From the NCBI GenBank assembly GCA_025061115.1, contig JANZKC010000004.1, positions 135,171 to 199,170 of the forward strand: a DNA stretch of 64,000 nt, read 5' to 3'. The notes below the pieces were generated by a model. That model saw only the letters and a list, made by a program, of their open reading frames with translations. It had not been told where the DNA came from and ran no database searches. The translations under genes were made by a program, and so were the position numbers. Source of the DNA: Candidatus Culexmicrobium cathedralense. GTDB lineage: Archaea; Thermoproteota; Methanomethylicia; Culexarchaeales; Culexmicrobiaceae. Shown piece by piece: positions 1-64,000 of the stretch (position 1 is its first letter; each line of letters opens with the position of its first letter).

Positions 1-168
1 ATACAACTATAATTATAGAAGCCGGAAATCGAAGCATAAACTCAGCCAAACTGCCAAGCCCTCCATCAATTAACGAACACTCGCGCAGTCAATAAATATT
101 CATGATGGCCGAGTGCAAATGAATACAACAAGAACTTGACACTTCGTCTAAGCGCAGCGTCTTCAGAT

Positions 169-717
169 TTACAGATCCATTTTATCCAAAACTTCTCTAA
201 ACCTAACTATTAGCGTGGGGGAGATCCAAAATCCATCTTCAACCATTTTATTCAGCAACTTCCAAGCCTCCTCCCCTCCCAACAACCCCTCCCTAACGCC
301 CCTCAACAACAAATATAAAACTCCCCTCGGCGTCAAGCCAAAAAGCTTAGCTACGCGGTAAGCCAACTCATCATTCGTAAGTAAAATCTCCGCACTCAGA
401 TCCAGTGCAAGCGCTATAGCCTCCCTCTCACCAGCCCCAAGCCTAATCTTCAACCTTTCCTCAACACCCCTCACCCTCTCAATAGAACCCTCAGAAGCAT
501 CCCTCACCTCAATCCAGCCATCAGCAACAGCTCCACCAATAACCCTAGAATCCGGAAATCCCTTCAATGAACCTCTCTCAACAGCCTCAACATAAACCGA
601 CCTAGGAATACATATCACGCCATAGAGAGCTCTAAGAATATCCAGCCTACCGTACCTCGCCAACCAAATCAACGGCCCAGTATCAGAGACAACCCCCAAC
701 ACCCAAAAACTCCCCAA
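169..717 (-). CDS. PIN-domain toxin, DUF3368-like (VapC-type)
   Basis: N-terminal VVSDTGPLI, GEREAIALA and LLTND acidic PIN motifs; overlaps upstream small antitoxin gene. Confidence 0.85.
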   Translation of the reverse strand: MGSFWVLGVVSDTGPLIWLARYGRLDILRALYGVICIPRSVYVEAVERGSLKGFPDSRVIGGAVADGWIEVRDASEGSIERVRGVEERLKIRLGAGEREAIALALDLSAEILLTNDELAYRVAKLFGLTPRGVLYLLLRGVREGLLGGEEAWKLLNKMVEDGFWISPTLIVRFREVLDKMDL

Positions 718-1009
718 CCTCCTCTAAAAACCTCTCATCACCATACCTCAAAACAACACCCCTACGCTTAAGCTCACCAAAAAACTCCCAATAACTCAAA
801 CCAGAAACCTCAACAGCCCTACCAATCGAAATCAAACCCCTAGAATACAAATCCAAAGCCAACCTCACCCTAAGCTCCCTAACACCAAACCTAATAGCAT
901 CACGCAAAACATCAGAACGATCCCTACCCAAAGCCCCAGCCAAAAAATCCAACTCCTCAAGCAACTCCACAGGCAAACGAACAGTAGTCACCTTAAACAA
1001 AACAAACAC
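683..1009 (-). CDS. UPF0175-family antitoxin with N-terminal ribbon-helix-helix
   Basis: VTTVRLP..DRSDVLRDAI (RHH) followed by ALDLYSRGLISIGRAVEVSGLSYWEF (UPF0175 pattern); paired with DUF3368 PIN. Confidence 0.85.
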   Translation of the reverse strand: MFVLFKVTTVRLPVELLEELDFLAGALGRDRSDVLRDAIRFGVRELRVRLALDLYSRGLISIGRAVEVSGLSYWEFFGELKRRGVVLRYGDERFLEEVGEFLGVGGCL

Positions 1010-1339
1010 CGTATTCTAATAGAATACAAAAACCTTAAAAACATAATGCCAATACGCCTTAAATAAACCCTAAACACGAGCTGAAACTCAAATCACGAAA
1101 AAAGAAGATACGTAGCTACAATATGCCTAAAAGTCATACAAAAACCTACCTAAACTGAAAATGCTAATAAATCACAATATTCCAAAAGCTGCAACTTTCA
1201 AAAAGAAACTAACACAAATAACAAACAGGATAATAAGGCAATTCAATTCTGCAAATCTTAAAGGATATTATTGAAACCACTATTAACTAGAAACCTCGCA
1301 AATTCAACACAACTCTTCCTTGAACAATTTATTTCTCAA

Positions 1340-2092
1340 TTAAATCGTTGAACTTCCAATTCCAAACCACTTAACTTCCTCCCTTAACCTGCGATACTTA
1401 AAATCAAATTTTCTCACTAGAAACACCATAAAAAGTCCTCCAAAGAGCATATTAAAGTCCTGGATAACTATGGACGCAATTAAACTAGCACCCCAAATTC
1501 TAATCATCAGTAGAATCGTTACCCTAAAGTATTTCTTTTTAGCCGTTTCATACTCCTTAATCAATTCTCTTGGAGGCTTCTTATCACCTAAAACTGCACC
1601 TGCTATGGAGGCTGAATACATACAGGCGTTAAACAATATTTCCTCGGCATTTCGCCCAGGCTTAATGCTCTTAATCACACTTTTAACATAATGAGGTGAA
1701 CATTTTGCCGAATCAATGCCCTTTCTTATTGCCTTCATTTCAACTTCCAAAAGCGCTAGATCTTCTTCCCCCTTTTCATGAGATAAACCCAAAACACCCT
1801 TAGCTACGCACCTATCCTGAACATAATGAAGCGCCCTACCCAAATTTTTCAAAGCCTCACGAAAATCCCCCCTCAAATAAGCCAATCTAGCACTCCAAAT
1901 ATATTTCATAATAACACTAAAAGGAGGCCTATGATGAGGTACGTGTCTAGTATAGGATCTCCCACTACCAAATTTATCCGGATATCTATCAGGCTCAACA
2001 GAACCCTGACATAAATACTTCTCCCATGCTTTAGGCAAATTAAGCTCCCTACATATTGCCCTAGAAATAGCCACATGAGTTTTCCACTTCAT
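1340..2092 (-). CDS. Zn-dependent phospholipase C / S1-P1 nuclease-like protein with C-terminal transmembrane hairpin
   Basis: MKWKTH start, GSVEPD, HH, ALHYVQD and H..E metal-ligand pattern; two hydrophobic C-terminal segments. Start re-set to the ATG at 2092 (ORF track extends to 2266). Confidence 0.7.
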   Translation of the reverse strand: MKWKTHVAISRAICRELNLPKAWEKYLCQGSVEPDRYPDKFGSGRSYTRHVPHHRPPFSVIMKYIWSARLAYLRGDFREALKNLGRALHYVQDRCVAKGVLGLSHEKGEEDLALLEVEMKAIRKGIDSAKCSPHYVKSVIKSIKPGRNAEEILFNACMYSASIAGAVLGDKKPPRELIKEYETAKKKYFRVTILLMIRIWGASLIASIVIQDFNMLFGGLFMVFLVRKFDFKYRRLREEVKWFGIGSSTI

Positions 2093-2494
2093 CAAATTAA
2101 ATAATTCAATTTTCAAATAATAATTTTTTAATGAATAATCGGCATGATTTCGCAATTTCATTAAGCCCTTCCTGCTGAACCTATCTACGTAAGGCGTAGC
2201 ATAAGCAGGATTTACATAATAAATTAAGCAAGCCAGTAGCAAGACTAGAAACACGATTAACATCACTCGATTTGTCAGAGCTCCCTAACTGCTTCACACA
2301 AGCTAGGGATGTTTTCCTAGGACAAAAAAGCAATAGCGAGAAATAAAATCAAAGTTGCAAATGCAGGCAAAGTCGCCTGATACGTCGTCAAGCAAATTCA
2401 TGTGCCAATGGATAAGCTAACTAGAAAAGAGGCAAAACTAGGCTTATGACTTTAACCTTTCATTTTCCAACATCTTTTTCTTATATGATTATGC

Positions 2495-3403
2495 TTATAT
2501 TCTCTTTCCTCGCACGCCATCAATTACTAAAGTTTTGTGCTGATCCTTCTTAGTGTATCTACAACCGAATTTGAATATTGGCAAGTAAACTAGTTTTAAT
2601 TGTAGAATTCTAAGATTTTTCTCAGCAATTTTCAAAAATGCTTTGGGCTCTATAACCATTTTCCTTTGGAATATGTGTACAATAACATCTTTATTAGTCA
2701 TGGGCTTTACTGGATCATGCACTTTAAAATCATTTTTTACGATTTTACATGTAATGCTCTTTATTTGACTAAGAGAGTCAACTGAAATTAAATGATCTTT
2801 ATACTTTTCAAACAATTCCTTAAATTCATCTTCTTCCTTACCTGAACTATCTAAGTAAAGCTTACAAGATCTGGTTATGTGCGCATACTCTATTACATCT
2901 GTTAACTCAAAATACCTTTCACTTGAGGGTGTCAACAATTCTTCAAGTATTCTAAATGGATTTAATGCGCCTTTTTCAGAAATTAATCCTCTAACTCTAC
3001 CTTCAACCATTACAGCTAAAACATCTCTTTTAACGTGAACTTTGTATGAGGCCTTACGGAAGTAAAAACACTGGTATGTTCCAAAAACATACCAGTACGG
3101 CTTAAATTCAATTTCTTTAAAAGTAACTTCAACTTCTTCAGGTTTGGGATGGAAAATCCTGCCAAAAAGCTTCGTTTTCTGCTTTTCGCAAATTGATAAC
3201 GCAATTTTATGATTCATTGGTTTAAACATAGCAAGTTCTAACGAAACTTCCTCAGGATTCCAGCCATTACCAGTTTTTTGTTCTCTTGTAACCCTTAACA
3301 AAGCCCTAAACTGTTCTTCACTAGCAGGTAAATGAATAACATGTGATTTATCTTCAATATAGTAACTTGAACTTACCACAAAAATATATTTGTAGCAAAA
3401 CAT
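2495..3403 (-). CDS. hypothetical protein
   Basis: 302-aa ORF with normal composition; no motif recognised. Confidence 0.6.
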   Translation of the reverse strand: MFCYKYIFVVSSSYYIEDKSHVIHLPASEEQFRALLRVTREQKTGNGWNPEEVSLELAMFKPMNHKIALSICEKQKTKLFGRIFHPKPEEVEVTFKEIEFKPYWYVFGTYQCFYFRKASYKVHVKRDVLAVMVEGRVRGLISEKGALNPFRILEELLTPSSERYFELTDVIEYAHITRSCKLYLDSSGKEEDEFKELFEKYKDHLISVDSLSQIKSITCKIVKNDFKVHDPVKPMTNKDVIVHIFQRKMVIEPKAFLKIAEKNLRILQLKLVYLPIFKFGCRYTKKDQHKTLVIDGVRGKRI

Positions 3404-3424
3404 ATATAAAATTTTGAGCTAACA

Positions 3425-4204
3425 ATGATGAACATACTTGAGCAAATGGGCTTAATAGATAAGTTAGCAAAATTAGCAGAAAAAGCACGTGATTTTCATA
3501 AGAACAAAAGAAACTTTGATAAAGGAGGTATTTTATCTCAAGAAGGCACCTTGACCTTAAATAGGATAATTAGTGAAGCACACAAATATGAACTTCTAAA
3601 AGACACACCAATAATATTAGTGGACTTCATAGAACGATATAAAGCAGACTTCATACTAAAAATCTTGCAAGAAGAAATAGAAGATAAAATAAACTCAATA
3701 CACAATGAAATAGCAAAAAGCTTCCTTAAAAGTCCAGTGCAAATAGCAAAAACCATACCGCCAGATAAAAGGGGAAGAATTCTGGAAATAATTGGAAGAG
3801 ACTGGCTAATAAACGTAGTAAATGAGCAATGGGGTGAGGCCAAATACAAGCAGATAAAAGGGACAGACATAGATGCAATAGCAATAATAAAAGAGAATGA
3901 ATCATATAAAATCTACATTGCAGAAATAAAATCAAAACTTGATAAAAGAAAAGCAATTAAAGAATTCATAAATCTAAACAATAAATGCCAAAAACTAAGA
4001 AACATATATCCAAACTCTCAGATATGTGAAAAAATAATGATAATCTTCTCCAAAGTAGATGAAGACATAAAACAAACAGCAAAAACAAAATTCGGAATTG
4101 TCATATGGGACATAGAAGTATTCAAAGAGATATCTATCAAACAGGGCAAAAAAGGAGGAAAATTCTACTTAGATGCAGTAATGGCACTTAACGCAAAAGC
4201 TTGA
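3425..4204 (+). CDS. PD-(D/E)XK restriction endonuclease-like protein (Mrr-like catalytic domain)
   Basis: G..LE...TDIDAIA...YIAEIKS catalytic pattern and C-terminal GIVIWD motif. Confidence 0.7.
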   Translation: MMNILEQMGLIDKLAKLAEKARDFHKNKRNFDKGGILSQEGTLTLNRIISEAHKYELLKDTPIILVDFIERYKADFILKILQEEIEDKINSIHNEIAKSFLKSPVQIAKTIPPDKRGRILEIIGRDWLINVVNEQWGEAKYKQIKGTDIDAIAIIKENESYKIYIAEIKSKLDKRKAIKEFINLNNKCQKLRNIYPNSQICEKIMIIFSKVDEDIKQTAKTKFGIVIWDIEVFKEISIKQGKKGGKFYLDAVMALNAKA

Positions 4205-4221
4205 TATTACTGGTGATTACC

Positions 4222-4434
4222 ATGGTTGTTGCCTTCGATATCGAAACTACCGGTCTAAATCCCCTCAAAAACGTTGTAATTCTAATTGGTGTAAAGAAAG
4301 GAAAGCAACTAATTCAATGGAAAATTTGGGAGTACGGAAGTGAAGATAAAATAATTCTCGAATTTATGAAATATATTGAAAGCGTCGATCCTTATGACGC
4401 GGTTATTATAGGTTACAATGCTTTAAAATTTTAA
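4222..4434 (+). pseudogene. truncated RNase H-like (DEDD/RNase_H_2) exonuclease fragment
   Basis: VAFDIETTGL (ExoI) and GYN...F (start of ExoII), then a stop exactly where FD is expected; ExoIII absent. Confidence 0.7.
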
Positions 4435-4497
4435 ATAATTTTTTCTTATTCTATCTAAATTTAGCTGAAACTTTCATTATAACTTTTGGAGCGTCTA

Positions 4498-5391
4498 TTA
4501 TCTATATTTCATGAGAACTCTTGCATTGTAAATTGAAAGCCAGTATTTCATCTTGCTAAAGTCTTTTGCTGAAAGGATTTCATTGATTGCCCTTTCAAGT
4601 ATTGGATCTCCTAAAGATATCTTAAGTAATTTATGATATCCAAGCTTACTAATCTTGCATCTCCTAATGTTGTCTTTGGTGAGATAATATATTTCTCTTA
4701 AATATGCGGCACGTATATGACTACTTGTGTCTAAGCTATCCACTATGTTTTTTAAGTAGTTTAACATAGATGGGCTTAAGACTCCAAGTAGATGCAATTT
4801 GGTCTTGCGTCCAATTTCATGTCTAATCGATTTGACTATTTTCTTAATTTGGTTTAATTTTCCTTCTTTAATGAGAGGTACAAGTGAACCTATGGCTATA
4901 TAGTTGGAACCCATTTCTGCAAGTTTTCGCGCTGAATAAGTATAGCTTTCTACATTCCATCCGTGAGCTACGGTAATTACTTCAACTCCGAGCTTATCAG
5001 CGAGCTTTAGATAGACTTCTGCTAGATCTAAATTTCTTTGCAAAATTTTTTGCTTAGCTTCCTGAGAAAGCTGTTTATTGACTAATGGGTGATCTTTCTG
5101 GATGATATAATCTGCACCTAGCCCGACTTGAATGTTAAATATGACGTTGATAGGTATAGCTTTATTTTCATGGCTCCAAAGAGAAGAAATTAATGAATCG
5201 ACAATTAATTTACCTCGATAATTAAAGCATGTTTTAAATCCTTTACTGATCAGATGATCCATATGGCGCTTAGAGTTCATTATATTGCCTAAACTAATTA
5301 GAATTCCATCAACTTCCATGTACTTCCAATATGGCGGGTCTTGAGGGTTTAATCTCCATGTTAGGTAGATTTTCAAGCGATTTCTCCTCAC
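4498..5391 (-). CDS. divergent tRNA/DNA-guanine transglycosylase (TGT)-fold protein
   Basis: Ordered TGT-barrel motifs IVDS, GADYIIQKDHP, VAHG, IAIGSL, HLLGV, DSLDTSS; no CxCxxC zinc site. Confidence 0.75.
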   Translation of the reverse strand: MRRNRLKIYLTWRLNPQDPPYWKYMEVDGILISLGNIMNSKRHMDHLISKGFKTCFNYRGKLIVDSLISSLWSHENKAIPINVIFNIQVGLGADYIIQKDHPLVNKQLSQEAKQKILQRNLDLAEVYLKLADKLGVEVITVAHGWNVESYTYSARKLAEMGSNYIAIGSLVPLIKEGKLNQIKKIVKSIRHEIGRKTKLHLLGVLSPSMLNYLKNIVDSLDTSSHIRAAYLREIYYLTKDNIRRCKISKLGYHKLLKISLGDPILERAINEILSAKDFSKMKYWLSIYNARVLMKYR

Positions 5392-6320
5392 GCATAGAGG
5401 GATATTGCCTTTATAGCTTCTTCTGGATCTATTTTTCCATTTCTGAGATAGATTTCATCATAGATTATTGCTGTTAACCTTAGAATTTCACCGGGATTAC
5501 CATTAGTATAATCATATAATCTATCAACGACACTTTCTGGAAGGAAGCTTGCAACCTCGGGTAGATATATTCTAAGGAATTCGAGGACTTCATTTTTTGT
5601 TAAATTTCTTAAGTATATTAGCATCGCTGAAAGGCGTCTAGACAAGGCCATGTTTATCGAGACAATTTCATCCCAGCCAGCTGGTGTAGAGGCAACTAGC
5701 ATGAATAGATTATAAGAAGCGTCATCAATTAATCTTCTAAGAGCATTCATGTATGATAACCGCTTGTACTTTTTCAGCTCCAATATTGTTTCAAATTCAT
5801 CGAGCAAAATCAAAATCAACTTATCACCTTCAAGAATTAATTGAGTTAGCATCTCCAAGGATGTCCAAACATCTAAATTCCTTGTTAAACCAAGCTTTCT
5901 ACGAATCTTAGCATCAAGCTTCTCTCCCAATAACCATAAGTAATAGAAGTATTCGTAGGTTTCAGAGGAATCAGCGGGTGTAATGGCTATCTTGTCATTG
6001 ATTACTCTTAATGCTATCTCCTTATACATTCGATTTTTAAGTAACTTTCTCATCACCGCATTGTAGAGGTCTAGGAAGCTTCTACCAGGAGATGAAACGT
6101 AAATTGGAAGGACCTTTTTTGATGATGAATATACGTGCTCTAAATGCTTAAGAAAATGCGTTTTACCAAAGCCATAGCTTCCAATTATAGCTCCTGCGCC
6201 GGAAAACCTTCTTCGCTGAGATTTTTCAATATAGCTTCTTATGCGCTCAACATTTCCATCGGGATCAAACATTTTATCAAAGAAGCGAGGAATTGCAAGA
6301 CGATTAAGCATAATCACCAC
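5388..6320 (-). CDS. AAA+/P-loop ATPase
   Basis: Walker A GSYGFGKT, Walker B ILLDEFE, arginine finger ALSRRL, TNGNPG helical-lid motif. Confidence 0.85.
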   Translation of the reverse strand: MVIMLNRLAIPRFFDKMFDPDGNVERIRSYIEKSQRRRFSGAGAIIGSYGFGKTHFLKHLEHVYSSSKKVLPIYVSSPGRSFLDLYNAVMRKLLKNRMYKEIALRVINDKIAITPADSSETYEYFYYLWLLGEKLDAKIRRKLGLTRNLDVWTSLEMLTQLILEGDKLILILLDEFETILELKKYKRLSYMNALRRLIDDASYNLFMLVASTPAGWDEIVSINMALSRRLSAMLIYLRNLTKNEVLEFLRIYLPEVASFLPESVVDRLYDYTNGNPGEILRLTAIIYDEIYLRNGKIDPEEAIKAISLYA

Positions 6321-6967
6321 TTCCCACTTTTGATGAAGATATACACGTATTTGCGACCCCTAACGCTAACTGCTCTACTAGAATTTTTGTCAAAGAGAGG
6401 TGCGGGAGCTAGGATCACGTTCTCTCGATTTTCATCAACAAATTTAGCAAGAAGCTCCTCGAAAACTTTTGAGCTCAAATTAAGCTCCTTAATAATGCAC
6501 TTTCTTACCTCTACAATAGGCACGTACTTAGACCGCATATTTCTTGAAATCTTCCTGTAAGTCTCAATTATTTTGTCCATAAAAAGCGAGTAAATTTCTC
6601 TTTGCTTAGCTGGTGAAAGATAAAGTACTTCATTCAGCAGCCTAAGCGAAATATCCACAACTAACGCATTAAGACCCGTCTCTTCAGCTATACTTTTAAT
6701 AGTCGTAAATCCACCAAAGTATGCATTTGCAACTCTCTCATACTCCGGCAGCCTCAAGAGATACTTATGTAAAATGTCTCCCCGCTTCTCACTATATGCT
6801 TCCAAAAAGATCTTGCCATCCTCAGTTATGGAGTAGCTTTCTCCATTATACGTTGCAAGCTCCATTTTTAACAAGGTATGAATCGCTTCAGAAGATCCAC
6901 TATAGGCTTTACCAGCAGCAATATTGCTTAATGTCCTTATCAAGGACTTAATGGTAACTGGTCTCAA
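6314..6967 (-). CDS. multi-winged-helix DNA-binding protein (putative)
   Basis: YSITEDG wing, TIKSIAEETGL HTH, C-terminal VPIVEVRK..LNLSSKVFEELL wHTH-like segment; overlaps the ATPase gene. Confidence 0.55.
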   Translation of the reverse strand: MRPVTIKSLIRTLSNIAAGKAYSGSSEAIHTLLKMELATYNGESYSITEDGKIFLEAYSEKRGDILHKYLLRLPEYERVANAYFGGFTTIKSIAEETGLNALVVDISLRLLNEVLYLSPAKQREIYSLFMDKIIETYRKISRNMRSKYVPIVEVRKCIIKELNLSSKVFEELLAKFVDENRENVILAPAPLFDKNSSRAVSVRGRKYVYIFIKSGKW

Positions 6968-7049
6968 TGTCCTATCACCAGGATTTCCAGTACATTTGGC
7001 ATTATGCTAATATATTGCTCTAAATCTAAAAGTTTTACGGGTACTCCAA

Positions 7050-7214
7050 ATGTTTAGTGAAGAAGAGGAGATAAAAATACTAGGTACTTCAAAAATTACG
7101 AGACGTTTCCAGGTGACAATAATTAAGGAAGTTAGAGAGCTCCTCAAAATAAAAATCGGAGATATCCTCGTATTTGAAAAGCATGGAGATAAAGTGATAA
7201 TCAGAAGAGGTTGA
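7050..7214 (+). CDS. AbrB/MazE/SpoVT-family DNA-binding protein (54 aa, absent from ORF track)
   Basis: Hand translation: MFSEEEEIKILGTSKITRRFQVTIIKEVRELLKIKIGDILVFEKHGDKVIIRRG*. Confidence 0.85.
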   Translation: MFSEEEEIKILGTSKITRRFQVTIIKEVRELLKIKIGDILVFEKHGDKVIIRRG

Positions 7215-7220
7215 CCACAA

Positions 7221-9104
7221 TTATTGTGTGGACTTTTTAAAGCCGATCCAATTGAGTAAAGTTGGATTTTTAGCTTTGAAATGTAAATTAAGCATATCAA
7301 AGATGTGCTTAATGAGTAAAGTTTGATTTCTAACGCCCTTCACGGGGAACACTGTTGCCCTTATGTCGTGGTTATGATATGCCTTAGTAATTGGCGCTAC
7401 TATCACAGCTCGATCATCCATAAGCAACTTATTAACAGCTTCCTCAGCAGCCAGCAAATAGGCTTTGCTTAGATTAACGATGATTAAATCATAGTCGTCT
7501 TTAACGTAACTGAGAATTTTTTCCTCCACATTGTGCTTTGAAGCCCATTTTCTAATCCAATCACTAGACTTTCCGCTGAATGTTGCATCATACGGTATAA
7601 TGCGATCTTGCCCATGAATAACGCCATATCGAGCTGATATAAAAACTACATCAACTTTCACACCTTTGCTCCTAAGCTTATTAACACCTCTCTTAACAAC
7701 TCTAAAATTGCCAGCATACATATCTTCAGCCTTCAAAATAAATTCGCTAAGCAATTTTCTGTAAAGACCTTCGTTCTCAATATCAAATTTAGGCTTACTT
7801 AGACCATAACTTCTCAATTTTTCGTCAATTTTTCTCCACTCAACATTTTTCTGAGCCGTGCAATTGGTTATCACAAGAATGTTCTTCAGCTTTGTTGGAA
7901 TCCAAGGATTCAAGTCTAACAATTTTGTCAAATCTAGCTTTAAGTGCCTGCTTTTAGCTATTCTAAAGTTGACAAGTTTTTTCTCCTTCAAAAAATTACT
8001 AAACACCCACACATTATGGAAGCCTCTTCTCCTATTTCGATCATTACCTCTAAATATTACCACGTCAATTCCGATTTCACGACAAATTTTGCACTTGCAC
8101 TTTTTCCAAGGCCTATTAATTAATAATTCATAGTAGTATGGCAGGTAGTCTACTCCCCCATTAAGATAGACGTACTCTTCGACGAGCCGCCACAACTCCC
8201 TAAAATTCATCGCGCCTTCGTCATACCTATGAAGCGCATCGAGCAACTCCTTTTCAAGTTTACTTTCTTTCCACACACGAATCGCAGTATAGGCTTTGCC
8301 ATCCAAAGTAATGTAATTGCTAAAATGTCTAAGCCAAGCAATTCGAAGAACAGTCGAACTGTCAAATGACACCGTCTCAGCTATGCTGCCCTCCAATTCT
8401 TGAAACAGCGGAATAAGCTTAAGTCGAGCAACTCCTAGAAAATGAAGTCTCCTAAGCTTAACACCATGCAACTCTCCACGGAGCTTTTTTATAAGTTTCT
8501 TAATGAAAACCGAACTGCGCCTAGCTAAACCTCCAAGAGCAAAACTGTCAAATCCTTTACTGTAAAGTGCCTTGACAAACTTCACATAATCATTTGAATT
8601 AATGCCCTGCACTGCTGCCAACAACAAAAACTTTTCCTTGAAATTCCTCCTCCACTCATCAAGCATCTTCAAAGCATTCTCATAAGTAATACGCATCCTC
8701 CACAACTGATCCTCAGCACTCGTGCCAAGAATAGCTATATGATCAACAGTAACACCAAGATCAACACCAATTCTTGAATAAAACGTCAACATCTCAACGG
8801 GATCATATGGCGGGGTTATTTGACGGACATACTGCCAAGCACCGCAATCGCCCATAACCTCAGCATGCCCAGGTAATCTTAAAAAACTCTTAACGCCAAG
8901 CTCTTCAACACGCCTAACAATATGCTTAAGCTCCAAAACACTACGAGAGACCAGCACGCCCTCAAAGGGAATTTCGCCAAGAATGTGCCAAAGCCTAGCA
9001 CCAAACCTAAATTTATCCTCTATAAAGCCATCAGAGTGACGTTCTTCCTTAAAATCAAAACCACCATCAACGATATCATGCCAATCGGGGAGTAGATATT
9101 TCAT
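7221..9104 (-). CDS. dpdA: DpdA-type 7-deazaguanine DNA transglycosylase fused to a C-terminal YaaA/DUF6884 (DpdC-like) domain
   Basis: MKYLLPDWHDIVD..FDF N-terminus, GDCGAW, VDHI, AVQG, ALGGL, HFLG, SFDSS and PWKKCKCKIC..IFRGNDRNRRRGFHN DpdA signature; C-terminal ITNCTAQK / AEDMYAG / ISARYG / PYDATF. Confidence 0.85.
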   Translation of the reverse strand: MKYLLPDWHDIVDGGFDFKEERHSDGFIEDKFRFGARLWHILGEIPFEGVLVSRSVLELKHIVRRVEELGVKSFLRLPGHAEVMGDCGAWQYVRQITPPYDPVEMLTFYSRIGVDLGVTVDHIAILGTSAEDQLWRMRITYENALKMLDEWRRNFKEKFLLLAAVQGINSNDYVKFVKALYSKGFDSFALGGLARRSSVFIKKLIKKLRGELHGVKLRRLHFLGVARLKLIPLFQELEGSIAETVSFDSSTVLRIAWLRHFSNYITLDGKAYTAIRVWKESKLEKELLDALHRYDEGAMNFRELWRLVEEYVYLNGGVDYLPYYYELLINRPWKKCKCKICREIGIDVVIFRGNDRNRRRGFHNVWVFSNFLKEKKLVNFRIAKSRHLKLDLTKLLDLNPWIPTKLKNILVITNCTAQKNVEWRKIDEKLRSYGLSKPKFDIENEGLYRKLLSEFILKAEDMYAGNFRVVKRGVNKLRSKGVKVDVVFISARYGVIHGQDRIIPYDATFSGKSSDWIRKWASKHNVEEKILSYVKDDYDLIIVNLSKAYLLAAEEAVNKLLMDDRAVIVAPITKAYHNHDIRATVFPVKGVRNQTLLIKHIFDMLNLHFKAKNPTLLNWIGFKKSTQ

Positions 9105-9522
9105 GGATTCTTCCCTTAAAATTACACGACCTGTTATGCCTTATTTTTGTTGTGATTAAGCAAGACTATTTCATTTTTCTTTTATAATAATTTAAAAAAA
9201 TAATTTATTTAACTTAGTATCATTAATTAAAAATTTCATAAAAATGTAAAATTAATAATAGATATTGAGAAATAGTGTGATAGATATGATAACAATAATT
9301 AAAGCTATTTATATTAACAATTTATATTAAAAATCAAGTACCTTGAAAACATTAATGTTAGAACATGTTCATATTAAAGTTTTGTTGATAAGTTCTGACG
9401 CATTTTTTCTTCGGAAATTATATACGACATTCATAATGCGCCTCAAATTAAAATTTGCTCAGTTTTCTATCCAAAATTATACTAAAACTTTTAAGTTTTT
9501 GCGAGAAATTTATTTATGAACC
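9105..9522. promoter_or_regulatory. very AT-rich divergent promoter region between the two defence operons
   Basis: 418-bp ORF-free gap between head-to-head starts, with many TATA-like runs. Confidence 0.6.
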
Positions 9523-12500
9523 ATGAAACTCATCTTGAGTTTCAATGAAATATCCAGACTGGGAAAACATTCATGGAAAAATTTGACTGATGAGCATAAA
9601 AAATTAAGTGAAGATTTAATAATCAGCATAAAGGACTATCTTGAAAATAAAAAGAAAAGACATTATGCTCATGTTATTGTTGCACCCTATGGATCAGGAA
9701 AATCAACATTATTAGACTACTTGGCATATTACACTTGGAAAGAGCTTAAACGGCCTGCAATAATAGCTAATATGAACAGGATCTTAGAGTACATAAATAA
9801 TAAGTATAAAAAGGAAACTAAAGGTAAGCTACCCGAAGATAAGCTACCTGATATATTGGAGGAATTTTTCAAAGATTCATTGATTATGCTAAAAAATATA
9901 ATACTTCATGAAAACAATGTGCCGTTACCATTACGCTCAATTATTCCATTAAATGACATAATTTCAATAATTGATACTTTTCTTCAGAAAAATATAAGAG
10001 GATTACTATTAATAGATGAAGTTGAAGAGGCATTAAAGCAATTAAAAAATACAATAAATTACGTCACAAGCCCCTTTAGAGGATTATTTGATGCAATATA
10101 CAATACTACATCAAAAATTTATGTAGTGATCGCTTTTGGACCTCAAAGCGTATTAATGGAAGACATTCTAGGCTTATCCTCTGGATGGCGTAATGTAGTT
10201 AAAAGCATACCTTTATCCTCTCCTAGTATGATTTTTAATGAACTTCAAAGGCTTCTTCCCAACGAAGAAAAGAAAATCTTAAGACTTCTTTCAAATACTT
10301 TATGGTGGATAAGTAAAGGAGGACGGCCCGGATGGGTTTATAACTTTATAGAACAAAGTTTTCCAAGAAAGGTTATTCATTGTTTAAAAAATTTTAATGA
10401 AAAAAAGGAGCTAATTTACGATGATGAGTTACTAAAAGCTCTCAAGAAAGAAGTTGTTAAGGGTATACCCTGCTTTTCAGAATACGACTATATGAATATA
10501 CTTAACTTCTTGCCAAGCGATAGCTATATAGAAAGAAATCTCTTTAAAGTACTACTCGTCTTGATAGGTCCCCTGAGTGAAAATGATATTAGGAGTTTAG
10601 GAATAAATTACGACCGCTGCATTAAATTAAACCCCAAGATATTTGTCGTAGGAGATAAATTGATTCCTTATGATGCTTTCATCACGGCGGTTAGAAGAGA
10701 TCTAGAGAAAGTTGCTAAAAGTCGAAAAGCACTCGATTATAGAGATGGCAAAATTATTGAAAGAGCCATAAACCTTCTTGCCTTAGTTTTTAGTGCTTGG
10801 TCAGCCTTTGTCAATAAAATCCCCATGATATTAGATGAGAGAGATGCGTGGCAAGAACTTAAAGACATAGCAGCTGACTTAAGTCGAGAAATGTATGATA
10901 CAGAAACAGCCCGCCTAATAGAAAATTTTGAAATTCGTTGGCTTAAAATACCAAAAGAAGCCTATACTCCCGATGGTATAGTCTATGTAGCAATGCATCC
11001 AAGAATTATTGAAAATATTTACCCTCCAATATTTTCTATCCCTCTAATAGGTAAAGCGCGTCTAGATGGAATAGATGAAGTATACCCGTTTCTACGAGAT
11101 CAAGATTTAGAATATCTATCTGAATTAGCACAACAGCTTTTTGGCATTTTAGCTCACATCTTAAGCAATCAGAAAAATCAAGTTAAAGATGTTGCTGAAA
11201 AATATCTACTGGTGCCAATTATAGACGGAAGTAATTTGAATAAAATAAAAGAGTACATATTTAACAGTAAACTTAATGGAAAACATCCAATTTTAATTCC
11301 ACTAAGTCCATCAGGTGAAAAACTGAAAAAAACAATAGACCTACTTAAGAAGGAACTTAAAAGTTTTGATGAATTGCAAATAACTACAATATTAGAAAGA
11401 ATTAGTCCTCGTATGTCCATTTTTGTATTAGGCATTCTTTATGATATTGCTCATCAGGGCAAAAATGAAATATTATATACAGAGAGTGAAGAGGGATTAG
11501 CGAGAATAGAAAGAAGAATATTAGAGTCATATTCACGACAACTACTATTAATACTTTATGAAGCCATAATGGAAACAAAACGTGCCATAAGTTTGCAAGA
11601 ACTATTACCTGATTATGTTTTAGAGCTTTGTAAGAAACTTGATGAGCAGGCTCATAGTAAGTTAGGATCAAAAAGAGCAGAAGACCTTTGGTGCGTTCTT
11701 GCATCTCAAAAGACTATTGAAATATACGAAAAAATAATTGAATGTTTGAATGAAATTAATCATTTGACATCGGACCTTGTTGAGATTATTTATCCCGATG
11801 AAAGAGAGATCATTAAGGGCTTGCTAGTTAAAAAAGGCGCCTTAGATTATGTGAGGGATGCAAAAAGTTTATTTGAAAAATTATCTAAATGCTTAAGAGA
11901 TAATAACACATTTAATATGCTAAAATTAATATTAGAAGATGTTTTGAATCAAGAAAAATACATAGATTCTTTATTTAACAGAATTCAACATTCACTAAAA
12001 GAAATCTTTAAAGAAATTGAATATAAGAGTGTTTGGTACGCATTAACGTCATATTTGACTCATATGCTGGCAGATCAATGCTCAAATCCTTATATTAAAG
12101 GATTAAATGGAAAAGACTTGCAATTTGAAAAATCCAAGCTTAAAATTAAGTTAGGTAAATTGAAAGATAAACTTAATATTAATAAGCTTAAAGAACTTGC
12201 TAACTTAATGGAAAATTACCATTTGCCACAATTCATAGAAATGTTAAGAGAAAGACTTGAAAAATTTGAGAAAGTGTTAAACAAACTAAAATCTTTAATA
12301 GAAGATCTTAAACCAACAAATATCTATGAAAAATGGACTTATACTGTTGCTTTTATTAAAAAAGAAGCTGAAAGAAGTTTTATGGAGAACATAACAACTA
12401 TACTTGAAAACCTTGATAGTAAACTTTTGGGTAGCTATGCTAGTTATTTAACTCAAATTAGCGATATCTTTACGAAGACAATCCCAGATTTAAAAAGTAG

Positions 12501-12720
12501 AATCTATAATATTAGCGAAAGTGGAGAACCGGTTCTCAATGAAGATTTGAAAACAATACTCAAAAGAAATTCAAATCTTAAGAGTTTGCGTGATCAACTT
12601 CAAAATTATATAACTCAATTACAAGGCGCGCTAAATGACCTAGGCAGGTACCCCATTAAACATGACTTCAAGAAACTGCTCACTCTCCTTGATGAGATAA
12701 ACGAGATGATGATGGTATGA
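9523..12720 (+). CDS. large P-loop ATPase with helical/coiled-coil C-terminus (DpdH-like)
   Basis: Walker A APYGSGKST, Walker B LLLIDEVEE, GGRPG motif; ~1065 aa; first gene of the helicase-PLD operon. Confidence 0.7.
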   Translation: MKLILSFNEISRLGKHSWKNLTDEHKKLSEDLIISIKDYLENKKKRHYAHVIVAPYGSGKSTLLDYLAYYTWKELKRPAIIANMNRILEYINNKYKKETKGKLPEDKLPDILEEFFKDSLIMLKNIILHENNVPLPLRSIIPLNDIISIIDTFLQKNIRGLLLIDEVEEALKQLKNTINYVTSPFRGLFDAIYNTTSKIYVVIAFGPQSVLMEDILGLSSGWRNVVKSIPLSSPSMIFNELQRLLPNEEKKILRLLSNTLWWISKGGRPGWVYNFIEQSFPRKVIHCLKNFNEKKELIYDDELLKALKKEVVKGIPCFSEYDYMNILNFLPSDSYIERNLFKVLLVLIGPLSENDIRSLGINYDRCIKLNPKIFVVGDKLIPYDAFITAVRRDLEKVAKSRKALDYRDGKIIERAINLLALVFSAWSAFVNKIPMILDERDAWQELKDIAADLSREMYDTETARLIENFEIRWLKIPKEAYTPDGIVYVAMHPRIIENIYPPIFSIPLIGKARLDGIDEVYPFLRDQDLEYLSELAQQLFGILAHILSNQKNQVKDVAEKYLLVPIIDGSNLNKIKEYIFNSKLNGKHPILIPLSPSGEKLKKTIDLLKKELKSFDELQITTILERISPRMSIFVLGILYDIAHQGKNEILYTESEEGLARIERRILESYSRQLLLILYEAIMETKRAISLQELLPDYVLELCKKLDEQAHSKLGSKRAEDLWCVLASQKTIEIYEKIIECLNEINHLTSDLVEIIYPDEREIIKGLLVKKGALDYVRDAKSLFEKLSKCLRDNNTFNMLKLILEDVLNQEKYIDSLFNRIQHSLKEIFKEIEYKSVWYALTSYLTHMLADQCSNPYIKGLNGKDLQFEKSKLKIKLGKLKDKLNINKLKELANLMENYHLPQFIEMLRERLEKFEKVLNKLKSLIEDLKPTNIYEKWTYTVAFIKKEAERSFMENITTILENLDSKLLGSYASYLTQISDIFTKTIPDLKSRIYNISESGEPVLNEDLKTILKRNSNLKSLRDQLQNYITQLQGALNDLGRYPIKHDFKKLLTLLDEINEMMMV

Positions 12721-13961
12721 TAAAAGGAAAAGCAATTGATTTCCTTAAAAAAATAAGTAATGAAAGACGTGAAATTGAACAACACTTAAAAGAGTCATTA
12801 GAATATGCAGAAAAAATTAAAGAAATTATAGAAAATTATCCTGATTTTTGCAACCATATCCGAAGACCATCTAAGCCGAAAGGGTTATGTCTAGATGAAA
12901 TAAAGCAATGTAAGAATGAACTACAAGAAATTTATATTGAGCTAATTGCTACAGCTGTCTTGAATAGTTTAAATATGGATTTTATTACTAAATCATCACT
13001 TATAGGCATAGTCCAACCTATAGCTGAAGAAATCCATGAAGGAGTCTTGTCTTTTAAAAACCTAATAATGCCAAAAGAATTTGGTATAGCTTTGTCAGAA
13101 GCTATATCGAGCTACGATCCTAATGTTGTACGTTCTGTTATCAAAAGCCTTTATACCGAGGATTTAGAAAATATTATGAAAATTAATGATGTAATTTCTA
13201 AGGTGAAGAAGAATGCAATTACATTTTACGGTAAAGATCATGCGAAAGAAATAGAAGAATTGTTGCTTAACTTGTTAAAACATTATGTGAGAAAGATTTT
13301 TGATAAAGAGGTAACTGTAAAAATAATGCTCGATGAAATAAAAGAACTTCAAGAACTAATACATGAAGCATATGTTATGACAACAAATTGTAATGCTATT
13401 TCTATACCTCGAACTAATGTATTAAAGAATTATATGATTAGGGCCTTCGCAACAACAATATGTGATTATCTGAATAAACTTATTAAGACGTGTCATCAGT
13501 TACAAGAATTGCCTAAACAAAGTAAATGTACTAAATGGAAAGAAAATATTGAAAAAACATTAAAAAATATTAAGCTTCTTATTAGTGAAATTGAAGATGA
13601 AAAATATTCTAAATTATTTAAAATACAAAAAATAATAAATAAATTAGATATATCTAATAACATTAAAAATAATATCGCTTCCTTAATACAAAAAATGTTA
13701 CAAAAAAATGGGCATTTAAATGAAAAACTTTGGTTAGAACTTGATGAAAAGTTAAACAATATTTTTAGAGGAACGATAAATGACGAACAACAAATATTAC
13801 TTAATGTAATTTTTTCAATGTTAACTGATGAAAAACGTGAGATGACTATTATAGAAATAATTGAACATGCCACGAAGAAAGTGGCTAATAAGGATAAGAT
13901 GCTTAAAGCGTTGTATGAGCTTTGTGAAAAAGGCTTGGTAGAGTGTTTTGTAAGGGTGTAG
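12717..13961 (+). CDS. helical/coiled-coil protein with possible C-terminal wHTH (in the DpdI position)
   Basis: ATGA overlap with the ATPase; C-terminal MTIIEII..LKALYELCEKGLVE wHTH-like pattern. Confidence 0.55.
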   Translation: MIKGKAIDFLKKISNERREIEQHLKESLEYAEKIKEIIENYPDFCNHIRRPSKPKGLCLDEIKQCKNELQEIYIELIATAVLNSLNMDFITKSSLIGIVQPIAEEIHEGVLSFKNLIMPKEFGIALSEAISSYDPNVVRSVIKSLYTEDLENIMKINDVISKVKKNAITFYGKDHAKEIEELLLNLLKHYVRKIFDKEVTVKIMLDEIKELQELIHEAYVMTTNCNAISIPRTNVLKNYMIRAFATTICDYLNKLIKTCHQLQELPKQSKCTKWKENIEKTLKNIKLLISEIEDEKYSKLFKIQKIINKLDISNNIKNNIASLIQKMLQKNGHLNEKLWLELDEKLNNIFRGTINDEQQILLNVIFSMLTDEKREMTIIEIIEHATKKVANKDKMLKALYELCEKGLVECFVRV

Positions 13962-13965
13962 ATTC

Positions 13966-16593
13966 ATGCCTCTTCCCGTTCCCCCTAAAAATATTGTAGA
14001 AATATTTACCACTAATGGTCGTAGTGAGGATTTTGCTAAAAGATACGTTGCTAATGCTATTTTATCATTAATTGAAGAAAAAGAACAGCAACATATACAA
14101 AACCTGGATTATGATGCTTGGGTAAAACTTTCTTATAAAGATATATGCGAGAAGATTATAGAATATGTGAACCATTTTGCTCGTGCAATTAATTCAAGGG
14201 GTTTGTCGTATGATGATGTAAACCATTCTGAACTATCTGAATATATAGCATGTGTTCTTTACACATTTGCGTCAGAAGGTATTTATGAGGCGCATCATAG
14301 CCGCTACATAATAATAAGGGGTGAATATGATGTTAATGCAATTAAGGATAAATTGACGAATAGCTTTCTAGAGGTCAGAAGTAGGTTTATTGAAATCGCA
14401 CGTAACCTTGTGAAAGTAAAACAAAGATTTTGGAATACATCGATATATGAGGCAAAACCATTGATAGATAGAGTTTTTGCATACGTTGAACCAAGGTTTT
14501 TACCTATTGATGTTGTTGATATATATCAAATTTTGGATGCCCTGGCTGAGAGAGTTAAAGTATTATATGAGGTTTTTTGTGGGAAGTTACGTAAAGAAGA
14601 GAATTCTCAAACAAAGGATTTCCTTGGGGAAGTTGTAAAAAATTTTCTTCAAAAAGTTATAAAATTTAGGCTTTACGAATATCAGGTGCGAGGATTAATA
14701 CAAATTTTAAATAACGTTAAAGATTGCATCGATAAATGCGTGGAAAGAGCAGTAGTATTACAAGCACCAACAGGTTCCGGAAAAACTGAAGCTTTCGTTT
14801 TGTCGATTATTCTTGCTTCTCTTGCGTATAAAGCCGCTTTAGATTGGGATAATAAATCACCTGCTGCGCTCATTATTTACCCGCGTAGAGCTTTAGCAAC
14901 AGATCAACTGAAACGACTAATTACTTATTTATTCCATATCAATAATGTACTTAAAGATGTTGGTAATAGGAGAAAACAAAAGTATGCCAAGTTAAGGCTT
15001 TCAATTAATTATACTGAAATAAGACCTATGAGAGAATATGAGGCTTTAGCAAAAAAGGTTCAACAAGAGAAGCCTAGAGAGTGGAAAGAATATAAAATGA
15101 ATTACATAAAGGTATTGTCGAAATATAGCAATGAAGGTGAAGTTTTAGTAAAATTGCCATTTCTGTGGCTACCTGAAAGTGATGAAAATCCCTGTATTGT
15201 AGTCTCATCAGACAGTTACATATGGTATAACCAGGACATGGATTTTGTTACAGTAACTAAAGAAGATGTTTATGAAAAACCAGGCGACATTCATGTAACC
15301 CTATTTGAGACCTTGAGAAATAACTTAAGAAATAAAAGAGCACATCCTATTTTTGGTTTTCCTTATGAGTATGGTCCCTTTATAATTGTATTAGATGAAG
15401 TGCATACTTATATAGGCATAACAGGCGCAAGATACGCGTATCTTCTCGATAGATTATTAATGGTTATTAAATGCCGTACCAATCGCCATACAAGAGGTGT
15501 TTTGTTTGTATGTGTAAGTGCTACTGTACCTAATCCTGAAAACTTTATAAAAAAATTATTAGCTGTAAAAGAATTTGCCATAGTGTCTCCGAGAGAAGCA
15601 GAGACTATCCCCCTTGGGAACGAATATTTCTACGTAATAATTCCTACGACCAAATATCTTGTAAACCACTTAGCAGTTTCTATACAAGCTGCTATGGTTC
15701 TGCATTTCAATATACCTGCATTAATTGAAGAAAAAGGAAAGAAAAAGAAGAGTTTTATCTTTTCGGACAACCTTGACGTCATCGAAAGATTTCGAAGAGA
15801 CTTTGGAGATGCCATTAATAGAAAATTGCAAGATCTCAGAAATCCCCTAGATCCTGCTTTTTACGATAAGACGATTAAGGAGTTTGGTGATGGACTATGT
15901 TGGAAAGAAGCACTTGATAAACCGTGGTTACTAGAATACCTTAAGTCGTGGAAAGAGGGTGAATATTGGTGGCCGTATGCATTGGAGAAAAAAGAGGGAT
16001 TAACATTTGACAAATTATCAAAATATACGGGACCTGAAAAAGGAGATGTAAAAGAGAGTGATATTGTCGTTGCAGATTCTGCGCTGGAGTTAGGGGTGGA
16101 TTATAGGGATGTTGTCGTAATATATCAACACGGCATTCCATTAAGTATTGCTTCATTAATACAAAGAGCCGGACGTTCAGGTAGAATTGTGCGAGACAAC
16201 CCCCTTGTAAGGGTGGCTGTAGCAGTAATGTTATCTCCATACATCCCTTCACAGGCAGCTCTATTCCAACTTCTTATTAGAAGCGAATCATTAAGGAATG
16301 TTCTTGAATATGAAAGTTTGAATATACCTGTTGGCAATAAGAAATTAATAGCTCAAACTATAGTGGAAAGTATTTTAGATTATATGTCGTTAAAACCCCA
16401 ACACTTAATGAGGTTTGAAGATATCGAAAAAAGATTACTTACATTCTTAAATAAAGAGGGGCGCTCCATTGTTCAATATATTAAAGATATGTTGAGGAGG
16501 CGTGCGGTTATGCTAAAACTCGAGATAGATGATGTGATAAAAAGCACATTAGATACATTAATCGAAGAACTGAAAGATGCTTGGGAGGCTTAA
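13966..16593 (+). CDS. SF2 DEAD/DEAH-box helicase (DpdJ N-terminal part / DrmA-like)
   Basis: Q motif LYEYQ, APTGSGKTE, IYPRRALATDQ, LDEVH, SAT, ALELGVD, QRAGRSGR. Confidence 0.9.
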   Translation: MPLPVPPKNIVEIFTTNGRSEDFAKRYVANAILSLIEEKEQQHIQNLDYDAWVKLSYKDICEKIIEYVNHFARAINSRGLSYDDVNHSELSEYIACVLYTFASEGIYEAHHSRYIIIRGEYDVNAIKDKLTNSFLEVRSRFIEIARNLVKVKQRFWNTSIYEAKPLIDRVFAYVEPRFLPIDVVDIYQILDALAERVKVLYEVFCGKLRKEENSQTKDFLGEVVKNFLQKVIKFRLYEYQVRGLIQILNNVKDCIDKCVERAVVLQAPTGSGKTEAFVLSIILASLAYKAALDWDNKSPAALIIYPRRALATDQLKRLITYLFHINNVLKDVGNRRKQKYAKLRLSINYTEIRPMREYEALAKKVQQEKPREWKEYKMNYIKVLSKYSNEGEVLVKLPFLWLPESDENPCIVVSSDSYIWYNQDMDFVTVTKEDVYEKPGDIHVTLFETLRNNLRNKRAHPIFGFPYEYGPFIIVLDEVHTYIGITGARYAYLLDRLLMVIKCRTNRHTRGVLFVCVSATVPNPENFIKKLLAVKEFAIVSPREAETIPLGNEYFYVIIPTTKYLVNHLAVSIQAAMVLHFNIPALIEEKGKKKKSFIFSDNLDVIERFRRDFGDAINRKLQDLRNPLDPAFYDKTIKEFGDGLCWKEALDKPWLLEYLKSWKEGEYWWPYALEKKEGLTFDKLSKYTGPEKGDVKESDIVVADSALELGVDYRDVVVIYQHGIPLSIASLIQRAGRSGRIVRDNPLVRVAVAVMLSPYIPSQAALFQLLIRSESLRNVLEYESLNIPVGNKKLIAQTIVESILDYMSLKPQHLMRFEDIEKRLLTFLNKEGRSIVQYIKDMLRRRAVMLKLEIDDVIKSTLDTLIEELKDAWEA

Positions 16594-18911
16594 AATTGTT
16601 CAAATTAAGTCATACAAAGGTCTTATGCAGATATCTCCCTCCTACTCTATTTATGGAAACAAATCTACCTGCCGTTAAAATTAAAATGGGGAAAAAGAAC
16701 GTGAGGAGTGAAGATATTGAACTATCTTTATCAACATATTTACCAGGAAAAGTAAGCTTTAGATGCGTTCCTGGTCTCATAGTACCTATTTATAAATCTC
16801 GTAAACGCAGGAAAAATAAACTTGTAATTATCACCGATAAGGTATATGAGCTTAGAAGCCCACTGTTAAGCTCTCATGAAAAAGAAAAAATTAGAGAAGA
16901 ATTGCCATTTTCTTTTAAGGTTTATCTAAATACGTTTGGGCTTCCATGGAAAGTAGACTTTTATAGGCTTGGCGGTGTTAATGCTCAGCCTTTTCTTTGG
17001 AATAACGGCTATCACTGGATGTTGTGGTTGACGAAAGAGCATATGATGTCAATAGTTTTTGAAAAGAAAGATATTGAGAACATTCTCAAAAGATATAGAA
17101 TCAAAAACATATACTTTCTAACAGAAAGATCAACTGTTTATCCGCTATTTAATTTGACAGTACTTAAATCTCTTGAAAAAACAGCTAATACTTTGCAATC
17201 TATCGCTAAAAGGCTGGGTTTCAATTTTATTGAAAGTGACGTGAGTTATTACTCAGCTGATATATTTAAGTATCTTTACGCTTTAAATTTAGAACTTGAA
17301 GTTCGCGCTGTCAGATCCTCTCAATATAATAACTCTTGTTCTCTACCCCAGCTTAGAAAAGTTACAAGGTTTAAACGAAAAATCATAGGTACAAGGATAC
17401 TTGCTAGGGATGAAGATATGTTGTCTCCTATATTGTTAGGATTTAAAATTGAAGATACCCCTTTATTGAAGTTAACTCCCGATGTTGAAGAGTTTATAGA
17501 GTATTTTTTAAAGAAAGGCTCGCAATTAATAATTCAAGATTCTTTATCGGGTTATACGAAATATGCTATAATAATGGACTTGACTATAAATCAACTTTTA
17601 GGAGATATAGGTTGCCATAAATTGCTTACCAATTTAAATCATGTTTTTTCGTATTTTGATATTTTCTGCAACGAACCAATACTTGATATTATTGAAAATG
17701 GAGATAATCTGTTTCACTACCTTCTGTGGTTTGACGAAAAACTAAGTGAAACAAGTAAATGCCCTGCAGATCTTTTGATATTTAAAGAGATAATTGGCGA
17801 ACGTTTATCGTCTTGTAACTTTTTATCAAAGATAAAAAAGATAAATCAAAGTATTAAAGAGAAAATCGAGAACAGACTAAAGGAAATTTCAAGTCAAGTT
17901 AAAGAAGCTAAATTTAATATACTAATGTCAATTCTTAATCATACTTTTAGTCACCATTTTCTTAAGGCTATAACTTTTAGAAGTAGTGTCAACAGCAGAT
18001 ACCTCGGAGAAATTTATCATTCATACTTTACCCATCCCAATTCTGGGAAATATAAATCGTTTTATATATATGAAATATCATCAGGAGGCGTTGGAGCCCT
18101 TGAATCTGTTGTAAATACTTGGCAAACAGATAAACAGAGTTTCATTATTGATGTCTTATTGCAAGCAGGGTCGTGTATTATAGGTATGCCTGAAGATTTG
18201 GTCTATAATATGCTACTTAAGAATTATAAGCCGCCTTCATCGATTGATGAGGCGAGATGTTATGTTATACAGGGACTCAAAGACGTAGATCTTCTAATAA
18301 CGCCTGAGGAGTGTGAAGAAGCTGCGAGATTATCGTTTAGTATAACCAAGGAATTTGATATGAGAGGTTGGGACATTGCTAAAGAGGTTGCTTACTGTAG
18401 AAGGGCGCTTGAAGATAAAATTAAAAGAACTGCCTTATCTCATGAAATATGCATTAATGTTCTTAAGAACCTTAGCTCTTGTAAGAATTGCAAAGAAGTG
18501 CTTGAAGAAATCATTCAAAGGACAAGTGAAGCACAGGGTTGGAATGTTGACGTAGAAATTCTAGATGAAATAAGAGAGGCTCTTTTCAATGTAGAAAACA
18601 AATTAGTCGAAAAAATAAGGAAAGGTGATAAAAGCATGAGAAAAATTGTAAGAGAAATTGGAAGGATACTAGAGGCGGCTTTACTGAGATTTGTTCTTAC
18701 ATCATGTCCAACAGCTTGCGGTTGGTGCTATATTAACTCTAGTGGATGTAGTGAAAGCTCAGCACCATGGCTTCAAGCATTGACTCTAAATAGGAGATTG
18801 TTAAAACACTATGCTACATGGACATTAAAGAGGGTTAGAGATAAGAGAAATGAAGGTCTAACCTTAGCTTCAGTAAAAATTGGAGGAGACGTAATAAAAG
18901 TAATAGGGTAG
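16581..18911 (+). CDS. DUF1998-like protein (DpdJ C-terminal part / DrmB-like)
   Basis: HTFSHHFLKAI, YIYEISSGGVGAL and C-terminal CPTACGWC..C zinc cluster typical of DUF1998. Confidence 0.75.
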   Translation: MGGLKLFKLSHTKVLCRYLPPTLFMETNLPAVKIKMGKKNVRSEDIELSLSTYLPGKVSFRCVPGLIVPIYKSRKRRKNKLVIITDKVYELRSPLLSSHEKEKIREELPFSFKVYLNTFGLPWKVDFYRLGGVNAQPFLWNNGYHWMLWLTKEHMMSIVFEKKDIENILKRYRIKNIYFLTERSTVYPLFNLTVLKSLEKTANTLQSIAKRLGFNFIESDVSYYSADIFKYLYALNLELEVRAVRSSQYNNSCSLPQLRKVTRFKRKIIGTRILARDEDMLSPILLGFKIEDTPLLKLTPDVEEFIEYFLKKGSQLIIQDSLSGYTKYAIIMDLTINQLLGDIGCHKLLTNLNHVFSYFDIFCNEPILDIIENGDNLFHYLLWFDEKLSETSKCPADLLIFKEIIGERLSSCNFLSKIKKINQSIKEKIENRLKEISSQVKEAKFNILMSILNHTFSHHFLKAITFRSSVNSRYLGEIYHSYFTHPNSGKYKSFYIYEISSGGVGALESVVNTWQTDKQSFIIDVLLQAGSCIIGMPEDLVYNMLLKNYKPPSSIDEARCYVIQGLKDVDLLITPEECEEAARLSFSITKEFDMRGWDIAKEVAYCRRALEDKIKRTALSHEICINVLKNLSSCKNCKEVLEEIIQRTSEAQGWNVDVEILDEIREALFNVENKLVEKIRKGDKSMRKIVREIGRILEAALLRFVLTSCPTACGWCYINSSGCSESSAPWLQALTLNRRLLKHYATWTLKRVRDKRNEGLTLASVKIGGDVIKVIG

Positions 18912-18915
18912 TTGG

Positions 18916-19692
18916 ATGATCATGTTCTTCATTTACAGAACCATTGGATCAAGTAAGATAGAACAAGCGTTTCTTGACCTTTTTTACGAGGAGTTTTTAA
19001 CTGAGGAACATGATGATATCTATATAATCTCACCATGGATAACACCATTTAGTTTCTCTAAAAAAATTGTAGTATACCCATACATAGTTGCTGATAACAT
19101 TGTAGATGTATTGTTAGGGCTAGTAAAGATAGGCGTTAAAGTTAAGATTCTAACGCGTTGTATTGATGATCTGTTACCTCTTGATAAACTGTATTTAGTG
19201 GATCTTATATTACAGTCCGCAGGTGACGAAGTTAATTACAAAGTGCTACGTGAAATTTATGATTATTTGATAAATGATATTAAATGGGCAATAAATCGTA
19301 TGAAAGCGATAATTCTGCTTTCTAAAAGTGGAATAGAAATAAGGTACGATGTAGGTGAAGATCTTTATTCAAATAGACTTCACTCAAAAATGTATGTGGG
19401 AAGTAAAAAAGCTATTATTGGCTCTGCAAATCTGACACAGAGCGGTATTGTTGATAATAGAGGAAATAAAGAATTCATATTAGTAGTTGATAGAGAAGAG
19501 CCTTTATACGAGAAAATACGAGAAGCTGCCATAAAGTATTTCGAACAAGGATATAACTTTGAAAGATGTGAGAAAAGAATTATTAGAACAATAAATCGCA
19601 TACTTACTGAGAAGTTCATAAGCCTCAACGATTTTATGAAATACATGGAAAGAGTTCTAATATCTATCAGTCCAAAAACCAAATACCGTTAA
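18916..19692 (+). CDS. phospholipase D-family nuclease (DpdK/DrmC-like)
   Basis: IYIISPWI, single HxK motif LHSKMYV..AIIGSANLT..G..N.E. Confidence 0.85.
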   Translation: MIMFFIYRTIGSSKIEQAFLDLFYEEFLTEEHDDIYIISPWITPFSFSKKIVVYPYIVADNIVDVLLGLVKIGVKVKILTRCIDDLLPLDKLYLVDLILQSAGDEVNYKVLREIYDYLINDIKWAINRMKAIILLSKSGIEIRYDVGEDLYSNRLHSKMYVGSKKAIIGSANLTQSGIVDNRGNKEFILVVDREEPLYEKIREAAIKYFEQGYNFERCEKRIIRTINRILTEKFISLNDFMKYMERVLISISPKTKYR

Positions 19693-19881
19693 TATAGCTA
19701 ATATAGCTTATACAAAGCACAGCTCATAGTTAACCTGCGTACACTTATGCAGCTAAGACGATGTTTGCTAATTAATCAGACTTAAACATAAACTACTTCA
19801 CTATTTTTGAATACAAAAATTGTTTATTTTTAGCTACATCTTAAAAATACAAAATGCTCATGAGGAAAATGTGGTGGCAGC

Positions 19882-20172
19882 ATGGTAGACTTAATCATAC
19901 CCCTATTCTATAAGCCGGCCTGGGAGATTGAGCTGGAAGGAAGAGAGCTAGACGTTAGATTCGCAGATGAGCTGAGAAACCTCGGCGACGAATTGAGAGA
20001 TAGACTATACCGAGCAGCAGAACTACATGAAAAACTTCTAGAAAACGGATGGAAAGCAATAGGAGGACAATACGAAATAACCTACCACAAAGACCTAACA
20101 ATAGAAGAAGCACAACAAGAAATCCAAAAACTACAAATAGAAAAATACCTAAGCAGCCTCACCAAAACCTAA
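19882..20172 (+). CDS. small hypothetical protein
   Basis: 96-aa ORF with plausible composition and upstream GGTGG RBS-like sequence. Confidence 0.55.
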   Translation: MVDLIIPLFYKPAWEIELEGRELDVRFADELRNLGDELRDRLYRAAELHEKLLENGWKAIGGQYEITYHKDLTIEEAQQEIQKLQIEKYLSSLTKT

Positions 20173-20387
20173 CAAACAACAAGAAACAAAATCAGCGATC
20201 ACCGTCACTAACAGCTTCGAAGCCAACGCAGAAGGCAAATCAACTTCCCACCCCGAATTCTAAAAGCACTCCCTCAAACCCTCGCAATGAAGATTAAAAC
20301 CCTAACTCTTAAACTAGATAGGCAATTCACATGAATTTTGGGCATTTTTATATATTTGTGGGCATATTTTAAGGGTGAGGGACAAAT

Positions 20388-20636
20388 TTGGCGGTTGTGA
20401 ATATTGACAGTAGAGGCAGGCTCACCATACCTAGAAAGATGAAGGTGAAAAGCACGAGAGCCATAATAATTCCAGCCGGAAGCTTCTTCATAATAATTCC
20501 CATCCCCCCAAAGCCCATCAACTACGCTAAAAGCTGGTTGAAAACAAGCAAAACCCGACGCGAATTAAAGAAAATGGCAGAAGAACTAGCCAAGAAAGAT
20601 GCAGTCAAGAGAGCCGAGAGGAGGAAGCAGCAATGA
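20388..20636 (+). CDS. vapB: AbrB-like VapB antitoxin
   Basis: IDSRGRLTIP AbrB motif; ATGA-coupled to PIN gene. Confidence 0.8.
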   Translation: MAVVNIDSRGRLTIPRKMKVKSTRAIIIPAGSFFIIIPIPPKPINYAKSWLKTSKTRRELKKMAEELAKKDAVKRAERRKQQ

Positions 20637-21055
20637 TGATCGAAACAGACATCCTCTACGCCTACATTAAACCCAAGGACCGGCTAAAACCCACCGCAGA
20701 AAAATTAATCGAAAAAATAGAGCAAGGCGAACTCGGAGTAATTTACGCTTCAAGAGAAGTACTACACGAACTATATTACATATCCATGCAGGAAGGAATC
20801 TCCCTAAGCGAATTCATAGCAAGAATCTCAGCCATAACGGCCATAAACAACCTAGAATTCATAGAAACAGACCACATAATAGACCTACTAGCCTTCACCC
20901 TAATGCAACAATACAAACTAACATCCCTATTTGACGCCTACTACGCAGCAACAGCACTAAACAAAACCAACGACCACACAATAATCTCAACAGACAACAC
21001 ATTCGACAAAATACCAGGCCTAAAAAGAATAGACCCAAGAGAACTAGTCAAATAA
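20633..21055 (+). CDS. vapC: PIN-domain VapC toxin
   Basis: MIETDILYA, VLHEL, SLFDAYYAATAL, IISTDNTFD. Confidence 0.9.
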   Translation: MMIETDILYAYIKPKDRLKPTAEKLIEKIEQGELGVIYASREVLHELYYISMQEGISLSEFIARISAITAINNLEFIETDHIIDLLAFTLMQQYKLTSLFDAYYAATALNKTNDHTIISTDNTFDKIPGLKRIDPRELVK

Positions 21056-21182
21056 CCCCCCAACAAACTCACCCATAAAAACTACAGACACCACAAACTC
21101 AACACCAAACTAAAACTCCCAATTAATCAAACCAATCTCTACTACCATTCAAGTGTAAGAAACTTAACTGCAACGCCAAGCA

Positions 21183-21449
21183 TCATCTAATCAACTTTAT
21201 GAAAGCTTTACTCTTAATCTCTTTAGGAGGCAATTCATCAGCTATGATGTGGAAGCTTAATCTCACCAAACCACTTTTTCCAATAACCTTAACCCACAAA
21301 ATTTTTATTTCTTCATCTTTAAATCCTTTATTTCTGAAATATTCAAAAAATTCATCTTTGTATACTTCATCTCTGCCATAATGTTTAAACAATTCTCTAA
21401 CAAGTTTTCTCAATTCCTTTAAGCTCATCGACTTGATTCTTTCACTCAC
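21183..21449 (-). CDS. small hypothetical, possibly winged-helix protein
   Basis: 88-aa ORF, co-oriented just downstream of the LAGLIDADG-like gene. Confidence 0.55.
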   Translation of the reverse strand: MSERIKSMSLKELRKLVRELFKHYGRDEVYKDEFFEYFRNKGFKDEEIKILWVKVIGKSGLVRLSFHIIADELPPKEIKSKAFIKLIR

Positions 21450-21478
21450 AAAGCTCCCCTACCCTTAATATTAAATTA

Positions 21479-22852
21479 CTATTTAATATCTTCAGCAATT
21501 CTTCCAAATATTTCTTCAAATTTTCTTACTCTCCATTCTTTAGGCATTCTACTGGGTATTGAGTTGATTTGTTTCTTAATTTCTATTATTTCCTTTTCAC
21601 GTAACTTTCTTCCTCTATACTTTAGAAATATTTCATATTGTCTTCTAAGTCTCTCATCTTTCCATGTGCCTGGCAGTGCACCGTACTCCCTAACTATTAT
21701 GTCTATTGCCTTAGGCTTATCCATGTATGCGCGCCATAACACGGTGAATCTGCCTTCTTTACTTAGTTGCATTCTCTCTGGATATGCTTCAACAAATCTT
21801 GGTTCAACTTGTTTTTTATACAACTGGTTTAGGAGGGCAACTTCTTCATTTATTAATTTTGGTTTATTTCTTTCAATGACTTCTAAGATGTCGCTCGACA
21901 TTTTTTCATCTTCGATTTTATCCATTAATTTTCCTAAAGCTATTCTTCCTACAGGTCCAATAATTTCTTTCAGCTTTTCTTTTTGCTCTTCTGTGAGTTT
22001 ATCGGTTATGTCTATTCCTCTAGCCCATGAAATTCTCATTGCAACTCTTCTTCCCTTGACTCTTACGATGCTTGTACCCTCTTCAGTTAGTGTGGCTTGG
22101 AAGTGGTATCGCTGCAATTCTGGGTCGACGTAAACTTTGGGGTCCAGCGAGGGATTAGTAACGGTCTTCGCTCCAATGGGTATGCCTGCCCTATGCAGTA
22201 TCCTAGCAGTCGCCGAGTCGAGGTATGTTACGTAAGCGTTTTTGTCTTCCCGATATTTGGGCGGCTTCAACCGTGGGGCTCCAAGCTGTCTAAGTAAGTC
22301 CATGACGTACTTGTGGAGAGCGGGGTCCTTATTGATGTACTTAGCTTTTGGCTGCCTTCGGTTAGTTCTAAGCGAAATTGATCCTTCATTTAAAATGTGG
22401 GTTTTCAGCTTAATCAATGCTCGGCTCCTCAAGTTCACTGGAAACTTCCTCGTGAATACGGCTCGCTCCTCAAGCAGATTCGGATCCAACCCAAATCTCT
22501 TGCAGAGCTCCAGCAGCTCCCCAACTTTAATTTTAACGGTTTTTCTGCCTTCCGGAATTATTGCTCTCCAGCTCAAGTTGAATTCTTCGAGTAGCTGCTT
22601 AAACTTCTCAGCATTCAACTCAACATATGCGCTCGGCGGCTCATCATACCAGTGGTAGAGGATTTTGCTGAGCTCCTCCCTTATGATGCTGAGGCTCCTC
22701 TCAAGCTCCTCGCCGAGCTTCCTCCTCAAAGAGGCTGAATCCAGAATTTCGCCTGTCTCAGCAAATATTCTGTCAAGTAGCTTTTGCTCCCTAAGCCTTC
22801 TAGCCCTAGCCCTTAGGGACAGCTTATACTGACCCAAAGCTTTCACCGACAA
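21479..22852 (-). CDS. LAGLIDADG homing-endonuclease-like protein (two degenerate motifs)
   Basis: LIKLKTHILNEGSI..KYINKDPALHKYVMDLLRQLG and YHFQATLTEEGT..RISW resemble the two LAGLIDADG helices and downstream strands; no intein splicing motifs. Confidence 0.6.
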   Translation of the reverse strand: MSVKALGQYKLSLRARARRLREQKLLDRIFAETGEILDSASLRRKLGEELERSLSIIREELSKILYHWYDEPPSAYVELNAEKFKQLLEEFNLSWRAIIPEGRKTVKIKVGELLELCKRFGLDPNLLEERAVFTRKFPVNLRSRALIKLKTHILNEGSISLRTNRRQPKAKYINKDPALHKYVMDLLRQLGAPRLKPPKYREDKNAYVTYLDSATARILHRAGIPIGAKTVTNPSLDPKVYVDPELQRYHFQATLTEEGTSIVRVKGRRVAMRISWARGIDITDKLTEEQKEKLKEIIGPVGRIALGKLMDKIEDEKMSSDILEVIERNKPKLINEEVALLNQLYKKQVEPRFVEAYPERMQLSKEGRFTVLWRAYMDKPKAIDIIVREYGALPGTWKDERLRRQYEIFLKYRGRKLREKEIIEIKKQINSIPSRMPKEWRVRKFEEIFGRIAEDIK

Positions 22853-24635
22853 GCTTCAAGCTTCCATCACGGTCAACCAGTATGGCTTTGAACAAGTCTT
22901 CCATTTTCACCGTGCCTATCAAGTGCTCGGGAGGTATTTGCCAACATCCAGTCAAGGCGATTCCACACTCGTAATCTATGAGTGCCCTATGCACGTGGCC
23001 CATGATGAGCCAGTCAACGTGGCTGGACGCCTTATACTCAAGCATTGCACTCTTAACTACGTCAAGCTTCTCCTTAGGATTCAAAACAACCTTGTGGCCG
23101 TAGAGAGCCAGCGCAACTCTGCCGTCGGGAAGCCTAATCAGCAACTCCTCCTTAGCCCGCCTGTAAAGCCTGTAGAAGTCGAGCAGCACATTTGCGGTGC
23201 GGTTAGCTTCAAGCTGAGCTTCACCGGCGAAAATCAGCGATGAATGTGTCTGACCATAAGCTAATTCGTCCAAAGCCTTCAGGAAGCCACTTAAATCGCC
23301 GTCGCAGCACCCTCCAACAACGTGAACCGTGCACTTAACCCTCCTAACTGCGTCGAACAATAATGCTAGCTGGCTAATTGAGGGGCTGCCAAACCTAAAG
23401 TCGAAAACGTCGCCGAGCAAAATCAAGTGGCGAGGCGAAACCTTCAAGATGAAGCGGGCGAACTCCTCAAGCCTAGACTCAGCAGTCCACCCATGAACGT
23501 CAGAAGCAATAAGCGCAACCTCACCCCAATCAATAACCAAATCGTAAAGGCTGCATTCATGCATGAATCCGCGCTCACCCATAGACTTCAACTGATTAAA
23601 ATTGTGAAGAGCCCTAACATGCACGTCCTCAGCAAGCCTATGAGAGCCAAACCTAACGCAGCTCGGGCAGCTGCAAGCCAAATACTTGCATGAAGCATCA
23701 ACCGCATCATCATCCACATACAATTTATGGCGAACAGCATCGAGATAATAGCTGTAGCCAGCCACGCTCAGCTTCTCAATACACCTAAAAACTTCGCGAA
23801 CAAACCTCAAAGATGAAGGGCGAAGACCACCAACAACAAGCAAACTCTCAACCCTACCAGCCAGCTCGTCGGCAAACCTGTAAAGAACATTCCTAGCATA
23901 AGCGTCAAACCTCAGCCGACCCAAATACTCAGAAGCATGAACACAGAAATTCCTAAAGCCAAACCTAAGCAGCATATCAACGCTAAACCTAATTTGATTC
24001 GAAGTATTCCCCTTAACCATAGCGATAACCGGCAAGTCAAGGTAAGAAAGCCTATAGGTAAGCTCCAGGCCCTTAACCAAGTTAACCCAAGACCAGTAAA
24101 GAGGCATGTCAACATAAACAGGCGCATCCCAACCAACAACCGCATCAAAACCACAAGCAACAGCAACCCAACAAAAAAGCCGAAAAACATCATCCCGAAT
24201 AAGAAGCTCATCAGGCATAATCGAAGACAAAACAACAATCCCATCAAACCCCAAAAAACCATGAACACCCCTCTCAACAACCAAGCGAAAAACACCCAAA
24301 TCCAAAAGATCAGTAAAAGGAACAATAACAGCATCAACACCCAAATCCCTCAAAAACCCACGCAAACCACCACTCCTCAACGAAACAATCGGAACCAACT
24401 CAGGCAACACAATAGACTTAACATCCCGCCTCTCCGCAGCCTTCACCCAATCAACCAAAGAATCAACCTCACTCCCAGACAAATCCCAAAAACAAAACCT
24501 AAACCCACACAACAAACACTCATCAACACCCCTCAACGCAGACCCAGAAACCCTACAACCAAACCTGCCAGAATAAGAACAAACACCAACAAAAGGACAA
24601 CCAACACAACCACCATCACACCGCAAACGCAACAA
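22824..24635 (-). CDS. Cys-rich N-terminus + TGT/DUF4417-like barrel + calcineurin-like metallophosphoesterase fusion
   Basis: N-terminal CxxxCxxC..C and CxxC..C; GFDAVVGWDAPVYVDMP, MVKG and CSCPSC..ALHN (TGT zinc site); C-terminal SDVH, LLGDVFD, GCCD, YGH, MGHVH phosphoesterase motifs. Confidence 0.7.
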   Translation of the reverse strand: MLRLRCDGGCVGCPFVGVCSYSGRFGCRVSGSALRGVDECLLCGFRFCFWDLSGSEVDSLVDWVKAAERRDVKSIVLPELVPIVSLRSGGLRGFLRDLGVDAVIVPFTDLLDLGVFRLVVERGVHGFLGFDGIVVLSSIMPDELLIRDDVFRLFCWVAVACGFDAVVGWDAPVYVDMPLYWSWVNLVKGLELTYRLSYLDLPVIAMVKGNTSNQIRFSVDMLLRFGFRNFCVHASEYLGRLRFDAYARNVLYRFADELAGRVESLLVVGGLRPSSLRFVREVFRCIEKLSVAGYSYYLDAVRHKLYVDDDAVDASCKYLACSCPSCVRFGSHRLAEDVHVRALHNFNQLKSMGERGFMHECSLYDLVIDWGEVALIASDVHGWTAESRLEEFARFILKVSPRHLILLGDVFDFRFGSPSISQLALLFDAVRRVKCTVHVVGGCCDGDLSGFLKALDELAYGQTHSSLIFAGEAQLEANRTANVLLDFYRLYRRAKEELLIRLPDGRVALALYGHKVVLNPKEKLDVVKSAMLEYKASSHVDWLIMGHVHRALIDYECGIALTGCWQIPPEHLIGTVKMEDLFKAILVDRDGSLKLVGESFGSV

Positions 24636-24825
24636 ACACCCAACCCCAAAATAAAATCAACAAAAACACTTTAAAAAATAATCACCAAAAACACAAAAAT
24701 AAAACAACAATAAATCACAAAAAACTTATATAGCCCAAGAAAAATTTCTAAAAGACGAAGCGCCCACACAAGACCAAAAGCAAGCATTTAAAAAATTAAA
24801 CAAAAAATCAAAAAACATTAAAAAA

Positions 24826-24903
24826 GCCCGGGTGGTGTAGTCAGGCCTAACATACGGGCCTGTCGAGCCCGTGCCCCGGGTTCAAATCCCGGCCCGGGCG
24901 CCA
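24826..24903 (+). tRNA. tRNA-Asp (GUC), intronless, CCA encoded
   Basis: Acceptor stem GCCCGGG/CCCGGGC, anticodon arm CGGGC-CTGTCGA-GCCCG, T-loop GGTTCAAATCC, GCCA end, T-run downstream. Confidence 0.97.
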
Positions 24904-24959
24904 TATTTTTTCAATATGTTTCGGAATTTTTCTTTAAAAAGTAAAGCAACTATCAATGA

Positions 24960-25577
24960 TTAACTTTCATGGAAATTGCTTGTTTTGAGCTCTACGATAA
25001 CATGGTCATTTTCTATGTAGTAGTTTTCTATTTCTGGTTCTTTTAGCATTAGTTCTTGGGGTTCTACTGTGTATCCTAGTATTTTGCTTGTTGGTTTGAG
25101 GGAATCTTTTAGGTATTCTAGTATTTCGCGGTCTATGCGGTAGTAGTCTTCGTTTATGTCTATGCCGAAGGTTAGGTTATTGTCTTCGAATATCATCGTT
25201 ACAGTTACTGGCCCGTCTGATGGCGTTATTGGCATCTTTCTCAAGTTTTCTGGCAGTTTTTCCGCGACTCTTTTCTCATATTCTTCTCCAAGTTTATCTA
25301 GTTCCTTCATGACTTTATCGATGTTTTTAGCATTATCTTTGGAGGTTCCCACTTGTAGTCTGTTCTCAGTCCGAAGTCTACGAGCTTTTCTCCTCTGAAC
25401 ACTTCTTGATAGACCTCTATTGCTTTGTCTATCTCCTCTAGGCTGGTTACCTGCGTGTAGCATGATACGTAGTATAGGTAACCTATTGGTGTGGGTGATC
25501 TAATTTTGAATATTAAGATGATGAACTGCTCTTTGTAGCCTTTCTCGAATAGTTTTTTGCTCGCTTTCTAATCTCAT
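24960..25577 (-). pseudogene. hypothetical protein with two apparent homopolymer frameshifts
   Basis: Joining frames at T6 (~25553-25558) and T5 (25324-25328) gives a continuous protein-like MRLESEQKLFEKGYKEQF..YKWEPPKIMLKNIDKVMKEL..; the ORF-track N-terminus looks off-frame. Confidence 0.45.
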
Positions 25578-25795
25578 TTAATGTATGATTAAGATTGTAT
25601 ACCATGTTGTTACTTCAATACCCACCGTTTTAGTTCTTCGATGTTCATTTGATGATTAGATTTATAAGGTAATTCTCTTTTGCATCGTATATTTGATATT
25701 AATCTAAATGTTAACATGTATGTTTTAAAGTATAATTTATCTATGAATTTTCATGTTGTGCCGTTAAATTTTTTAATGTATTTCTTTATTTTTAT

Positions 25796-26308
25796 TTGAT
25801 GAGTGTTGAATCTGAAGTAATTAAGAGGCCTTTGGGTGTTACTGCTCTTATTATTATTTGTTTGTTTAATGTTGGGCTTTCAATTATTTTTTCTTTCTTT
25901 AACTTGCTTGTTTTACCCATAGTTATCTTGAACATTTTTTGGGTTTTAGGTTTGTATGGGGGTTATAAGGTTATTTGGATGGCTTCTCTTGTGCAGTTAC
26001 CCTTTTCTTTTATTGTTTTAGCTTTATTCTTTTCATCATTTTTATTTTGGATTATTAATGGCATTCCTGAATTTGAATATAATATTTCTATGATTTGTTA
26101 TATGTTGATAACTATTGGAATAATGCCTGCAGGGCTAGGCCTCTTCTTAATATTATTAATCAATATGCTTAGCCCCCCAATCTACAACATACTCACTTCT
26201 ATAGAACCATTTAACCGGTACTTAGCTATCGTTATATCCTTCATATACGTAATCATTACCATAAATTATCTAAAAAAGGAAAAAGTTAAAAAATTTTTCC
26301 TAAAATAA
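25796..26308 (+). CDS. multi-pass membrane protein (copy 1)
   Basis: KRPLGVT motif and several hydrophobic helices; paralogous to 27614..28150. Confidence 0.75.
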   Translation: MMSVESEVIKRPLGVTALIIICLFNVGLSIIFSFFNLLVLPIVILNIFWVLGLYGGYKVIWMASLVQLPFSFIVLALFFSSFLFWIINGIPEFEYNISMICYMLITIGIMPAGLGLFLILLINMLSPPIYNILTSIEPFNRYLAIVISFIYVIITINYLKKEKVKKFFLK

Positions 26309-26325
26309 TATAATTGGGGAATAAT

Positions 26326-27559
26326 ATGAAGAAACAATCAGTAAGTATGAGTATTTTGATTATGTTATGTATTGCTTTCTTAAGCTTTCCATTGGCTTAT
26401 GCAGAGATTTATGACTGGACAAAAATCCTGAATTTAATAACGACGGAGCCTATTGGGTTGGTAGAGTTTGGTGGTGGAATTTTGTCACAGGTGGATCAGG
26501 GACTCTTGAACCAAATAGTGATTTTGCAGAGTTTATTTATGTTGATGGAGATTGGAGAGCTTGGTTAAGGGCAGATACTGATAGGTATAATTTTGATACG
26601 GTCTGTGCTGGAGTTACGCAAGGATGGGTTTGGGATGCCCCTGAACCACAGGGAATATATAAGCCTCCACCATTACAAATAACATCGTATGTTAAACAAT
26701 TATGGCTTGAAGCTACTTTAGTGAGCTACTACTATTCAGGCTTATCATTTGAATGCGGTGCTTTAACAAATGTATGGTTTAAAGTTTACAATGTAGTTGA
26801 ATATGATCCTAATACTGGCGAGTCAACATAATTATCCTAAAACAGTGCTTGGCATAGATTTCTATTATGCAATTGATGGTTATGGTTTAAAACCTTTTGA
26901 TGGGCAATTCACAAAGCACTTACCAAGTAGCATGATATATACTAGGTATTATACGCAAGGTGTAGGTTCACATACTATTAACCTTTTGAATGAATTGTTG
27001 AATGCTCGGTCTGCTGCAAATAGTGCAAATGTGTATTTTGCTATTGCTGATTGTTGGCTTGCACAGGTTGAGCATGTAGCTGAAGAGTGTTCGGGTTATT
27101 GTGAAGCTGAGTTTAGTAAGCTGAGAGTATGGTATGAATATAATGATGGTGGAAGTGATGGGCATCTTACACTTCTTGTTTGGGATGGCAATAATTGGAA
27201 AGTTGAGGCATCGCTGGAAATTATTGGCGGAAAAATGCAACTGACGTACATATAATTAATTCCAATCTAGCAGTAAATGAAGGAGTTTATAGATTAAAAC
27301 TTCAAGAGTTAAACCAACACATCTCACATGTCGACAGAATAACACTAATGGCAATAAACAAAAACACTAACAAAGGCTTTGCACTTCCACTAATACAAGC
27401 CTACCACTCAACAAAAGGAATCGTAACTAAAAATTAAAGTCAAGCGATGACATAAATGTAAACTTAAAACCAGGAGAAACAATAGAACTTTGGTTCGCAC
27501 CCAAAAACGCTACCAAAGGAGAATGGAAATTCATAGTCATAATAGAAGTAGACAGTTAA
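26326..27559 (+). pseudogene. secreted/surface protein split by four frameshifts
   Basis: Signal peptide MKKQ..LAYA; a continuous ~410-aa beta-rich protein is recovered by shifting at A5 26421-25, ~26825, A5 27231-35 and A5 27429-33, ending ..FIVIIEVDS*. Confidence 0.65.
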
Positions 27560-27613
27560 ACTACTCTTTTATTTCTATAATTAAGGAATGTTTAAACACA
27601 AAAATATTTTTAG

Positions 27614-28150
27614 ATGGATTTTTATTTTTATGTGATGAATGTTAAATCAGAAGTAATTAAGAGGCCTTTAGGTGTAACTCTTCTCACAATTGTTTGTCTA
27701 TTCAATGTTGGGCTTGCAATCATATTCTTTCTCTTATCCTACAATTTAGTTGCTATTCTCCTAGCTTTGCTGAATGTTTTTTGGGCCTTAGGTTTATATG
27801 AAGGGAAGCGGATTGTCTGGACGGCATCGCAAATACAACTGCCTATATCCTTCGCAATGCTAACTTTATACTTTACATCAATTTTATTTTCACTCATTGA
27901 ATGTATGCCGGAAATGGAATACATAATATCAACAATAAACACTACTTTAACAGCACTAGGGATAATGCCTGCAGGATTAGGGTTCTTCCTAATATTGTTA
28001 ATTAATATGCTCTGCCCATTAATCTACAACATGCTTACTTCTATTGAACCATTTAATCGATATTTAGCCATTATTCTGGCTCTCGTATACATGGTCATTA
28101 CAATAAATTATCTAAAAAAGGAAAAAACCAAAGTGTTTTTCCTAAAATAA
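27614..28150 (+). CDS. multi-pass membrane protein (copy 2)
   Basis: Shares SEVIKRPLGVT, GIMPAGLG, LTSIEPFNRYLAI and INYLKKEK..FFLK with copy 1. Confidence 0.75.
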   Translation: MDFYFYVMNVKSEVIKRPLGVTLLTIVCLFNVGLAIIFFLLSYNLVAILLALLNVFWALGLYEGKRIVWTASQIQLPISFAMLTLYFTSILFSLIECMPEMEYIISTINTTLTALGIMPAGLGFFLILLINMLCPLIYNMLTSIEPFNRYLAIILALVYMVITINYLKKEKTKVFFLK

Positions 28151-28389
28151 TGTAATTGCGTAACGATGTGAAGGGACATGTTATCAAAACGTGTAAAGGC
28201 CATACTGACTGTTTTGCAGTTTTAATCATTTTAATTTCGCATTTGCTTTTGAGTGTAGCTTTAAATTGGATTGGGGATCATATGGGAAGGTAAATGAGGA
28301 ATTGCATTAAACTTGGTGCGATAGTTATTTTATTTTTGTTGCATAATAGGTTATTTAATTGGGTGAGTGTTGTTGGAGGGTGTTGCTGC

Positions 28390-29784
28390 TTGATAGACTT
28401 TGATAGGGTAATTTCGTTGGCTGAGAGGAGGGGCGCGGATTATGTGGGTGTTCGCTGTCAGGATGTGACGTATGAGCTCATTGTCGTGGATAATGGCGTT
28501 CTGCGCGAGTACAGTGTGAGTGAGAGGAGGGGTGTTGGTTTAAGAGTTGTGGTTAATGGCTGTCTTGGATTTGCAGCTACCAATGATGTTTCCGACAGGA
28601 GTGTTGGGGAGCTCGTTGATAGGGCGGTGTCCATTGCTAGGGCGATGAAATTGGCTGGCAGGCGTGTGGCTCTTTATGAGAGGAAAGCCTGTAGGGGTAG
28701 GGTTTCAAGTGAATTTAAAGTGGATCCCTTGGATGTTGCTCCGGAGGAGAAGATAAGCGTAGTTATGGATGCGTATAAGTCTGGCAGTGAGGTTGAGGAT
28801 GTAATTAGCGTTTCAGCAAGATTGGGAGTGGAGCATGAGCATAGGACTTTCTATTCCAATTTGGGGGATCAGGTGGAGGTTACTGTGAAGCTTATTGGAT
28901 TGGCCGTTACGAGTATAGCGAGGTATGGCGGCGTCATGGAGAGGGTTGGGGATTCGGAGAGCATGGTTGCTGGATGGGAGTTCATTGACGGTGAGGATTG
29001 GAACTCCTTTGCCAGGGAGGTTTCTGAACTTGCAAGCAGGGCTGTTAGGGCTCCAGCCATTAAGCCCGGCGAATACGTCGCAGTATTGGATAATGATATA
29101 ATTGGGATAATGCTTCATGAGGCATTTGGACATGCAACTGAAGGCGATATAGTGGAGGCCCGTGGAAGCGTGCTGCGTGGCAGAATTGGTGAGCAGGTTG
29201 CCAGCCCACTCGTAACCATAATTGATGAGGGAGTTGTTCAGGGAGGATATTACGTTCCATACGATGATGAGGGCACGCCTAAAAGGCGCGTCGCAACGGT
29301 TGAGAAGGGAATTCTAAGGACGTTCCTGCACAGCCTATCAACAGCCAAATCATTAAACTCCGAGCCAACGGGCAATGCACGGGCAATGGACTACTCACAT
29401 CCAATACTTGTGAGGCAGACTAACACGTTCATGGAGCCGGGAGACCATAAGGTTGAAGAGCTATTTGAGGGAGTGCAGCGCGGCGTATACATACGGGGGC
29501 GAGGAGCCCTCGGAGGCCAAGTAAACTCGACTGTAGGCTCATTCACATTCACGGCGGGGCCAAGCTACCTAATAGAGAAGGGCGAATTGAAGGGGCTTGT
29601 TAGGGGAGTAATGCTCTCAGGAAACATACTCGAGACACTTAAGAGCGTAGATGCAGTAGCCAACGACTTAAAGATAAGGACAAACGTCTTCGGCGGATGT
29701 GGAAAGATGGGGCAGAGGGTGCGCACCGGCCTCGGCGGACCCCACACGCGGGTTAGAAAGATCACCATAAGCAGTGGGAGGTGA
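28390..29784 (+). CDS. tldD: TldD metalloprotease
   Basis: HEAFGHATEGD, YDDEG, TGNARA, RQTNTF, GCGK motifs; TTG start at 28390 after GGAGGG. Confidence 0.92.
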   Translation: MIDFDRVISLAERRGADYVGVRCQDVTYELIVVDNGVLREYSVSERRGVGLRVVVNGCLGFAATNDVSDRSVGELVDRAVSIARAMKLAGRRVALYERKACRGRVSSEFKVDPLDVAPEEKISVVMDAYKSGSEVEDVISVSARLGVEHEHRTFYSNLGDQVEVTVKLIGLAVTSIARYGGVMERVGDSESMVAGWEFIDGEDWNSFAREVSELASRAVRAPAIKPGEYVAVLDNDIIGIMLHEAFGHATEGDIVEARGSVLRGRIGEQVASPLVTIIDEGVVQGGYYVPYDDEGTPKRRVATVEKGILRTFLHSLSTAKSLNSEPTGNARAMDYSHPILVRQTNTFMEPGDHKVEELFEGVQRGVYIRGRGALGGQVNSTVGSFTFTAGPSYLIEKGELKGLVRGVMLSGNILETLKSVDAVANDLKIRTNVFGGCGKMGQRVRTGLGGPHTRVRKITISSGR

Positions 29785-29789
29785 AGTAG

Positions 29790-31157
29790 ATGTCAAGCCT
29801 AAGTGAATTGGCTGAAAAAATAATATCCAAACTCGATATGAGGGGAGCTGATGAAGTAGAATTCTACGGATTGAAGAGAAAGCTCATACAGGCCAGCATA
29901 TCCGACAGCAAAATAATCCAGATAACGGAGAAATCAATCAACAGTTACGGAGTGAGAATAGCTATAGGTAAGAGGATCAGCTCATACAGCTCCGAAGATC
30001 TAAGCCCAACCAGCATCGACAAGATGATAGATAGAATGATAAGGATAGCCAAAGTATCGCGGGAAGACAAGCATTGGAAGGGATTTGCAAGGGGATATTC
30101 AATGGGGCCAGAAACAGAAGTCTTCGACGAAAAAATCGTAAAGATAAGCCATGAAGAACTAGTGGAACTAATAAGCAGTGCAATCGAACTCTCAATAAGC
30201 TCAGCGAAGAAGGCCGGAGCAAGCGAGGCAAGCGTAACCGGAGGCAACATAAACACTACGATAGATGAGATAATGATAGCCAACAGCCACGGCGAAGAAA
30301 TCTCAGGAAAAGTAACAGCCTTCAACCTATACTACTACGTGAAATCGAGCAAGAACGGGAAGGAGTCAACATACAATGCAATAATAACCCAAAGAAACCT
30401 GGATGAGAAGAAGATAATGGAGGAAGCTGAGAGAGCTGGAGAACGCTCCGTAAAATTCATGAATGTAAAATCGATCAAAAGCGGAAAGTACCAGATCCTC
30501 TTCATGCCCAAAATCATGGGCTCAATAATAGGCGTCGCATTAGCCCCAGCATTCTCCGCCCTCAACATCCAGCAGAACAGAAGCCCCCTAAAAGGCAAGC
30601 TTGGAAAAGAGGTACTATCACCACAGATAACAATAGTCGACGACCCATACATACCATGGGGCTACGGATCAAGAAACTTCGACGACGAAGGAATAGCCAC
30701 AACAAAGAAGAGAACAGTAACTGATGGCATTCTAAAATCAATACTCTACGACTACTACACAGCCTCACGCGAAAACAAGTCATCCACAGGAAACGGAGTG
30801 AGGAGATCTCTCGCCGCAAACCCACAGCCAACATTCATAAATCTAATAGTAGAAACGAAGGATAAGCTCAGCATGGACGAGCTAATTAGTAACATTAAGA
30901 GGGGAATAATAGTATACGACACCATCGGCCAATGGATGTCAAATCCAGTAAACGGCGGAGTACAAGCAACAATCACCCACGGACTATACATTGAAAATGG
31001 AGAAATTAAACACGCAGTGAAAGGAGCAGTGCTAGGTGGAAACATCTACAAAATGCTGAAAGAAAACTATGTGGGAGCAAGCAAAACAAAAGAAAATATA
31101 GAAAACATATACTCGCCAGCCATCCTAACAAGCGAAGTAGATGTAGCAGGAGAATAA
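29790..31157 (+). CDS. pmbA: TldE/PmbA family protein
   Basis: FDDEG, STGNG, NPVNG; no HExxH; directly follows tldD. Confidence 0.9.
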   Translation: MSSLSELAEKIISKLDMRGADEVEFYGLKRKLIQASISDSKIIQITEKSINSYGVRIAIGKRISSYSSEDLSPTSIDKMIDRMIRIAKVSREDKHWKGFARGYSMGPETEVFDEKIVKISHEELVELISSAIELSISSAKKAGASEASVTGGNINTTIDEIMIANSHGEEISGKVTAFNLYYYVKSSKNGKESTYNAIITQRNLDEKKIMEEAERAGERSVKFMNVKSIKSGKYQILFMPKIMGSIIGVALAPAFSALNIQQNRSPLKGKLGKEVLSPQITIVDDPYIPWGYGSRNFDDEGIATTKKRTVTDGILKSILYDYYTASRENKSSTGNGVRRSLAANPQPTFINLIVETKDKLSMDELISNIKRGIIVYDTIGQWMSNPVNGGVQATITHGLYIENGEIKHAVKGAVLGGNIYKMLKENYVGASKTKENIENIYSPAILTSEVDVAGE

Positions 31158-31379
31158 CCTACCAATACAATTCCACTTTAAAACCATTAACATCAATAAC
31201 ATAGCTTTCCCAAGCATTTTCTAACAATTAAACATCAAAATCAAAATAACATTAAGAATTTCAACAAAACACCACCCCATTAAGAACTAATATAACCCCC
31301 TAAACCACTTGAAGATGTTGAGTTGACTCAGATGACATAACAAGCTCATCACCAATTCTCTTAACCTCTCACTCGGCTT

Positions 31380-31559
31380 TCACATGATGCGACTGGACGG
31401 GTTGTTGTTGCAGCCAATCGGCACCATTGCAGAAACTTTCCATCATTTCCATCAGCCCATCGAGGTTCTGCAATGATGATTCATGATAAATTATTTAGCA
31501 GAGAAATTGGAAATACTGAAAACGATAACCCCCATAAATAGGAGATATATAAGCTTTCA
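31380..31559 (+). promoter_or_regulatory. CRISPR leader
   Basis: Non-coding, abuts the first intact repeat, TATA-like GATATATAAG near the repeat; 10-bp inverted repeat CATTGCAGAA (31425-34) / TTCTGCAATG (31466-75). Confidence 0.7.
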
Positions 31560-32572
31560 GAATCTCATTAAAAGAGAATTGAAAGGAGGAGATTCTCACT
31601 CTAGCTCAGAAGTACTTCTCTCTCAGAATCTCATTAAAAGAGAATTGAAAGGTGGTAGACTATGGGAACAGATGTACAGTCTAACTCAGTATGAATCTCA
31701 TTAAAAGAGAATTGAAAGATAGACATAGACCTCACGCCTCAAGACGAAGACGACGAGAGAATCTCATTAAAAGAGAATTGAAAGACGTATTCCTACAAGC
31801 AGGTTCACTAGCATATAACGACTTCGAATCTCATTAAAAGAGAATTGAAAGTTCTTTGAGGCGGGACCACAATGCCAAGACTTTGTACTGTAAGAATCTC
31901 ATTAAAAGAGAATTGAAAGATAAGTACTTCCACCAAGTCCATATCTGTTGTCTGTCTCAGAATCTCATTAAAAGAGAATTGAAAGTTCCAAAATTTTGCG
32001 AGAATAAATATACGCGAAGAACGAATCTCATTAAAAGAGAATTGAAAGTGAAGCCCATCGCTCTTAATCTGTTGATAGACTTTTCAACGAATCTCATTAA
32101 AAGAGAATTGAAAGAAACTGAAGCAACAGCGCTACAACAGCCACTCCAATCAAGAATCTCATTAAAAGAGAATTGAAAGGTAGCTCAACTCTTTCCAGCT
32201 GTACTTTCCATCTAATGCAGAATCTCATTAAAAGAGAATTGAAAGCAAAAAATGAGGGGAACTTGGGTTGAAGATTAATCAGGAATCTCATTAAAAGAGA
32301 ATTGAAAGAAGAAATCAAACCATGAACCCGACAAAGCCCCAAACCACTAAAGAATCTCATTAAAAGAGAATTGAAAGCTATTTCTTCAGCTAATTCCTGT
32401 TCAAGCGGAAAAACTACGAATCTCATTAAAAGAGAATTGAAAGCAAACTTGATTATACCAGCCAATCACGTTGTCAATGTGAATCTCATTAAAAGAGAAT
32501 TGAAAGAACATAATAACATGAACATGCATAAGTCCGGTCTTTGTGAGAATCTCATTAAAAGAGAATTAATAG
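31560..32572 (+). CRISPR. CRISPR array: 16 repeats (GAATCTCATTAAAAGAGAATTGAAAG, 26 bp), 15 spacers of 37-43 bp
   Basis: Repeats start at 31560, 31626, 31693, 31759, 31826, 31894, 31960, 32023, 32089, 32154, 32220, 32283, 32352, 32418, 32481 and 32547 (last degenerate, ..ATTAATAG); the ATTGAAAG 3' handle and degenerate trailer give the orientation. Confidence 0.98.
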
Positions 32573-32628
32573 GGATTATTATAAGGGTTTGAATTAAAAA
32601 TATATTTGAGCTTAATGTTTTTTATTGT

Positions 32629-32799
32629 GTGGAAAAAATTGCGGTCATCATTTTGATTGCTATATTGATTTTTGCAGTTATTAATTTTCAATTTGCTAGT
32701 GGTCTTTTCCTTTTAACGGTTATTATGCTCGCAATTCTTGCCATTTTATATGAGAGGAATTTGAAGAGGGGGAAGGGTGAAGTTTATGATTTTGGTTAG
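32629..32799 (+). CDS. putative 56-aa two-TM membrane protein (absent from ORF track)
   Basis: Hand translation from GTG: MEKIAVIILIAILIFAVINFQFASGLFLLTVIMLAILAILYERNLKRGKGEVYDFG*. Confidence 0.4.
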   Translation: MEKIAVIILIAILIFAVINFQFASGLFLLTVIMLAILAILYERNLKRGKGEVYDFG

Positions 32800-32971
32800 C
32801 TGTTTATGCCGCGTCTAATTTGGTGTGATGAGTTTCATTTAGGATTATTGGCTTTTTGTTTTGGTTGTGTGGTGTAGTCCTCCCTTAGATAATAGTAGGA
32901 TCTTGTGGTGCTTATGCTTGACTAGCATTAGAGTTCCTAACAATTGGAAGTAGTGCTTTTCTCTTAATGAT

Positions 32972-33493
32972 TCATAACTCCTCGGATTCTTTCTTGACAT
33001 TTACCATTCCTCCAGCGTGCTTTTCGGCTAGCTCTAGTATTCTTTGCTTCTCAGCTTTTGGCAGTGTTTGCCAATAGTTTGACCCTATAATGCTTTCTAC
33101 TAGGTTTTGGAACGACCTTGCATCGTAGGTTAGGAGGGTTTTTATATTGAGCTCCCTTAATGTAGCTGCTGTCGTTGCGTCGGTGTAGCTGAATCCTTTT
33201 CTGTTGATGTTCTGCTTGAATAATTCTAGCGCTTTTCTCTCCATTTCCTCGTCGACGTGAACTACTTGTATGGCCTTGCTTTCTATGAGGGCTTCTGCGA
33301 ATGCTTTTGCTGTTGTTGGCGATATTCGGTATTTGAGTATGGTGAGTGTTTCGTCTAGTATGTGGTTTGTAATGTAGGGTTTGCCCCACTTGCCTTCTAG
33401 CGCGTGAACTAGTATTGCCAGCGAGTCTAGGTGGTGTACGTCTCTCAGGCTGTAATATGCGAAGAATATTCCTGTGTCTATGATTGCGGTCAA
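32972..33493 (-). CDS. vapC: PIN-domain VapC toxin
   Basis: IIDTGIF, ILDETLT, FSYTDAT, LLTYD. Confidence 0.9.
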   Translation of the reverse strand: MTAIIDTGIFFAYYSLRDVHHLDSLAILVHALEGKWGKPYITNHILDETLTILKYRISPTTAKAFAEALIESKAIQVVHVDEEMERKALELFKQNINRKGFSYTDATTAATLRELNIKTLLTYDARSFQNLVESIIGSNYWQTLPKAEKQRILELAEKHAGGMVNVKKESEEL

Positions 33494-33750
33494 GTTTCTT
33501 CACCGTACAGGTACTTTTCTACTTCTTCAGCGTTTGTTTCTCCGATGTCTCTTGCGTGTTTTAGCGTTTCAAGTATGGCTGCCGGATTTCCGCTGTACTT
33601 GCTTAGCTCCTTCTCTGCAATGGTTATCGCATATCTCAACGCGTCGATTATTTTCTTTGTTTCTAGGAGCTTGGCCAGCCTTTTAAGCCTGTCTCGGTCT
33701 TCGACTGTTATCCTAATGGTGGTGTACTTCATGGCTGTCTCCCTACTCAA
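33490..33750 (-). CDS. vapB: VapB-type antitoxin (RHH-like)
   Basis: YTTIRIT..DRLKRLA N-terminus, acidic EEVEKYLYG tail; overlaps vapC. Confidence 0.8.
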   Translation of the reverse strand: MSRETAMKYTTIRITVEDRDRLKRLAKLLETKKIIDALRYAITIAEKELSKYSGNPAAILETLKHARDIGETNAEEVEKYLYGEET

Positions 33751-33768
33751 TTAGCTGCTCTAACTCAT

Positions 33769-33802
33769 AAATATTACTACATAACTACATGTAGTAATAT
33801 TT
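33769..33802. promoter_or_regulatory. perfect 14-bp inverted repeat, likely TA autoregulatory operator
   Basis: AAATATTACTACAT-aactac-ATGTAGTAATATTT immediately upstream of vapB. Confidence 0.75.
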
Positions 33803-33959
33803 GGCTTCCTATGTGGTGTGGTGCTTGCTATTGAATGCGGAGTTGGGCGTTTAAATATTACTTTGTACGCCGTCAACGAGCATGCATTGGTGAGCTATGA
33901 TTTATTGTTTTATGCGCGCGTGCTGATTGTTGGTGATGCAAACTTATTGCAACTCCGCG

Positions 33960-34068
33960 GTGCCATTGCAGAATTTTCGTCATTTCCATTAGCCCATGTA
34001 GGTTCTGCGATGATGGTTCTGGAGATACATGCGCTCAGGAGAGTCTCATTTTAAAGGAGGATTGAAAG
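33960..34068 (+). repeat. decayed copy of the CRISPR leader plus one degenerate repeat
   Basis: 33963-34019 aligns with 31424-31482; GGAGATACAT matches GGAGATATAT; 34041-34068 GAGTCTCATTTTAAAGGAGGATTGAAAG resembles the array repeat. Confidence 0.75.
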
Positions 34069-34114
34069 TAGGGGCATCGTCAAAATACAGTAGTAATGTT
34101 GGTGGAGCAACGTG

Positions 34115-35446
34115 CTAGCCTAATAGCTTTAAAGCTAATTTCTCGTAGAATTTCGCAGTTGTGTACAGTGAGTCTATAACGACATACTCATTGGGGCCGT
34201 GAACGTTTCCTCCTAGGGGTCCGAAATCTATGCACTTAACGCCTATGGGTGCAAAGTACCTTGAGTCTGATGCTCCAGCGCCCTCCATAGTTTTTGACTC
34301 AACTCCTAGCTCTTTGAGAATGTTAAGCGAATGTATCACTATGTCTTCGTTCTTGTCGGTATATAGGTAACCTATTCCGCCTCGTATTTCAACTTCAGCT
34401 TCAGGAATGTTTTCAAGTACCGCTTCCTTTATGGGAGTTAAATCTTCCTTGTTGATGGTCATGGCTCTTACATCTACAACTAATCTGTGGAAGCCATCCT
34501 CCTCCACGTATATGTTGGGTGTTATTGAAACTCCATAATCGCTATACTTCTCGGGTTTGACTGGAGATCTTACGATTGGAATTATTGTTCTTATTAACTG
34601 GGTTAATCCCTCATCCACCGTGTATTCCTCTCCTTCACCCTTCTCAACGGCTTTTAGCTCAATCCAGCTTGGAATGACGTTGGATTTGATGAAGCCGCCC
34701 TTAACTGATGCTACCATTACATTGGGATGGTACATGAGGTATTCTGAGGCAGCAATGAGTGGATGTGTATCTACTCCTGGCATGAAGTAGGCTGCGTGCC
34801 TAGTCTCATATACAGGCGTTTTAACTTCGAATCTCTTCTCAACTATTTTGCCGGTAATCCTAACCTTTTTACTTGGAACCTTAATTCGAACGCTGAAGCC
34901 GCATCTCCTTCTAATTATAACCATCATTCCATGGCCATCGCAATTAACCAAGTAGTCAGGCTTCAAATTCGACTTAACCAGTCTATCCCTAATTACTGCT
35001 GCTCCTCTCCTGCCTCCAACCTCTTCATCGCCAGTGAAGGCGAATAGGACAGTTCCATTAAAACTTCGTTCAACTAGGTTGCTGAGCATAGCCATTATTG
35101 CCGCAACATTACCTTTATCATCAACTGAACCTCGACCATAGCCCTTACCGTCAACAATAGTTAGTTTGAATGGAGGATAGCTCCACTGGGAGGGGTTGGC
35201 TGGAACCGTGTCGAAGTGCGCCATGAATAGCATTGCTGGCCTTCCACTTCCAATTTTTCCGAAAACTGAGTAATAGCCGTCAACCTCTATAATATCGCTT
35301 TCAACGCCAATTCCCCGAATTTTTTCTTGAATGTACTTTGCAGCTTCAATGCTGGGCTTAACGCCTTCCCCTGGGTTGTTGACTGACTTTATTTCAACTA
35401 GCTCCTCAAGAATCTTCAGTGGGTCTAGACCCATGATTTCACCCAA
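34115..35446 (-). CDS. M20/M25/M40 metallopeptidase (DapE/ArgE-like)
   Basis: AHFDTV, GRGSVDDKG, GDEEVGG, GASDSR, HGPNE. Confidence 0.92.
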   Translation of the reverse strand: MGEIMGLDPLKILEELVEIKSVNNPGEGVKPSIEAAKYIQEKIRGIGVESDIIEVDGYYSVFGKIGSGRPAMLFMAHFDTVPANPSQWSYPPFKLTIVDGKGYGRGSVDDKGNVAAIMAMLSNLVERSFNGTVLFAFTGDEEVGGRRGAAVIRDRLVKSNLKPDYLVNCDGHGMMVIIRRRCGFSVRIKVPSKKVRITGKIVEKRFEVKTPVYETRHAAYFMPGVDTHPLIAASEYLMYHPNVMVASVKGGFIKSNVIPSWIELKAVEKGEGEEYTVDEGLTQLIRTIIPIVRSPVKPEKYSDYGVSITPNIYVEEDGFHRLVVDVRAMTINKEDLTPIKEAVLENIPEAEVEIRGGIGYLYTDKNEDIVIHSLNILKELGVESKTMEGAGASDSRYFAPIGVKCIDFGPLGGNVHGPNEYVVIDSLYTTAKFYEKLALKLLG

Positions 35447-35723
35447 TGTAATTTAGGTGGAGTATGCCTAAAACAGTATTGATGGTGGGGTGGATTTGGT
35501 GGTAATGGCGCTTCCTGAAAGGTGGGGATGCGAGGAAATTTAGCGTAACTGCATTTTTCATTAAAATGGCACCATAATTTCTAGAGAGGTTTGAATGCTT
35601 TGAAGCCCCCATTCACCCATTGGAGTATTTGGAGATGGCCTTCTAATAATGTATTATTGAAGCTAAAGTCAAATTTGAGGTTAACATTAATTAAATATCA
35701 ACTCAGCATATACCTTATCTTAG

Positions 35724-37139
35724 GTGTTGGCGGTGAGTGCTGAGGAGAAATTAAAGTGCTTTGTTGAGAAAACTGCTCCTGAATGGATGAGTAAATATAG
35801 AATTCCAGGATTCAGCATTGCAATAATGAGGGATGACAAGATACTTTATGCTGAGGGCTTCGGTGCACGGAACGTTGAGCTAAACTTACCAGCAACACCT
35901 AACACCCTTTATGGTATAGGTTCATGCACAAAGTCTTTCGTTGCCCTTGCAGTTCTCCAGTTGGTAGAGAGGGGAAAGCTTAGTCTTGACGATCCTGCAA
36001 GCAAATACATACCGCTAAAGATTGGGCTTCCGGGAAAACCCATAACAATACATCATCTATTAACGCATTCCTCCGGCATACCCTCTCTAGGTACTTCAAC
36101 AATTGCTCTGCTTAGGGGCATAGGCATCGACCTAGGTGTGCCATTAAGCAGCGTTAACGATTTCTATAGGCATGTTAATGCTGCTCAAGATGAAATTGTT
36201 GATGAACCTGGAAAGAAGTTCTTCTATTTGAATGCAGGTTATAGAATGCTTGGCCATGTAATTCAGAAAGTCAGCGGCATGCCATTTCATGAATATATTG
36301 AAAAGAACATTTTAAGGCCATTGAAAATGGAGAGAACGACCTTCTCCAAGGAGGAGTTCATGAAGGATCCTGATAGAATCACGCCATATAGGCGAGGGGA
36401 GGATGGAAAGCTAATAGCTACAGAATTCCCGTACCCAGAAGTTAAAGTTAATCCTGAATTTTCATTTATGGCTGCAGCTGGAGGAATGATAAGCTCTGTG
36501 ATGGAGCTTACAAATTACCTGTCAATGAACATTAATAAGGGGAAGTTTGATGGCCTTGAACTTTTAAGTTCAGAGCTTATCGAGGAAATGCAGAAAATAC
36601 ATGTTGAGCGCCCGAGGACATATTATGGGAGGTACGGATACGGATATGGTTGGGGAGTGATGGAAGACTTTCTTGGAACAAAACTAGTCTCGCATGGAGG
36701 CTCAATTTTGGTCTCCACAGCTTACCTGGCTTTTCTACCTGAGTATAGGGTAGGGGTCGCCATGGCCTCTAACATAGCTGGATTTCCATATGCTCCCTTC
36801 GCCCAAGCAATCTTTGCAATCCTAATGGGGAAGGATCCTGAAAGGGATGTGCCCTTCTTCAGAATACAGAGGAAAATGGAATTGCTTTCAGGTTTATATC
36901 AGACCTATAGGGGGTTAAGTAAGGTTGAAGTTGTCAATAAGGGAGGAATGCTCTACTTAGTGCAAAAGGGATACATTTCAGAGATGACGGTCCCATTGAT
37001 TCCTGAGGATCCGTATATGGATTCCAATAAATTCTACATATACTCCAATGGCGTTAAGCAGCCGGTGGAATTTGTAATTGAAGGACCTAATAAGATTGAT
37101 TTGTTCATTGAGCGAAATCGCTATCACAAAGTAAGGTAA
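35724..37139 (+). CDS. beta-lactamase-like serine hydrolase/peptidase (Pab87-like)
   Basis: SCTK (SxxK), LLTHSSG, YLN (YxN), HGG; extra C-terminal domain. Confidence 0.9.
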   Translation: MLAVSAEEKLKCFVEKTAPEWMSKYRIPGFSIAIMRDDKILYAEGFGARNVELNLPATPNTLYGIGSCTKSFVALAVLQLVERGKLSLDDPASKYIPLKIGLPGKPITIHHLLTHSSGIPSLGTSTIALLRGIGIDLGVPLSSVNDFYRHVNAAQDEIVDEPGKKFFYLNAGYRMLGHVIQKVSGMPFHEYIEKNILRPLKMERTTFSKEEFMKDPDRITPYRRGEDGKLIATEFPYPEVKVNPEFSFMAAAGGMISSVMELTNYLSMNINKGKFDGLELLSSELIEEMQKIHVERPRTYYGRYGYGYGWGVMEDFLGTKLVSHGGSILVSTAYLAFLPEYRVGVAMASNIAGFPYAPFAQAIFAILMGKDPERDVPFFRIQRKMELLSGLYQTYRGLSKVEVVNKGGMLYLVQKGYISEMTVPLIPEDPYMDSNKFYIYSNGVKQPVEFVIEGPNKIDLFIERNRYHKVR

Positions 37140-37461
37140 AATTAGGTGGGACTTTAACAGCCAAAGCCGCGCTCAACTTTTTCCTCAACTACTTTTCAAT
37201 AGTTTTTATTAGCATCACTGCAATTGTTAGAGATTGTCGCGCCCAATTAGGAGCGACTGATCCTCGTTTAGGTTTATCGAACGTTTAATTGATTGTTAAG
37301 CTGGGCTGCAAGCTTGAAGGATGCTGCTATGACTTTAATGAGTGTAGGTCGAGGGAGCGAATTGCTCCCAGCGCCTTGCCGTCTTGTTGAGTGGCTTATA
37401 TGTTGGATGATGTTTTCTTGGTGATGTAGTTAGATTTATTTATTTTAATTATCTAGTTATT

Positions 37462-37704
37462 TTGGTGATATTGTTGAGTAGGCGTTATGTTACTATTTCT
37501 GTTCCTGAGGATGTTAAGAGGATTTTGGCGAGGGGTAAGGGTAGTGAGGATTGGGGTTCCTTTCTGCTTAGGATTTTTAGGGAGTATGAGCGGCTGCGTA
37601 GGTTGGAGGCTTTTAGGAGGTTAAGGGGCTTATTGTCTGAGGATGATTTGAGGCGGATTGAGGAGTCTGTTGGGGAGTTTAGGAGGAGTTTTAGGTTGGG
37701 GTGA
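37462..37704 (+). CDS. vapB: VapB antitoxin
   Basis: YVTISVPEDV..L RHH-like start; upstream of and overlapping a PIN ORF. Confidence 0.75.
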   Translation: MVILLSRRYVTISVPEDVKRILARGKGSEDWGSFLLRIFREYERLRRLEAFRRLRGLLSEDDLRRIEESVGEFRRSFRLG

Positions 37705-37708
37705 GCTT

Positions 37709-38068
37709 GTGGTTTTGTTTGATACTAGCGTGGTTGTTGATATGATTAGGAGTGGTGAGTATCGGTTTGGTAGGATTTCGATTATTTCTTTGATTGAGAT
37801 TTTGCGCGGAGTTGATGAGGATAAGCGAAGTAGCGTTAAGGGTTTGCTTGAGGAGGTTTTTGATGTCGTTGGTGTGAATAATAGTGTTATTGATGTTTAC
37901 TGCCGCCTGTATGATGAGTTGAGGAGAGCTGGCAGGTTGATTCCTGATGCTGATTTAATTATTGCTGCTACTGCAATTGCCTGTGATGAGGAGTTGGAGA
38001 GCTTTGATGAGCATTTCACTTGGCTTCGAGATTTGGGCTTAAAGTTGAGGTTTGGGCGGCGCCGGTAG
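37709..38068 (+). CDS. vapC: PIN-domain VapC toxin
   Basis: LFDTSVVVD, IEILRG, PDADLIIAATA, SFDEHF; GTG start at 37709 preferred. Confidence 0.88.
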   Translation: MVLFDTSVVVDMIRSGEYRFGRISIISLIEILRGVDEDKRSSVKGLLEEVFDVVGVNNSVIDVYCRLYDELRRAGRLIPDADLIIAATAIACDEELESFDEHFTWLRDLGLKLRFGRRR

Positions 38069-38168
38069 CTTTGCCAGTGTGGATTGGCTGTGTTTCCCTT
38101 TGATTTTCGTTGTGGCTTGGGCCTTCCGTTGCGGTAGTGATATTAGTTTTGGTCAGCAAGTTTTTTTG

Positions 38169-39272
38169 GTGAGTGAGTTGGCTGACGCGTTTAGGGTTAG
38201 GTTTGAGAGGATTGCTGGATTGTTGAGGGGTAGGGGTGTTGATGGCCTATTGCTTTTCCCCGGCGCTAACCTCTACTACTTCACTGGCTTTATGATTGGG
38301 CTTTCAGAGCGTCCTTCGGTGGCTGTGCTTCCCTTTGATGATGAGCCCGTCTTGATTGTTCCTGAGTTGGAGAGGGATTTGAGGGGTCAGAGGCCTTGGA
38401 TTAATTGCGTTGAGGTTTGGAGGGAGTGGGAGGATCCCTTTAGGTTGATTGCTAATGTTATGCGTAGGAGGGGTTTGGCTGAGGGTTTAGTTGGTGTTTG
38501 TGAGATGGCTCCTTGGGGTTGGGTTAGGAGGATTGGGAGGCTTCTTCCTAAGGTTGGGTTTGTTGATGTTTCCGATGCTATTAATTCCTTGAGGATGGTG
38601 AAGAGCGAATTTGAGGTTGCTAAGATTAGGGCTGCATGCAGGATTGTTGATAGGGCTGTTAAAGCTGGCTTTGAGTCTCTTGAGGAGGGGTTGACTGAGC
38701 TTGAGCTCAGCTCCATTATTGAGGGTGAAGCGAGGAGGCTTGGAGGCCGCCCATCCTTTTGCACTGTACTTTTTGGGGAGAGGGCTGCTCTTCCTCATGG
38801 ATCTCCAAGTGACCGAGAGTTGAGGAGAGGTGATGTTGTATTGGTGGATGCCGGCGTAATCGTGGATGGCTATCACTCCGACATTACTAGGACGGTTGTT
38901 TTTGGTGAGCCTAGTGGGAGGCAGAGGAGGATTTGGGAGGTCGTGTTTAATGCGAATAGGGCTGCAATTGAATACATTAGGCCTGGAGTCACGTGCGAGG
39001 ATGCCGACCGCGTGGCTAGGGAAATTATCATTCGAGCCGGCTTTGGAGAGCACTTTATTCATAGGTTGGGTCATGGAATTGGGTTGGAGGTTCATGAGCA
39101 TCCATATCTGGTTAGGGGTAATGGGCTTCGGCTGAAAGCTGGCATGACCTTCACCATTGAGCCAGGCATATACATTTCTGGCGAGCTTGGCGTTCGAATT
39201 GAGGATACGGTGCTCTGCACTTCAGGTGGCTGCGCATCGTTGACGATGCTGGAGCGCTCCATAACCATCTAA
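38169..39272 (+). CDS. Xaa-Pro peptidase (M24 family)
   Basis: LPHG, VDAG, SDITRT, HRLGHGIGLEVHE, TIEPGIY, GVRIED; GTG start at 38169 preferred. Confidence 0.93.
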   Translation: MSELADAFRVRFERIAGLLRGRGVDGLLLFPGANLYYFTGFMIGLSERPSVAVLPFDDEPVLIVPELERDLRGQRPWINCVEVWREWEDPFRLIANVMRRRGLAEGLVGVCEMAPWGWVRRIGRLLPKVGFVDVSDAINSLRMVKSEFEVAKIRAACRIVDRAVKAGFESLEEGLTELELSSIIEGEARRLGGRPSFCTVLFGERAALPHGSPSDRELRRGDVVLVDAGVIVDGYHSDITRTVVFGEPSGRQRRIWEVVFNANRAAIEYIRPGVTCEDADRVAREIIIRAGFGEHFIHRLGHGIGLEVHEHPYLVRGNGLRLKAGMTFTIEPGIYISGELGVRIEDTVLCTSGGCASLTMLERSITI

Positions 39273-39748
39273 AACCCGCCTACTGGAACTGCCCTGAAGC
39301 TCCAGGCTAATTCCTCGTTAATTGCCCATGTCTCCTTCAGCTTTTATTGAGAATCTGCTCCGATGAGCTTTTTCGTGGCTCTCTGGTTGGCCCGCTTACC
39401 CCGGGGTTGGAGGAGCTCTTATGCCCTTGAAGCTTCCGCGCTCCATCTTGCTTTCGCTAGCCCAGCTATTTGTTGATGGACTTCTGGATTGACTTGAAGC
39501 TAGAGCTACTTTAACTCTATGCCTTCACTTTACGGCTTCAAATGCCTTGCTGCTCTGACCTTTGTTGAACTTGGGTGCAGATGCTATAGTTAATATACTA
39601 TGTATATTACTGCATATGCCGTGAAGAGCAGTGTTGGACTTGTGTTCTTTAGGGCATTAATTGGATTTATGTTCCCATTCAAGCTACGTTTTCGAATTGG
39701 TGGATAAGCTTATTACGTGGTTTTTAGGCTAATGTTAATGGTGCTTTT

Positions 39749-40381
39749 ATGCGTATTAAGGATTCTTCCAGTCTAGTTAGGTGGCTTCGCGACAAGTTGA
39801 GTTCCTGCATTTTTACTTTGAGGACTGTTCGTGGTGGTGGTGAGGTTTTCGGTGACGAGGGTTTGTGGAGTATTCACGGCGTTGAGCTGACTCATTTAAG
39901 GGACGTTGACTTGATTTTGGTTTTTGATGATGTGGACAGGGTTGTTGATGAATATGCTTTTGTTGCTTTGAAGATTGATTACATGGATAAGAAGTCCGAC
40001 CTTGATGGGAAGTTCCTTAGCGCTCTAAAGGGTTTTGAGTTGCTGGTGAAGCTCTATGAGCTTGGCTTTGACGCCGTTGTTTTGTGGCACTACTTTGACT
40101 GGGAGGTTGAGGAGGATGTTGTCCGCAGCTTCTGCTCTAAGGTTGGCGAGGCTGTTGAGAAGTTGCCGCTTCCAGTAATTTACTTGGCGACCAAGGCTTT
40201 GAACAGCAGGGTATTTAAAATATTTAAGCCCTTTGAGGTGGACTCTAGGAGCGACGTTTCAAGTATTGCTCAGTGGATGTCTAATGTCGTTAGGGATTAT
40301 GGGCGGAATCCGCTGCTGATTGCCGGTGGAGATGTTGTTCAGCGCAGGGCGCTGCTGAGGGGTGCGCTTGGCTTAACATAA
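39749..40381 (+). CDS. hypothetical protein, possibly degenerate PD-(D/E)XK fold
   Basis: DVDLIL..FVALKIDY pattern lacks the canonical E-x-K. Confidence 0.5.
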   Translation: MRIKDSSSLVRWLRDKLSSCIFTLRTVRGGGEVFGDEGLWSIHGVELTHLRDVDLILVFDDVDRVVDEYAFVALKIDYMDKKSDLDGKFLSALKGFELLVKLYELGFDAVVLWHYFDWEVEEDVVRSFCSKVGEAVEKLPLPVIYLATKALNSRVFKIFKPFEVDSRSDVSSIAQWMSNVVRDYGRNPLLIAGGDVVQRRALLRGALGLT

Positions 40382-40567
40382 TGCTCTGATGGCTGGCTGT
40401 TGCATTGCACTATTATTGGATGTTTGTTTTTTGCGTTTTTCTCTTTTACTTATTTGATTTAATTTTTAATTTGGGTTTAGCGAAATATTTATTGGTTAGG
40501 TTTGGCTGGTTTAGGGGTAGCCTTATATGTGGGTGAGCAGGTAGCTTAATGTTTTAGGGTGTTGGAT

Positions 40568-40810
40568 ATGGGGAAGAAGTTTAGTATTTTTGATCATGAG
40601 CTTGTTCCTCAGCACATCCTCCTGTCCAAGGAGGAGGCTAAGAAGGTTTTGAGGGAGCTTGGAGTTAAGCCTAATTGCCTTCCTCTTTTGAGGGCTAGTG
40701 ATCCTGCTGCTAGAGCTATTGGAGCTAAGCCTGGAGATATAGTTAAGATCATTAGGCGCAGTCCTACTGCCGGTGAAGCCGTGATTTATAGGTATGTGAT
40801 TCCAGGTTAG
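40568..40810 (+). CDS. rpoH: RNA polymerase subunit Rpo5 (H)
   Basis: HELVPQH, LP..SDP, RRSPTAG, YRYV. Confidence 0.97.
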
Positions 40811-40817
40811 GGGGTGC

Positions 40818-43800
40818 TTGGATCTGTCGGGTTTAACTCATGAGGATAGGTGGGTGCTTGTTGATGCTTTCTTTAGGGAGAAGGGGCTTGTAAGGCAGCA
40901 CTTGGACTCGTTTAACGACTTTGTTACTCGAGGCTTGCAGGAAATAATTTCTGAGCAGGGAGTCATTGAAACCGACATTCCTGGCTTGAGCATTAAGCTT
41001 GGCGATATTGAAGTTAGGGAGCCCACTGTCCGTGAGGCTGATGGATCTGAGGAGCCTGTCTACCCGATGGAGGCTAGGCTTAGGAACTTGACCTATGCCT
41101 CGTCGATGTTTTTGACCATGATTCCAGTTGAGGATGGAATTGAGGGGGAGCCCGTTAGAGTTTACATTGGTAGGCTTCCAATAATGGTTAAGTCGATTAA
41201 GTGCAGGCTTCATGGCTTGAGCGAGGAGGAGCTCATTGCTAGAGGTGAGGATCCCGAGGATCCTGGAGGCTACTTCATAATTAATGGCTCCGAGAGGGTT
41301 TTGGTTGCTCAGGAGGATTTGGCTGTTAATCGCATTTTGGTTGATGTTGCCGGCCCAGGCTCTTCGGCCACCCACATTGCTAAGGTGTTTTCCGCAGCTG
41401 CCGGGTATAGGGTTCCAGTTACCATGGAGAGGGTTAAGGATGGAACTCTCCACGTGTCTTTCCCCTCTGTTCCAGGGAGGATTCCGCTAGTTATCTTGAT
41501 GAGAGCTTTGGGTTTGAAGACTGATAGGGAGATTGTTGAAGCCGTTTCGGATGATTTTGAAATTCAGCAGCTTCTCATCCCCTCCATTGAGCAGGCTTCT
41601 GCAATTACAACTGTTGAGGATGCCCTCGACTACATTGGAAATAGAATTGCAATTGGGCAGGCTAGGGACTATAGGGTTCAGAGGGCACGGCAAGTGCTGG
41701 ACAGGTACTTCCTCCCCCACTTGGGCTCGACGCCTAGGGATAGGAAGAAGAAGGCCTACTTCCTAGGGCAGATGGCTGAGAAGCTTTTGGAGCTCGTTTT
41801 GGGTAGGAGGAGGCCTGACGACAAGGATCACTACGCGAATAAGAGGCTTAAGCTTGCAGGAGACCTCCTCATGAGCCTATTTAGAGTTGCATTCAGGAGC
41901 TTCTGCAGGGATGTTAAGTATCAGCTTGAAAGGGCTAGGAGTAGGGGTAGGAGAATTAACATTGCAACTCTCGTTAGAGCTGACGTTATAACTGAGAGGT
42001 TGAGGCACGCATTAGCTACTGGCAATTGGGTTGGAGGTAAGGCTGGAGTCAGCCAGCTTCTAGATAGGACGAACTTCATGTCGACTTTAAGCCACCTAAG
42101 AAGGGTTGTTTCGCCTTTAAGTAGGAGTCAGCCCCACTTTGAAGCTAGAGATCTCCATCCAACCCAGTGGGGTAGGCTTTGCCCAAATGAGACTCCTGAA
42201 GGCCCGAACTGCGGATTGGTTAAGAACTTGGCTTTAATGGCGATAATTTCGGTTGGATTTGATGAGAAGTTCGTTGAGCGCGCGCTTTACAGGCTGGGCG
42301 TTGAGCCTCTTGAGAGGGCTAGGAAGGAGAACATTAAGGGCGCCAAGGTCTTTCTGAACGGCAGGCTAATAGGCATTCACCCGGAGCCTGAAGCGCTGTG
42401 TAGGGAAATTAGGAGCATGAGGAGGGAAGGAAGGCTTTCGCATGAAGTTAACATTGCCCACTACAAGGACGAGCACATCAATGAAGTGTATGTGAACTGC
42501 GACCGGGGGAGGGTTAGGCGGCCGCTGATAGTGGTTGAGGGCGGAGAGGTGAAGTTGAAGAAGGAGCACGTTGACAAGATTAGGCGGGGAGAGTGGTCTT
42601 GGAGCAACTTGATTGAAGAGGGCCTCATAGAGTACTTGGACGCTGAGGAGGAGGAGAACGCGTACATAGCCTTGAATCCGGAGGACGTGACTCCGGAGCA
42701 CACTCACCTTGAAATTGCCCCCGCAACAATTCTTGGAATATGCGCCTCAATAATACCGTACGCTGAGCACAATCAGTCCCCGCGCAACTCCTATGAAGCT
42801 GCAATGGCCAAGCAGGCTTTGGGCCTCTACGCCGCTAACTTCCAGCTGAGAATGGACTCGAGAGCTCACATCCTTCACTATCCTCAGAAGCCCCTCGTCA
42901 GAACTAAGGCGATGAACGTCATCAAGTATGATGAGAGGCCTGCAGGCCAGAACTTCATAGTTGCAATTTTGACGTACAGCGGCTACAACATTGAGGACGC
43001 CCTAATAATTAATAAGTCGGCGATCGAGAGGGGATTAGCCCACTCAACCTTCTTTAGGTGCTATGAGATCGAGGAGAAGAAGTATCCTGGCGGTGAAGTC
43101 GACGTAATTGAGATTCCAGACCCCCAAGTTAGGGGCTATAGGACTGCTGAGGTTTACCAGTTTCTCGGCGAGGATGGAATAATTGAGCCTGAAGTTGAGG
43201 TTACTGGCGGAATGGTTTTGGTTGGTAGAACTAGCCCTCCGCGCTTCCTCGAGGAGCCTAGGGGCCTTGAAGTTCCAACTAGAATTAGGCGTGAAACTTC
43301 GCTTAGCATGAGGCATGGGGAGAAGGGAGTCGTCGACTCGGTTATGATTACCAAGACTGCCGAGGGAGATAAGCTCGTTAAGGTTAGAGTTAGGGACCAT
43401 AGGGTTCCCGAGCTTGGAGATAAGTTTGCTTCTCGGCATGGGCAGAAGGGAGTTATTGGGCTCATAGTTCCTCAGGAGGACATGCCCTTCACCGAGGATG
43501 GAATAGTTCCTGACTTAATAATTAACCCGCACGCCATTCCATCGAGAATGACTATTGGGCAGCTCATCGAGTCTATTGCAGGTAAGGTAGCCGCCTTGGA
43601 GGGACGATTCGTTGATGGAACTCCATTTAGCGGGGAGAAGGAGGAGGATTTGAGGGAAGCCCTTAAGAGGCTTGGCTTTAAGCCCAGCGGCTGCGAAGTC
43701 ATGTATGATGGTAGAACTGGCCAAATGCTTAAGGCCGAAGTCTTCATTGGAGTTGTCTACTATCAGAAGCTACATCACATGGTTGCTGACAAGATTCATG

Positions 43801-44153
43801 CTAGAGCTAGAGGTCCAGTTCAGATATTGACGAGGCAGCCGACTGAGGGTAGAGCTCGTGAGGGTGGACTTAGGTTTGGAGAGATGGAGAGGGACTGCCT
43901 CATAGGGCATGGGGCAGCCCTACTGTTGAAGGAGAGGCTTCTGGACGAGTCCGACAGAACTGTGGTCTACGTCTGCGAGAACTGCGGCTTCATAGCCTAC
44001 TACGATAGGATAAGGGATAGGTATTACTGCAGGCTATGCGGAGAGAAGGCTAAGGTTTCCCCGGTGGTTATGTCCTATGCCTTCAAGCTCCTCCTCCAGG
44101 AGCTCATGAGCCTATGCATTGCTCCGAGATTAATTTTGGGTGAGAAGGTTTAG
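40818..44153 (+). CDS. rpoB: RNA polymerase subunit Rpo2 (B), unsplit
   Basis: [39 protein letters not shown]. Confidence 0.99.
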
Positions 44154-44165
44154 GGGTGAGGTGCT

Positions 44166-47989
<3,824 letters not shown>

Positions 47990-48098
47990 AAATATGGTTA
48001 TATAAGTTAGCCTAAACGGTGTTCCCGAACTTTGAAGGTGAGGCAGTCAATAAGTAGAGCGTAGCACCTTAGACAAATTAGTGGTGGAGTGTGCATTC

Positions 48099-48413
48099 AT
48101 GCCAATAGACTTAGAGAGGGAATTAAAAATTGCATTGAAAACCGGTAAGGTGGCGCTCGGCTCGAATTCAGCAATTAAGTATGCTAAGCTTGGGAAGGGG
48201 AAGCTAATCATACTTGCTTCCAACTGCCCAAGCGATATTAAGAGCGACATATTATATTACTCTAAGCTATCCAAAATTCCCGTCTACGTATTTCCGGGCT
48301 CCAGCTGGGAGCTCGGCTCTATTTGCCGTAAGCCCTTCATGGTAGCTGCTTTGACTATTCTCGATCCAGGGGACTCGGAAATATTGATGCTAGTTGAGGA
48401 GGGGGAGGGGTAG
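48099..48413 (+). CDS. rpl30e: 50S ribosomal protein L30e
   Basis: KTGKV.LG, ASNCP, ELG..C.KPF, DPGDS; canonical position. Confidence 0.96.
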   Translation: MPIDLERELKIALKTGKVALGSNSAIKYAKLGKGKLIILASNCPSDIKSDILYYSKLSKIPVYVFPGSSWELGSICRKPFMVAALTILDPGDSEILMLVEEGEG

Positions 48414-48416
48414 AAT

Positions 48417-48851
48417 ATACCCTCAATAAGGTTGACTGCTGAGGAAATGCGGTACATCACCCTATTCGAAAGCCTAACTGGAGCTGTAACTCGGGACTGC
48501 ATTATCGACGCCAAGCTTAACAGGCTCATTTTCATAGTGAAGCCGGGGGACATGGGGCTGGCAATTGGAAAGAGGGGAGTGAACGTTAAGCGGCTTCAAA
48601 AAATGCTTGGAAAGGCCATTGAAGTGGTTGAGTACGCTGAATCCCCTGAAGACCTCATTAAGAACAGCCTTTCTCCAGCTAGGGTTCGTGCAGTTAAGAT
48701 TTCCAAGTCTCCTAATGGAAGGAAGATCGCCTACGTTACCATTGAGCCTCAGGACAAGGGGATTGCAATTGGGAGGGAAGGCAAGAATATTGCTAGGGCG
48801 AGGATGATTGCTAAGCGATACTTCGACATTGACCACGTAGTTATAGTTTAG
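48417..48851 (+). CDS. nusA: archaeal NusA (two KH domains)
   Basis: AIGKRG and AIGREG KH loops; canonical position; start is ATA 48417 or TTG 48432. Confidence 0.95.
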   Translation: MPSIRLTAEEMRYITLFESLTGAVTRDCIIDAKLNRLIFIVKPGDMGLAIGKRGVNVKRLQKMLGKAIEVVEYAESPEDLIKNSLSPARVRAVKISKSPNGRKIAYVTIEPQDKGIAIGREGKNIARARMIAKRYFDIDHVVIV

Positions 48852-48905
48852 AATTCATGCTTCTCGCTCGGCAACGCCTATATTTTCATTCAGCCATAAA
48901 CTCGG

Positions 48906-49628
48906 TTGGGTGCATTTATGATTTACATCTCGCCTAGAGCTCATGTTGCGAACTGCCTCTTCGAAGGCATGGCTGCCATTTTGGGTGAAACTCGGATTGG
49001 CGAGGGGAGCTTCATAGGATTTGGGTCGATCATAGGATACCCGGTGAGAGCTTCATTGAAGCTTCTAATATCCAGAAAGCTTGTTGATTTCAAGCATTAT
49101 GATGAGCTGAGCTCCGGATCGATTTTGGGTAGAGGCTGCCTCCTAAGATCGGGGGCGGTGATCTACGAGAATGTCAGGATTGGCGATAACTTGGAGACCG
49201 GCCACCGCGTGCTTGTGAGGGAGAACACCGTGATTGGAAGTAATGTTAGAATTGGAACGAACACCATAATTGACGGGGGAGTTAGGATTGGCGATGATGT
49301 GAACATTCAATCCAGCGTGTACATTCCCCCTAGATGCGTTATTGAGGATGGGGTTTTCATTGGCCCAAGGGCTTGCTTAACCAATGACAGGTATCCTCCA
49401 AGTGAGAGGCTTGAGGGCGTGGTGGTGAAGCGGGGGGCGGTGATTGGAGCGAATTCAACGTTGATTTCAGGGGTTGTGGTGGGTGAGGAAGCTGTAGTTG
49501 CTGCTGGGGCAGTTGTTACTAAAAGTGTTCCTCCAAGAACTGTTGTTGCTGGGGTGCCTGCAAAGCCTATTGGAACGTTTAGCGAGTATTGTGAGAAGCG
49601 GGCTAGGTGGGAAAAGGGCTTTAATTAG
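48906..49628 (+). CDS. hexapeptide-repeat (left-handed beta-helix) N-acyltransferase
   Basis: Repeated IG hexapeptides, FIGP..LTND.YP, GAVVTKSVP, GVPAK. Confidence 0.9.
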   Translation: MGAFMIYISPRAHVANCLFEGMAAILGETRIGEGSFIGFGSIIGYPVRASLKLLISRKLVDFKHYDELSSGSILGRGCLLRSGAVIYENVRIGDNLETGHRVLVRENTVIGSNVRIGTNTIIDGGVRIGDDVNIQSSVYIPPRCVIEDGVFIGPRACLTNDRYPPSERLEGVVVKRGAVIGANSTLISGVVVGEEAVVAAGAVVTKSVPPRTVVAGVPAKPIGTFSEYCEKRARWEKGFN

Positions 49629-49639
49629 GTTTGAGCGTG

Positions 49640-50083
49640 CTACCTCATTGGCTTCTGCTTTTTGCCTTGAAGTAGGGCTTTGAGGGAAACTCCATTAACC
49701 TTTATGACCTTATATCTAACTCCCGGCAGGTCTCCATAGGATCTGCCCATGGGGCCTCCAATTCCCTCAATTATGACTTCGTCGTGCTCGTCGACGAAGT
49801 TTAGCGCTCCATCTCCCGGTAGGAATGCGGTTACCTGCTTTCCATTTTTGATTAGCTGAATTCTAACGCATTTTCTTACTGCTGAGTTGGGCTGCCTGCT
49901 CTCTATGCCCACCTTTTCAATCACTATTCCTCTTGCTTGGGGTGCTCCTTCAAGTGGATCTGCCTTAACGTCTAGCATTAGCATTCTCCTCTTGTACTCT
50001 CTCTGGCTCCACCTGAACTTCTTCCTCTTCCTCTTCAGCTTCCTCGCAGCATAGAGGCCCATTGGAGCCTTGGATCCAGGCAT
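49640..50083 (-). CDS. rps12: 30S ribosomal protein S12 (uS12)
   Basis: [23 protein letters not shown]. Confidence 0.99.
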
Positions 50084-50204
50084 GATTTCACCTCAATTCT
50101 AGGCTATTGGTGCTATAGCTTGCTCCTAAATAAATTTTCCTTCAATAATTAGCTTAAACTTAACTGAATTACATTTGAGTTGAATGTAAAAAAGGGAGTG
50201 GATT

Positions 50205-51161
50205 TTAGATGTTTTCGCAGCGCTTCTTGAGGTCTTCCCAAACCATGTCCACGTACTCTTGCAGCTGCTTTATTAGGTGCTTGTTTTCGGGCTTGAATAG
50301 GTGTCGGAATCTTCCTTGGGGCTTAAGGAACTCCTCTATTGGCTTCTTCAGCTCCGGCTTCTTGGCTATCGCTAGGCTTCTGTCGGTTAACCTCCATCTT
50401 CCGTTTTCGCATTCCCATAGTGGGAAGTAGCAGGTGTCCACTGCGAGTTTAGCGATTTTGATTGACTGGTTTGTTGGAAGCCGCCACCCTCTTGGGCATG
50501 GGGAGAATGCGTGGATGAATGCCGGCCCATCAACTTCTATGCCTTTCCTCACTTTTCTTACGAGGTCTGCCCAGTGGGCTGGAGTTGCAGTTGCCACGTA
50601 TGGTATTCGGTGGGCTACTGCTATGTCCGCAATGGGCTTTTTGTGCTGCTGCTTTCCAGGTATGGCTGTTCCAGCGGGGGATGTGGTGGTTGCTGCTCCT
50701 AGAGGTGTTCCTCCGCTCCTCTGAATTCCAGTGTTCATATAGGCTTCATTGTCGTATAGTATGTATAGGAAGTCGTGTCCTCTTTCGAATGCGCCGCTTA
50801 GTGCTTGGAGTCCAATGTCGTAGGTTCCGCCGTCTCCAGCGAAGCATATTACGTCTACGTGGTCGTGCTTGTACATGCCTTTCCTCTTGAGCGCCTTTAT
50901 TCCCGACTCGATTCCTGAAGCTACTGCCGCCACGTTTTCGAATGCCACGTGGATCCACGGGAGCTTCCATGAAGTGTATGGGTATATTGTGGTTGCAACT
51001 TCTAGGCATCCGGTTGCATTGGCTAGAATTGTGGGTCCGCGTAGTGCCATTAGTGCTTGCCTTACGATGATTGATGCTCCGCACCCGGCGCAGAGCCTGT
51101 GGCCGGGTAGTAGGAGCTTAGGCTTTTTAGCTAATTCCTTTAAATTTAATTTCAAGCTCAT
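50205..51161 (-). CDS. porB: pyruvate/2-oxoacid:ferredoxin oxidoreductase beta subunit
   Basis: GHRLCAGCG, GDGGTYDIG, DNEAYMNTGIQRS, CPRGW. Confidence 0.95.
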   Translation of the reverse strand: MSLKLNLKELAKKPKLLLPGHRLCAGCGASIIVRQALMALRGPTILANATGCLEVATTIYPYTSWKLPWIHVAFENVAAVASGIESGIKALKRKGMYKHDHVDVICFAGDGGTYDIGLQALSGAFERGHDFLYILYDNEAYMNTGIQRSGGTPLGAATTTSPAGTAIPGKQQHKKPIADIAVAHRIPYVATATPAHWADLVRKVRKGIEVDGPAFIHAFSPCPRGWRLPTNQSIKIAKLAVDTCYFPLWECENGRWRLTDRSLAIAKKPELKKPIEEFLKPQGRFRHLFKPENKHLIKQLQEYVDMVWEDLKKRCENI

Positions 51162-52384
51162 TCTCTCACCCCTATGAATTTTACAGGTTTTTCAACGCGC
51201 TTGGCCTTCAGGACCTCGAATAGGTCGTCGTATACTTGCTTTATCAATTCCGGATGCATGTCCCTGCCTCCGAGGCCGTAGATGTAGTTCACTATCATTG
51301 GCCTTTCAGCTTCGTCGTAGAATGCTGATCGGGTTTCAAGGAATACTGGGCCTCCGAATGCTCCGAAGGGGCCGCACCTATCCAGTACGCCTACGACCTT
51401 GACGTGCTTGAGTGCTTGTATGAGCTCCTCTGCTGGGAATGGCCTGAAGGTTCTTAGCCTCAGCACGCCTGCCTTTAAGCCCTTCTTCCTCAGCTGCTTG
51501 ACTACGCTTCTCACTGTTCCTGCAGTTGATCCTAGAACTATGGTTGCTACTTCTGCGTCTTCAATTCCATAGCAGTCGATGAATCCATCTCCATACTTCC
51601 TGCCGCTTATCTTGGAGTATTCCTCGTTGATCTGCTTTATCACTGCCCTGGCCTTTTCCATGGCTACGTGCTGCTGCATTTTATGCTCGTAGTAGTAGTC
51701 GTATAGGTCTAGTGGGCCGAAGGTCAGCGGCTTATCTGGATCTAGGGCCATTGGAACTTTTCCTAGATATGGAACTTCGATTTCAACTGGCTTTCTAGTT
51801 CCAACGAACTTCCTCACGACCTCGTCTGGCAGGATGTTGACGTTTTGAAGGGTGTGGCTTAGGAGGAACCCATCTAGCATTACCATTACTGGAAGCTGGA
51901 CGTCTGGGTGCTCTCCAATTCTAAATGCTTGAATTATCGTGTCATAGGCTTCCTGCGCGTCCTCCACGTACATTTGAATCCAGCTTGAATCCCTGCAGCC
52001 CATGGAGTCTCCGTGGTCGCAGTGAATACATATTGGGCCTGAGAGCGCCCTGTTAACTATGGCCATCACTATTGGCAGCCTCATGCTTGAGGCTATGTAG
52101 ACTATCTCCCACATTAGGGCAAGCCCATTAGCTGCGGTTGCTGTGAACGTTCGCGCTCCAACTGCTGCTGCTCCAATGCATGTGCTTAGAGCTGAGTGCT
52201 CCGACTCAACTGCGACGAATTCGGTGTCAACTTCGCCATTAGCTACGAACTCCGAGAATCGCTCTACTATTAGGGTTTGAGGCGTTATTGGGTATGCTGC
52301 CACCATGTCTACGTTGCACTGCTTTACGGCCCATGCAACTGCCTCATCACCATTTAGCCCCATAACCACCTGCTTAACTGCCAT
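51158..52384 (-). CDS. porA: pyruvate/2-oxoacid:ferredoxin oxidoreductase alpha subunit
   Basis: AYPITPQT, VESEHSA, NRALSGP, YGLGGRD. Confidence 0.95.
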   Translation of the reverse strand: MAVKQVVMGLNGDEAVAWAVKQCNVDMVAAYPITPQTLIVERFSEFVANGEVDTEFVAVESEHSALSTCIGAAAVGARTFTATAANGLALMWEIVYIASSMRLPIVMAIVNRALSGPICIHCDHGDSMGCRDSSWIQMYVEDAQEAYDTIIQAFRIGEHPDVQLPVMVMLDGFLLSHTLQNVNILPDEVVRKFVGTRKPVEIEVPYLGKVPMALDPDKPLTFGPLDLYDYYYEHKMQQHVAMEKARAVIKQINEEYSKISGRKYGDGFIDCYGIEDAEVATIVLGSTAGTVRSVVKQLRKKGLKAGVLRLRTFRPFPAEELIQALKHVKVVGVLDRCGPFGAFGGPVFLETRSAFYDEAERPMIVNYIYGLGGRDMHPELIKQVYDDLFEVLKAKRVEKPVKFIGVRE

Positions 52385-52394
52385 CTAAATCACC

Positions 52395-52664
52395 TCACTC
52401 CAAAACCATCTCTATGGCTTTAACTGGGCATTCCTCAGCGCAGATTCCGCAGCCCTTGCAGAAGTCGTAGTTTACTTGGACTTTTTCTCCATCCCACTCT
52501 ATGGCGCTGTCTGGGCAGTAAACCCAGCAGGTTAAGCACTTAATGCACTTGCCCTGATCTATTACTGGCTTGAACGTCCTCCAATCTCCAGTTTTAAACT
52601 CGGTTGACAGCTTCCAGCATACTCCTGCAATTGGAACTTCACGCCAACCTTTTAGCTGACTCAT
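52395..52664 (-). CDS. porD: 2-oxoacid:ferredoxin oxidoreductase delta subunit
   Basis: TGDWR and two CxxCxxCxxxCP motifs. Confidence 0.95.
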   Translation of the reverse strand: MSQLKGWREVPIAGVCWKLSTEFKTGDWRTFKPVIDQGKCIKCLTCWVYCPDSAIEWDGEKVQVNYDFCKGCGICAEECPVKAIEMVLE

Positions 52665-53224
52665 GATTCAATCCCCCTAGTTTCATTAAATGACTTCTCA
52701 ACCACCTTGACGTTTAGCTCTCCAATCTTGCCTGGAAATCTCTCCTTGAGAGCTTCGTATACGCTTTCAAGCTTCACTATTCCCGTCGCCTTAACTAGGG
52801 CGCCGAGCATGGCTGTGTTCGTGATTCCCCTTCCTAGAATTTCCACTGCAATGTCGGTTGCAGGCACGACATAGACCTTATAGCCCTTCCCCTTGATGCC
52901 GAGGCTCTCAGCCAGCTCTTCGGGTGTTCCTCTGTAGTTCACGATGATGAGTCCGCCCTCCTTTAGCCCTTCGATAACTGGAATTGACTTTAGGAGGGTT
53001 GGGTCTAGAACTATTACTGCATCTGGATTGTATATTCCGCAGTGTATTTCTATTGGCTCTTCGCTCACTCTAGTGAATGCCATTATTGGCGCCCCCATTC
53101 TTTCAGGTCCAAATGTTGGAAATGACTGGGCGTGCTTTCCCTCCTTAAGGGCAGCTACTGCCAGTAGGTTGCTCGCTGTCCACGCTCCTTGACCGCCTCT
53201 TCCATGCCATCTTACTTCAAACAT
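52661..53224 (-). CDS. porG: 2-oxoacid:ferredoxin oxidoreductase gamma subunit
   Basis: HGRGGQG, FGPERMGAP, NTAMLGA. Confidence 0.95.
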   Translation of the reverse strand: MFEVRWHGRGGQGAWTASNLLAVAALKEGKHAQSFPTFGPERMGAPIMAFTRVSEEPIEIHCGIYNPDAVIVLDPTLLKSIPVIEGLKEGGLIIVNYRGTPEELAESLGIKGKGYKVYVVPATDIAVEILGRGITNTAMLGALVKATGIVKLESVYEALKERFPGKIGELNVKVVEKSFNETRGIES

Positions 53225-53373
53225 GTAAGCCCTCCACAACAATTTTTTACGTCGCGTTTAACCTAACGTAAATAAGGCTTAAGCTTTTCGATGCTGAGGA
53301 GCGAAAGATTTATTGATTTCATATAGAGTTATACCTTGAGCCGTTAGTGGTATTGATTGGGAGATGAGCGCTC

Positions 53374-53955
53374 TTGGGCAAGGCCGTGAAGGTTGATATC
53401 AAGCTGTTCGGCAAGTGGCCGTATGAGGACGTTGAAGTTAGGGATCCGGGGCTTAAAAGGTACATATGCTTAAAGCCAGTCTTCCTTCCGCACACCGGCG
53501 GCAGACATGAGCACAAGCCGTTTGGGAAGGCTGAGGTTCCAATTGTTGAGCGACTGATAAATAAGGTTATGAGGCCCGGGAAGAACATGGGCAAGAAGAC
53601 GCTGGCGACAAACATAGTTAAGCATGCATTTGAAATAATACATTTGAGGACTGGAGAAAATCCAATTCAAGTTCTCGTTAGAGCTCTTGAGAATGCCGCT
53701 CCGAGGGAGGAGACTACTAGGATAGTTTATGGAGGAATAGTTTACCATCAGGCAGTGGACATTTCGCCGATGAGGAGGCTTGATTTGGCGCTGCGCTTCA
53801 TAACTGATGGAGCCAGGAGAGCTTCGTTCAGTAATCCGAAGAGCATTGAAGAGTGCTTGGCTGAGGAGGTCATTCTCGCAGCTAATGGCGACCCTAAGTC
53901 ATATGCTATTCAGAAGAAGGAGGAAATAGAGAGGATAGCTCTATCTTCCAGGTAG
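53374..53955 (+). CDS. rps7: 30S ribosomal protein S7 (uS7)
   Basis: [25 protein letters not shown]. Confidence 0.98.
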
Positions 53956-54051
53956 GCTTCAGCCGCTGCTTTTCTCATGGTTTAAACCGCAAAAACCTTA
54001 AATAGCCGGTTTCAAGATTAGTTTCGCCGAAGCACATGGGAGTGATATGAA

Positions 54052-55356
54052 ATGTCTGAGAAGCCACATTTAAACCTCGTAGTTATAGGGCACGTGGATC
54101 ACGGGAAGAGCACCTTGATGGGGCATTTGCTCTTCCTCACAGGTAACGTTGACGAGCGCACCATGAGGGCCCTGGAGGAAGAGTCTAAGAAGATTGGAAA
54201 GGAGTCCTTTAAGTTCGCTTGGATCATGGACAAGCTGAAGGAGGAGAGGGAGCGAGGCTTAACGATAGACTTGTCCTTCTGGAAGTTCGAGACTCCAAAG
54301 TACTACTTCACAATCATAGATGCGCCCGGGCACAGGGACTTCGTTAAAAACATGATTACAGGAGCTTCGCAGGCCGATGCTGCAGTTCTCGTGGTTTCGG
54401 CTAAGAGGGGCGAGTATGAAGCTGGAATGGGAGCTTCCGGGCAAACTAGGGAGCACGCATTCCTCGCCAAGACGCTTGGAGTTAATCAGCTGGTTGTAGC
54501 GATCAATAAGATGGACGATGCAACAGTGAACTGGAGCAAGGAGAGGTATGAGGAGGTTAAGCAGGGAGTTAGCAAGTTCCTTAGGATGATAGGCTACAAC
54601 GTTGCGAAGCTCCACTTCGTCCCAGTGTCAGCTTGGTATGGCGATAACATCGTAATTAAGAGCGAGAGAATGCCCTGGTACGACGGCCCCACACTGGTTG
54701 AAGCGCTAGACCAGTTTGAGCCGCCTCCAAGGCCTATTGACAAGCCGCTTAGAATTCCAATTCAGGACGTTTACACCATTACTGGAGTAGGCACAGTTCC
54801 CGTAGGTAGAGTTGAAACGGGCGTGCTGAAGGTTGGAGATCGCGTAGTGTTCATGCCTCCAAACAAGGCCGGCGAAGTGAAGTCAATTGAGATGCACCAC
54901 CAGAGAATTCCGAAGGCAATTCCTGGCGACAACATTGGATTTAACGTGAGGGGCGTTTCAAGAACCGACATTAGAAGAGGAGATGTATGCGGGCATACTT
55001 CAAATCCACCTACGGTTGCAGATGAATTCGTTGGAAGAATATTCGTGCTATACCACCCGACGGCTATAGCTGCAGGCTACACGCCAGTAATGCACGTTCA
55101 CACTGCAACTGTAGCTGTTAGGTTCGCCGAGCTCCTCAAGAAGATTGACCCGAGGAGCGGAGCTACGATCGAGGAGAAGCCCACCTACCTGAAGCAGGGT
55201 GACGCCGCTATAGTTAGGTTGAAGCCAATTAAGCCAGTGTGCGTTGAGAAGTACTCCGACTTCCCGCAGCTAGGGAGGTTCGCCGTTAGAGATATGGGCA
55301 GGACAATCGCAGCAGGCGTTGTGATGGAGATCACAGCTACGAAGGAAGTTAAGTAG
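54052..55356 (+). CDS. tuf: elongation factor 1-alpha
   Basis: [30 protein letters not shown]. Confidence 0.99.
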
Positions 55357-55382
55357 ATTAGGAGTAGGTAGAGGCTACAGCA

Positions 55383-55691
55383 ATGGTCAGGAAAGCTAGA
55401 ATTCGACTGACGAGCACCGACGCGAGAAAGCTCAATGAAGTATGCGAGCAGATCAAGCGTATTGCACAGAAGACCGGAGTCCGCATTTCAGGCCCAATTC
55501 CACTGCCAACTAAGCGCCTAGTTATAACAACCATGAGGACGCCCTGTGGAGAAGGCACGAAAACCTGGGATAAGTTTGAGCTCAGAATACACAAGAGGCT
55601 AATTGACATTGATGCTGATGAGAGGACCATGAGGCAGATAATGAGAATACGTGTACCAGATGATGTAAAAATTGAGATAGAACTTACATAA
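55383..55691 (+). CDS. rps10: 30S ribosomal protein S10 (uS10)
   Basis: [21 protein letters not shown]. Confidence 0.98.
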
Positions 55692-55968
55692 GCTCTAATT
55701 CACATATTTCTTTTATTTCATGAGTATAGGTTAAATTTTACTTAATTTTGTTAGTAAATTTATCAAGTTTATCATTTTCAATGTGAATTCTAAGCTCCGC
55801 ATACTGCTTTCAGGTGTTTCTCTTTATCTGAGTTTGATTATGAGGAAGCGTTAAAAGATTTTCTGTAAGAAAAAGTTAGTGTTATTGAATTTTATTTGAA
55901 CTTTAACCATTTTCTGTTATACACTGTTTTGTTGGCGTGTTTGTGGAGAAAATTTAGGTAGGTTGTCT

Positions 55969-56907
55969 TCATTTAAGTTTATAATTTTTTCTTCTACTTT
56001 CTTTTGTTTTCACTATAAATTCGCAATATGGGTCTCCCATAGCTATGCATCTCACTTCTTCAGCTTTCATTTCTTTGGAGAATAATGATGTTAGATAACC
56101 AGCAAGTATTCCGCGGATGAAGTGACTATATGGTTTTCTGCTTCCTAAACCTAGTTCACATTCAAAAGAGTCATATAATCTCAGAGTTACGCTTGTATTG
56201 GAGGTATCAATATTTACAAGTTCTATTCGGCCAAGGCCAGCCCAGCTAAAAATATTTGCACCTAATTTATCAATGAGCGTTGCAACGTCTATTATACCGA
56301 GAGTCTTTCCAAGCTTTTTATGTGCTTCACCATATTTTAAACCTGAGCAGAATCCTGCATAATAAAGAAATGCTTCACCAGCTGTACCGAAGTATTTTCG
56401 TATGTCACAAAGCAGTCCTTCATAGCCTGGCTTAGAAAACACTATTGCCCTGTCTGACATTATTTGAATTCCATGTAGAGAATTCTTGATGAAAAGATTG
56501 TTTTTCACTGGAGAAATAACTTTTACATTTTCAACGTAACTTATTTTTCGCAATTCCTCTTTAATCTCTTCAGCTAAAATGTCAGCATCTGCTACGTTGA
56601 CAAAAGCTAATACCTTAATTATCCTCTCTTTTGGATTTGGGGTGAAAAAGGATACATAGGAAAGAGATGCATTATATTTGCGCAATCTGCGTGAAATCCA
56701 ATTTAAAACACTTGATTTTGCTTCTACCTCAATTATGAAGAGAATAACGTTTTCTTTTTTTATCCTGGATTTTTTGTTGAAGCTTGTGGGTGATGTTATT
56801 TCATTATTTAGATCTACTATTCTTTCTACTAACTCTCTGTTATCTGCCCATCTTCTAAGATGTCTACCACGTTTTCTGAAGCCTTCATTTTTATTTCTTT
56901 TAGGCAA
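55969..56907 (-). CDS. ACT + V4R domain sensor/regulator
   Basis: GLGRIEL, YDSFEC, HFIRGILAG, EVRCIAMGDPYCEF (V4R); ACT-like N-terminal half; true start uncertain. Confidence 0.8.
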   Translation of the reverse strand: MPKRNKNEGFRKRGRHLRRWADNRELVERIVDLNNEITSPTSFNKKSRIKKENVILFIIEVEAKSSVLNWISRRLRKYNASLSYVSFFTPNPKERIIKVLAFVNVADADILAEEIKEELRKISYVENVKVISPVKNNLFIKNSLHGIQIMSDRAIVFSKPGYEGLLCDIRKYFGTAGEAFLYYAGFCSGLKYGEAHKKLGKTLGIIDVATLIDKLGANIFSWAGLGRIELVNIDTSNTSVTLRLYDSFECELGLGSRKPYSHFIRGILAGYLTSLFSKEMKAEEVRCIAMGDPYCEFIVKTKESRRKNYKLK

Positions 56908-57104
56908 TTATTACACCCCAAGTGTTCTTTAATTTTCAGAATACTCAAGGGATAAAACAATTATTTAATAACATGTATGTATGCCCGCTTACAGACAACC
57001 GTTGAATTGGTTCATAAATTTTAAATCTTAATTTTTATCCAATAATTTAGTAAAAACTTGGATTTAACGTGGATTTAACATCAATTTGAGGGAGGCAACG
57101 AAAA

Positions 57105-57404
57105 ATGGCGAGGAGATCACGATTTGAAATTTATCTTGACATTTTAGAGGCAGTAGCAGAAGGCAACAAAAAGCCAACGCACATCATGTACCGGGCTAAC
57201 TTATCCTGGATAAGGTTGAAGAAATACTTGAATTTTCTAATTTCTCGAGGGCTTCTACGGCAGAGCACAAATGCATCAACATGCACCTTTTCACTAACTA
57301 GGAAGGGAAGAGAAGTTTTAGCATATTATAAAAGACTTGAAAGACTTTTCCATCGAGAAGAAAGAAAAGTGTTTTACCCAAAAATTTATGTTCGTTACAA
57401 CTAA
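57105..57404 (+). CDS. winged-helix transcriptional regulator (paralog 1)
   Basis: RRSRFEIYLDIL, PTHIMYRANLS, LTRKG. Confidence 0.88.
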   Translation: MARRSRFEIYLDILEAVAEGNKKPTHIMYRANLSWIRLKKYLNFLISRGLLRQSTNASTCTFSLTRKGREVLAYYKRLERLFHREERKVFYPKIYVRYN

Positions 57405-57857
57405 TCTTTTATAATTTTTTATCTTTATTTTTTCATCTGCTTCTTTTAATCAACAAAAAGCGTAGAGAGCACTGGATAGAGCTATAGCCTAAATAGCTTG
57501 ACGTGGACGAAATTTCCATGATATTAATACATGTTAACTTTTGGAGAGTTTTCATAATCTAATTTTTCCTTTTACTTTCACCTATAATTGTGTGTTTAGG
57601 TAGTGTTCCTAAATTACACACTTAACCACGAAGTTTAGCTTAAGACTTATTCAAATATATTTCTGTAAAAGGTGTCACTAGTAGTATGATTTTTAGGGAT
57701 CGTTTTTCTTAAGTAGAGAATCCTCAAATTTTATGAAAATTTTTACTGCGTCAAGGAAAAGGCTACGATTCTAACAATGCAACACACATTTCTTTAAAAC
57801 ATTGTTGTTGTTCACAACTTTAAAAATAGCTTCTGTAAGATATAAGACTGATGTGCC

Positions 57858-58130
57858 ATGAGAAGGTCAAAGCTAGAGATTTATATGGATGTATTGCGAA
57901 TTATAAGTAAAGGTTGCCATAAACCTACTCGTATAATGTATAGGAGCAATCTTTCGTGGAATCCTTTGTGTGAAGTGATGGATTTTCTAGTAAATCAAGG
58001 TGTTGTGAGAGTGAAGAAGTCTGGTAAGAAGAAAGAATATTATCTAACTGAAAAGGGAAGAGAAATTTTAAAATATTATGAGAAGCTTAAATTGATGCTT
58101 ATGGAGAAAACTGAATTTTCCCATGGATGA
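57858..58130 (+). CDS. winged-helix transcriptional regulator (paralog 2)
   Basis: RRSKLEIYMDVL, PTRIMYRSNLS, LTEKG. Confidence 0.88.
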   Translation: MRRSKLEIYMDVLRIISKGCHKPTRIMYRSNLSWNPLCEVMDFLVNQGVVRVKKSGKKKEYYLTEKGREILKYYEKLKLMLMEKTEFSHG

Positions 58131-58566
58131 TTTTTTCACTTGAAATGTTTAACTCTTCCTGTAAGAATTTCCTTATCTTCTCAGGATCTGGTTGAAGTTG
58201 AAAACGAATAGGCATTCCGCATTTTAAGCTTTTTTCTATATATCTCGGTATAACTTCTCTATATTCACATGTCATATTGCCATTTGATGCTATTATTCTT
58301 AGTTCATTATCAATTTGAAAAGATAGTATCTTAACGTCTTTACATAACCTTTTGAATTCCTCCCAGCTTTCGCATAGCACATATAAGTTCGAGTACCTAC
58401 CCTGTACTATCTGAGAATTTTTATATTTTTCGCTAGTTGATGTTTCTAACAGATTTCTGGATACATCATCTAGTCTTTCAATTAATGAATCCAAGGTCTT
58501 TTCATGTTCTCTTAACACGTTTATTATGAAGTCGATGGCGCTTATTCGATCCGACCCATCCGTCAT
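58099..58566 (-). CDS. hypothetical protein with N-terminal coiled coil
   Basis: IDFIINVLREHEKTLDSLIERL; RBS-like GGAGG upstream. Confidence 0.6.
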   Translation of the reverse strand: MTDGSDRISAIDFIINVLREHEKTLDSLIERLDDVSRNLLETSTSEKYKNSQIVQGRYSNLYVLCESWEEFKRLCKDVKILSFQIDNELRIIASNGNMTCEYREVIPRYIEKSLKCGMPIRFQLQPDPEKIRKFLQEELNISSEKIIHGKIQFSP

Positions 58567-58775
58567 CTTACTCTATCGCCTCCCCTCTATTTCGTCTTTA
58601 AATATTTATATACTTTCTCTATTAAACCCTTTATGCATTTAAAAATCAGAGTGATTTCTCATTTTTAAATTACGATTTTTAAAAACATTCAAAAATCTTA
58701 GAACGTGTTTTTTGCACATTGCCTACAACCATCACACTCGTTCACAATCGTATTTAGAGTGTTTTCTCTAGACGA

Positions 58776-59435
58776 TTGAATGAAAAAATAAAAGGAGATG
58801 GGGAAAAAGTGTTAAAGAAAATCAAATGCAGGCGAGGTATGCTAGGCGTTGAGGCCGCCATAATACTAATAGCTTTCGTCATTGTAGCTGCGGCTTTCAG
58901 CTTTATGGTAGTTAACATGGGTCTCTTCGCAACACAAAGAGGCAGAGATACAATAACTCAAGGTCTTCAAGAAGCAAGCACTCCCTTAACACTTGACGGA
59001 ACAATAATAGTCAAAGGAGATGGCACTAACGTAACTGACATAATAATACCGTTGAAGACTCTTGGCGTAAAATATGTTCCAATGGCAAACGAGACTACAG
59101 TAGTCTCTTTAAGAGTTGGAAATCATACTGCATATGCGAATATTTACGGTGGAATAGACGCAAAAACTTCTCCAAAAGGAAAAGATTTCGATGAACTGAT
59201 AGGTTTATTAGATGGGGATACTACTGCTGTACTCTTCGTAGAAAACTCTGATGGTGATGACTCACTATCCGCAAAAGAAAAAGGCCTCCTAATAATCCAC
59301 TTATCTGAAAGCGATGGAGCTGGCAAGAGACAGGCTGTTTTCATTGAAATTAGACCTGAGAAAGGTGCACCACTAACTATTGAATTCGTGGTTCCATCTG
59401 AGTTACAAGAAGGCTACATAACGATAGGGGGTTAA
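58776..59435 (+). CDS. flaB: archaellin, type A copy 1
   Basis: Class III signal peptide RRG/MLGVEAAIILIAFVIVAA. Confidence 0.92.
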   Translation: MNEKIKGDGEKVLKKIKCRRGMLGVEAAIILIAFVIVAAAFSFMVVNMGLFATQRGRDTITQGLQEASTPLTLDGTIIVKGDGTNVTDIIIPLKTLGVKYVPMANETTVVSLRVGNHTAYANIYGGIDAKTSPKGKDFDELIGLLDGDTTAVLFVENSDGDDSLSAKEKGLLIIHLSESDGAGKRQAVFIEIRPEKGAPLTIEFVVPSELQEGYITIGG

Positions 59436-59448
59436 GAGGTGACTAGAC

Positions 59449-60171
59449 ATGGAGAAAAGAGCTTGGTTGAGGAATAGGTTGGGTATAGTTGGTATTGAGG
59501 CTGCCATAGTGCTGATTGCCTTCGTTGTAATAGCAGCAGCACTAGCATACGTAGTAGTAAATATGGGCTTCTACTCATCGCAAGAAGCAAAGAGTACAAT
59601 AAGTCGTGGTATAACGGAAGCTACATCAGCTTTACAGTTGGATGGCTCTGTTATCGCCTATACCAATAGATCAAGTACTCGGGGAACATGTGTTCAGTAT
59701 CTTCTAATTCCAGTTAAGCTTTCCATTGGAAGGTCGAGCTTGGATCTCGCCAACACTACGACAGTTATCTCAGTGTGGGGAAGTAACCTGTTAAACATTT
59801 ACAGAGGAGTAGTCAATGAAACTGGTCCAGGCGGTCAAGCTGATGGTGCTGGGATTAACTTTGGCCTGCCAGAGGATCCATCAAACATGACTCAAATAAT
59901 TTATGAGTTATTTGTCAACGATGATACTGGCAATGCGTTAGGATGGAACGAAAGCGCTGCTTATATCATAATATACAATGATGATGGTGATGCAGTCTTA
60001 GAGAACTTTGAAAAAGCTTACATCGTCATAAACTTGGGTGATGAAGGATTCTGGATACCTGAATACAACAAAGTAAAGGTGGAGATTAAGACTGGGCAGG
60101 GCGCTGCGCTGGTCGTTGAGAGGCTGATTCCAGGCGGTTTACCAGTGGGTGAAGCGGTCGACCTAGGGTAG
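59449..60171 (+). CDS. flaB: archaellin, type B copy 1
   Basis: RLG/IVGIEAAIVLIAFVVIAA. Confidence 0.92.
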   Translation: MEKRAWLRNRLGIVGIEAAIVLIAFVVIAAALAYVVVNMGFYSSQEAKSTISRGITEATSALQLDGSVIAYTNRSSTRGTCVQYLLIPVKLSIGRSSLDLANTTTVISVWGSNLLNIYRGVVNETGPGGQADGAGINFGLPEDPSNMTQIIYELFVNDDTGNALGWNESAAYIIIYNDDGDAVLENFEKAYIVINLGDEGFWIPEYNKVKVEIKTGQGAALVVERLIPGGLPVGEAVDLG

Positions 60172-60298
60172 CTGTTAGTTCCTCCTCTTTTTATTTTTTA
60201 TGTTTCTAGAAACGCTATTTAAATGATAATTTTCCAAAAATATTTTGTCTCTTCATAAGGATTAAAATATTTAATGCTTCATTATATGATGAGATGAA

Positions 60299-61015
60299 AT
60301 GAAGGGAGGGCATCCTATCAAGTGTAAAAGGGCAATGGTAGGTCTAGAAGCCGCCATCGTCTTAATAGCTTTCGTCATTGTAGCTGCGGCTTTCAGCTTT
60401 ATGGTAGTTAACATGGGTCTCTTCGCAACACAAAGAGGCAGAGACGTAATTCAGCAGGGTATTCGAGAAGCTGGTTGTCCTTTAATGGTGGACGGCTCAA
60501 TACTTGTGAAGGCAAGTAATGAAACTGGAAAGGCGAAAGCGTTTATAATTCCTCTAAAGACTATGGGGACAAAATGGGTTTCCATGTGGAAAAATGAAAC
60601 TGTTGTATCTCTGATGATTGGAACTAAAGCTTGGGCTAATATTTATCAAGGTATTGGTGTTTATAATGGAACAGAGACGCAGATTGACCCTTCAGATTCT
60701 CTCTATGACACCATAATAGCTAATTTAACTAAGGGTTCTCCAAGTGAACCGCCAAGCTGGTGGGGGCAACTATATAGCAATGACACGGGGTCATACATCA
60801 CTGGCGCAGTCTTAGTTATTGAAAACAGTAATGGTGATAATGCTCTACAACATTATGAGAAAGGCTTTCTCATAATAATTTTAAGCCGGGATGATGAAGC
60901 ATTGTCAAGAGAAAGAGTTGTTATTGAAGTCAGACCTGAGAAAAGTGCACCTTTAACTTTAGAGTTTACAGTTCCCGAAGCATTGCCTGAAAATTCCTAT
61001 GTTATAGCGGGATAA
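60299..61015 (+). CDS. flaB: archaellin, type A copy 2
   Basis: KRA/MVGLEAAIVLIAFVIVAA. Confidence 0.92.
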   Translation: MKGGHPIKCKRAMVGLEAAIVLIAFVIVAAAFSFMVVNMGLFATQRGRDVIQQGIREAGCPLMVDGSILVKASNETGKAKAFIIPLKTMGTKWVSMWKNETVVSLMIGTKAWANIYQGIGVYNGTETQIDPSDSLYDTIIANLTKGSPSEPPSWWGQLYSNDTGSYITGAVLVIENSNGDNALQHYEKGFLIIILSRDDEALSRERVVIEVRPEKSAPLTLEFTVPEALPENSYVIAG

Positions 61016-61018
61016 GAA

Positions 61019-61675
61019 ATGAAATGGCTAAAAGTCTGGTTGAGGAATAGGTTGGGTATAGTTGGTATTGAGGCTGCCATAGTGCTGATTGCCTTCGTTG
61101 TAATAGCAGCAGCACTAGCAAGTGTAGTAATAAATATGGGCTTCTACTCATCGCAGAAGGCAAAGGAAACTATTAATCGTGGCTTATCAGAAGCTTCAAG
61201 TGCTCTTCAACTAGATGGGCATGTCATTGGTAAAACAAATAACATGCATCGTTTAACTATTCTTGTCATTCCAGTTAAGATTTCTGTGGCGAGATCTGAA
61301 GTGGATTTGAACCAGAATACCACAATAGTTTCAGTTTTTGGTGGGAATACAACCTTGTTAAATATATATAACGGTGTGGTAAATGAAACTGGTGTAGGCC
61401 TCGAAGAAGACCCTAAGAACTTAGACGAAATAATTTCAAGTATCTTTGACAATTCGTATGAGCCTGCAGCCTACTGCATAATATACAACGATGATGGCGA
61501 TAGCATCTTAGAAAATTTTGAGAAAGCCTTTTTTATAATCAACTTAGGCGCCTTTAGCTTACAAGAATATGATAAAGTCAAGATTGACATTAAACCTGGA
61601 GAAGGAACTGCCCTAACCATTATTTTAAATGTTCCAGGAGGACTGCCCCAGAACGATTATGTTGACCTTGGATGA
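61019..61675 (+). CDS. flaB: archaellin, type B copy 2
   Basis: RLG/IVGIEAAIVLIAFVVIAA. Confidence 0.92.
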   Translation: MKWLKVWLRNRLGIVGIEAAIVLIAFVVIAAALASVVINMGFYSSQKAKETINRGLSEASSALQLDGHVIGKTNNMHRLTILVIPVKISVARSEVDLNQNTTIVSVFGGNTTLLNIYNGVVNETGVGLEEDPKNLDEIISSIFDNSYEPAAYCIIYNDDGDSILENFEKAFFIINLGAFSLQEYDKVKIDIKPGEGTALTIILNVPGGLPQNDYVDLG

Positions 61676-61891
61676 TTCCCTGATTTCTTATTTTATAACT
61701 TGGTTTTCATGGTATTTTCGCTAGAGGTCATGTCTTTCCGTTAAATATTTTCAAGGTTAATAATTTGATACATTGATTTTTTTATAAACCAATGAAACGG
61801 TCCATATCCCCCGTACAAACAATCATTATTTTTGTTCATAATTCACTTATAGTATAAATTTATTAACTAATAATAGAACAGAGGTGAGAAA

Positions 61892-62170
61892 ATGAAAAAA
61901 CGCTCTAAACTGGAAATCTATCTCGACCTCCTAAAAGCTGTTTCTAAGCATAGTAGATTAACCCGCATTGGAAATCAAGCAAATCTTTCTTGGAAAGACA
62001 CTGTTAAACACTTAAGTTTCTTAGAAGAAAGAGGATTCGTAAAAGCTATAGAAAGAAATAATCAGAGGGAATATGTATTAACGCAGAGAGGATCAGAGGT
62101 GTTAGTGATATTAGAAAAAATAGCCAAGGCTCTATCTCGAAGAAGTCCAATGGTGCTCTCTCCAACATGA
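61892..62170 (+). CDS. winged-helix transcriptional regulator (paralog 3)
   Basis: KRSKLEIYLDLL, ANLSW, LTQRG. Confidence 0.85.
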   Translation: MKKRSKLEIYLDLLKAVSKHSRLTRIGNQANLSWKDTVKHLSFLEERGFVKAIERNNQREYVLTQRGSEVLVILEKIAKALSRRSPMVLSPT

Positions 62171-62488
62171 ACTCTGAAGGAACTCCATTAGAAACAGCTT
62201 TTCTTCTTCAGTTGGAGTCTTTATATTTGCTATAACCTCTCTTTTATCCATGTAAATTAAGCTTCTAAGTGTGATCTGAAATTGCAATCAAGGCTAATAG
62301 TAGAATTCTACATGCCTTTTCCAGTTATGGCTAGTGATACTGTCTATGAATTAACTTAGAAATTATGATTTTAACTTTCAAGACTATGGTATTTAATGAG
62401 CCATATAATATTTCATGGTTATCGTCCATGCCTAAAATTCATAATCTCTTTTATAATTATCTTTAATATTTAGCTTCAGTGATCTAAA

Positions 62489-63247
62489 ATGAGTGAAGAG
62501 TATGGCAACTATGAATCAATGAAAAGTGAGAGTAGAGTTGACAAATTAGAAAAAGAAATTGACAGGCTTAAAGCTGATGTTCAAAATTCTACAGAGGAGA
62601 TAAAACGAACTGTTGAGGATTTAAAAAAGGCTGTTGTTGACATCAGAGCAGCTGTTAGTGAAATTGAAAATCCCTTCAACTTGCTAAGAGTTATAACGAG
62701 TGAAAAGGACCTTGAAAGATTAGATAGAGTTCAACCCATAATTGAAAGGATGCAAGTTGTAAAAGAGAAAGAGGTTGAAAGAGAAAAAGAAAAGGAGACT
62801 ACTAATCTACATCAACCCCCTCAAATACCTGAAAAAAAGGTTGAAGAAACTTTAAAGCAAATTAAGGAGCAAGCTGCAGGAGTTGATTTAGAGATGTGGT
62901 CTCCAAGTTTCAAACAATGCTATTCTTTAATGAAATGGATTTACACGATGTTTGATCTAGGTTTTGATAAGGAAAGCTTAAAAAGAATCTGTCAGTACTG
63001 TGAATTCTTCGGTATTTTCCCCAAGGGTTCTACTGTTCCTATTTCCAGCATGATTGATGCTACCGCAAATGCTAAATCTAAGGGTCTTTCAGAGGACGAT
63101 ATTACACTAGCTATGTACTTGGCTGCTGAAATTTTCGGAGTTAACGTTGGATTTGAAAAAATCTACGAGCTAATAATTAAAATCCTTAAAAGAAATAGGC
63201 TAAGGAGGGCGGCGAGGCGAGATGGGGTTCTCAACAACGATAACTGA
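62489..63247 (+). CDS. archaellum accessory protein, FlaC/D/E-like
   Basis: N-terminal coiled coil ending ENPF (FlaC-like), LMKWI..L (FlaD/E-like); sits between flaB genes and flaG. Confidence 0.6.
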   Translation: MSEEYGNYESMKSESRVDKLEKEIDRLKADVQNSTEEIKRTVEDLKKAVVDIRAAVSEIENPFNLLRVITSEKDLERLDRVQPIIERMQVVKEKEVEREKEKETTNLHQPPQIPEKKVEETLKQIKEQAAGVDLEMWSPSFKQCYSLMKWIYTMFDLGFDKESLKRICQYCEFFGIFPKGSTVPISSMIDATANAKSKGLSEDDITLAMYLAAEIFGVNVGFEKIYELIIKILKRNRLRRAARRDGVLNNDN

Positions 63248-63719
63248 AATAATCCTGTTGATTGCATCAGTGGTTTTAGCAAGTGGAGTTTCAGCTCAGG
63301 CTATATATGCAGGCATGTCTTTGCAGAGCAACATTCTTCAGACCATGGATTGTGCTAAGCGAGACCTAAATATACGTATCAGTATAGGTTATGCTACTAT
63401 AAATGAAACAGTAACTCCGAAATACTTCATAATCTATGCAAAAAATACTGGTTTAATGCCCATCACTGACTTCTCAACTATAGATGTCTACGTAGGAGAG
63501 TATGGGCGGGTAATACTTTTCACATATAGTAGTAACGCAACTATTGGCAGTGGGAGCTTCAGCTTAACTACTGCTGATGGAGATGGAATATGGGAAATTG
63601 GTGAAACTGCAATTATAAAAGCTTATCCAAGTACTGATATTAATGCACCAATTTATGAAGTTAAAATTGTTCCGTTTCGAGGTATACCTTCCAGCTACCT
63701 ATTTCCTCCTCCGCCATAA
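63222..63719 (+). CDS. flaG: archaellum protein FlaG (ArlG)
   Basis: STTITEIILLIASVVLASGV, YAKNTG, WEIGET. Confidence 0.85.
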   Translation: MGFSTTITEIILLIASVVLASGVSAQAIYAGMSLQSNILQTMDCAKRDLNIRISIGYATINETVTPKYFIIYAKNTGLMPITDFSTIDVYVGEYGRVILFTYSSNATIGSGSFSLTTADGDGIWEIGETAIIKAYPSTDINAPIYEVKIVPFRGIPSSYLFPPPP

Positions 63720-63732
63720 GGAGGTAGCTTAA

Positions 63733-64000
63733 ATGGGTTTCTCGGTAGCCGCTGCATCAGCAGTTATCTTAATAGGTCTTATAACCTTTGTAAGTGTTGC
63801 GGCAGCCTCCTTACTCTATTCCTTGAATCAACTTACATTGTTATTGAATAAATCAGTAAAACAGGATACAGGAGTTCAAATTGAACTTCAAATAGTAAGT
63901 ATAAATGCTTCTTCTATAGAGTTCTATGTTAGAAATACTGGGTCAAAAACAATTTTCTTTAAAAATCAAGGCTTTAACTGGAACAGCGTTGTTGTTGCTT
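63733..64000 (+). CDS. flaF: archaellum protein FlaF (ArlF), runs off the window
   Basis: Hand translation MGFSVAAASAVILIGL..YVRNTGSKTI; GGAGGT RBS; follows flaG. Confidence 0.8.
   Translation, partial: MGFSVAAASAVILIGLITFVSVAAASLLYSLNQLTLLLNKSVKQDTGVQIELQIVSINASSIEFYVRNTGSKTIFFKNQGFNWNSVVVA

Follow-up and report, generated by a model that had tools for sequence, protein, structure and literature searches.

A nine-gene island in the 64-kb stretch of archaeal DNA analysed here (the window) is probably, at odds of roughly 60%, a mobile member, lacking DpdB, of the broader Dpd class of restriction-modification systems, found in Thermoproteota and Bathyarchaeia. The bacterial Dpd system tags the cell's own DNA with a 7-deazaguanine base and destroys DNA without that tag. 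Its gene content, the family and fold assignments of its products, their catalytic residues, the linkage of the genes and the lack of both DpdB and preQ0 synthesis genes were seen directly. The first-pass annotation had described a reduced, rewired Dpd-type system, and the partial Dpd set recognised by PADLOC and NCBIfam is in keeping with that description.

The island consists of nine intact ORFs in two divergent operons, with a confirmed span of 4498-19692, and all nine reading frames are open. Adjacent genes overlap by 4–13 nt or are spaced by 4 nt, the one exception being the 253 nt that follow the DpdA gene; promoters presumably lie in the divergent intergenic region (9105-9522, no strand assigned). 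A doubtful tenth ORF (7007-7300, 97 aa) overlaps the end of the DpdA gene and belongs to no family. GC content is 0.29–0.37 across 2-kb windows from 2001 to 20000, and 0.46–0.51 in a comparison part of the window (38001-56000). ORF coordinates and GC thus bear out the earlier description of two divergent, tightly packed operons in an AT-rich block. The system is compact, with nine genes here and seven in some relatives.

The island is rare, occurring in 2/401 sampled genomes of the phylum and 1/61 relatives; low GC and rarity together fit a transferred defence island. It looks like a horizontally acquired, mobile element in a hyperthermophile-type archaeon. Toxin-antitoxin-like PIN genes lie on the flanks of the low-GC block, which is also bracketed by a 23-nt direct repeat (781-803 and 21112-21134, 91%). 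This repeat was considered as an attachment site and rejected, being too short for such a call. Public sequencing data found for holder organisms comprise four DNA metagenomes, with no RNA set among those listed.

The DpdA fusion and a linked trio

The 627-aa protein encoded at 7221-9104 (minus strand) was identified by NCBIfam, PADLOC and Pfam profiles and by alignment as a DpdA::DpdC-like fusion, with a DNA guanine transglycosylase in residues 1–~390 and a DUF6884 ‘cantaloupe’ domain in residues ~405–627. The DpdA part scores 269.9 bits against NCBIfam NF041059 (cut-off 200) and 7.1e-75 against PADLOC DpdA. The C-terminal domain matches PADLOC DpdC at 5.1e-10 over residues 407–528, and Pfam DUF6884 at 26.5 bits, just below the GA of 30. 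In an alignment of 36 DpdA sequences D86, D121-H122, G191-G192 and D248 are invariant, as are the zinc residues C336, C338, C341 and H363 and, in the DUF6884 domain, C415..K419 and S490..G494. The conserved DpdA residues match the published active site of the S. Montevideo enzyme, while those of the second domain match the CxxxK and LSAxxG motifs described for DUF6884, the family in which published Pfam scans of dpd islands place DpdC. The island therefore holds a DNA-type TGT with the catalytic Asp pair, base-binding Asp and zinc site of canonical Dpd, and the counterpart of DpdC, so far as sequence can tell, is the domain fused to DpdA, so that it is not absent. The ‘YaaA-like’ domain of the first-pass annotation was right at the level of the superfamily, and is more exactly DUF6884/DpdC-like; the accompanying DpdA call passes its profile. 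Neither the fused DpdA nor a second TGT is an archaeal speciality: the fusion occurs in 40 of 80 DpdA loci and second TGT paralogs in 22 of the 80, bacteria included in both cases.

The second TGT of the island, TGT2 (297 aa, 4498-5391, minus strand), is a zinc-less TGT-barrel paralog recognised by Pfam TGT (30.8 bits, GA 26.3) and by alignment. Against NCBIfam it scores 79.2 bits with DpdA, short of the cut-off of 200, and 41.7 with arcTGT. D65, D100, G144-W145, G168-S169 and D221 are invariant in 8/8 sequences, and D65, D100 and D221 align with D86, D121 and D248 of DpdA, so all three catalytic aspartates are kept; the CxCxxC..H zinc motif was not found in the same alignment. In a tree TGT2 and DpdA form separate clans (support 100/99), the inner branching of which agrees for four shared genomes. 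TGT2 relatives were not found on the viral contigs searched. In bacteria, second TGT paralogs also occur in loci that carry a DpdB-like gene, so TGT2 by itself is not simply a substitute for DpdB. Prediction of a complex between DpdA residues 1–400 (36 rows) and TGT2 (8 rows) gave run scores of 0.00, 0.61 and 0.00, which speak neither for nor against a pairing.

Next to TGT2 on the minus strand lies a small AAA+ ATPase of the ATPase_2 / BrxC_BrxD-like type (310 aa, 5388-6320), with Pfam matches to PF01637 (44.3 bits, GA 33.2) and PF10923 (37.5 bits, GA 22.2) and, on direct reading, a Walker A motif GSYGFGKT and a Walker B motif LILLDEFE. It is a candidate stand-in for DpdB. The third member of the trio is a predicted multi-winged-helix DNA-binding protein (217 aa, 6314-6967, minus strand). 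Its sole Pfam match is HTH_45, at a weak 18.6 bits, while its AF2 model (pLDDT 90.3, pTM 0.82) looks to carry three winged helices; in structure comparison, residues 118–217 of the model match winged-helix domains with Z up to 8.4, in support of the earlier wHTH call. The whole model has zero Foldseek matches at E<=1e-3, and a ParB-like fold is not among its structural matches from Foldseek and domain comparison.

Several Dpd parts are missing. DpdB gave no PADLOC or NCBIfam match among the 10 island ORFs, and TIGR03187 finds no DGQHR/DpdB-like gene in the 1.98-Mb genome, which is 99.99% complete. Such a gene is detectable, since DGQHR models score 113–123 bits (best 122.8) in a cyanobacterial DpdA locus. 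For DpdD, DpdE, DpdF and DpdG, PADLOC and NCBIfam gave nothing above noise for the island ORFs; the DpdJ-like helicase has one helicase-C match of 27.8 bits in the DpdF line, within noise. No methyltransferase family was found in the nine ORFs or in the flanking ORFs (1340-4204 and 19882-24635), and the island ORFs include no preQ0 synthesis genes. The same absences had been noted from the sequence at the outset.

The proposed restriction arm and its linkage

The plus-strand operon opens with a large ORC/Cdc6-like AAA+ ATPase with a long helical tail (1065 aa, 9523-12720), characterised by alignment, AF2 and Foldseek. A word-indexed search found two non-self relatives, against 79 by exhaustive search; for TGT2, too, the word-indexed search returned two non-self matches, and it is near-blind for fast-evolving parts. 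Among the 79 representatives from the exhaustive search, 33 have E<=1e-30, and in 40 sequences Walker A (G57-K60) and Walker B (D165-E166) are invariant or nearly so. The best Foldseek matches of the AF2 model (pLDDT 81.1) are archaeal ORC2/Cdc6 (E 8e-5 to 1.5e-4, TMt 0.36–0.44), and the tail matches helical bundles only. DpdH and BrxC have been reported as ATPases of the same ORC/Cdc6 class, and by position and fold class the protein is a candidate analogue of these. The 1065-aa protein has no PADLOC or NCBIfam match, and 0/40 members of its family match DpdH, DpdI or BrxC in PADLOC. PADLOC ‘mad8’ matches 21/40 of the relatives (best 1.3e-7), which looks like P-loop similarity only, and does not match the 1065-aa protein of the window; this identity was rejected.

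In the position of DpdI follows an orphan helical protein (414 aa, 12717-13961, plus strand), with no family in Pfam, PADLOC or NCBIfam and a poor Atlas model (pLDDT 0.45). It has no detectable homology to the 425–441-aa proteins at the same position in three other loci, an HMM of which misses it (E 0.59). The first-pass annotation had called it a coiled-coil protein, a description that these results do not bear out; the long-helical tail belongs to the 1065-aa protein. The labels ‘DpdH’ and ‘DpdI’ for these two genes find no sequence match in PADLOC or NCBIfam and depend on fold class and position. Both genes are facultative among relatives.

The remaining genes form a helicase–nuclease run, again on the plus strand. 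A DpdJ/DrmA-like, YprA-family DEVH helicase (875 aa, 13966-16593) matches, in PADLOC, DpdJ at 1.4e-58, DrmA at 1.6e-23 and DruE at 1.8e-17; its NCBIfam DpdJ score of 190.3 bits is far under the cut-off of 800. The closest solved relative is YprA/MrfA (6znp, 5.9e-13), and the DEVH motif was read directly. This protein is the N-terminal half of a split gene, aligning to residues ~90–730 of a fused 1647-aa homolog, and the DrmB-like C-terminal half, recognised by alignment, is the 776-aa protein encoded at 16581-18911. The latter has weak DpdJ matches (3.2e-5 in PADLOC, 5.5e-4 in NCBIfam), its N-terminus aligns to residues 855–914 of the same homolog, and a PDB sequence search with it gave nothing at E<=1. 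It appears to keep a 4-Cys DUF1998/MZB cluster, a view supported indirectly by C709, C713 and C716, invariant in 6 sequences, and by a Methanosarcina ortholog in the alignment that matches MZB (PF09369, 26.8 bits, GA 24.2); the earlier DUF1998-like call gains the same indirect support. The run ends in a predicted PLD-family nuclease, DpdK/DrmC-like (258 aa, 18916-19692), with matches to Pfam PLDc_2 (44.3 bits, GA 27), PADLOC DpdK (6e-9) and DrmC (2.5e-6), an NCBIfam DpdK score of 31.1 bits, far under the cut-off of 100, and a directly read motif H156-x-K158 ... G169-S-A-N172 (HxK...GSxN). Profiles and motif readings agree with the AAA ATPase, second TGT, DEVH helicase and PLD calls of the first-pass annotation, and the helicase–DUF1998–PLD run is split as in DISARM, as its ‘DISARM-like arm’ implied.

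Co-occurrence of the two operons elsewhere, set at the outset as a check, was found in other genomes and in metagenome loci. The same gene set is present in Caldivirga, Vulcanisaeta, Thermoproteus, Pyrodictiaceae and Bathyarchaeia genomes. One complete genome (G166) holds all nine genes, and its DpdA fusion has an identical counterpart that NCBI assigns to Vulcanisaeta distributa. In 49 metagenome loci collected via TGT2 (13 TGT2 clusters at 90% identity), the small ATPase is present in 45/49, the wHTH protein in 41/49, the DpdA fusion in 33/49, the helicase in 32/49, its second half in 26/49, the PLD protein in 24/49 and the large ATPase in 14/49, the absences lying mostly at contig ends. Six layouts were seen, in 11, 9, 8, 5, 2 and 1 loci, and 13 loci were too short. 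That both arms are kept together across at least five gene orders argues that they belong together. Eight loci lack the large ATPase and its partner, as does a Thermoproteus locus in which the helicase abuts the DpdA gene. Six loci place the trio beside the restriction arm while their retrieved stretches contain no DpdA fusion, which could mean that TGT2 serves alone.

Base supply and rival readings

Profile searches of the host genome found no QueC, QueD, QueE, FolE, FolE2 or YhhQ importer, the best QueC score being 31 bits against a cut-off of 150. The known route therefore cannot supply preQ0. The host archaeosine pathway had been proposed as the preQ0 source; of this proposal arcTGT is indeed present (447 bits), but QueC, QueD and FolE are lacking, and the proposal does not hold for this host. 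As arcTGT needs preQ0, some supply probably exists, and the host would have to obtain the base by salvage. A QueC-like gene is likewise absent from 10/11 relatives of the same order, while QueC or a near-cut-off QueC-like gene is found in 4/5 other island carriers; the one other carrier without QueC is a Pyrodictiaceae genome.

These observations bear on two other readings. The chemistry may be different, with DUF6884 serving in something other than nitrile hydration and a base other than preQ0 inserted, such as a salvaged deazapurine, or two bases, one per TGT. The host's lack of the whole known route and importer, the 10/11 relatives, the separate TGT2 clan and viral DpdA relatives reported to insert several different deazaguanines all fit, but the probable preQ0 supply for arcTGT, the 4/5 carriers with a QueC-like gene and the published finding of preQ0 insertion by every DpdA enzyme tested to date make this reading rather unlikely. 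It is very unlikely that the genes are intact yet functionless in this host for want of substrate: preQ0 synthesis and known import are indeed lacking, but all nine frames are open, one would expect a restriction arm with no mark to disappear or to harm its host, and a metagenome contig carries the writing arm at 99% identity, although this may be the same population.

The TGTs might instead be weapons that remove or swap bases in invading, or deazaguanine-modified viral, DNA for the helicase–nuclease arm, with no self mark. Crenarchaeal viruses are reported to carry deazaguanines in their DNA, glycosylases of other folds are known defence enzymes against deazaguanine-modified phage DNA, and TGT2 has kept its catalytic aspartates and lost its zinc site. 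The idea is nonetheless improbable, given that, by profile score, the DpdA part counts as an equivalog of the enzyme that does the marking in bacteria, that a fused DpdC-type finishing domain makes sense only on kept DNA, and that a TGT-fold restriction enzyme is without precedent in the literature searched. Finally, the island could be two unrelated neighbours, a DpdA module for modification only and a DISARM-like remnant that has no methylase. Defence genes do cluster, and PIN genes flank this block; bacterial dpd islands that lack restriction operons exist, and one Bathyarchaeia locus has its restriction arm reduced to a 231-aa fragment and the PLD gene. The fact that the two sets stay joined in at least five gene orders and 13 sequence clusters, across the five groups named above, and the lack of any other modification gene with the helicase arm render coincidence most unlikely. 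Against the preferred reading, a DpdB-less Dpd member, stand the DpdJ and DpdK scores far under their cut-offs and the lack of a sequence link to DpdH or DpdI for the large ATPase and the 414-aa protein. The missing preQ0 route of this host and of the Pyrodictiaceae carrier counts against it too, as do the six loci in which the DpdA fusion was not seen, the loci that lack the large ATPase and its partner, and the second TGTs of bacterial loci with a DpdB-like gene.

Proposed scheme and relation to known systems

Every biochemical step in this scheme, like the identity of the base and the division of labour in the trio, is one that we infer. The DpdA domain would take guanine out of double-stranded DNA and put a 7-deazaguanine base, by analogy preQ0, in its place, and the fused DUF6884 domain would then turn the nitrile of that base into the amide (dADG). 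In bacteria, DpdA depends on ATP hydrolysis by DpdB (Gedara et al.), and the only reconstituted system is DpdB-dependent; with no DpdB here, the linked trio may do its job. The three-winged-helix protein would bind DNA, the small ORC-like AAA+ ATPase would provide ATP-driven opening or loading of DNA, and TGT2, with its acid/base, base-binding and nucleophile aspartates, could be a partner subunit or a second catalytic one. DNA that lacks the mark would be attacked by the split YprA-family helicase (DpdJ/DrmAB-like) and the PLD nuclease. The large ATPase may be an accessory sensor or scaffold, as may the variable helical protein, a role modelled on what DpdH-I and BrxC are thought to do.

With canonical Dpd (Salmonella Montevideo dpdA-K) the island shares the DpdA active-site and zinc residues, a DpdC-family domain, a DpdJ-like YprA helicase with the gene for a small PLD nuclease behind it, an ORC-type ATPase encoded upstream of the helicase, and an island-like, low-GC character. 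It differs in lacking DpdB, D, E, F and G, in the fusion of DpdC to DpdA, in its extra wHTH protein, small AAA+ ATPase and second, zinc-less TGT, in the absence of adjacent preQ0 genes and in its archaeal hosts; published surveys that required dpdAB found bacteria only. DpdJ is also divided between two genes and retains a 4-Cys cluster which, according to the Bell et al. preprint, canonical DpdJ has lost. As in DISARM, helicase and DUF1998 parts are separate genes followed by a PLD nuclease, giving a drmA-drmB-drmC order, but DrmMI/MII methyltransferase, DrmD and DrmE are absent, the helicase is far better as DpdJ (1.4e-58) than as DrmA (1.6e-23), and self, marked by methylation in DISARM, is here presumably marked by base exchange.

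BRIGADE is described in the Bell et al. preprint as a Dpd-like/ARMADA-like hybrid, reported only in halophilic archaea, with a gene cluster for deazaguanine biosynthesis and ARMADA-like helicases, of which there are usually two. By that description it shares with the island an archaeal, Dpd-related character, a YprA helicase, a PLD nuclease and a BrxC-like ATPase. The island differs from it in its one split helicase, nearest DpdJ/DrmA (clade judged from PADLOC ranks), in lacking biosynthesis genes and in its hosts, which are Thermoproteota and Bathyarchaeia; the features that define BRIGADE were not found together here, and unsplit rpoB and the named relatives fit a Thermoproteota host. BRC (BREX-related capture) has a TGT and GNAT, ORC/Cdc6-type and STAND ATPases, with no DpdB or DpdC, and its authors too propose an NTPase in place of DpdB. 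A TGT homolog with no DpdB, an ORC/Cdc6-type ATPase and a multi-part DNA-binding protein are common to both; a DpdC-like domain and a YprA helicase set the island apart, and its Pfam matches at E<=0.01 include neither HerA/FtsK nor PglZ, which define BRC. Eukaryotic QTRT1 and QTRT2 are likewise two TGT paralogs encoded for one job. QTRT2 is non-catalytic, whereas TGT2 keeps its catalytic aspartates, would act on DNA, and has a hypothetical pairing with DpdA. Gedara et al. have drawn the QTRT1/QTRT2 analogy for DpdA/DpdB. No two-TGT or archaeal cellular Dpd system is described in the literature searched, although the supplementary tables of Bell et al. and GATOR-GC may list such loci, and the 2025 Bell et al. 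preprint acknowledges ‘uncharacterized Dpd-like classes’.

A broader proposal is possible but doubtful: that the chromosomes of hyperthermophilic archaea receive 7-deazaguanine, by a machinery different from that of bacteria, from the DpdA::DpdC fusion together with TGT2, loaded by the ORC-like AAA+ ATPase and the triple winged-helix protein, and that TGT2 types are generally an unrecognised subunit or second writer. If so, TGT2 may serve a second base or a second sequence context; the recurrent second TGT paralog is unaccounted for by the current DpdA/B/C model. The presence of arcTGT in a host with no known preQ0 route hints at an undiscovered salvage path. Deazaguanine in cellular DNA has so far been shown in bacteria only. 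A DpdB-free archaeal version would extend this mark to archaeal chromosomes, and would show that duplex DNA can be opened for base exchange in a second way, and at high temperature.

Organisation of the island

The window lies in chromosomal archaeal DNA and carries an unsplit rpoB, then rpoA' and rpoA'' (40818–47989), as well as a single tRNA-Asp (24826–24903). GC content is 0.46–0.51 in its core part and drops to 0.29–0.37 from ~2 kb to 21 kb, and it is inside this low-GC block that two divergent operons are found. The minus-strand operon encodes the DpdA fusion (627 aa; 7221–9104), a wHTH protein (217 aa; 6314–6967), a small AAA+ ATPase (310 aa; 5388–6320) and a second TGT, TGT2 (297 aa; 4498–5391). 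The plus-strand operon encodes a large ATPase (1065 aa; 9523–12720), an orphan protein (414 aa; 12717–13961), a DEVH helicase (875 aa; 13966–16593), the second helicase half (776 aa; 16581–18911) and a PLD nuclease (258 aa; 18916–19692). Most gene junctions are overlaps of 4–13 nt or gaps of 4 nt. The positions and gene list of the first-pass annotation were right, an ORF being found at each of its positions.

Several smaller features surround these genes. An ORF of 97 aa without a family (7007–7300) overlaps the 3' end of the DpdA gene; it is kept only in L118, a metagenome contig 99% identical to the window, and is probably not a gene. Just beyond the island, within the low-GC block, two ORFs of 302 and 259 aa (2495–4204) gave one faint line only among family matches at E<=0.01; they may belong to the island. 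At both edges of the block are genes for PIN-domain (VapC-like) proteins, preceded by small partner ORFs (169–1009 and 20388–21055); the product of 20633–21055 matches PIN at 36.8 bits, and that of 169–717 is probably PIN-like, as read by eye. A 23-nt direct repeat, 91% identical (781–803 and 21112–21134, 20.3 kb apart), flanks the block and could mark the island ends or be due to chance. Elsewhere in the window, GC content is 0.34–0.38 at 24000–28000 and 56000–64000, and a V4R-domain protein is encoded at 55969–56907.

The proposed writing arm

The DpdA fusion scores 269.9 bits against the NCBI DpdA equivalog model (cut-off 200) and 31.6 against the arcTGT model, and matches PADLOC DpdA at 7.1e-75. 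Its C-terminal third matches PADLOC DpdC (5.1e-10) and Pfam DUF6884, the latter at 26.5 bits, below the GA of 30. Across 36 aligned homologs, there is no variation at the equivalents of the S. Montevideo DpdA active site (D95, D130, G206–G207 and D256 in that protein), at the zinc ligands or in the CxxxK and SAxxG motifs. Pfam's curators give these two motifs as those of DUF6884, a distant relative of YaaA, in agreement with the YaaA-like domain that had been read on DpdA from the sequence. In the GATOR-GC survey, DpdC from bacterial dpd islands is assigned to DUF6884 by Pfam scans. Together, the profile matches, the invariant motifs and this assignment mean that DpdC is present in the island as a domain fused to DpdA. 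Cyanobacterial fusions have the opposite arrangement to archaeal ones, with DUF6884 at the N-terminus. Stand-alone DUF6884 proteins of 216–272 aa occur, with no DpdA gene match, in 18 of 61 related genomes (G019–G059; loci L013–L021 and others), 17 of them from one family.

TGT2 is a TGT barrel by Pfam, at 30.8 bits, and scores 79 with the DpdA model and 42 with the arcTGT model. Its residues D65, D100 and D221 line up with the aspartates that serve DpdA as acid/base, in base binding and as nucleophile, and are kept in 8/8 relatives; the CxCxxC..H zinc motif is absent from the alignment of these eight. A 44-row tree places 22 DpdA domains in one clan (100/100) and the 13 zinc-less TGT2 proteins in another (100/99); TGT2 is thus not a recent copy of the neighbouring DpdA. 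Zinc-bearing TGT2-like proteins of other archaea and bacteria form three more lineages on the TGT2 side, where arcTGT also falls, as a single row on a long branch whose place is unsure. The DpdA subfamilies named in print are bDpdA and DpdA1–4.

Second TGT-family ORFs are found near DpdA in 22 of 80 loci (L022–L101, the best 80 of 517 relatives), bacterial loci included, and at least one bacterial locus with such a paralog also has a DpdB-like gene, so TGT2 by itself is not the DpdB replacement. Dictyobacter, Paenibacillus, Calidithermus, Roseiflexus and cyanobacteria are among the carriers of a second TGT, and their proteins keep the zinc motif. The remaining members of the trio that includes TGT2 are the 310-aa protein, an AAA+ ATPase of ATPase_2 / BrxC_BrxD type with intact Walker motifs, and the 217-aa protein, modelled as helical/winged-helix units (pLDDT 90.3), residues 118–217 of which match winged-helix domains of ORC, Cdc6 and Cdt1 (Z 7.5–8.4).

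The proposed restriction arm and its linkage to the writing arm

The 875-aa helicase matches, in PADLOC order, DpdJ (1.4e-58), DrmA (1.6e-23) and DruE (1.8e-17), and its nearest solved relative is YprA/MrfA. The 875- and 776-aa proteins are collinear on one 1647-aa cyanobacterial protein, so that the latter is the continuation of the helicase; it keeps a C-terminal cysteine cluster, and its Methanosarcina ortholog matches the MZB/DUF1998 model. The 258-aa PLD nuclease is closest to DpdK and DrmC. The 1065-aa protein, without a named family, has 79 relatives by exhaustive search and a conserved P-loop. Its model, a confident one (pLDDT 81.1), has a long helical tail and is closest to archaeal ORC2/Cdc6 (E 8e-5 to 1.5e-4; TMt 0.36–0.44), ahead of clamp loaders and RuvB; homologs are found in Caldivirga (9e-18) and in G166 (8.6e-46), a complete genome. 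The 414-aa orphan has no family match; in relatives, the gene after the large ATPase keeps its size and place, but not its sequence. The large ATPase and this partner are optional, the helicase gene abutting the DpdA gene in 8 loci and in Thermoproteus.

Scanning with the DpdA alignment, at one genome per species, gave 517 relatives, of which the best 80 loci were compared. Those nearest the window are from Bathyarchaeia, Caldivirga, Vulcanisaeta, Thermoproteus and Pyrodictiaceae (43–49% identity), and each informative locus among them carries the trio together with PLD and both helicase halves. All nine genes are present in G166: the large ATPase, a 425-aa ORF, the helicase, its second half and PLD are followed, on the other strand, by the DpdA fusion and then by wHTH, ATPase and TGT2. 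The DpdA fusion of G166 and a protein named from Vulcanisaeta distributa are the same in sequence, and G166 also has a QueC-type gene. A metagenome scan via TGT2 yielded 49 loci, with the ATPase in 45, wHTH in 41, the DpdA fusion in 33, the helicase in 32, its second half in 26, PLD in 24 and the large ATPase in 14. Thirteen were too short for a gene-order call, among them L118, which shares 99% identity with the window and may represent the same population; the others fall into six gene orders (11, 9, 8, 5, 2 and 1 loci). Many loci are near-copies. Nevertheless, their TGT2 proteins fall into 13 clusters at 90% identity (7 at 50%), so the loci are not one clone counted repeatedly.

Linkage that survives rearrangement is a classic mark of one functional unit. 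Since it persists here through several gene orders, the two arms belong together, and co-occurrence of the two operons is borne out in the named genomes, in G166 and in the metagenome. Against this reading, in six loci the trio and restriction arm stand without the DpdA fusion, the fetched sequence ending inside or just beyond the arm; for one of these, the fusion probably lies in the missing part. Also against it, in L022 (Bathyarchaeia; 4502–5930) the PLD gene and 231 aa left over from the second helicase half make up the whole cutting arm and sit between the genes for the DpdA fusion and the wHTH protein, an apparent case of a decayed cutting arm with the writing arm kept. L044 (Methanosarcina sp. 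Mfa9; 11732–20313) has a split DpdJ-like pair of 840 and 689 aa, with MZB in the 689-aa half, then a protein of 1062 aa with matches of Cas4-like and of helicase type; the set lies beside a DpdA fusion.

Absent genes, mobility and relation to known systems

As had been noted from the sequence, DpdB, D, E, F and G and a methyltransferase are lacking among the island ORFs and flanks, and no DGQHR/DndB-like gene was found anywhere in the host genome. The absence of preQ0 synthesis genes likewise extends to the whole host genome (rated 99.99% complete, 7.65% contamination): QueD, FolE2, FolE and YhhQ were not found, ArcS gave nothing above cut-off, and the top QueC score was 31 bits (cut-off 150), from matches that are ThiI and LarE. 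The host does have arcTGT (447 bits). A QueC-like gene is also missing from 10 of 11 same-order relatives (G001–G011), so its absence is a lineage trait. QueC is above cut-off in three of five other carriers and reaches 149.5 bits in a fourth; the Pyrodictiaceae carrier has none.

The island is rare. Among 61 relatives the DpdA fusion occurs in the host only, and among 401 sampled genomes of the phylum a true TGT2 occurs in two, the host and G166 (439 and 401 bits). The other 11 matches score 42–47 bits; ten of them lie in ORFs of ~500 aa, taken to be arcTGT, and the ORF of the eleventh is 297 aa long. The restriction arm of G166 has a GC content of 0.31–0.39. This rarity, with low GC in both the window and G166, fits horizontal transfer; no relatives were found on viral contigs.

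Gedara et al. 2023 found that DpdA depends on the DpdB ATPase, with DpdC acting afterwards. The GATOR-GC survey, which required dpdAB, reported eight phyla, all of them bacterial, and its available text never uses the word 'archaea'. The 2026 BREX paper deals with another TGT-bearing system, which has neither DpdB nor DpdC and for which an NTPase is proposed as substitute. Both it and the island have a TGT without DpdB, and substitution by an NTPase is proposed there too, but it lacks DpdC whereas the island has a DpdC-like domain. This gene set was not described in the literature searched, although published supplementary tables may list such loci.

The family-level identities are solid, while the proposed mechanism is drawn by analogy. 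The island is real, conserved and mobile, and is read as a restriction-modification island of Dpd-like kind, of a type with two TGTs and no DpdB. The host and the ten order relatives without a QueC-like gene all keep arcTGT-type genes; their retention despite these losses implies an uncharacterised route of preQ0 salvage, or a different substrate for arcTGT.

Follow-up and report, generated by a model that had tools for sequence, protein, structure and literature searches.

To our knowledge, Dpd is the sole known restriction–modification system based on 7-deazaguanine. The DpdA of Salmonella requires the ATPase DpdB (PMC10164549), and in 92% of genomes dpdA is found together with DpdB (PMC5699537), whereas phage DpdA2 inserts preQ0 in E. 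coli without other proteins (PMC10516641); the premise of a first-pass annotation of the DNA described here, that DpdA needs DpdB, has been shown for the Salmonella enzyme only. BREX-related capture (BRC) systems contain a TGT, an ORC/Cdc6-like AAA+ protein, a STAND NTPase, and the tripartite DNA-binding DUF4007 (PMC12839542). The sections of the Dpd literature drawn on here do not deal with how the restriction side discriminates between marked and unmarked DNA, nor do they settle the reason for DpdA's dependence on an ATPase. We analysed a 64,000-nucleotide stretch of Candidatus Culexmicrobium cathedralense DNA (the window), in which a low-GC island holds a DpdA–DpdC fusion, a split DpdJ-like helicase, a DpdK-like PLD nuclease, and a trio of genes that includes a second, short TGT-fold protein (TGT2).

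Gene content and layout of the island

The trio runs on the minus strand in the order putative HTH protein (217 aa), AAA+-type ATPase (310 aa), and TGT2 (297 aa), with overlaps of 7 and 4 nt (Table 1). Its ORFs are real genes, as each of them has homologues in four further archaeal genomes (E 1e-27 to 1e-67 in blastp). They had been annotated as three overlapping genes downstream of dpdA; the overlap is confirmed, but the contiguity with dpdA is not, as a 253-nt gap carrying an opposite-strand gene for a 54-aa MazE/AbrB-type protein separates the two. With this gene intervening, the trio looks like a separate transcription unit. The MazE/AbrB-type protein, encoded divergently from the trio, is a possible regulator. 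On the two haloarchaeal plasmids described below, a small wHTH regulator gene occupies the same divergent position beside the trio. A small regulator gene set divergently next to the genes matches the arrangement known for controller proteins of restriction genes.

Table 1. Features of the island, with positions and strands in the window
Positions	Strand	Feature	Family evidence
4498..5391	-	TGT2, short TGT-fold protein, 297 aa	Pfam TGT 30.8 bits (cut-off 26.3)
5388..6320	-	AAA+-type (ORC/Cdc6-like, BrxD-like) ATPase, 310 aa	Pfam ATPase_2 44.3 bits (cut-off 33.2)
6314..6967	-	Probable multi-helix-turn-helix protein, 217 aa	Pfam HTH_45 18.6 bits, E 0.0019 (below cut-off 25.5)
7050..7214	+	MazE/AbrB-type small gene, 54 aa	Pfam MazE_antitoxin 29 bits (cut-off 24.7)
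7221..9104	-	DpdA–DpdC fusion, 627 aa	NCBIfam DpdA 269.9 bits (cut-off 200); PADLOC DpdA 250 bits
9523..12720	+	P-loop protein, 1065 aa, first gene of helicase operon	Weak Pfam nSTAND3 and ResIII, below cut-off
12717..13961	+	414-aa protein, overlaps neighbouring genes	No family match above cut-off
13966..16593	+	DpdJ-like DEAD/DEAH helicase, N-terminal part of split DpdJ	NCBIfam DpdJ 190.3 bits (cut-off 800)
16581..18911	+	776-aa protein, likely C-terminal part of split DpdJ	Weak DpdJ matches
18916..19692	+	PLD-family nuclease, DpdK-like	Pfam PLDc_2 44.3 bits (cut-off 27)

The gene first labelled plainly as dpdA encodes a fusion of DpdA to a DpdC-like domain (DpdA–DpdC), in which residues 407–528 match the PADLOC DpdC family (37 bits, E 5e-10); Pfam DUF6884 stays below its cut-off (26.5 bits, cut-off 30), and in alignments the DpdC-like domain corresponds to the N-terminal domain of cyanobacterial DpdC–DpdA fusions. 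The window and four comparison loci (L002–L005; Thermoproteus, Vulcanisaeta, Caldivirga, and a Pyrodictiaceae MAG) all retain the DpdA residues D86, W90, D121, Q166, D248, and C336/C338/C341/H363, and by these residues the window DpdA is a catalytically complete DNA-guanine transglycosylase.

On the restriction side, the helicase covers positions 65–694 of the 1482 of the DpdJ model (PADLOC DpdJ, 196.6 bits), and the 776-aa protein matches DpdJ at model positions 1118–1216 (NCBIfam E 5.5e-4; PADLOC E 3.2e-5). The PLD nuclease scores 31.1 bits on NCBIfam DpdK (cut-off 100), and the best PADLOC families of helicase and nuclease are DpdJ and DpdK. Homologues of the helicase occur in three of the four comparison loci (L002–L004; the L005 contig begins within the next gene), and the 776-aa protein and the nuclease are conserved in all four. 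Neither the 1065-aa protein, for which the Atlas feature leads are ATPase_2-type archaeal ATPases (0.94–0.96), nor the 414-aa protein has a homologue in L002–L005, both being found in the window only. Models of DpdD, DpdE, and DpdG–I match none of the island proteins, and DpdF gives a weak helicase-domain match on the DpdJ-like helicase (27.8 bits, cut-off 550). A ParB/DndB-like DpdB has no match in 12 island proteins (three libraries) or 47 further window ORFs (Pfam), and DpdB was detected neither among the extra ORFs scanned in L002–L005 nor in the annotation of the two haloarchaeal plasmids.

TGT2 and the other proteins of the trio

TGT2 belongs to the TGT superfamily (Pfam PF01702) by a score above the gathering cut-off and by its TGT TIM-barrel fold. 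Its AF2 model (pLDDT 92.4, pTM 0.90) consists of the barrel and short C-terminal helices only, and a Foldseek search of the PDB returned arcTGT 1iq8 as the best match (E 4.9e-14, TM 0.80), together with DpdA 7ui4 (E 5.5e-13) and bacterial TGT (about 1e-11). All the motifs listed in the first-pass annotation are present, namely VDS (D65), DHP (D100), AHGW (H143), LHLLG (H200), and DSLDTSS (D221). The Asp triad D65, D100, and D221 is invariant in 19 of 19 family members and in all 10 members of a second sequence set, and the base-pocket Q/H is also conserved, despite a mean column identity of 39%. In hhalign, TGT2 matches the DpdA alignment with a probability of 99.94, and the triad aligns with D86, D121, and D248 of the window DpdA. 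D221 pairs with chain position 276 of 7ui4; by our own reckoning of the offset, this is Asp256 if a 20-residue tag is assumed. As far as residues and the predicted fold tell, the general acid/base, the base-recognising, and the nucleophile Asp are all in place within a confident TGT barrel.

The losses described at first pass are likewise borne out. There is no GG-aromatic motif after DS and no CxCxxC, the only cysteines being C55 and C245, and Y288–N289 stands where relatives have HN. At the site of the aromatic gate that canonical DpdA has after its first Asp (GDCGAF/W), TGT2 reads VDSLIS, whereas every DpdA row shows GA and then F, W, or Y. The zinc site (CxCxxC...H), which canonical DpdA carries in its large C-terminal insertion, is absent, with no Cys cluster and with Y288 at the His of relatives; the sister group (P0013, P0016, P0017, P0020, and P0021) retains it. 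By alignment, the Thermoproteota TGT2 clade has lost both the GG-aromatic loop and the zinc subdomain.

Canonical DpdA (NCBIfam NF041059) was rejected as an assignment for TGT2 (79.2 bits, cut-off 200); within the TGT2 family, P0004–P0022 score 25–81 bits on this model and P0024 does not match it. The DpdA clade (99, 99, and 100 in three quick trees) leaves TGT2 outside, and all three trees place TGT2 on the DpdA side of the superfamily, tree 3 in a group (96) with canonical DpdA. Clustering of TGT2 with housekeeping archaeosine TGT, which would have spoken against the first-pass reading, is not what the trees show; the arcTGT-type rows form a separate clade (99, tree 3). TGT2 scores 41.7 bits on the arcTGT model (TIGR00432, cut-off 350), and arcTGT-type proteins (PF01702 with PF17884) score only 39–77 bits against the TGT2 family profile. 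The family is rare: of 1.84 billion entries, 14 representatives reach E <= 1e-30.

The 310-aa ATPase also matches Pfam BrxC_BrxD (37.5 bits, cut-off 22.2) and AAA_22 (28.5 bits, cut-off 27). The BREX BrxD equivalog (NCBIfam) was rejected for it, with 40.7 bits against a cut-off of 350 over residues 128–223 only. Walker A (GxYGFGKTH), Walker B (D174, E175), T212, R228–R229, and GNPGE are invariant in five of five orthologues; Walker A and B are thus intact on inspection of the sequences, with conserved motifs where sensor residues are expected. The 217-aa protein represents a family of 27 clusters (200–231 aa). Its earlier label of wHTH can be kept only loosely: HTH_45 lies below the cut-off, winged-helix families appear as leads among the Atlas structure rows (TM 0.46–0.67), and the PDB gives no fold match at E <= 0.001, the best weak ones being ORC subunits, a Pol III subunit, and MukF. 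The AF2 model (pLDDT 88.2, pTM 0.70) is built of helix-helix-hairpin units. This helical protein probably comprises three helix-turn-helix or winged-helix units, and is presumed to be the DNA-binding subunit of the trio. That no DpdB was detected in the window, in the ORFs scanned in L002–L005, or in the plasmid annotation fits the idea of the ATPase and the DNA-binding protein occupying its place.

Conservation in archaea and short TGTs in bacteria

In all four related Thermoproteota loci, the trio is found in the same order, with genes overlapping or abutting and the DpdA–DpdC fusion adjacent. The fusion is encoded on the strand of the trio both in L002, where it lies directly upstream, and in L005, where it lies 24 nt downstream; in these two loci the trio and DpdA–DpdC form one array. 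Furthermore, the TGT2 and DpdA trees agree for the Thermoproteota loci. On two haloarchaeal plasmids, homologues of the ATPase (hhalign probability 99.3) and of the wHTH protein (96.4) are encoded in one operon with a short TGT, next to DpdA–DpdC, so that the fusion is adjacent in seven of seven loci with the ATPase–wHTH pair. A module commonly occurring without dpdA, which would have spoken against the first-pass reading, was not found; the fusion adjoins it in five of five Thermoproteota loci (the window and L002–L005) and on both plasmids. The trio has been inherited together with the DpdA–DpdC fusion, as gene order and trees show. Queries with DpdJ, the 776-aa protein, and the PLD nuclease had no match on the two plasmids, where other nucleases are annotated; since the restriction genes differ there, the trio unit appears to travel with DpdA–DpdC and not with one restriction set. 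The archaeal version is compact, with about seven conserved genes.

The haloarchaeal trio TGT was rejected as an orthologue of TGT2, the AU test rejecting a single clade with p 0.011 for a group that was named after the tree had been seen; the haloarchaeal short TGTs keep DSGG-aromatic and CxCxxC. A preQ0-type transporter gene (76 bits, cut-off 51) is located within the island of Vulcanisaeta, and that of Haloarcula has QueE/QueD genes next to it. Natrinema has a short TGT with an unrelated 518-aa ATP-binding protein and no DpdA within 12 kb.

In bacteria, the cyanobacterial plasmids NZ_CP014001.1 and NZ_AP017297.1 carry a DpdC–DpdA fusion with a Hel308-like helicase, a short TGT (307–315 aa), and a helicase. 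These clusters contain no DpdJ/DpdK, and DpdB is neither annotated nor detected in them; helicase–short TGT–helicase is the only companion of DpdC–DpdA, and may be the restriction part there. The cyanobacterial short TGT keeps DSGGF and forms a separate branch (99) in the trees. An Allocoleopsis (cyanobacterial) plasmid has a DpdA fusion with a DndB-like protein, DpdJ, and DpdK, without a second TGT. As the DpdJ/DpdK pair accompanies DpdB there, the restriction side of the window appears to have nothing missing. Deinococcus ficus has a short TGT with an NTPase and no DpdA within 12 kb, and on a Nostoc plasmid a short TGT of the cyanobacterial type stands among methyltransferase genes.

Possible roles of the trio and relation to known systems

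As the best, though tentative, reading we regard the trio as an ATP-driven, DNA-targeted second transglycosylase unit that acts on the marking side and stands in for DpdB. The multi-HTH protein would bind DNA, the AAA+ ATPase would provide an ATP-dependent step (DNA opening or loading), as the ParB-like DpdB does for Salmonella DpdA, and TGT2 would be a second active guanine transglycosylase brought to DNA by these two proteins. DpdA would insert preQ0, the fused DpdC domain would convert it to the amide, ADG, and the TGT2 unit and DpdA–DpdC would together set the self mark, so that the split DpdJ-like helicase and the PLD nuclease spare marked DNA. The target guanines of TGT2 might lie in another sequence context, on the other strand, or at DpdA's own sites. 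In favour of this marking-side reading are the conserved trio beside DpdA–DpdC, the agreement of the TGT2 and DpdA trees, the ATPase–wHTH pair beside the fusion on haloarchaeal plasmids with other nucleases, the lack of a detected DpdB, the Allocoleopsis plasmid with its DndB-like protein and no second TGT, the invariant catalytic residues and ATPase motifs, and the preQ0-related genes of the Vulcanisaeta and Haloarcula islands. Several observations weigh against it. Replacing DpdB needs just an ATPase and a DNA binder, which leaves an intact TGT2 beside a complete DpdA unexplained, and DpdB is dispensable for phage DpdA2 (PMC10516641). The cyanobacterial short-TGT unit occurs without DpdJ/DpdK, a controller-like regulator lies divergently beside the trio, the short TGT–NTPase pairs of Natrinema and D. 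ficus lack a nearby DpdA, and the haloarchaeal trio TGT is no orthologue of TGT2.

The main rival, possible though doubtful, places TGT2 on the restriction side as a reader or glycosylase of unmarked guanine. The ATPase and HTH protein would scan DNA, and TGT2 would flip the target G into its pocket and perform the first half-reaction only on unmarked DNA, excising G and leaving a covalent Asp–DNA adduct or an abasic site; the invader would be damaged directly, or the helicase and PLD nuclease licensed, with ADG-marked sites refractory. Such a role agrees with the invariance of the catalytic triad although DpdA is complete alone, with the loss of the zinc subdomain in the Thermoproteota clade and of the GG-aromatic loop, whose Phe is the proposed base-exchange gate in Salmonella DpdA (PMC10164549), and with DNA glycosylases being established defence effectors (bioRxiv 10.1101/2025.10.29.685425). 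It also agrees with helicase–TGT–helicase being the sole conserved companion of the cyanobacterial DpdC–DpdA, with the trio being constant while haloarchaeal nucleases vary, and with the small divergent regulator. However, the Thermoproteota islands already hold the DpdJ/DpdK-type pair, which in Allocoleopsis goes with DpdA and DpdB and without a second TGT, and the losses are not general, since DSGG-aromatic persists in the short TGTs of haloarchaea and cyanobacteria, and CxCxxC in those of haloarchaea. We know of no TGT-family enzyme that is a hydrolytic DNA glycosylase, which counts further against it. Put as a single claim, and with the same reserve, TGT2 would be a restriction enzyme derived from the TGT fold, moved by the ATPase and the multi-winged-helix subunit, that cuts the glycosidic bond at unmarked targets with no base returned. 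On this view, the writer (DpdA–DpdC) and the enzyme that erases unmarked G would be paralogues, and the same logic would have arisen convergently in the short TGT–NTPase pairs that Thermoproteota, Halobacteria, and Cyanobacteria have beside DpdA–DpdC.

It is unlikely that the trio is a separate, self-contained modification unit, in which a short TGT with its own ATPase, analogous to DpdA with DpdB, would set its own 7-deazaguanine mark independently of DpdA–DpdC. The trio's own promoter region and regulator would suit such a unit, as would the DpdA-less pairs of Natrinema and D. ficus and the Nostoc short TGT amid methyltransferase genes; against it stand the adjacency of DpdA–DpdC in every locus with the ATPase–wHTH pair, the single array in L002 and L005, and the congruent TGT2 and DpdA trees. 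A non-catalytic structural partner of DpdA, like QTRT2 for QTRT1, is hard to credit. TGT2 is a paralogue encoded beside the catalytic enzyme, with zinc site and GG-aromatic loop lost; yet TGT2 conserves the three Asp and the base-pocket Q/H, catalytic residues that QTRT2 is not known to have, and the invariant catalytic aspartates make the silent heterodimer partner the least fitting of the three roles suggested for TGT2 at first pass. Moreover, the DpdA of Salmonella is monomeric (PMC10164549). That TGT2 is a housekeeping tRNA enzyme (archaeosine TGT, whole or split) is scarcely conceivable: arcTGT is the best PDB fold match, but the arcTGT model score is far below its cut-off, 297 aa leave no room for C1/C2/PUA domains, the gene belongs to a low-GC island and a rare family, and the arcTGT-type rows stand apart in the tree.

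With bacterial Dpd (Salmonella Montevideo DpdA/DpdB/DpdC with DpdD–K), the window shares DpdA, the DpdC-like domain, the DpdJ-like helicase, the DpdK-like PLD nuclease, and the horizontally acquired island, but it lacks the ParB-like DpdB, has DpdA and DpdC fused and DpdJ split in two, and carries the extra operon of multi-HTH protein, AAA+ ATPase, and second short TGT. In this archaeal version of Dpd, DpdB would be gone and an intact second transglycosylase added with its own ATPase and DNA binder, offering a small testable system for the role of the ATP-dependent step and for the possibility that a TGT fold reads or excises guanine that bears no mark. TGT2 and canonical DpdA (PDB 7UI4) have in common the TIM-barrel and equivalents of Asp95, Asp130, Asp256, and His181 (roles in PMC10164549), but TGT2 has neither the zinc site nor the Phe/Trp gate, and its C-terminal region of ~76 residues stands in place of the 128-residue insertion of DpdA. 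TGT2 thereby defines a small TGT subfamily without the zinc site, which the literature, in the sections cited, treats as conserved across TGT and DpdA structures. Two TGT paralogues per system are also found in the eukaryotic QTRT1/QTRT2 TGT; in the window, however, both keep the catalytic residues, the accessory one (TGT2) has lost the zinc site, and any heterodimer is putative.

The viral DpdA1–DpdA4 are, like TGT2, short TGT-like DNA transglycosylases (PMC10516641), and some viral DpdAs are without a complete zinc site, as in phage 9g (PMC5699537). Against viral proteins (Foldseek BFVD), TGT2 reaches at best E 5.3e-9, with TM 0.55–0.67 and 12–19% identity; Pfam DUF6610 (DpdA4) does not match TGT2, and PHROGs match it with just 33.5 bits. 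BRC shares with the window a TGT, an ORC/Cdc6- or BrxD-like ATPase, a multi-wHTH DNA binder (putative in the window), and the absence of DpdB, and its authors likewise propose that an NTPase substitutes for DpdB, but BRC as described there has neither the DpdA/DpdC pair nor a second TGT (PMC12839542); PglZ, HerA/FtsK, GNAT, DUF6079, and DUF4007 have no match in the window island. The cyanobacterial clusters resemble the window in that their DpdA/DpdC fusion stands with a further, short TGT linked to NTPases and no DpdB was detected, but their short TGT is of a different lineage, and its partners are helicases instead of an AAA+ ATPase and a wHTH protein. Beside DpdA–DpdC fusions, then, an additional short TGT with an NTPase partner recurs in three phyla.

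Gene organization of the island

The stretch is part of an archaeal chromosome, carrying genes for rpoB, rpoA', rpoA'', L30e, NusA, S12, S7, EF-1alpha, S10 and archaellins, and contains a low-GC island at ~1.3-19.7 kb (GC 0.29-0.37, compared with 0.46-0.51 near the genes for RNA polymerase). The island encodes a DpdA–DpdC fusion, whose DpdC-like domain was detected with the PADLOC DpdC profile (E-value, 5e-10; residues 407-528); the fusion also matches Pfam DUF6884 at 26.5 bits, slightly below the cut-off of 30. Three genes on the same strand, overlapping by 7 and 4 nt, encode a probable multi-helix-turn-helix protein (wHTH), an AAA+-type ATPase, and the second, short TGT-fold protein of the window (TGT2). 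This trio is separated from the DpdA–DpdC gene by a 253-nt gap, in which a small opposite-strand MazE/AbrB-type gene lies divergent from the trio and convergent with dpdA-dpdC; on two haloarchaeal plasmids, the matching divergent position beside the trio is occupied by a gene for a small wHTH regulator.

A plus-strand operon encodes five proteins: a P-loop protein, a 414-aa protein, a DpdJ-like helicase, a 776-aa protein, and a DpdK-like PLD nuclease. DpdJ appears to be split in the window and in related loci into the helicase part and a second part of 744-910 aa; on an Allocoleopsis plasmid it is undivided (1672 aa). No homologues of the 1065-aa and 414-aa proteins were found in the four related loci described below, and the two genes may be an additional component specific to the window or a cassette that was inserted there. 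No ParB/DndB-like DpdB was detected among the 12 island proteins (Pfam, NCBIfam, and PADLOC), and no DpdB-like protein among 47 further ORFs of the window (Pfam). At the edge of the island, a 77-aa ORF looks like the remnant of a larger gene. Toxin-antitoxin-like gene pairs flank the island and are also dispersed across the window, and three small winged-helix genes are located in and around the archaellin cluster.

Features of the window and of related loci (prefixed L003, Vulcanisaeta MAG; L010, Halomicrobium salinisoli plasmid; L011, Haloarcula plasmid; L014, Deinococcus gobiensis plasmid)
Feature	Position	Strand	Match or remark
TGT2, 297 aa	4498-5391	-	Pfam TGT 30.8 bits, cut-off 26.3
AAA+-type ATPase, 310 aa	5388-6320	-	Pfam ATPase_2 44.3, BrxC_BrxD 37.5, AAA_22 28.5 bits, all above Pfam cut-offs
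wHTH protein, 217 aa	6314-6967	-	Pfam HTH_45, sub-threshold, sole hit
MazE/AbrB-type protein, 54 aa	7050-7214	+	29 bits, cut-off 24.7
DpdA–DpdC fusion, 627 aa	7221-9104	-	NCBIfam DpdA 269.9 bits, cut-off 200
P-loop protein, 1065 aa	9523-12720	+	first in helicase operon; Atlas feature leads to ATPase_2-type archaeal ATPases, 0.94-0.96
414-aa protein	12717-13961	+	second gene of DpdJ-like helicase operon; no family assigned
DpdJ-like helicase	13966-16593	+	helicase part of split DpdJ
776-aa protein	16581-18911	+	weak matches to DpdJ C-terminal part
ORF, 77 aa	4201-4434	+	RNase_H-like 26.2 bits, PolB-exonuclease 24.4 bits
Toxin-antitoxin-like pairs	1-1009, 20633-21055, 32972-33493, 37658-38068		PIN-domain and ribbon-helix-helix/UPF0175 genes
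Small winged-helix genes (three)	57105-57404, 57858-58130, 61892-62170	+	HTH_45, 66-86 bits
Queuosine-precursor transporter	L003 5615-6208	-	TIGR00697, 76 bits, cut-off 51
DpdA–DpdC fusion, 1159 aa	L010 4750-8229	+	
DpdA–DpdC fusion, 969 aa	L011 7657-10566	+	
EVE-domain gene	L011 10700-11173	-	beside trio
QueE and QueD-like gene	L011 6281-7513	-	beside trio
CDS with short-TGT match, 430 aa	L014 8974-10266	+	annotated DEAD/DEAH helicase

Residues, fold and phylogeny of TGT2

Every motif that the first-pass annotation had reported for TGT2 (DS, DHP, HG, HLLG, and DSLDTSS) is present as described, and its claim that the GG-aromatic motif and the zinc cluster are missing also holds: where DpdAs carry GDCGA followed by F or W, TGT2 has VDSLIS, CxCxxC is absent, and Tyr replaces the zinc-ligand His of relatives. 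A profile-profile alignment of the TGT2 family with 18 canonical DpdAs (probability, 99.94 across 222 columns) pairs Asp65, Asp100, His143, His200, and Asp221 of TGT2 with Asp86, Asp121, a pocket Gln, His221, and Asp248 of the window's DpdA, respectively. In a phmmer comparison with Salmonella DpdA (7UI4), His143 and Asp221 correspond to chain positions 201 and 276, which are His181 and Asp256 if a 20-residue tag is assumed. According to the structure paper on the Salmonella enzyme (PMC10164549), Asp95 is the general acid/base and Asp256 the nucleophile, the base edge is read by Asp130 and His181, and Phe99 is a possible gate. A confident AlphaFold2 model of TGT2 built from 19 family sequences (pLDDT, 92.4; pTM, 0.90) resembled arcTGT (E-value, 4.9e-14; TM-score, 0.80), DpdA 7UI4 (5.5e-13), and also bacterial TGT, with weaker matches to models of viral DpdA-like proteins (best E-value, 5.3e-9). 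TGT2 scores far under the equivalog cut-offs for DpdA (79.2 versus 200 bits) and arcTGT (41.7 versus 350 bits); it departs from canonical DpdA by its score, by its clade, and by lacking the zinc site and the gate residue, but retains the chemistry-defining aspartates.

The family is small. When 1.84 billion representatives were searched exhaustively with the profile, 410 matched at E ≤ 0.001 but only 14 at E ≤ 1e-30; about 20 proteins, 271-316 aa long, and some fragments match the profile almost end to end, below which the scores drop to canonical DpdAs. The 19-member alignment (mean column identity, 39%) contains ten invariant residues (Trp12, Asp65, Asp100, Pro102, Ala124, Gly168, His200, Asp221, Arg244, and Asn289). 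CxCxxC...HN is kept by five members (P0013, P0016, P0017, P0020, and P0021), mostly together with DSG/DGG, and both are lost in the clade of the window's TGT2. 'GS instead of GG' was discarded as a family signature, since some rows of canonical DpdA and of arcTGT-like proteins have GS too. A tblastn search of plasmids and phages with TGT2 returned only canonical DpdA-type genes, none reaching 80% query coverage, and a search of longer proteins for fused forms returned only 18 arcTGT-type proteins, which is weak evidence of absence.

Three quick maximum-likelihood trees were calculated: tree 1 with 74 rows; tree 2 with 64, for which 14 rows of tree 1 (4 long-branch rows, 8 DpdAs, P0003, and P0010) had been removed and 4 plasmid TGTs added; and tree 3 with 53, the first set minus 28 plus 7 rows, five of them arcTGT-type. 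Canonical DpdA forms one clade (support, 99, 99, and 100 in trees 1-3), and the zinc-less TGT2 core is a solid clade (99, 99, and 98), whereas the wider family including the five zinc-keeping members is weakly supported as one group (92, 0, and 85). The arcTGT-type rows make up a clade of their own in tree 3 (99), where TGT2 and DpdA fall within a group of 35 rows (96); TGT2 therefore constitutes a small branch of its own, on the same side of the superfamily as DpdA. Clustering with housekeeping arcTGT, an outcome that the first-pass annotation named as refuting, was not seen, and, as judged from its sequence, TGT2 appears to be no housekeeping enzyme.

Association of the trio with DpdA–DpdC

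A genome scan with a 5-sequence alignment subset that excluded the window's own protein yielded four loci, from Thermoproteus sp. CP80 and MAGs of Vulcanisaeta, Caldivirga, and Pyrodictiaceae; no relative emerged when a 3-sequence alignment was used. In all four, the genes follow the order wHTH, ATPase, TGT2, overlapping by ≤8 nt or lying 0-2 nt apart, and the proteins are 31-35%, 33-36%, and 31-39% identical to those of the window, respectively. A DpdA–DpdC fusion (43-47% identical) adjoins the trio in each locus, on the same strand directly upstream in Thermoproteus, divergently in Vulcanisaeta and Caldivirga, and on the same strand 24 nt downstream in Pyrodictiaceae. Homologues of the 776-aa protein and PLD are present in 4/4 loci, and the helicase part of DpdJ was seen in three, the Pyrodictiaceae contig beginning within the adjoining gene. 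The ATPase motifs are invariant in all five orthologues. Because the DpdA domains retain all catalytic and zinc residues, both paralogues, TGT2 and DpdA, look competent. In the Vulcanisaeta island, a queuosine-precursor transporter gene sits between the PLD gene and dpdA-dpdC. The wHTH family is also small (27 clusters, 200-231 aa), the three source names given being Vulcanisaeta sp., V. distributa, and a Ca. Caldarchaeales MAG. The TGT2-family members P0002-P0009 and P0011-P0022 are known as proteins only and lie outside these neighbourhood counts.

On plasmids of Halomicrobium salinisoli (NZ_CP084465.1) and Haloarcula sinaiiensis (NZ_CP073372.1), a 344-aa short TGT, a protein of 292/293 aa, and a 'BREX ATP-binding' protein are encoded in one operon, adjoined on both by a long DpdA–DpdC fusion; the DpdA domain of the Halomicrobium fusion has a ~220-residue insertion after ~residue 130, perhaps an intein or an inserted domain. 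The 292-aa protein and the ATPase are homologous to the window's wHTH protein (hhalign probability, 96.4; E-value, 1e-9) and ATPase (99.3; 2e-20), respectively. The TGT2 profile also matches the short TGT (probability, 98.5), which nevertheless retains DSGGF and CxCxxC. The short TGT was rejected as a TGT2 orthologue, since it groups with arcTGT-like rows (96 in tree 2; 88-92 in tree 3); an AU test also spoke against a common clade (p = 0.011), the tested group having been defined with the tree already at hand and the halophile rows being of odd composition. Queries with DpdJ, the 776-aa protein, and PLD gave no match on the two plasmids. Annotated neighbours are a restriction endonuclease on one, and a PD-(D/E)XK nuclease, an EVE-domain protein, and QueE/QueD on the Haloarcula plasmid; EVE domains read modified bases. 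From the Thermoproteota and haloarchaeal loci, it follows that the ATPase-wHTH-short TGT unit accompanies DpdA–DpdC (7/7 loci) while the nucleases differ; the three-gene module without dpdA, the other outcome that the first-pass annotation named as refuting, was not encountered.

Short TGTs also occur beside other NTPases. Two cyanobacterial plasmids carry a DpdC–DpdA fusion with a Hel308-like helicase, a short TGT, and a helicase, without DpdB, forming a looser parallel to the trio. In Deinococcus ficus, a short TGT and a helicase are encoded by separate overlapping genes, and in Natrinema, a short TGT neighbours an unrelated ATP-binding protein, with no DpdA within 12 kb in either case; the 518-aa Natrinema neighbour was rejected as a wHTH-ATPase fusion (hhalign probability, 0.2). 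The 430-aa CDS of Deinococcus gobiensis, containing a short-TGT match, may represent a fusion of TGT and helicase, or else a truncated gene. One cyanobacterial-type short TGT is surrounded by methyltransferase genes.

Possible role of the trio and relation to known systems

Starting from the directly observed anatomy, conserved catalytic and ATPase residues, DpdA–DpdC linkage, and lack of a detectable DpdB, we tentatively place the trio on the marking side, standing in for DpdB, a reading that we consider plausible but somewhat short of an even chance. The HTH protein would bind DNA, the AAA+ ATPase would provide the ATP-dependent step for which Salmonella relies on DpdB (PMC10164549), and TGT2 would work on DNA guanines as a second transglycosylase beside DpdA–DpdC. 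We prefer this assignment because DpdB is missing, although it occurs together with dpdA in 92% of genomes (PMC5699537); because a DpdJ/DpdK-like pair is already there, as in the Allocoleopsis-type system (fusion, DndB-like DGQHR protein, DpdJ, and DpdK, without a second TGT); and because the trio is co-inherited with DpdA–DpdC across differing nuclease sets. Its main weakness is that a catalytic TGT is not required of a DpdB substitute.

The chief rival places the trio on the restriction side, with TGT2 reading or excising unmarked guanine. Though somewhat less likely in our estimation, it accounts for the conserved catalytic triad and lost gate loop of TGT2, for the controller-like small regulator beside the trio, and for the helicase-TGT-helicase clusters, which have no other restriction candidate. 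It is improbable that the trio is an autonomous second marking unit. Still less probable is a silent QTRT2-like role for TGT2; the predicted complex of TGT2 with the DpdA domain (scores of 0.00, 0.38, and 0.00; mark, 0.32) argues neither for nor against binding. A tRNA enzyme is hardly credible.

The island belongs to the Dpd kind of system, as a variant. It differs from bacterial Dpd in the fusion of DpdA with DpdC, in the apparent split of DpdJ, in the absence of a detectable DpdB, and in the added wHTH-AAA+-TGT2 operon. The accessible portions of the literature searched contain no description of dpd islands in which a second TGT is combined with an AAA+ ATPase and a wHTH protein. Among published proposals, the one for the BRC system comes closest, in which a TGT would act with an NTPase in the place of DpdB (PMC12839542); as described there, BRC has PglZ, HerA, and a single TGT, whereas the island has neither PglZ nor HerA but a second TGT.

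Follow-up and report, generated by a model that had tools for sequence, protein, structure and literature searches.

An archaeal gene fusing DpdA to a DpdC-like DUF6884 domain in a putative 7-deazaguanine restriction-modification island

Results

Organization of the fusion gene

The window analyzed here is a 64,000-nucleotide stretch of the genome of Candidatus Culexmicrobium cathedralense (GCA_025061115.1, JANZKC010000004.1:135171-199170), with positions counted from its first letter. It contains a single ORF on the minus strand (complement 7221..9104; stop codon at 7221-7223) encoding a protein of 627 aa, designated P0001. The initial annotation of this region gave no strand; only the minus strand carries an open frame at 7221-9104, uninterrupted over all 627 codons, while the plus-strand reading is stop-rich. 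The gene encodes an N-terminal DpdA (DNA-guanine transglycosylase) domain (residues 1-375; 7980..9104, minus strand), a linker (residues ~376-404; 7893..7979, minus strand) and a C-terminal DUF6884-family, DpdC-like domain (residues 405-627; 7224..7892, minus strand). The linker contains gaps, is poorly conserved and varies in length between fused relatives (alignment A1). Every motif on which the initial annotation had based its reading of two fused domains is present in the translation.

An AF2 model of full-length P0001, built with 7 sequences, had a pLDDT of 73.4 and a pTM of 0.48, and residues 352-404 scored a pLDDT below 50. Given this pTM and the low-confidence linker, a fixed geometry between the domains, or channelling from one to the other, is unsupported.

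Neighbouring genes

The fusion gene lies within an island of low GC content (~0.33 vs ~0.49), seven genes of which are conserved between the window and three related Thermoproteota loci (L002, from Vulcanisaeta, L003 and L005). Three further minus-strand genes belong to the conserved set. The first encodes a 217-aa partner protein (6314..6967) that matched no family and has orthologues in the three loci at 31-35% identity (alignment A6). Its ESM Atlas feature scores (0.88) lie below the 0.9 threshold set for leads; only the structure rows (double winged helix, HTH_45 and AAA_assoc_C), which serve as leads, suggest a multi-winged-helix DNA-binding protein.

The second gene (5388..6320) encodes a 310-aa P-loop ATPase of the archaeal ATPase_2/BrxD-like type (Pfam ATPase_2, 44.3 bits; BrxC_BrxD, 37.5 bits; NCBIfam BrxD, E 1.5e-10), with orthologues in the same three loci (34-36% identity). 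It is also matched by a Halorientalis protein named 'BREX system ATP-binding' (E 1e-20). A search of the island proteins for DpdB (12 scanned with NCBIfam and 13 with PADLOC, E <= 0.01) gave no match, and the BrxD-like ATPase is a candidate to stand in functionally for the DpdB ATPase. The third gene (4498..5391) encodes a 297-aa second TGT-fold protein, TGT2, described below.

On the plus strand, an operon begins with two variable genes (9523..13961), encoding proteins of 1065 aa (weakly P-loop/ResIII-like) and 414 aa (no family), both with only sub-threshold Pfam matches. Neither gene is conserved in the related loci: the 414-aa protein had no blastp match there, and the 1065-aa protein had one, a weak match to L003 (E 1.6e-16). 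They are followed by a gene for an 875-aa DEAD/DEAH helicase (13966..16593, plus strand), which corresponds to DpdJ in its N-terminal half. This protein matches NCBIfam DpdJ with 190.3 bits (cut-off 800) over profile positions 65-694 of 1482, and PADLOC DpdJ with E 1.4e-58. A blastp match to the canonical DpdJ of locus L006 spans residues 314-684, and its orthologues share 34-35% identity. The next gene (16581..18911, plus strand) encodes a 776-aa protein with orthologues at 23-25% identity. Its weak DpdJ matches fall at profile positions 1118-1216 and 783-838, and its residues 1-61 align with residues 772-834 of canonical DpdJ (blastp). By these alignments, DpdJ is probably split, with this protein as its C-terminal half. 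The last gene (18916..19692, plus strand) encodes a 258-aa DpdK-like nuclease of the PLD family (Pfam PLDc_2, 44.3 bits; NCBIfam DpdK, 31.1 bits, cut-off 100; PADLOC DpdK, E 6e-09), with orthologues at 31-32% identity.

Thus, of the restriction genes dpdD-dpdK, only the split DpdJ-like and the DpdK-like genes were detected, both below the equivalog cut-offs. No qualifying match to DpdD, E, F, G, H or I was found in the island with NCBIfam or PADLOC; the sole match to any of these models, to DpdF NF041063 (27.8 bits, cut-off 550), lies on residues 696-740 of the DpdJ-like helicase, which form its conserved helicase C-terminal region.

Analysis of the window with Rfam and ARAGORN revealed only a tRNA-Asp gene (24826-24903), of which no att-like copy was found. 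A pair of 23-nt repeats brackets the island, possibly by chance.

The N-terminal domain

The N-terminal domain contains the motifs GDCGAW (residues 85-90), SFDSS (246-250) and CKCKIC (336-341), together with the segment FRGNDRNRRRGFHN (351-364), which corresponds to the C-terminal FRG..RNRRRGFHN segment typical of DpdA. P0001 exceeds the curated cut-off (200) of the NCBIfam DpdA equivalog NF041059, with 269.9 bits (E 3.3e-80). It also matches the PADLOC DpdA model (E 7.1e-75) and the solved DpdA of Salmonella Montevideo (7UI4, chain 7ui4_A; E 8e-49), also an NF041059 protein, with which it shares the TIM-barrel transglycosylase core.

Equivalent residues were taken from a residue-by-residue alignment with 7ui4_A, whose chain numbering equals the native numbering plus 20. 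Salmonella D95, D130 and D256 correspond to D86, D121 and D248 of P0001, and the conserved G206/G207 pair to G191/G192. An equivalent of L236 is likewise present, while H181 is replaced by a glutamine (Q166). According to the roles described for the Salmonella enzyme in the available text of PMC10164549, D86 would be the general acid/base, D121 and Q166 would recognize the base, and D248 would be the nucleophile. The zinc site (CxCxxC...H) comprises C336, C338, C341 and H363. In an alignment of seven fused sequences (P0001, P0003, P0006, P0012 and those of L002, L003 and L005), the zinc ligands are invariant (7/7), as are the catalytic and motif residues with the exception of D121 (6/7). The archaeal tRNA counterpart, the arcTGT equivalog, reached only 31.6 bits (cut-off 350), and neither PUA nor C1/C2 domains were found in P0001 with Pfam or NCBIfam. 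Judged by its sequence, the N-terminal part is a DpdA, in agreement with the initial assignment of residues ~1-375.

The C-terminal domain

The pattern ascribed at the outset to residues ~405-627, that of a YaaA/DUF6884-type protein, was recovered: CTAQK (residues 415-419), AEDMYAG (459-465), ISARYG (489-494; core S490-A-R-Y-G494) and PYD (504-506; core P504-Y505). The first and third of these, C415-T-A-Q-K419 and I-S490-A-R-Y-G494, represent the two motifs, CxxxK and LSAxxG, named for DUF6884 in the available text of the Pfam paper (PMC11701544). DUF6884 (PF21818) is the best Pfam family for this domain, with 29.0 bits (E 1.4e-06) for the domain alone and 26.5 bits (E 7.8e-06) for whole P0001, against a gathering cut-off of 30; the orthologous fusions P0003 and P0006 score 51.5 and 50.8 bits, respectively. 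Pfam YaaA (PF03883/DUF328) appeared only when the domain was scanned alone, and below its cut-off (12.2 bits, E 0.13; cut-off 29.6).

The key residues are highly conserved among the 115 family members, counted over filled alignment rows: C415 is found in 88/109, K419 in 97/110, S490 and G494 each in 113/114, P504 in 109/114 and Y505 in 111/114. Standalone relatives of 200-235 aa align with the domain end to end.

PADLOC DpdC models match residues 407-528 of P0001 (E 5e-10). The best of these matches (37.3 bits) is not full-length, covering profile positions 5-120 of 312, and HMMER coverage is confined to the first ~120 of the 312-319 DpdC profile positions. By comparison, the canonical DpdC of L006 reaches 470.5 bits, with positions 37-318 of 319 covered. 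When the 115-member family profile was compared with canonical DpdC using hhalign, homology extended over 168 columns (98.4% probability, E 7.4e-15). Four core motifs are common to both: CTNGK, AEDLYKG, LSAGLG and VPYKATF in canonical DpdC (where the CxxxK motif precedes the annotated start of dpdC and was taken from the natural frame) correspond to CTAQK, AEDMYAG, ISARYG and IPYDATF in P0001. Canonical DpdC is ~300-320 residues long, versus ~220 for the domain of P0001, from which its last ~60-100 residues are absent. In Pfam, canonical DpdC itself matches only DUF6884 (23.2 bits), with no match to PF03883, and dpdC is also filed under DUF6884 in the available text of the GATOR-GC preprint.

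The AF2 model of the domain had a pLDDT of 92.2. A Foldseek search with this model, a comparison with YaaA proposed in the initial annotation, yielded E. coli YaaA (5caj_A) as the sole PDB match at E <= 0.001 (E 3.4e-4, probability 0.99); the similarity is weak (TM 0.39/0.35, rmsd 10.8 A, 14% sequence identity). In the viral library, the top matches carry the name DUF6884 or YaaA (TM 0.42-0.60), and phage proteins named DUF6884 match the structure best. The likeness to YaaA is thus at superfamily level only. The alignments identify the C-terminal part as a DUF6884/YaaA-superfamily domain homologous to DpdC, as had been suspected, and by the same evidence it is not an ortholog of canonical DpdC. 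The partial coverage of the DpdC profiles and the missing C-terminal part indicate a sister subfamily, whose chemistry could differ.

Recurrence of the fusion and domain order

The same two-domain chain was identified in three library representatives (P0003, P0006 and P0012; 41-49% identity to P0001) and in the Thermoproteota loci L002, L003 and L005 (43-46% identity over residues 1-561 to 1-620). The fusion of A- and C-type domains claimed in the initial annotation is therefore borne out as a gene architecture, by the uninterrupted frame and by six other fused sequences, and is real rather than a product of assembly or a frameshift.

A word-index search with residues 400-627 (proteins of 344-1098 aa) returned the query alone; relatives of the C-terminal domain came from an exhaustive representative search. 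Among the best 150 of its 413 matches (E <= 1e-3), 123 are standalone proteins, 4 have the order DpdA->DUF6884, 10 have the order DUF6884->DpdA and 13 are other long forms. The DpdA cut-off was passed by 11/24 proteins scanned. The genomes were scanned with an alignment of four fused proteins, so the loci found with it are only fused or DpdA-like.

In the domain tree, the two domain orders occupy different parts, and the query falls within a supported clade of 8 rows (5 standalone proteins and 3 same-order fusions). Fusions of the reverse order occur in cyanobacteria and Paenibacillus, an example being WP_062436786.1, encoded by a plasmid of Picosynechococcus sp. PCC 73109 and annotated only as 'DpdA'. 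Their DpdA part is much nearer to the bacterial model (429 bits), their DUF6884 domains lie outside the clade of the query, and the locus likewise encodes helicases and another TGT-fold protein of ~300 aa. The opposite domain order indicates a separate fusion event.

The order seen in P0001 was also found in WP_247010758.1 (967 aa), encoded by a plasmid of Halorientalis litorea (L009), a member of the Halobacteria, not the Thermoproteota. This protein is 340 residues longer than P0001 and contains large insertions. Its gene is followed by genes for a TGT paralogue and a BrxD-like ATPase, both homologous to genes of the window. Its public annotation reads 'queuine tRNA-ribosyltransferase tRNA-guanine transglycosylase'. 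In another haloarchaeal plasmid, from Natronococcus (L008), the same parts are encoded by separate adjacent ORFs, DpdA in two pieces and then DUF6884. Among cultured isolates, Thermoproteus sp. CP80 has the system.

No mention of a DpdA-DpdC or DpdA-YaaA/DUF6884 fusion was found in the available text of the literature searched, and a prior description is possible.

The TGT-fold paralogue

TGT2 matches NCBIfam DpdA with 79.2 bits (cut-off 200) and Pfam TGT with 30.8 bits. It retains the three Asp motifs, but the whole zinc-binding segment, including CxCxxC, is gone (alignment A4). Orthologues are present in L002, L003 and L005. The Halorientalis paralogue, in contrast, retains the CxCxxC motif.

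Complex prediction for the DpdA domain with TGT2 gave a score of 0.62, compared with 0.01 for the best of 3 controls. Three runs agreed in at least 66% of contacts, with a partner pLDDT of at least 83. The mark used is reached by 58/80 solved complexes and 2/110 mismatched pairs, counts that are only roughly valid here since shallow alignments, built for this analysis, were used. The model indicates that TGT2 probably binds the DpdA domain directly, although resemblance to TGT dimers of solved structure may account for part of this score.

Supply of preQ0

No gene for preQ0 synthesis or transport was found among the window ORFs scanned. Linkage to such genes is seen in relatives: in Vulcanisaeta (L002), a queuosine-precursor transporter gene (76.2 bits, cut-off 50.95) directly follows the fusion gene; in the Natronococcus plasmid, a transporter gene lies within the cluster; and in the Halorientalis plasmid, queC-folE-queE-queD adjoin the same-order fusion divergently.

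Discussion

By analogy with the bacterial system, we consider it reasonably likely that P0001 acts as one chain in a Dpd-type (7-deazaguanine) restriction-modification island, inserting preQ0 into DNA and hydrating it to dADG. The island would have been acquired by a Thermoproteota-like archaeon. In the first step, the DpdA domain would, as its homology suggests, remove a guanine from double-stranded DNA and install preQ0, supplied as the free base, in its place through the double displacement typical of TGTs; D248 would be the nucleophile, D86 the general acid/base, and the zinc site would have a structural role. In the second step, the tethered domain would flip out the new dPreQ0 and hydrate its nitrile to the amide, yielding dADG. 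This step is modelled on DpdC, a DUF328/YaaA-like protein that converts dPreQ0-DNA to dADG-DNA, a premise of the initial annotation that agrees with the available text of PMC10164549, PMC5699537 and the BREX preprint. The near-invariant Cys415 would probably be the nucleophile, aided by Lys419 and the SARYG/PY loop. For the DNA substrate, the dADG product, the roles of the partners, the restriction phenotype and any coupling between the two domains, we infer what the homologous systems would predict.

The island differs from the Salmonella system, and not only in its host (a Thermoproteota-like archaeon, not a bacterium). Salmonella DpdA lacks the ~220-residue DpdC-like domain, and canonical DpdC, although also encoded together with dpdA, is free-standing. 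According to the sections of PMC10164549 available, DpdC acts there independently of DpdA/B; fusion is thus not mechanistically required. The same source states that Salmonella DpdA requires the DpdB ATPase. In place of DpdB, the conserved operon holds the winged-helix protein, the BrxD-like ATPase and the zinc-less TGT paralogue, which would most likely provide ATP-driven DNA handling, the part played by DpdB in Salmonella. The divergent operon, with its split DpdJ-like helicase and DpdK-like PLD nuclease, would attack unmodified DNA.

A rather unlikely alternative to dADG formation is that the C-terminal domain is catalytic but makes another product, either a different derivative of preQ0 or of another 7-deazaguanine inserted into DNA, or acts on another flipped-out base. 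Its match to the DpdC profiles is confined to their core, the canonical C-terminal part is missing, and at position 492 it has Arg, as do 47/114 members, where canonical DpdC and 60/114 members have Gly. DUF6884 is moreover a broad family: B. subtilis YfjM is linked, in the available text of PMC11701544, to DNA-lesion recognition and base flipping, not to 7-deazaguanine, and phages make at least 8 different 7-deazaguanine DNA derivatives (PMC10516641, available text). Against such a product, all four core motifs of DpdC are kept, and in the literature text available DpdC alone among DUF6884-type proteins has had its reaction demonstrated in a Dpd setting. Scans of the island with Pfam, NCBIfam and PADLOC also revealed no additional tailoring gene (QueF, ArcS, Gat-QueC, methyl- or formyl-transferase).

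It is less probable still that the domain has no catalytic role and serves to bind DNA or flip bases, targeting or assisting the DpdA domain and partly replacing DpdB, with dPreQ0 as the final mark. The lack of a detectable DpdB would suit such a role, and some validated dpd islands lack dpdC and carry only dPreQ0 (GATOR-GC preprint, available text). The ATPase and winged-helix protein, however, are already there and could handle DNA, and Cys415, Lys419, Ser490, Gly494, Pro504 and Tyr505 are kept in 81-99% of the 115 relatives and in canonical DpdC, a pattern more in keeping with an active site than with a binding surface.

Action on tRNA, as a variant of the archaeosine pathway, is very improbable. 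In its favour, preQ0 is inserted into tRNA by archaea (PMC5699537, available text), to which the host belongs, and P0001 does give weak matches to arcTGT models. The arcTGT equivalog score, however, lies far below its cut-off, whereas the DpdA score exceeds its own; PUA and C1/C2 domains were not found; and the gene sits in a low-GC island next to genes for a DpdJ-like helicase and a DpdK-like nuclease, in an order of genes that four genomes have in common. A function in tRNA was rejected on these grounds; because of the DpdJ- and DpdK-like genes and the low arcTGT score, the context points to DNA. That the fusion is a frameshift or misassembly artefact or a decaying pseudogene, as the separate ORFs of the Natronococcus plasmid might suggest, has a negligible chance of being correct and was rejected, given the open frame, the recurrence of the architecture at 41-49% identity and the near-complete invariance of the catalytic and motif residues.

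In the bacterial Dpd system, DpdA and DpdC are separate proteins. Their fusion in both orders, in two archaeal phyla and in bacteria, provides Rosetta-stone evidence tying DUF6884 at large to 7-deazaguanine DNA modification, and gives a Pfam 'domain of unknown function' a concrete, testable function. The public labels 'DpdA' or 'queuine tRNA-ribosyltransferase' carried by such fusions hide the second domain. Since the archaeal islands lack a detectable DpdB and have another conserved set of helpers, the role of the ATPase in base exchange on duplex DNA becomes testable in a second, independent system. Our search found no solved structure of DpdC; a thermostable single chain that both installs and matures the base, if P0001 is one, would suit structural work on DpdC chemistry and could be a tool for site-directed replacement of DNA bases.

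More tentatively, and with the odds leaning against the proposal as a whole, the loci may define a distinct, DpdB-independent class of 7-deazaguanine DNA modification in Thermoproteota and Halobacteria, in which a DpdA::DpdC-like chain is bound to a TGT-fold paralogue (its zinc site lost in Thermoproteota) and served by a BrxD-like ATPase and a winged-helix partner. In the available text of the literature searched, no cellular archaeon was found to have been reported with 7-deazaguanine in its DNA. If the proposal is true, hyperthermophilic archaea would mark their own chromosomes with dADG or with a new 7-deazaguanine derivative, and the TGT paralogue would act as a non-canonical subunit for regulation or targeting, gripping a conserved DpdA loop (residues 94-101 and 128-139) with what was once its active-site face.

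The fusion gene and its N-terminal domain

The fusion protein P0001 is encoded on the minus strand of the window by an uninterrupted 627-codon frame (positions 7221–9104), and the plus-strand reading of this region is interrupted by many stops; the strand is an addition to the initial annotation. All the motifs that had been named there are present in the translation: GDCGAW (residues 85–90), SFDSS (246–250), CKCKIC (336–341), FRGNDRNRRRGFHN (351–364), CTAQK (415–419), AEDMYAG (459–465), ISARYG (489–494) and PYD (504–506).

The N-terminal part (residues 1–375) is, as had been proposed, a member of the DpdA family. P0001 scored 269.9 bits with the NCBIfam DpdA equivalog (curated cut-off 200), in agreement with the PADLOC DpdA models (E 7.1e-75), and the sole strong solved relative of this domain is the DNA-guanine transglycosylase of Salmonella Montevideo (7ui4_A, E 8e-49). 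The Asp motifs and the zinc site are kept. Residue roles were assigned by combining the printed alignment to 7ui4_A with the roles given in the available text of PMC10164549, where D95 of Salmonella DpdA is the general acid/base and D256 the nucleophile. D86 and D248 of P0001 are the counterparts of these two residues, D121 corresponds to D130, G191/G192 to G206/G207 and L223 to L236, Q166 stands in place of H181, and the zinc site consists of C336, C338, C341 and H363. All of them are invariant across seven fused sequences, with the exception of D121, which is kept in six and differs in the truncated representative P0012.

The C-terminal domain is a relative of DpdC

Residues 405–627 had been described as a YaaA/DUF6884-type domain, and this description was upheld. 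The best Pfam family is DUF6884 (26.5 bits with the whole protein and 29.0 bits with the domain alone, just below the cut-off of 30); the YaaA model gave merely 12.2 bits (E 0.13). AF2 modelling, which served the structural comparison suggested in the initial annotation, gave a confident model of the domain (pLDDT 92.2, pTM 0.89). When it was compared with the PDB, E. coli YaaA (5caj_A) was the sole match at E ≤ 0.001 (probability 0.99), but with TM values of 0.39/0.35 and an rmsd of 10.8 Å; the top matches among viral models were phage proteins named DUF6884 or YaaA (TM 0.42–0.60). Residues 401–627 were searched exhaustively against 1.84 billion representatives, which yielded 413 proteins at E ≤ 1e-3. 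The domain aligns end to end with standalone relatives of 200–235 aa, so a whole gene product, and not a mere fragment, has been fused to DpdA.

The classical dpd island of an Enterobacter cloacae plasmid (L006; NZ_CP086409.1), with annotated dpdA, dpdB, dpdD, dpdK and dpdJ, provided the reference for canonical DpdC. The gene immediately upstream of dpdA scored 470.5 bits on PADLOC DpdC; the one Pfam match of its product was to DUF6884 (23.2 bits), with none to the YaaA model, in agreement with the accessible part of the GATOR-GC preprint, which places dpdC under DUF6884 (DpdC is termed DUF328 in the portions of older texts consulted). A 115-member profile of the C-terminal domain family matched this DpdC with 98.4% probability (E 7.4e-15, 168 columns). 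The reference protein carries CTNGK (in a frame extended upstream of the annotated start), AEDLYKG, LSAGLG and VPYKATF, and the P0001 equivalents are CTAQK, AEDMYAG, ISARYG and IPYDATF. The annotated dpdC start on the plasmid (L006 positions 7971–8096) omits approximately 36 profile positions including CxxxK; this motif can be read in the same frame a short distance upstream, so the publicly annotated gene seems too short at its N-terminus. Approximately 0.5 kb upstream there is an IS5-family transposase.

The DpdC-like designation stood as far as homology is concerned, but not as a full-length DpdC profile match or as orthology: the PADLOC DpdC models aligned with residues 407–528 (E 5e-10), covering only about the first 120 of 312–319 profile positions. 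The domain is a member of the YaaA/DUF6884 superfamily and a true, though non-orthologous, relative of DpdC. Unlike DpdC, it is without the C-terminal part of that protein and has Arg at position 492, where DpdC has Gly. These two differences, together with its placement in a sister subfamily of DpdC, would fit a product other than dADG, a reading that we consider unlikely. Somewhat less probable still is a non-catalytic DNA-binding role, against which the conserved residues of the 115-row family alignment speak: Cys415 is found in 88 of 109 filled rows, Lys419 in 97 of 110, Ser490 and Gly494 each in 113 of 114, Pro504 in 109 of 114 and Tyr505 in 111 of 114.

Distribution of DpdA–DUF6884 fusions

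The fusion is real and recurrent. Local classification of the 150 listed relatives (query included; 413 in all) distinguished 123 standalone proteins, 4 fusions in the order DpdA–DUF6884, 10 in the order DUF6884–DpdA and 13 other long forms, two of which bear the first residues of a DpdA. When 24 long or close proteins were scanned, 11 passed the DpdA cut-off, 2 matched below it and 11 were unmatched. In a tree of 144 domains (six rows were left out for short coverage), the query falls within a supported 8-row clade containing five standalone proteins, three same-order fusions and no reverse-order ones, which indicates that the two domain orders arose by separate fusion events.

A genome scan, whose matches did not include the window's own genome, gave 100 matching stretches, of which five were confirmed, all from Thermoproteota (Pyrodictiaceae, Vulcanisaeta, Caldivirga, Desulfurococcaceae and Thermoproteus sp. 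CP80). The full two-domain gene is present in three of these loci (L002, L003 and L005, the last from Thermoproteus sp. CP80); in L001 and L004 it is cut by contig ends at residues 465 and 312, respectively. An artefactual fusion was ruled out, because orthologues carry it as well.

A tblastn search of plasmids with a reverse-order fusion as query returned 32 records, and full-length fusions of this order were identified in cyanobacteria and Paenibacillus plasmids, annotated just as "DpdA". A 967-aa protein of Halorientalis litorea was shown by blastp to have the same domain order as P0001. In a Natronococcus plasmid the DpdA and DUF6884 parts are separate neighbouring ORFs. Here, three adjoining ORFs of Natronococcus sp. 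CG52 (L008; NZ_CP099393.1, positions 5403–8307) encode the DpdA barrel, the DpdA C-terminal zinc segment and DUF6884, representing either an unfused state or a broken fusion.

The portions of the literature searched mention neither a DpdA–DpdC or DpdA–DUF6884 fusion nor the present archaeal set of genes. The Pfam paper, in the part available, says of DUF6884 only that it is found "in combination with other domains", and the fusions already present in RefSeq are named plainly DpdA or TGT. The accessible text of PMC8651126 lists for the haloarchaeal virus HRTV-29 a DpdA homologue and, separately, a metabolic "peroxide stress response protein YaaA", with no link drawn; seen in the light of the fusion, the latter may be a DpdC-like partner.

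Genetic organization of the island

Unsplit RpoB, RpoA′ and RpoA″ as well as EF-1alpha identify the host as an archaeon. The fusion gene lies within a stretch (~2–21 kb) with a GC content of ~0.33, compared to ~0.49 around the rpo genes. It forms a minus-strand operon with three downstream genes, encoding (i) a 217-aa protein of no family, whose winged-helix-repeat structural look-alikes are a lead only, (ii) a 310-aa ATPase_2/BrxD-like P-loop ATPase and (iii) a second TGT-fold protein of 297 aa (TGT2; positions 4498–5391). The ATPase and 217-aa protein genes (5388–6967, minus strand) lie between both TGT-fold genes, and are kept in related loci. A divergent plus-strand operon comprises two variable genes (1065 and 414 aa), genes for an 875-aa helicase matching the first half of DpdJ and a 776-aa protein matching a later part of it, and a DpdK-like PLD nuclease gene. 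The two DpdJ-like ORFs (13966–18911) share 13 nt at their ends and are divided in the same way in L002, L003 and L005, which points to a stable arrangement and not a recent break. Seven genes of the island are conserved in these three loci at 23–46% identity: all four of the minus-strand operon (fusion, 217-aa protein, ATPase and TGT2) and, from the divergent operon, those for the two DpdJ-like parts and the PLD nuclease.

No qualifying homologues of DpdB, DpdD, DpdE, DpdF, DpdG, DpdH or DpdI were found among the island proteins with NCBIfam and PADLOC models, the sole related match being a sub-threshold DpdF hit (27.8 bits, cut-off 550) on the conserved helicase domain of the DpdJ-like helicase. 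Compared with Dpd systems, the island is a reduced version without DpdB. Both this gene context and the score of P0001 with the archaeal tRNA enzyme model (31.6 bits, cut-off 350) make it very improbable that the fusion enzyme acts on tRNA.

The low-GC island is flanked by a 23-nt imperfect direct repeat (781–803 and 21112–21134; 21 of 23 bases), which may mark its ends or be due to chance. Toxin-antitoxin-like pairs are located at its left edge (169–1009, minus strand; RHH/UPF0175 and DUF3368 proteins) and right edge (20388–21055, plus strand; an 82-aa ORF and a PIN-domain protein), and additional PIN genes at 32972–33493 and 37658–38068. The ordinary core genome is represented by rpoB-rpoA′-rpoA″, ribosomal protein and EF-1alpha genes (40818–55691), upstream of five clustered archaellin (archaeal flagellin) paralogues (58776–63719, plus strand).

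Predicted docking of TGT2 on the DpdA domain

TGT2, which is conserved in three further Thermoproteota loci, has kept the three Asp motifs but has lost the entire zinc-binding segment. Its haloarchaeal plasmid counterparts keep the zinc site (CPCPVC in Halorientalis), and a cyanobacterial plasmid counterpart has ~307 aa. Complex prediction supports binding of TGT2 to the DpdA domain (residues 1–385), with a score of 0.62 versus 0.01 for the best of three controls; the mark used for such scores is attained by 58 of 80 solved complexes, compared with 2 of 110 mismatched pairs, counts that are only approximate here, as the alignments were our own and shallow. Contact agreement across three runs was at least 66%, and the partner pLDDT at least 83. 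The predicted contacts involve residues 94–101, 104, 128–135 and 139 of the DpdA domain and, in TGT2, positions around 65–67, 102–104, 169–175, 202–204 and 223–230, which form the face bearing the TGT motifs. TGT2 is thus predicted to dock via its former active-site face, although the prediction may have benefited from solved TGT dimers.

7-Deazaguanine supply genes in related loci

The link to 7-deazaguanine metabolism rests on the loci of relatives and not on the window. In Vulcanisaeta, a queuosine-precursor transporter gene (76.2 bits, cut-off 50.95) directly follows the fusion gene, and another is located 3.6 kb downstream of the three-ORF set of Natronococcus. In the Halorientalis litorea plasmid (L009; NZ_CP095485.1, positions 4616–14388), a queC-folE-queE-queD operon is divergent from the gene of the 967-aa fusion, whose sole annotation is as a tRNA enzyme. 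The fusion gene is followed by those of a TGT paralogue (E 3e-8 with TGT2), a 298-aa protein, a BrxD-like ATPase (E 1e-20 with the ATPase of the window) and a winged-helix protein. This cluster looks like a self-contained cassette for preQ0 synthesis and DNA modification.

Proposed mode of action

According to the available text of PMC10164549, in the bacterial system preQ0 is put into DNA by DpdA with the ATPase DpdB, and DpdC afterwards converts dPreQ0-DNA to dADG-DNA independently of DpdA and DpdB; the role given to DpdC in the initial annotation agrees with this account. By homology, the N-terminal domain of P0001 would exchange guanine for preQ0 and the tethered C-terminal domain would hydrate the nitrile to the amide, with Cys415, to judge from its conservation, as a possible nucleophile; P0001 would thus probably combine the functions of DpdA and DpdC. 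With no DpdB found in the island, the conserved ATPase, the putative winged-helix protein and TGT2 are candidates for ATP-dependent DNA handling, and the BrxD-like ATPase and the 217-aa protein may replace DpdB. Channelling between the domains is unsupported by the full-length AF2 model, which has a pTM of 0.48 and a low-confidence linker; in Salmonella, base insertion and conversion are independent steps.

A fusion per se is an ordinary evolutionary event. What makes this one worth an experiment is the recurrent coupling of the two domains, the DpdB-less helper set and the hyperthermophilic archaeal setting.

Follow-up and report, generated by a model that had tools for sequence, protein, structure and literature searches.

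Organization of the locus

The gene analyzed in this work lies on the minus strand of the window, as we call the whole 64,000-nt stretch of DNA under study. It is preceded by a divergent tRNA gene and forms a cassette with the two genes that follow it:

21183..21449, minus strand: small third gene of the cassette (88 aa), found after the partner gene in loci L001, L002 and L014
21479..22837, minus strand: partner gene, coding for a free-standing double-LAGLIDADG endonuclease-like protein
22824..24635, minus strand: fusion gene under study (603 aa), coding for a Cys-rich module, a TGT-like barrel and a metallophosphoesterase
22827..23528, minus strand: metallophosphoesterase domain of the fusion gene (aa 370-603)
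23565..24422, minus strand: TGT-type (beta/alpha)8 barrel with a C-terminal Zn site (aa 72-357)
24486..24635, minus strand: Cys-rich module with 8 Cys (aa 1-50)
24636..24825, minus strand: intergenic region of 190 nt between the fusion gene and the divergent tRNA-Asp, presumed promoter region
24826..24903, plus strand: tRNA-Asp (GTC), divergent from the fusion gene

Judged by its sequence, the ORF 22824-24635 is a real gene. Its start codon is ambiguous: the TTG at 24635 is the first start past a stop, and a 98%-identical protein (P0003) begins a few codons downstream. The region 24636..24825 contains 61% T and 5% C on the strand of the fusion gene. A search of 5.8 billion clusters returned 12 homologues at E<=1e-3, and among 1.84 billion representatives a profile of the family matched 805 proteins at E<=1e-3, 56 of which reached E<=1e-30. 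In Pfam, Metallophos_2 was the sole match (32.6 bits, cut-off 27); PF01702 (TGT) gave no match at E<=1, and the PADLOC scan, its DpdA model included, gave none, unlike the two DpdA-like genes of the window, which do match the PF01702 and PADLOC DpdA models. All the motifs that the initial annotation had listed for the Cys-rich N-terminus, the barrel and the phosphoesterase were found in the 603-aa translation. Its statement that no protein of such architecture had been described also agrees with our searches, as the three-module arrangement is unnamed in Pfam, NCBIfam and PADLOC, and literature text searches for the architecture or a mobile cassette returned no relevant description.

Three modules of the fusion protein

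The cysteines of the N-terminal module are spaced as C6-x3-C10-x2-C13-x5-C19, followed by C27 and by C40-x2-C43-x4-C48, and residues 1-44 of the structure model have pLDDT under 50. In its 5' part, the gene has an extreme G+T content, which alone would favour codons for Cys, Val, Gly and Phe. Even so, the Cys pattern is kept in homologues with ordinary composition: C-x3-C-x2-C-x5-7-C(-x2-C) with a later C-x2-C-x4-C is common to fused and stand-alone relatives, although among 26 aligned full-length sequences six lack the module or have it shortened. It probably binds metal or Fe-S (we infer the latter assignment).

The central domain is an ArcTGT-type barrel, in agreement with its initial description as TGT-like. 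The profile search matched it to the Pyrococcus horikoshii ArcTGT (1iq8) with E 4.3e-10; TGTs made up all 50 matches listed by Foldseek for the PDB (1iq8, E 2.9e-10); and the VIA-align superposition on 1iq8 gave Z 20.7 with rmsd 2.9 over 280 aligned residues, followed by a bacterial TGT (Z 18.7), DpdA 7ui4 (Z 17.0) and QTRT2 (Z 15.8). The barrel carries the motifs W169-D-A-P-V-Y-V-D-M-P178, V-K208-G209 and C321-S-C323-P-S-C326 with H344-N345, while its catalytic-site segments read L136-S-S-I-M-P-D142 and S290-V-A-G-Y-S-Y296. In the HMM alignment, S137 and S290 occupy the columns of ArcTGT D95 and D249, so that both catalytic Asp are replaced, as was originally noticed. Ser is present at position 137 in 26 of 26 sequences, with an invariant D142 five residues on, and the nucleophile is missing under any gap placement, because the segment S290-S295 holds neither Asp nor Glu. 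ArcTGT D130 corresponds to D170, located in W-D-x-P and invariant in the family. The DpdA paper PMC10164549 describes Asp95, Asp130 and Asp256 as invariant across TGT and DpdA and reports that D95A or D256A abolishes base exchange; of these three, the fusion protein retains only the equivalent of Asp130. The zinc site appears intact, as had been claimed, since C321, C323, C326 and H344 align to the ArcTGT ligands C279, C281, C284 and H307 and are 96-100% conserved.

The third module is, by its motifs, an LpxH/YfcE-like calcineurin-like metallophosphoesterase with all His/Asp metal ligands. Against the consensus D-x-H, G-D-x-x-D, G-N-H-[DE], G-H and G-H-x-H it reads D379-V-H381, G408-D-V-F-D412, G442-C-C-D445, G-H and G546-H-V-H549, i.e., four motifs are intact and motif III is G-C-C-D. 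The Metallophos_2 match and the direct reading of G442-C-C-D445 thus bear out the early recognition of a calcineurin-like domain with GNHD changed to GCCD. Motif III is G-C-[CSA]-D in 24 of 26 sequences, with Cys in place of Asn; Cys at the His position of this motif is a trait of YfcE (G-N-C-D). At position 512 the window copy has Tyr, where 24 of the 25 other aligned sequences have His. The profile search pointed to LpxH (5k8k, E 1.2e-5), and VIA-align ranked LpxH (Z 15.6, rmsd 3.0, 172 aligned), YfcE (Z 14.5) and an MJ0936-type enzyme (Z 12.9) alongside the PolD DP1 exonuclease (Z 13.6) and Mre11 (Z 12.8). Across 26 full-length members of the family, the positions kept at 92-100% comprise S137, D142, W169, D170, P172, K208, G209, H233, E236, Y237, G293, S295, C321/C323/C326, H344 and N345 of the barrel, and the phosphoesterase ligands.

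The LAGLIDADG partner

The LAGLIDADG partner is the key to the system. Its probable start, TTG at 22837, gives a protein beginning M-G-Q-Y and a 14-nt overlap with the 3' end of the fusion gene; the first start past a stop lies at 22852. The two genes are translationally coupled: the partner stands directly 3' of the fusion-gene homologue wherever a locus has full-length genes, the gene ends being -14 to +7 nt apart in most loci. The third gene varies between loci. The two co-occurrences suggested for a survey fared differently: of the 27 related loci bearing a fusion-family ORF, 21 also have one of the partner family (22 of 28 with the window), while linkage to dpdA is confined to the window, being absent from the 14 other loci surveyed.

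The partner consists of an N-terminal tail, a helical hairpin (aa 4-64 in the numbering of the long ORF), small alpha/beta units and a LAGLIDADG core (aa 142-440), in which both Foldseek and VIA-align found the double alpha-beta-beta-alpha-beta-beta-alpha arrangement. The best Foldseek matches were I-Tsp061I (E 1.5e-5) and I-OnuI variants; VIA-align gave PI-PfuI (Z 15.6, rmsd 2.7, 191 aligned), E-DreI (Z 14.8), WhiA (Z 13.4) and I-DmoI (Z 11.9), so that WhiA, a LAGLIDADG protein without catalytic activity, scores on a par with some of the enzymes. The score against Pfam LAGLIDADG_3 was 12.8 bits, under the cut-off of 22.5. The LAGLIDADG helices end in N-E156-G157 and E-E258-G259, and an acid followed by Gly ends both helices in 16 of 16 short-form homologues, to which the count applies as the long forms could not be reliably aligned. 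The gene stands in an operon, outside any intron or intein. Apparently, the partner is a conserved double-LAGLIDADG endonuclease, which is probably active.

The invariant columns in an alignment of 15 sequences are G7, Q8 and G259 only. G-Q follows the start codon at once in 13 of the 15 full-length locus ORFs and occurs within 7 residues in all 15. Stand-alone barrels paired with LAGLIDADG proteins make up a sister system, a second, unfused version of the pair, and there 27 of the 28 full-length LAGLIDADG proteins begin with M-G, which in 22 cases extends to M-G-G-G-S/T.

Distribution, signs of mobility and genomic neighbourhood

The pair with its variable third gene is patchy, multi-copy, sometimes pseudogenised and sited differently among related genomes. 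Matches to the cassette at E<=1e-20 were present in 5 of 61 genomes (that of the window and 60 relatives), two of the five having multiple copies, some of them stop-containing. Of the four other genomes in the host's family, two carry the fusion family, and one Brockarchaeota MAG harbours at least five full-length copies with 45-79% identity. Loci L004 and L011 have a common backbone with the cassette on opposite sides of one gene; therefore, each supplies the empty site of the other. In L008, a direct repeat of 86 nt (99% identical) flanks the cassette, its right copy being the 3' end of a complete SRP RNA gene. Flanking duplications were seen in 2 loci only, and no flanking repeat was found for the window cassette.

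Five of 22 loci have a tRNA no more than 400 nt from a cassette end, where random placement in the same loci would give 1.5 (P ~0.006), and Rfam adds RNA genes at L008, L020, L021 and, weakly, L003; these counts are not independent, because L018/L023 and L020/L021 are homologous pairs. Eight RNA genes lie at cassette tails, all oriented convergently to the cassette, while the tRNA of the window is at the cassette head, not the tail. The adjoining tRNAs vary in anticodon (Asp, Glu, Thr, His, Phe, Val). The cassette showed no integrase or transposase and was not found in IMG/VR viral contigs.

The initial annotation had placed the gene about 3 kb from a Dpd-like island. This island was confirmed and contains two DpdA-like genes; the proposed functional tie to deazaguanine DNA is not supported, as no DpdA/TGT gene occurs among the 132 neighbour ORFs of 14 other loci (5-6 ORFs per side). 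These neighbours are mostly housekeeping genes, and the QueC family matched two of them weakly (E 3e-5 and 4e-5), namely an NAD-synthase-like and a ThiI protein. The best QueC-family match in the genome of the window had 27.6 bits, which is not a strong match, and the window cassette has no QueC-like (Cap9-type) conjugating gene.

Predicted complex of the two proteins

The complex of the fusion protein with its partner was predicted with one structure predictor on alignments built in this analysis. The score was 0.65 (0.69, 0.65 and 0.60 in separate runs), the best of three controls reaching 0.01; it passes a mark that 58 of 80 solved complexes attained, as did 2 of 110 mismatched pairs. The predictor may in part have drawn on a similar complex here, because a Cap10-CdnD structure (9ntn) exists. 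The runs had at least 82% of contacts in common, with partner pLDDT of at least 82. The predicted interface, taken as a list of residues per side and not as paired partner-pocket contacts, includes residues 6-14 and 50-65 of the partner and residues 139, 141-142, 170, 172-177, 233 and 235-237 of the barrel. In the model, the Gly-tipped tail of the partner is predicted to sit among the pocket residues of the barrel.

According to a preprint (bioRxiv 10.1101/2025.04.06.647259), CD-NTases of type IV CBASS start with M(G/S)G(G/S)GG, and the pocket of the TGT-like Cap10 holds the modified Gly2 of CdnD. The M-G-G-G-S start of the sister LAGLIDADG proteins corresponds to this motif. We consider it more likely that the barrel pocket docks a protein tail, as in Cap10-CdnD, than that it reads modified guanine in viral DNA; the barrel may still bind a base or nucleotide, because D170 and K208 are kept.

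Interpretation of the cassette

As a whole, the explanation that we favour, at even odds and no better, is a mobile nuclease cassette with a docking-type barrel. The barrel would serve as a docking module, not as a transglycosylase: its former nucleobase pocket would grip the Gly-tipped N-terminal tail of the nuclease, whose helical hairpin would pack against the barrel, much as Cap10 grips CdnD Gly2 in type IV CBASS. We infer that the phosphoesterase is catalytically competent, its substrate class possibly being a nucleotide or a nucleic-acid phosphodiester. The complex would thereby constitute a self-contained nuclease cassette moving between sites, with a preference for the 3' ends of tRNA and SRP RNA genes, and its role could be either selfish (homing or addiction) or defensive.

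A plain homing element, in which the LAGLIDADG enzyme alone drives insertion at RNA-gene ends, with the TGT-like/phosphoesterase protein as cargo or as a helper in repair (e.g., in end processing) that makes no specific contact with the nuclease tail, seems to us unlikely. The preserved LAGLIDADG catalytic acids, the insertion polymorphism, the 86-nt SRP RNA duplication, the RNA-gene adjacency and the diverged and decayed copies are all in line with such an element, and the Mre11-like fold is compatible with it. However, a cargo model leaves the N-terminal Gly motif, the most conserved feature of the nuclease, unexplained, and it is opposed by the co-occurrence of both families over 25-79% identity, by the unfused version of the pair and by the complex prediction. 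The duplications speak against it as well, since classical homing, to our knowledge, leaves no target duplication.

Somewhat less probable still is the proposal of the initial annotation that the barrel reads (7-deaza)guanine in nucleic acid or as a free nucleotide, which the phosphoesterase would cut or dephosphorylate in salvage or in modification-dependent restriction of deazaguanine-containing viruses, together with the Dpd island. The absence of Dpd and TGT genes from the 14 other loci, where the two weak QueC matches were all that was found, the lack of a strong QueC match in the genome of the window, the conserved Gly tail of the partner predicted among the pocket residues and the fact that the closest phosphoesterases, LpxH and YfcE, are not nucleases argue against this proposal, for which the preserved TGT fold, zinc site and base-edge readers D170 and K208, the nearby island with its two DpdA-like genes and the likeness of the phosphoesterase fold to PolD DP1 and Mre11 can be cited. 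Glycosylases attacking 7-deazaguanine phage DNA are known defences according to bioRxiv 10.1101/2025.10.29.685425. Finally, a housekeeping tRNA or nucleotide enzyme, i.e., a tRNA-binding TGT paralogue like ArcS or QTRT2 joined to a phosphodiesterase, with tRNA adjacency reflecting function, is highly improbable: non-catalytic tRNA-binding TGT paralogues do exist (QTRT2 being among the fold matches), tRNA genes adjoin the cassette at several loci and the neighbours are mostly housekeeping genes, but the family is restricted to 5 of 61 genomes and to 2 of 4 others in the host's family, reaches five or more diverged copies per genome, includes copies with stop codons, adjoins tRNAs of many anticodons and is coupled to a nuclease-like protein.

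The mobile cassette with a docking barrel also admits a wider reading as an archaeal counterpart of nucleobase-protein conjugation control, which we regard as improbable. The N-terminal Gly of the nuclease, a site-specific LAGLIDADG enzyme, would bear a base or nucleotide as adduct, which the TGT barrel, with its zinc but without the two Asp, would read; the Fe-S module and phosphoesterase fused to the barrel would make or remove this adduct, switching the nuclease on or off; and the same complex would drive the insertion of its own cassette at tRNA and SRP RNA 3' ends. If true, this would be a new kind of mobile element, operating without integrase or transposase.

Comparison with known systems

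ArcTGT is the best match in both sequence and fold, sharing with the fusion protein the barrel, the C-terminal C-x-C-x2-C...H zinc site and the base-reading Asp. The fusion protein differs from it in having Ser for both catalytic Asp, H-A-S-E-Y in place of the G-G-V backbone segment and Lys208 in place of Gln; it is devoid of the C-terminal ArcTGT domains, including PUA, and carries the additional Cys-rich module and phosphoesterase. QTRT2, the non-catalytic subunit of eukaryotic TGT, likewise combines a TGT fold and zinc site with loss of catalysis and acts as a binding subunit, but it partners a catalytic TGT and binds tRNA, whereas the fusion protein has no catalytic TGT partner. LpxH, YfcE and MJ0936 share the fold and the metal-ligand motifs of the phosphoesterase domain, which differs from them by Cys in place of the motif-III Asn and by its fusion to a TGT barrel.

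The pseudo-dimeric core of the partner is shared by LAGLIDADG homing endonucleases (I-Tsp061I, I-DmoI, the PI-PfuI domain) and WhiA, and both acid-Gly pairs are kept. Unlike the homing endonucleases, the partner is extended at its N-terminus by about 140 residues, which include a conserved Gly-Gln tip and a helical hairpin; it is free-standing and coupled to a TGT-like protein, and falls under the Pfam cut-off.

The parallel with Cap10 is best regarded as a mechanistic analogy and not as demonstrated kinship. Cap10 was not found in sequence searches with the fusion protein, and the barrel superimposes on it with Z 12.2 (rmsd 3.6, 242 aligned), compared with 20.7 for ArcTGT. When equivalents are transferred through the ArcTGT alignment, not by direct alignment, Cap10 D73, S74, D122, K154, D248 and H226 correspond to S137, S138, D170, K208, S290 and possibly H233, so that two Asp of the Cap10 base-reader/catalytic set are missing. 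In both systems, a TGT-fold protein is obligately paired with an effector beginning with Met-Gly, and a Lys (K154 in Cap10, K208 here) stands as base-edge reader; the effector tail, which occupies the former nucleobase pocket of Cap10 according to the preprint cited above, is here predicted to lie among the pocket residues. Cap10 keeps D73 and the nucleophile D248 and has no zinc site, whereas in the fusion protein, in reverse, both Asp are lost and the zinc site is kept; and while Cap10 works in bacteria with a QueC-like Cap9 and a CD-NTase partner, the archaeal barrel is paired with a LAGLIDADG protein.

The fusion gene and its family

The two window genes considered here belong to a cassette, the third gene of which varies between loci, and are located as follows:

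22824-24635, minus strand: the target gene, an open frame of 603 codons encoding a Cys-rich module, a TGT-like barrel and a metallophosphoesterase domain (amino acids 370-603)
21479-22852: the partner ORF, encoding a double-LAGLIDADG endonuclease-like protein

All the motifs that the initial annotation had read in 22824-24635 were found again in the translation. The target gene is genuine and conserved: it has 12 homologues at E ≤ 1e-3, every one from archaeal metagenomes or MAGs, and a profile built from them, searched against 1.84 billion representatives, matched 805 proteins at E ≤ 1e-3, of which 56 reached E ≤ 1e-30. The sole name attached to these homologues in any source was 'metallophosphoesterase family protein, partial'. 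Pfam recognized the C-terminal Metallophos_2 domain alone (32.6 bits at a cut-off of 27) and no TGT domain; NCBIfam and PADLOC returned nothing useful for either target or partner, and a single-sequence phmmer search of the target against the PDB yielded just weak LpxH tails. Among IMG/VR viral contigs none of 193 pattern matches was confirmed, absence not being provable by a pattern-based search. No description of the three-module architecture was found in the literature searched; supplementary files might list such families. By title or abstract, none of the publications found on DUF4417 concerns the target family; the matches listed for 'deazaguanylation' all dealt with CBASS, Qat or QueC or were reviews, and the main text of the QueC-family preprint PMC13082051 never mentions LAGLIDADG, Cap10 or metallophosphoesterase.

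The barrel and its pocket

The family profile matched the archaeosine TGT of P. horikoshii (ArcTGT, 1iq8) with an E-value of 4.3e-10 over 300 positions, and all 50 of the 50 PDB matches listed by Foldseek for the AlphaFold2 model of the target (mean pLDDT 83.6; residues 1-44 unmodelled) were TGTs. In an all-against-representatives structural search, the barrel matched ArcTGT (Z 20.7, rmsd 2.9, 280 aligned), bacterial TGT (Z 18.7), DpdA 7ui4 (Z 17.0), QTRT2 (Z 15.8) and the TGT-like Cap10 of the type IV CBASS pair Cap10-CdnD (9ntn, Z 12.2).

Table. Target counterparts of ArcTGT active-site residues, mapped by HMM alignment to ArcTGT and checked on 26 full-length members and wider relatives
D95: S137, Ser in 26/26
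D130: D170, invariant
Q169-G170: K208-G209, invariant
H192 and the G-G-V segment: H233-A-S-E-Y
D249: S290, positions 290-295 without any acid
Four zinc ligands: C321, C323, C326, H344

According to the DpdA structure paper (PMC10164549), three Asp residues (Asp95, Asp130 and Asp256) are invariant across TGTs and DpdA, and mutation of Asp95 or Asp256 abolishes exchange. Because both Asp residues needed for exchange are replaced, the target is, to judge from its sequence, a TGT-fold protein unable to use the TGT mechanism. Its pocket residues are strongly constrained, and the barrel is therefore not simply degenerate.

The motif L-S-[ST]-[IV]-M-P-D is common to the target and many stand-alone barrels of 290-400 aa obtained in the profile search, the Pfam matches of which to TGT or DUF4417 were all sub-threshold. 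Together with this motif, the 805 proteins define an unannotated superfamily. In hhalign comparisons with two DpdA-like proteins of the window, the target family reached a probability of 90% with the 297-aa protein and an insignificant 3.6% with the 627-aa one.

Phosphoesterase domain, Cys-rich module and base composition

The best match of the phosphoesterase domain was LpxH (Z 15.6, sequence E 1.2e-5), further ones being Vps29 and YfcE (14.5), PolD DP1 (13.6), MJ0936 (12.9) and Mre11 (12.8). The ligands D379, H381, D409, H514, H547 and H549 are conserved at 92-96%. Motif III reads G-C-[CSA]-D in 24 of the 26 sequences, so that Cys stands where the metal-binding Asn would be; position 512, a conserved His in the family, is Tyr in the window copy. 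The Cys-rich module is missing or truncated in 6 of 26 aligned full-length sequences. Its N-terminal Cys pattern recurs in both fused and stand-alone relatives, some of ordinary base composition among them, which argues for a putative metal or Fe-S site.

The target coding strand (window 22824-24825, minus) displays an extreme 5'-to-3' gradient in G+T richness: its first 200 nt contain 7% A, 7% C, 39% G and 47% T, the composition becomes normal by about nt 1400, and the intergenic region upstream is 61% T. Of the 1226 long ORFs in the genome the target gene is the most extreme, with a value of 0.84 where the mean is 0.52 (sd 0.07); the gradient recurs in homologues from two other genomes (L031, L002) and is absent from Brockarchaeota copies. 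The ten most extreme genes of the genome, in which a class sharing the gradient was sought, are a mixture of membrane proteins and unrelated enzymes, and hence no explanation for the gradient emerged.

The LAGLIDADG partner and the predicted complex

Of the 27 related loci with a target-family ORF, 21 also contain one of the partner family (385-850 aa for complete ORFs), which lies directly 3' of the target homologue at every locus with full-length genes. The window partner probably begins with TTG at 22837 (giving M-G-Q-Y) and overlaps the end of the target gene by 14 nt. It was identified by fold search, since the partner-family profile found nothing in the PDB and hhalign of the family with a sister LAGLIDADG_3 protein failed. 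In its model (pLDDT 89.3), a long helical hairpin and small alpha/beta units come before the double-LAGLIDADG core, which spans residues 142-440; the fold matched I-Tsp061I (E 1.5e-5) and I-OnuI variants, and the structural matches included PI-PfuI (Z 15.6), E-DreI (14.8) and WhiA (13.4). Nuclease activity of the partner appears likely, because an acid-Gly pair closes each of the two LAGLIDADG helices (16/16 short-form homologues). Across the short and long forms, invariance is limited to the columns G7 and Q8 and a single LAGLIDADG glycine, and G-Q immediately follows the start codon in 13 of 15 full-length partner ORFs. The long forms of Brockarchaeota (720-850 aa; loci L004, L007, L008, L010 and L018, at approximately 11600-13000 in each) contain long Glu-rich stretches encoded by GAG repeats, with G-Q still right after the start codon.

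The predicted target-partner complex scored 0.65 (runs 0.69, 0.65 and 0.60; best of three controls 0.01). The mark that it passed was also attained by 58 solved complexes out of 80 and by 2 mismatched pairs out of 110. The runs agree in no less than 82% of their contacts, and the partner pLDDT does not fall below 82. The interface comprises the M-G-Q tail (residues 6-14) and the hairpin (residues 50-65) of the partner, and residues 139, 141-142, 170, 172-177, 233 and 235-237 of the barrel. This prediction, which may owe something to the solved Cap10-CdnD complex, supports binding of the two proteins, and from the presence of both residue sets in the interface list we infer that the tail may contact the pocket.

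Distribution and insertion sites

At E ≤ 1e-20 the cassette was found in 5 of 61 genomes (its own and 60 relatives). Within the same family, two of four other genomes carry it, in several copies, some with stop codons; its own genome has a single copy. One Brockarchaeota MAG contains at least five full-length copies of 45-79% identity, and fragmented copies occur at six loci. The third-gene family C2, absent from the window, has neither a Pfam family nor named Atlas relatives.

Loci L004 and L011 share a four-gene backbone. In one the cassette separates genes 2 and 3, in the other genes 3 and 4, so that each represents the empty site of the other. An imperfect direct repeat of ~39 nt flanks the L004 insertion, and the L008 cassette is bracketed by an 86-nt direct repeat (99% identical), the right copy of which forms the 3' end of an archaeal SRP RNA gene that is complete. 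Just inside the left copy (L008 9099-9402), fragments of 116 and 80 nt have 74-76% identity to internal parts of cassette genes 2 and 3; they are what remains of an earlier cassette, or of a tandem one, at that site.

A tRNA gene lies within 400 nt of a cassette end at 5 of 22 loci (1.5 expected for random placement in the same loci, P ~0.006), and Rfam adds the RNA-adjacent loci L008, L020, L021 and, weakly, L003; these counts are not independent, because two pairs of the loci are homologous. Wherever an RNA gene lies at a cassette tail (eight cases), it is convergent, with its 3' end toward the cassette, and a divergent tRNA gene lies 190-230 nt upstream of three cassettes, that of the window among them. 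No integrase or transposase was seen. At the window cassette, no flanking repeat, no tRNA-Asp attachment-site repeat and no further RNA gene at the tail was found, nor were partial tRNA duplications at the other tRNA-adjacent cassettes. When an empty site of the window cassette was sought in four same-family genomes, the matches were tRNA-sized apart from one in G002, 81% identical, which concerns the far right flank at a distance of over 1.5 kb from the cassette, so that synteny across the site was not recoverable.

Taken together, the cassette behaves as an accessory, mobile unit, compact and apparently inserting beside RNA genes without a recognisable recombinase. A plain homing element, with the fusion protein as its cargo or helper, is a rival reading that we consider unlikely.

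Window surroundings

The following features surround the cassette:

4498-19692: Dpd-like defence island, with a 297-aa DpdA-like gene keeping the catalytic-type V-D-S motif, a BrxD/ATPase_2 gene, a 627-aa DpdA-DpdC(DUF6884) fusion, a 1065-aa STAND-like gene, a DpdJ-like DEAD helicase and a DpdK-like PLD nuclease
20388-21055: an 82-aa ORF overlapping a PIN-domain gene, between island and cassette; the pair looks like a VapBC-type one
25766-25899 and 27602-27735: direct repeat of 134 nt (78% identity) at the starts of two paralogous genes (25796-26308 and 27614-28150)
31536-32572: CRISPR-like array, 16 repeat copies of ~27-30 nt with a spacing of 63-69 nt

The DpdA-like genes would need preQ0. 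The genome has no strong match to the QueC family (PF06508), though the window carries these genes; the best one reached 27.6 bits, from ORFs resembling other PP-loop ATPases.

The initial annotation took the fusion protein for a possible reader-nuclease of modified guanine, encoded close to the island. Its observation is borne out and its interpretation finds support in part: the TGT-type barrel is confirmed, and the Dpd link is not supported, none of 14 other loci (132 neighbouring ORFs scanned) having Dpd genes near the cassette. We regard such a function as rather improbable. The neighbours of the cassette vary and are mainly housekeeping genes; a housekeeping function of the cassette itself is highly improbable.

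Proposed function and comparison with Cap10

The reading to which we give about an even chance is that of a mobile nuclease cassette in a selfish or defensive role, in which the Asp-less TGT barrel would dock the Gly-tipped tail of the LAGLIDADG endonuclease and the fused phosphoesterase would be catalytically active. If so, the ancient TGT fold would here have changed from a nucleic-acid enzyme to a protein that holds a partner's glycine tail, for only the second time and for the first time in archaea, the tail being donated by a rare-cutting nuclease, not a signalling enzyme. The ligand of the conserved Gly tail, the way the cassette moves, and the existence of protein-nucleobase conjugation beyond bacterial CBASS and Qat systems thereby become testable questions, and LAGLIDADG enzymes with a built-in regulator could be interesting as controllable meganucleases.

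A sister system is found in Brockarchaeota loci, where stand-alone barrels (Cys module, barrel and zinc site, without the phosphoesterase) pair with a 300-aa LAGLIDADG_3 protein (E 2e-11). Among 28 full-length members of the latter family, 27 start with M-G, continued as M-G-G-G-S/T in 22, M-G-S-G in four and M-G-Q-Y in one. Such a start corresponds to M(G/S)G(G/S)GG, the N-terminal motif with which type IV CBASS CD-NTases begin (bioRxiv 10.1101/2025.04.06.647259); there, Gly2 of the CD-NTase bears 7-amido-7-deazaguanine, seated in the nucleobase pocket of Cap10, and the adduct is read by D73, S74, D122 and K154. The target barrel differs from Cap10 in retaining the zinc site and in missing two Asp residues, and neither the cassette nor the neighbours scanned at 14 loci include a QueC-like gene. 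Compared with the Cap10-type use of the TGT fold, the partner class, the fusions and the host domain are new.
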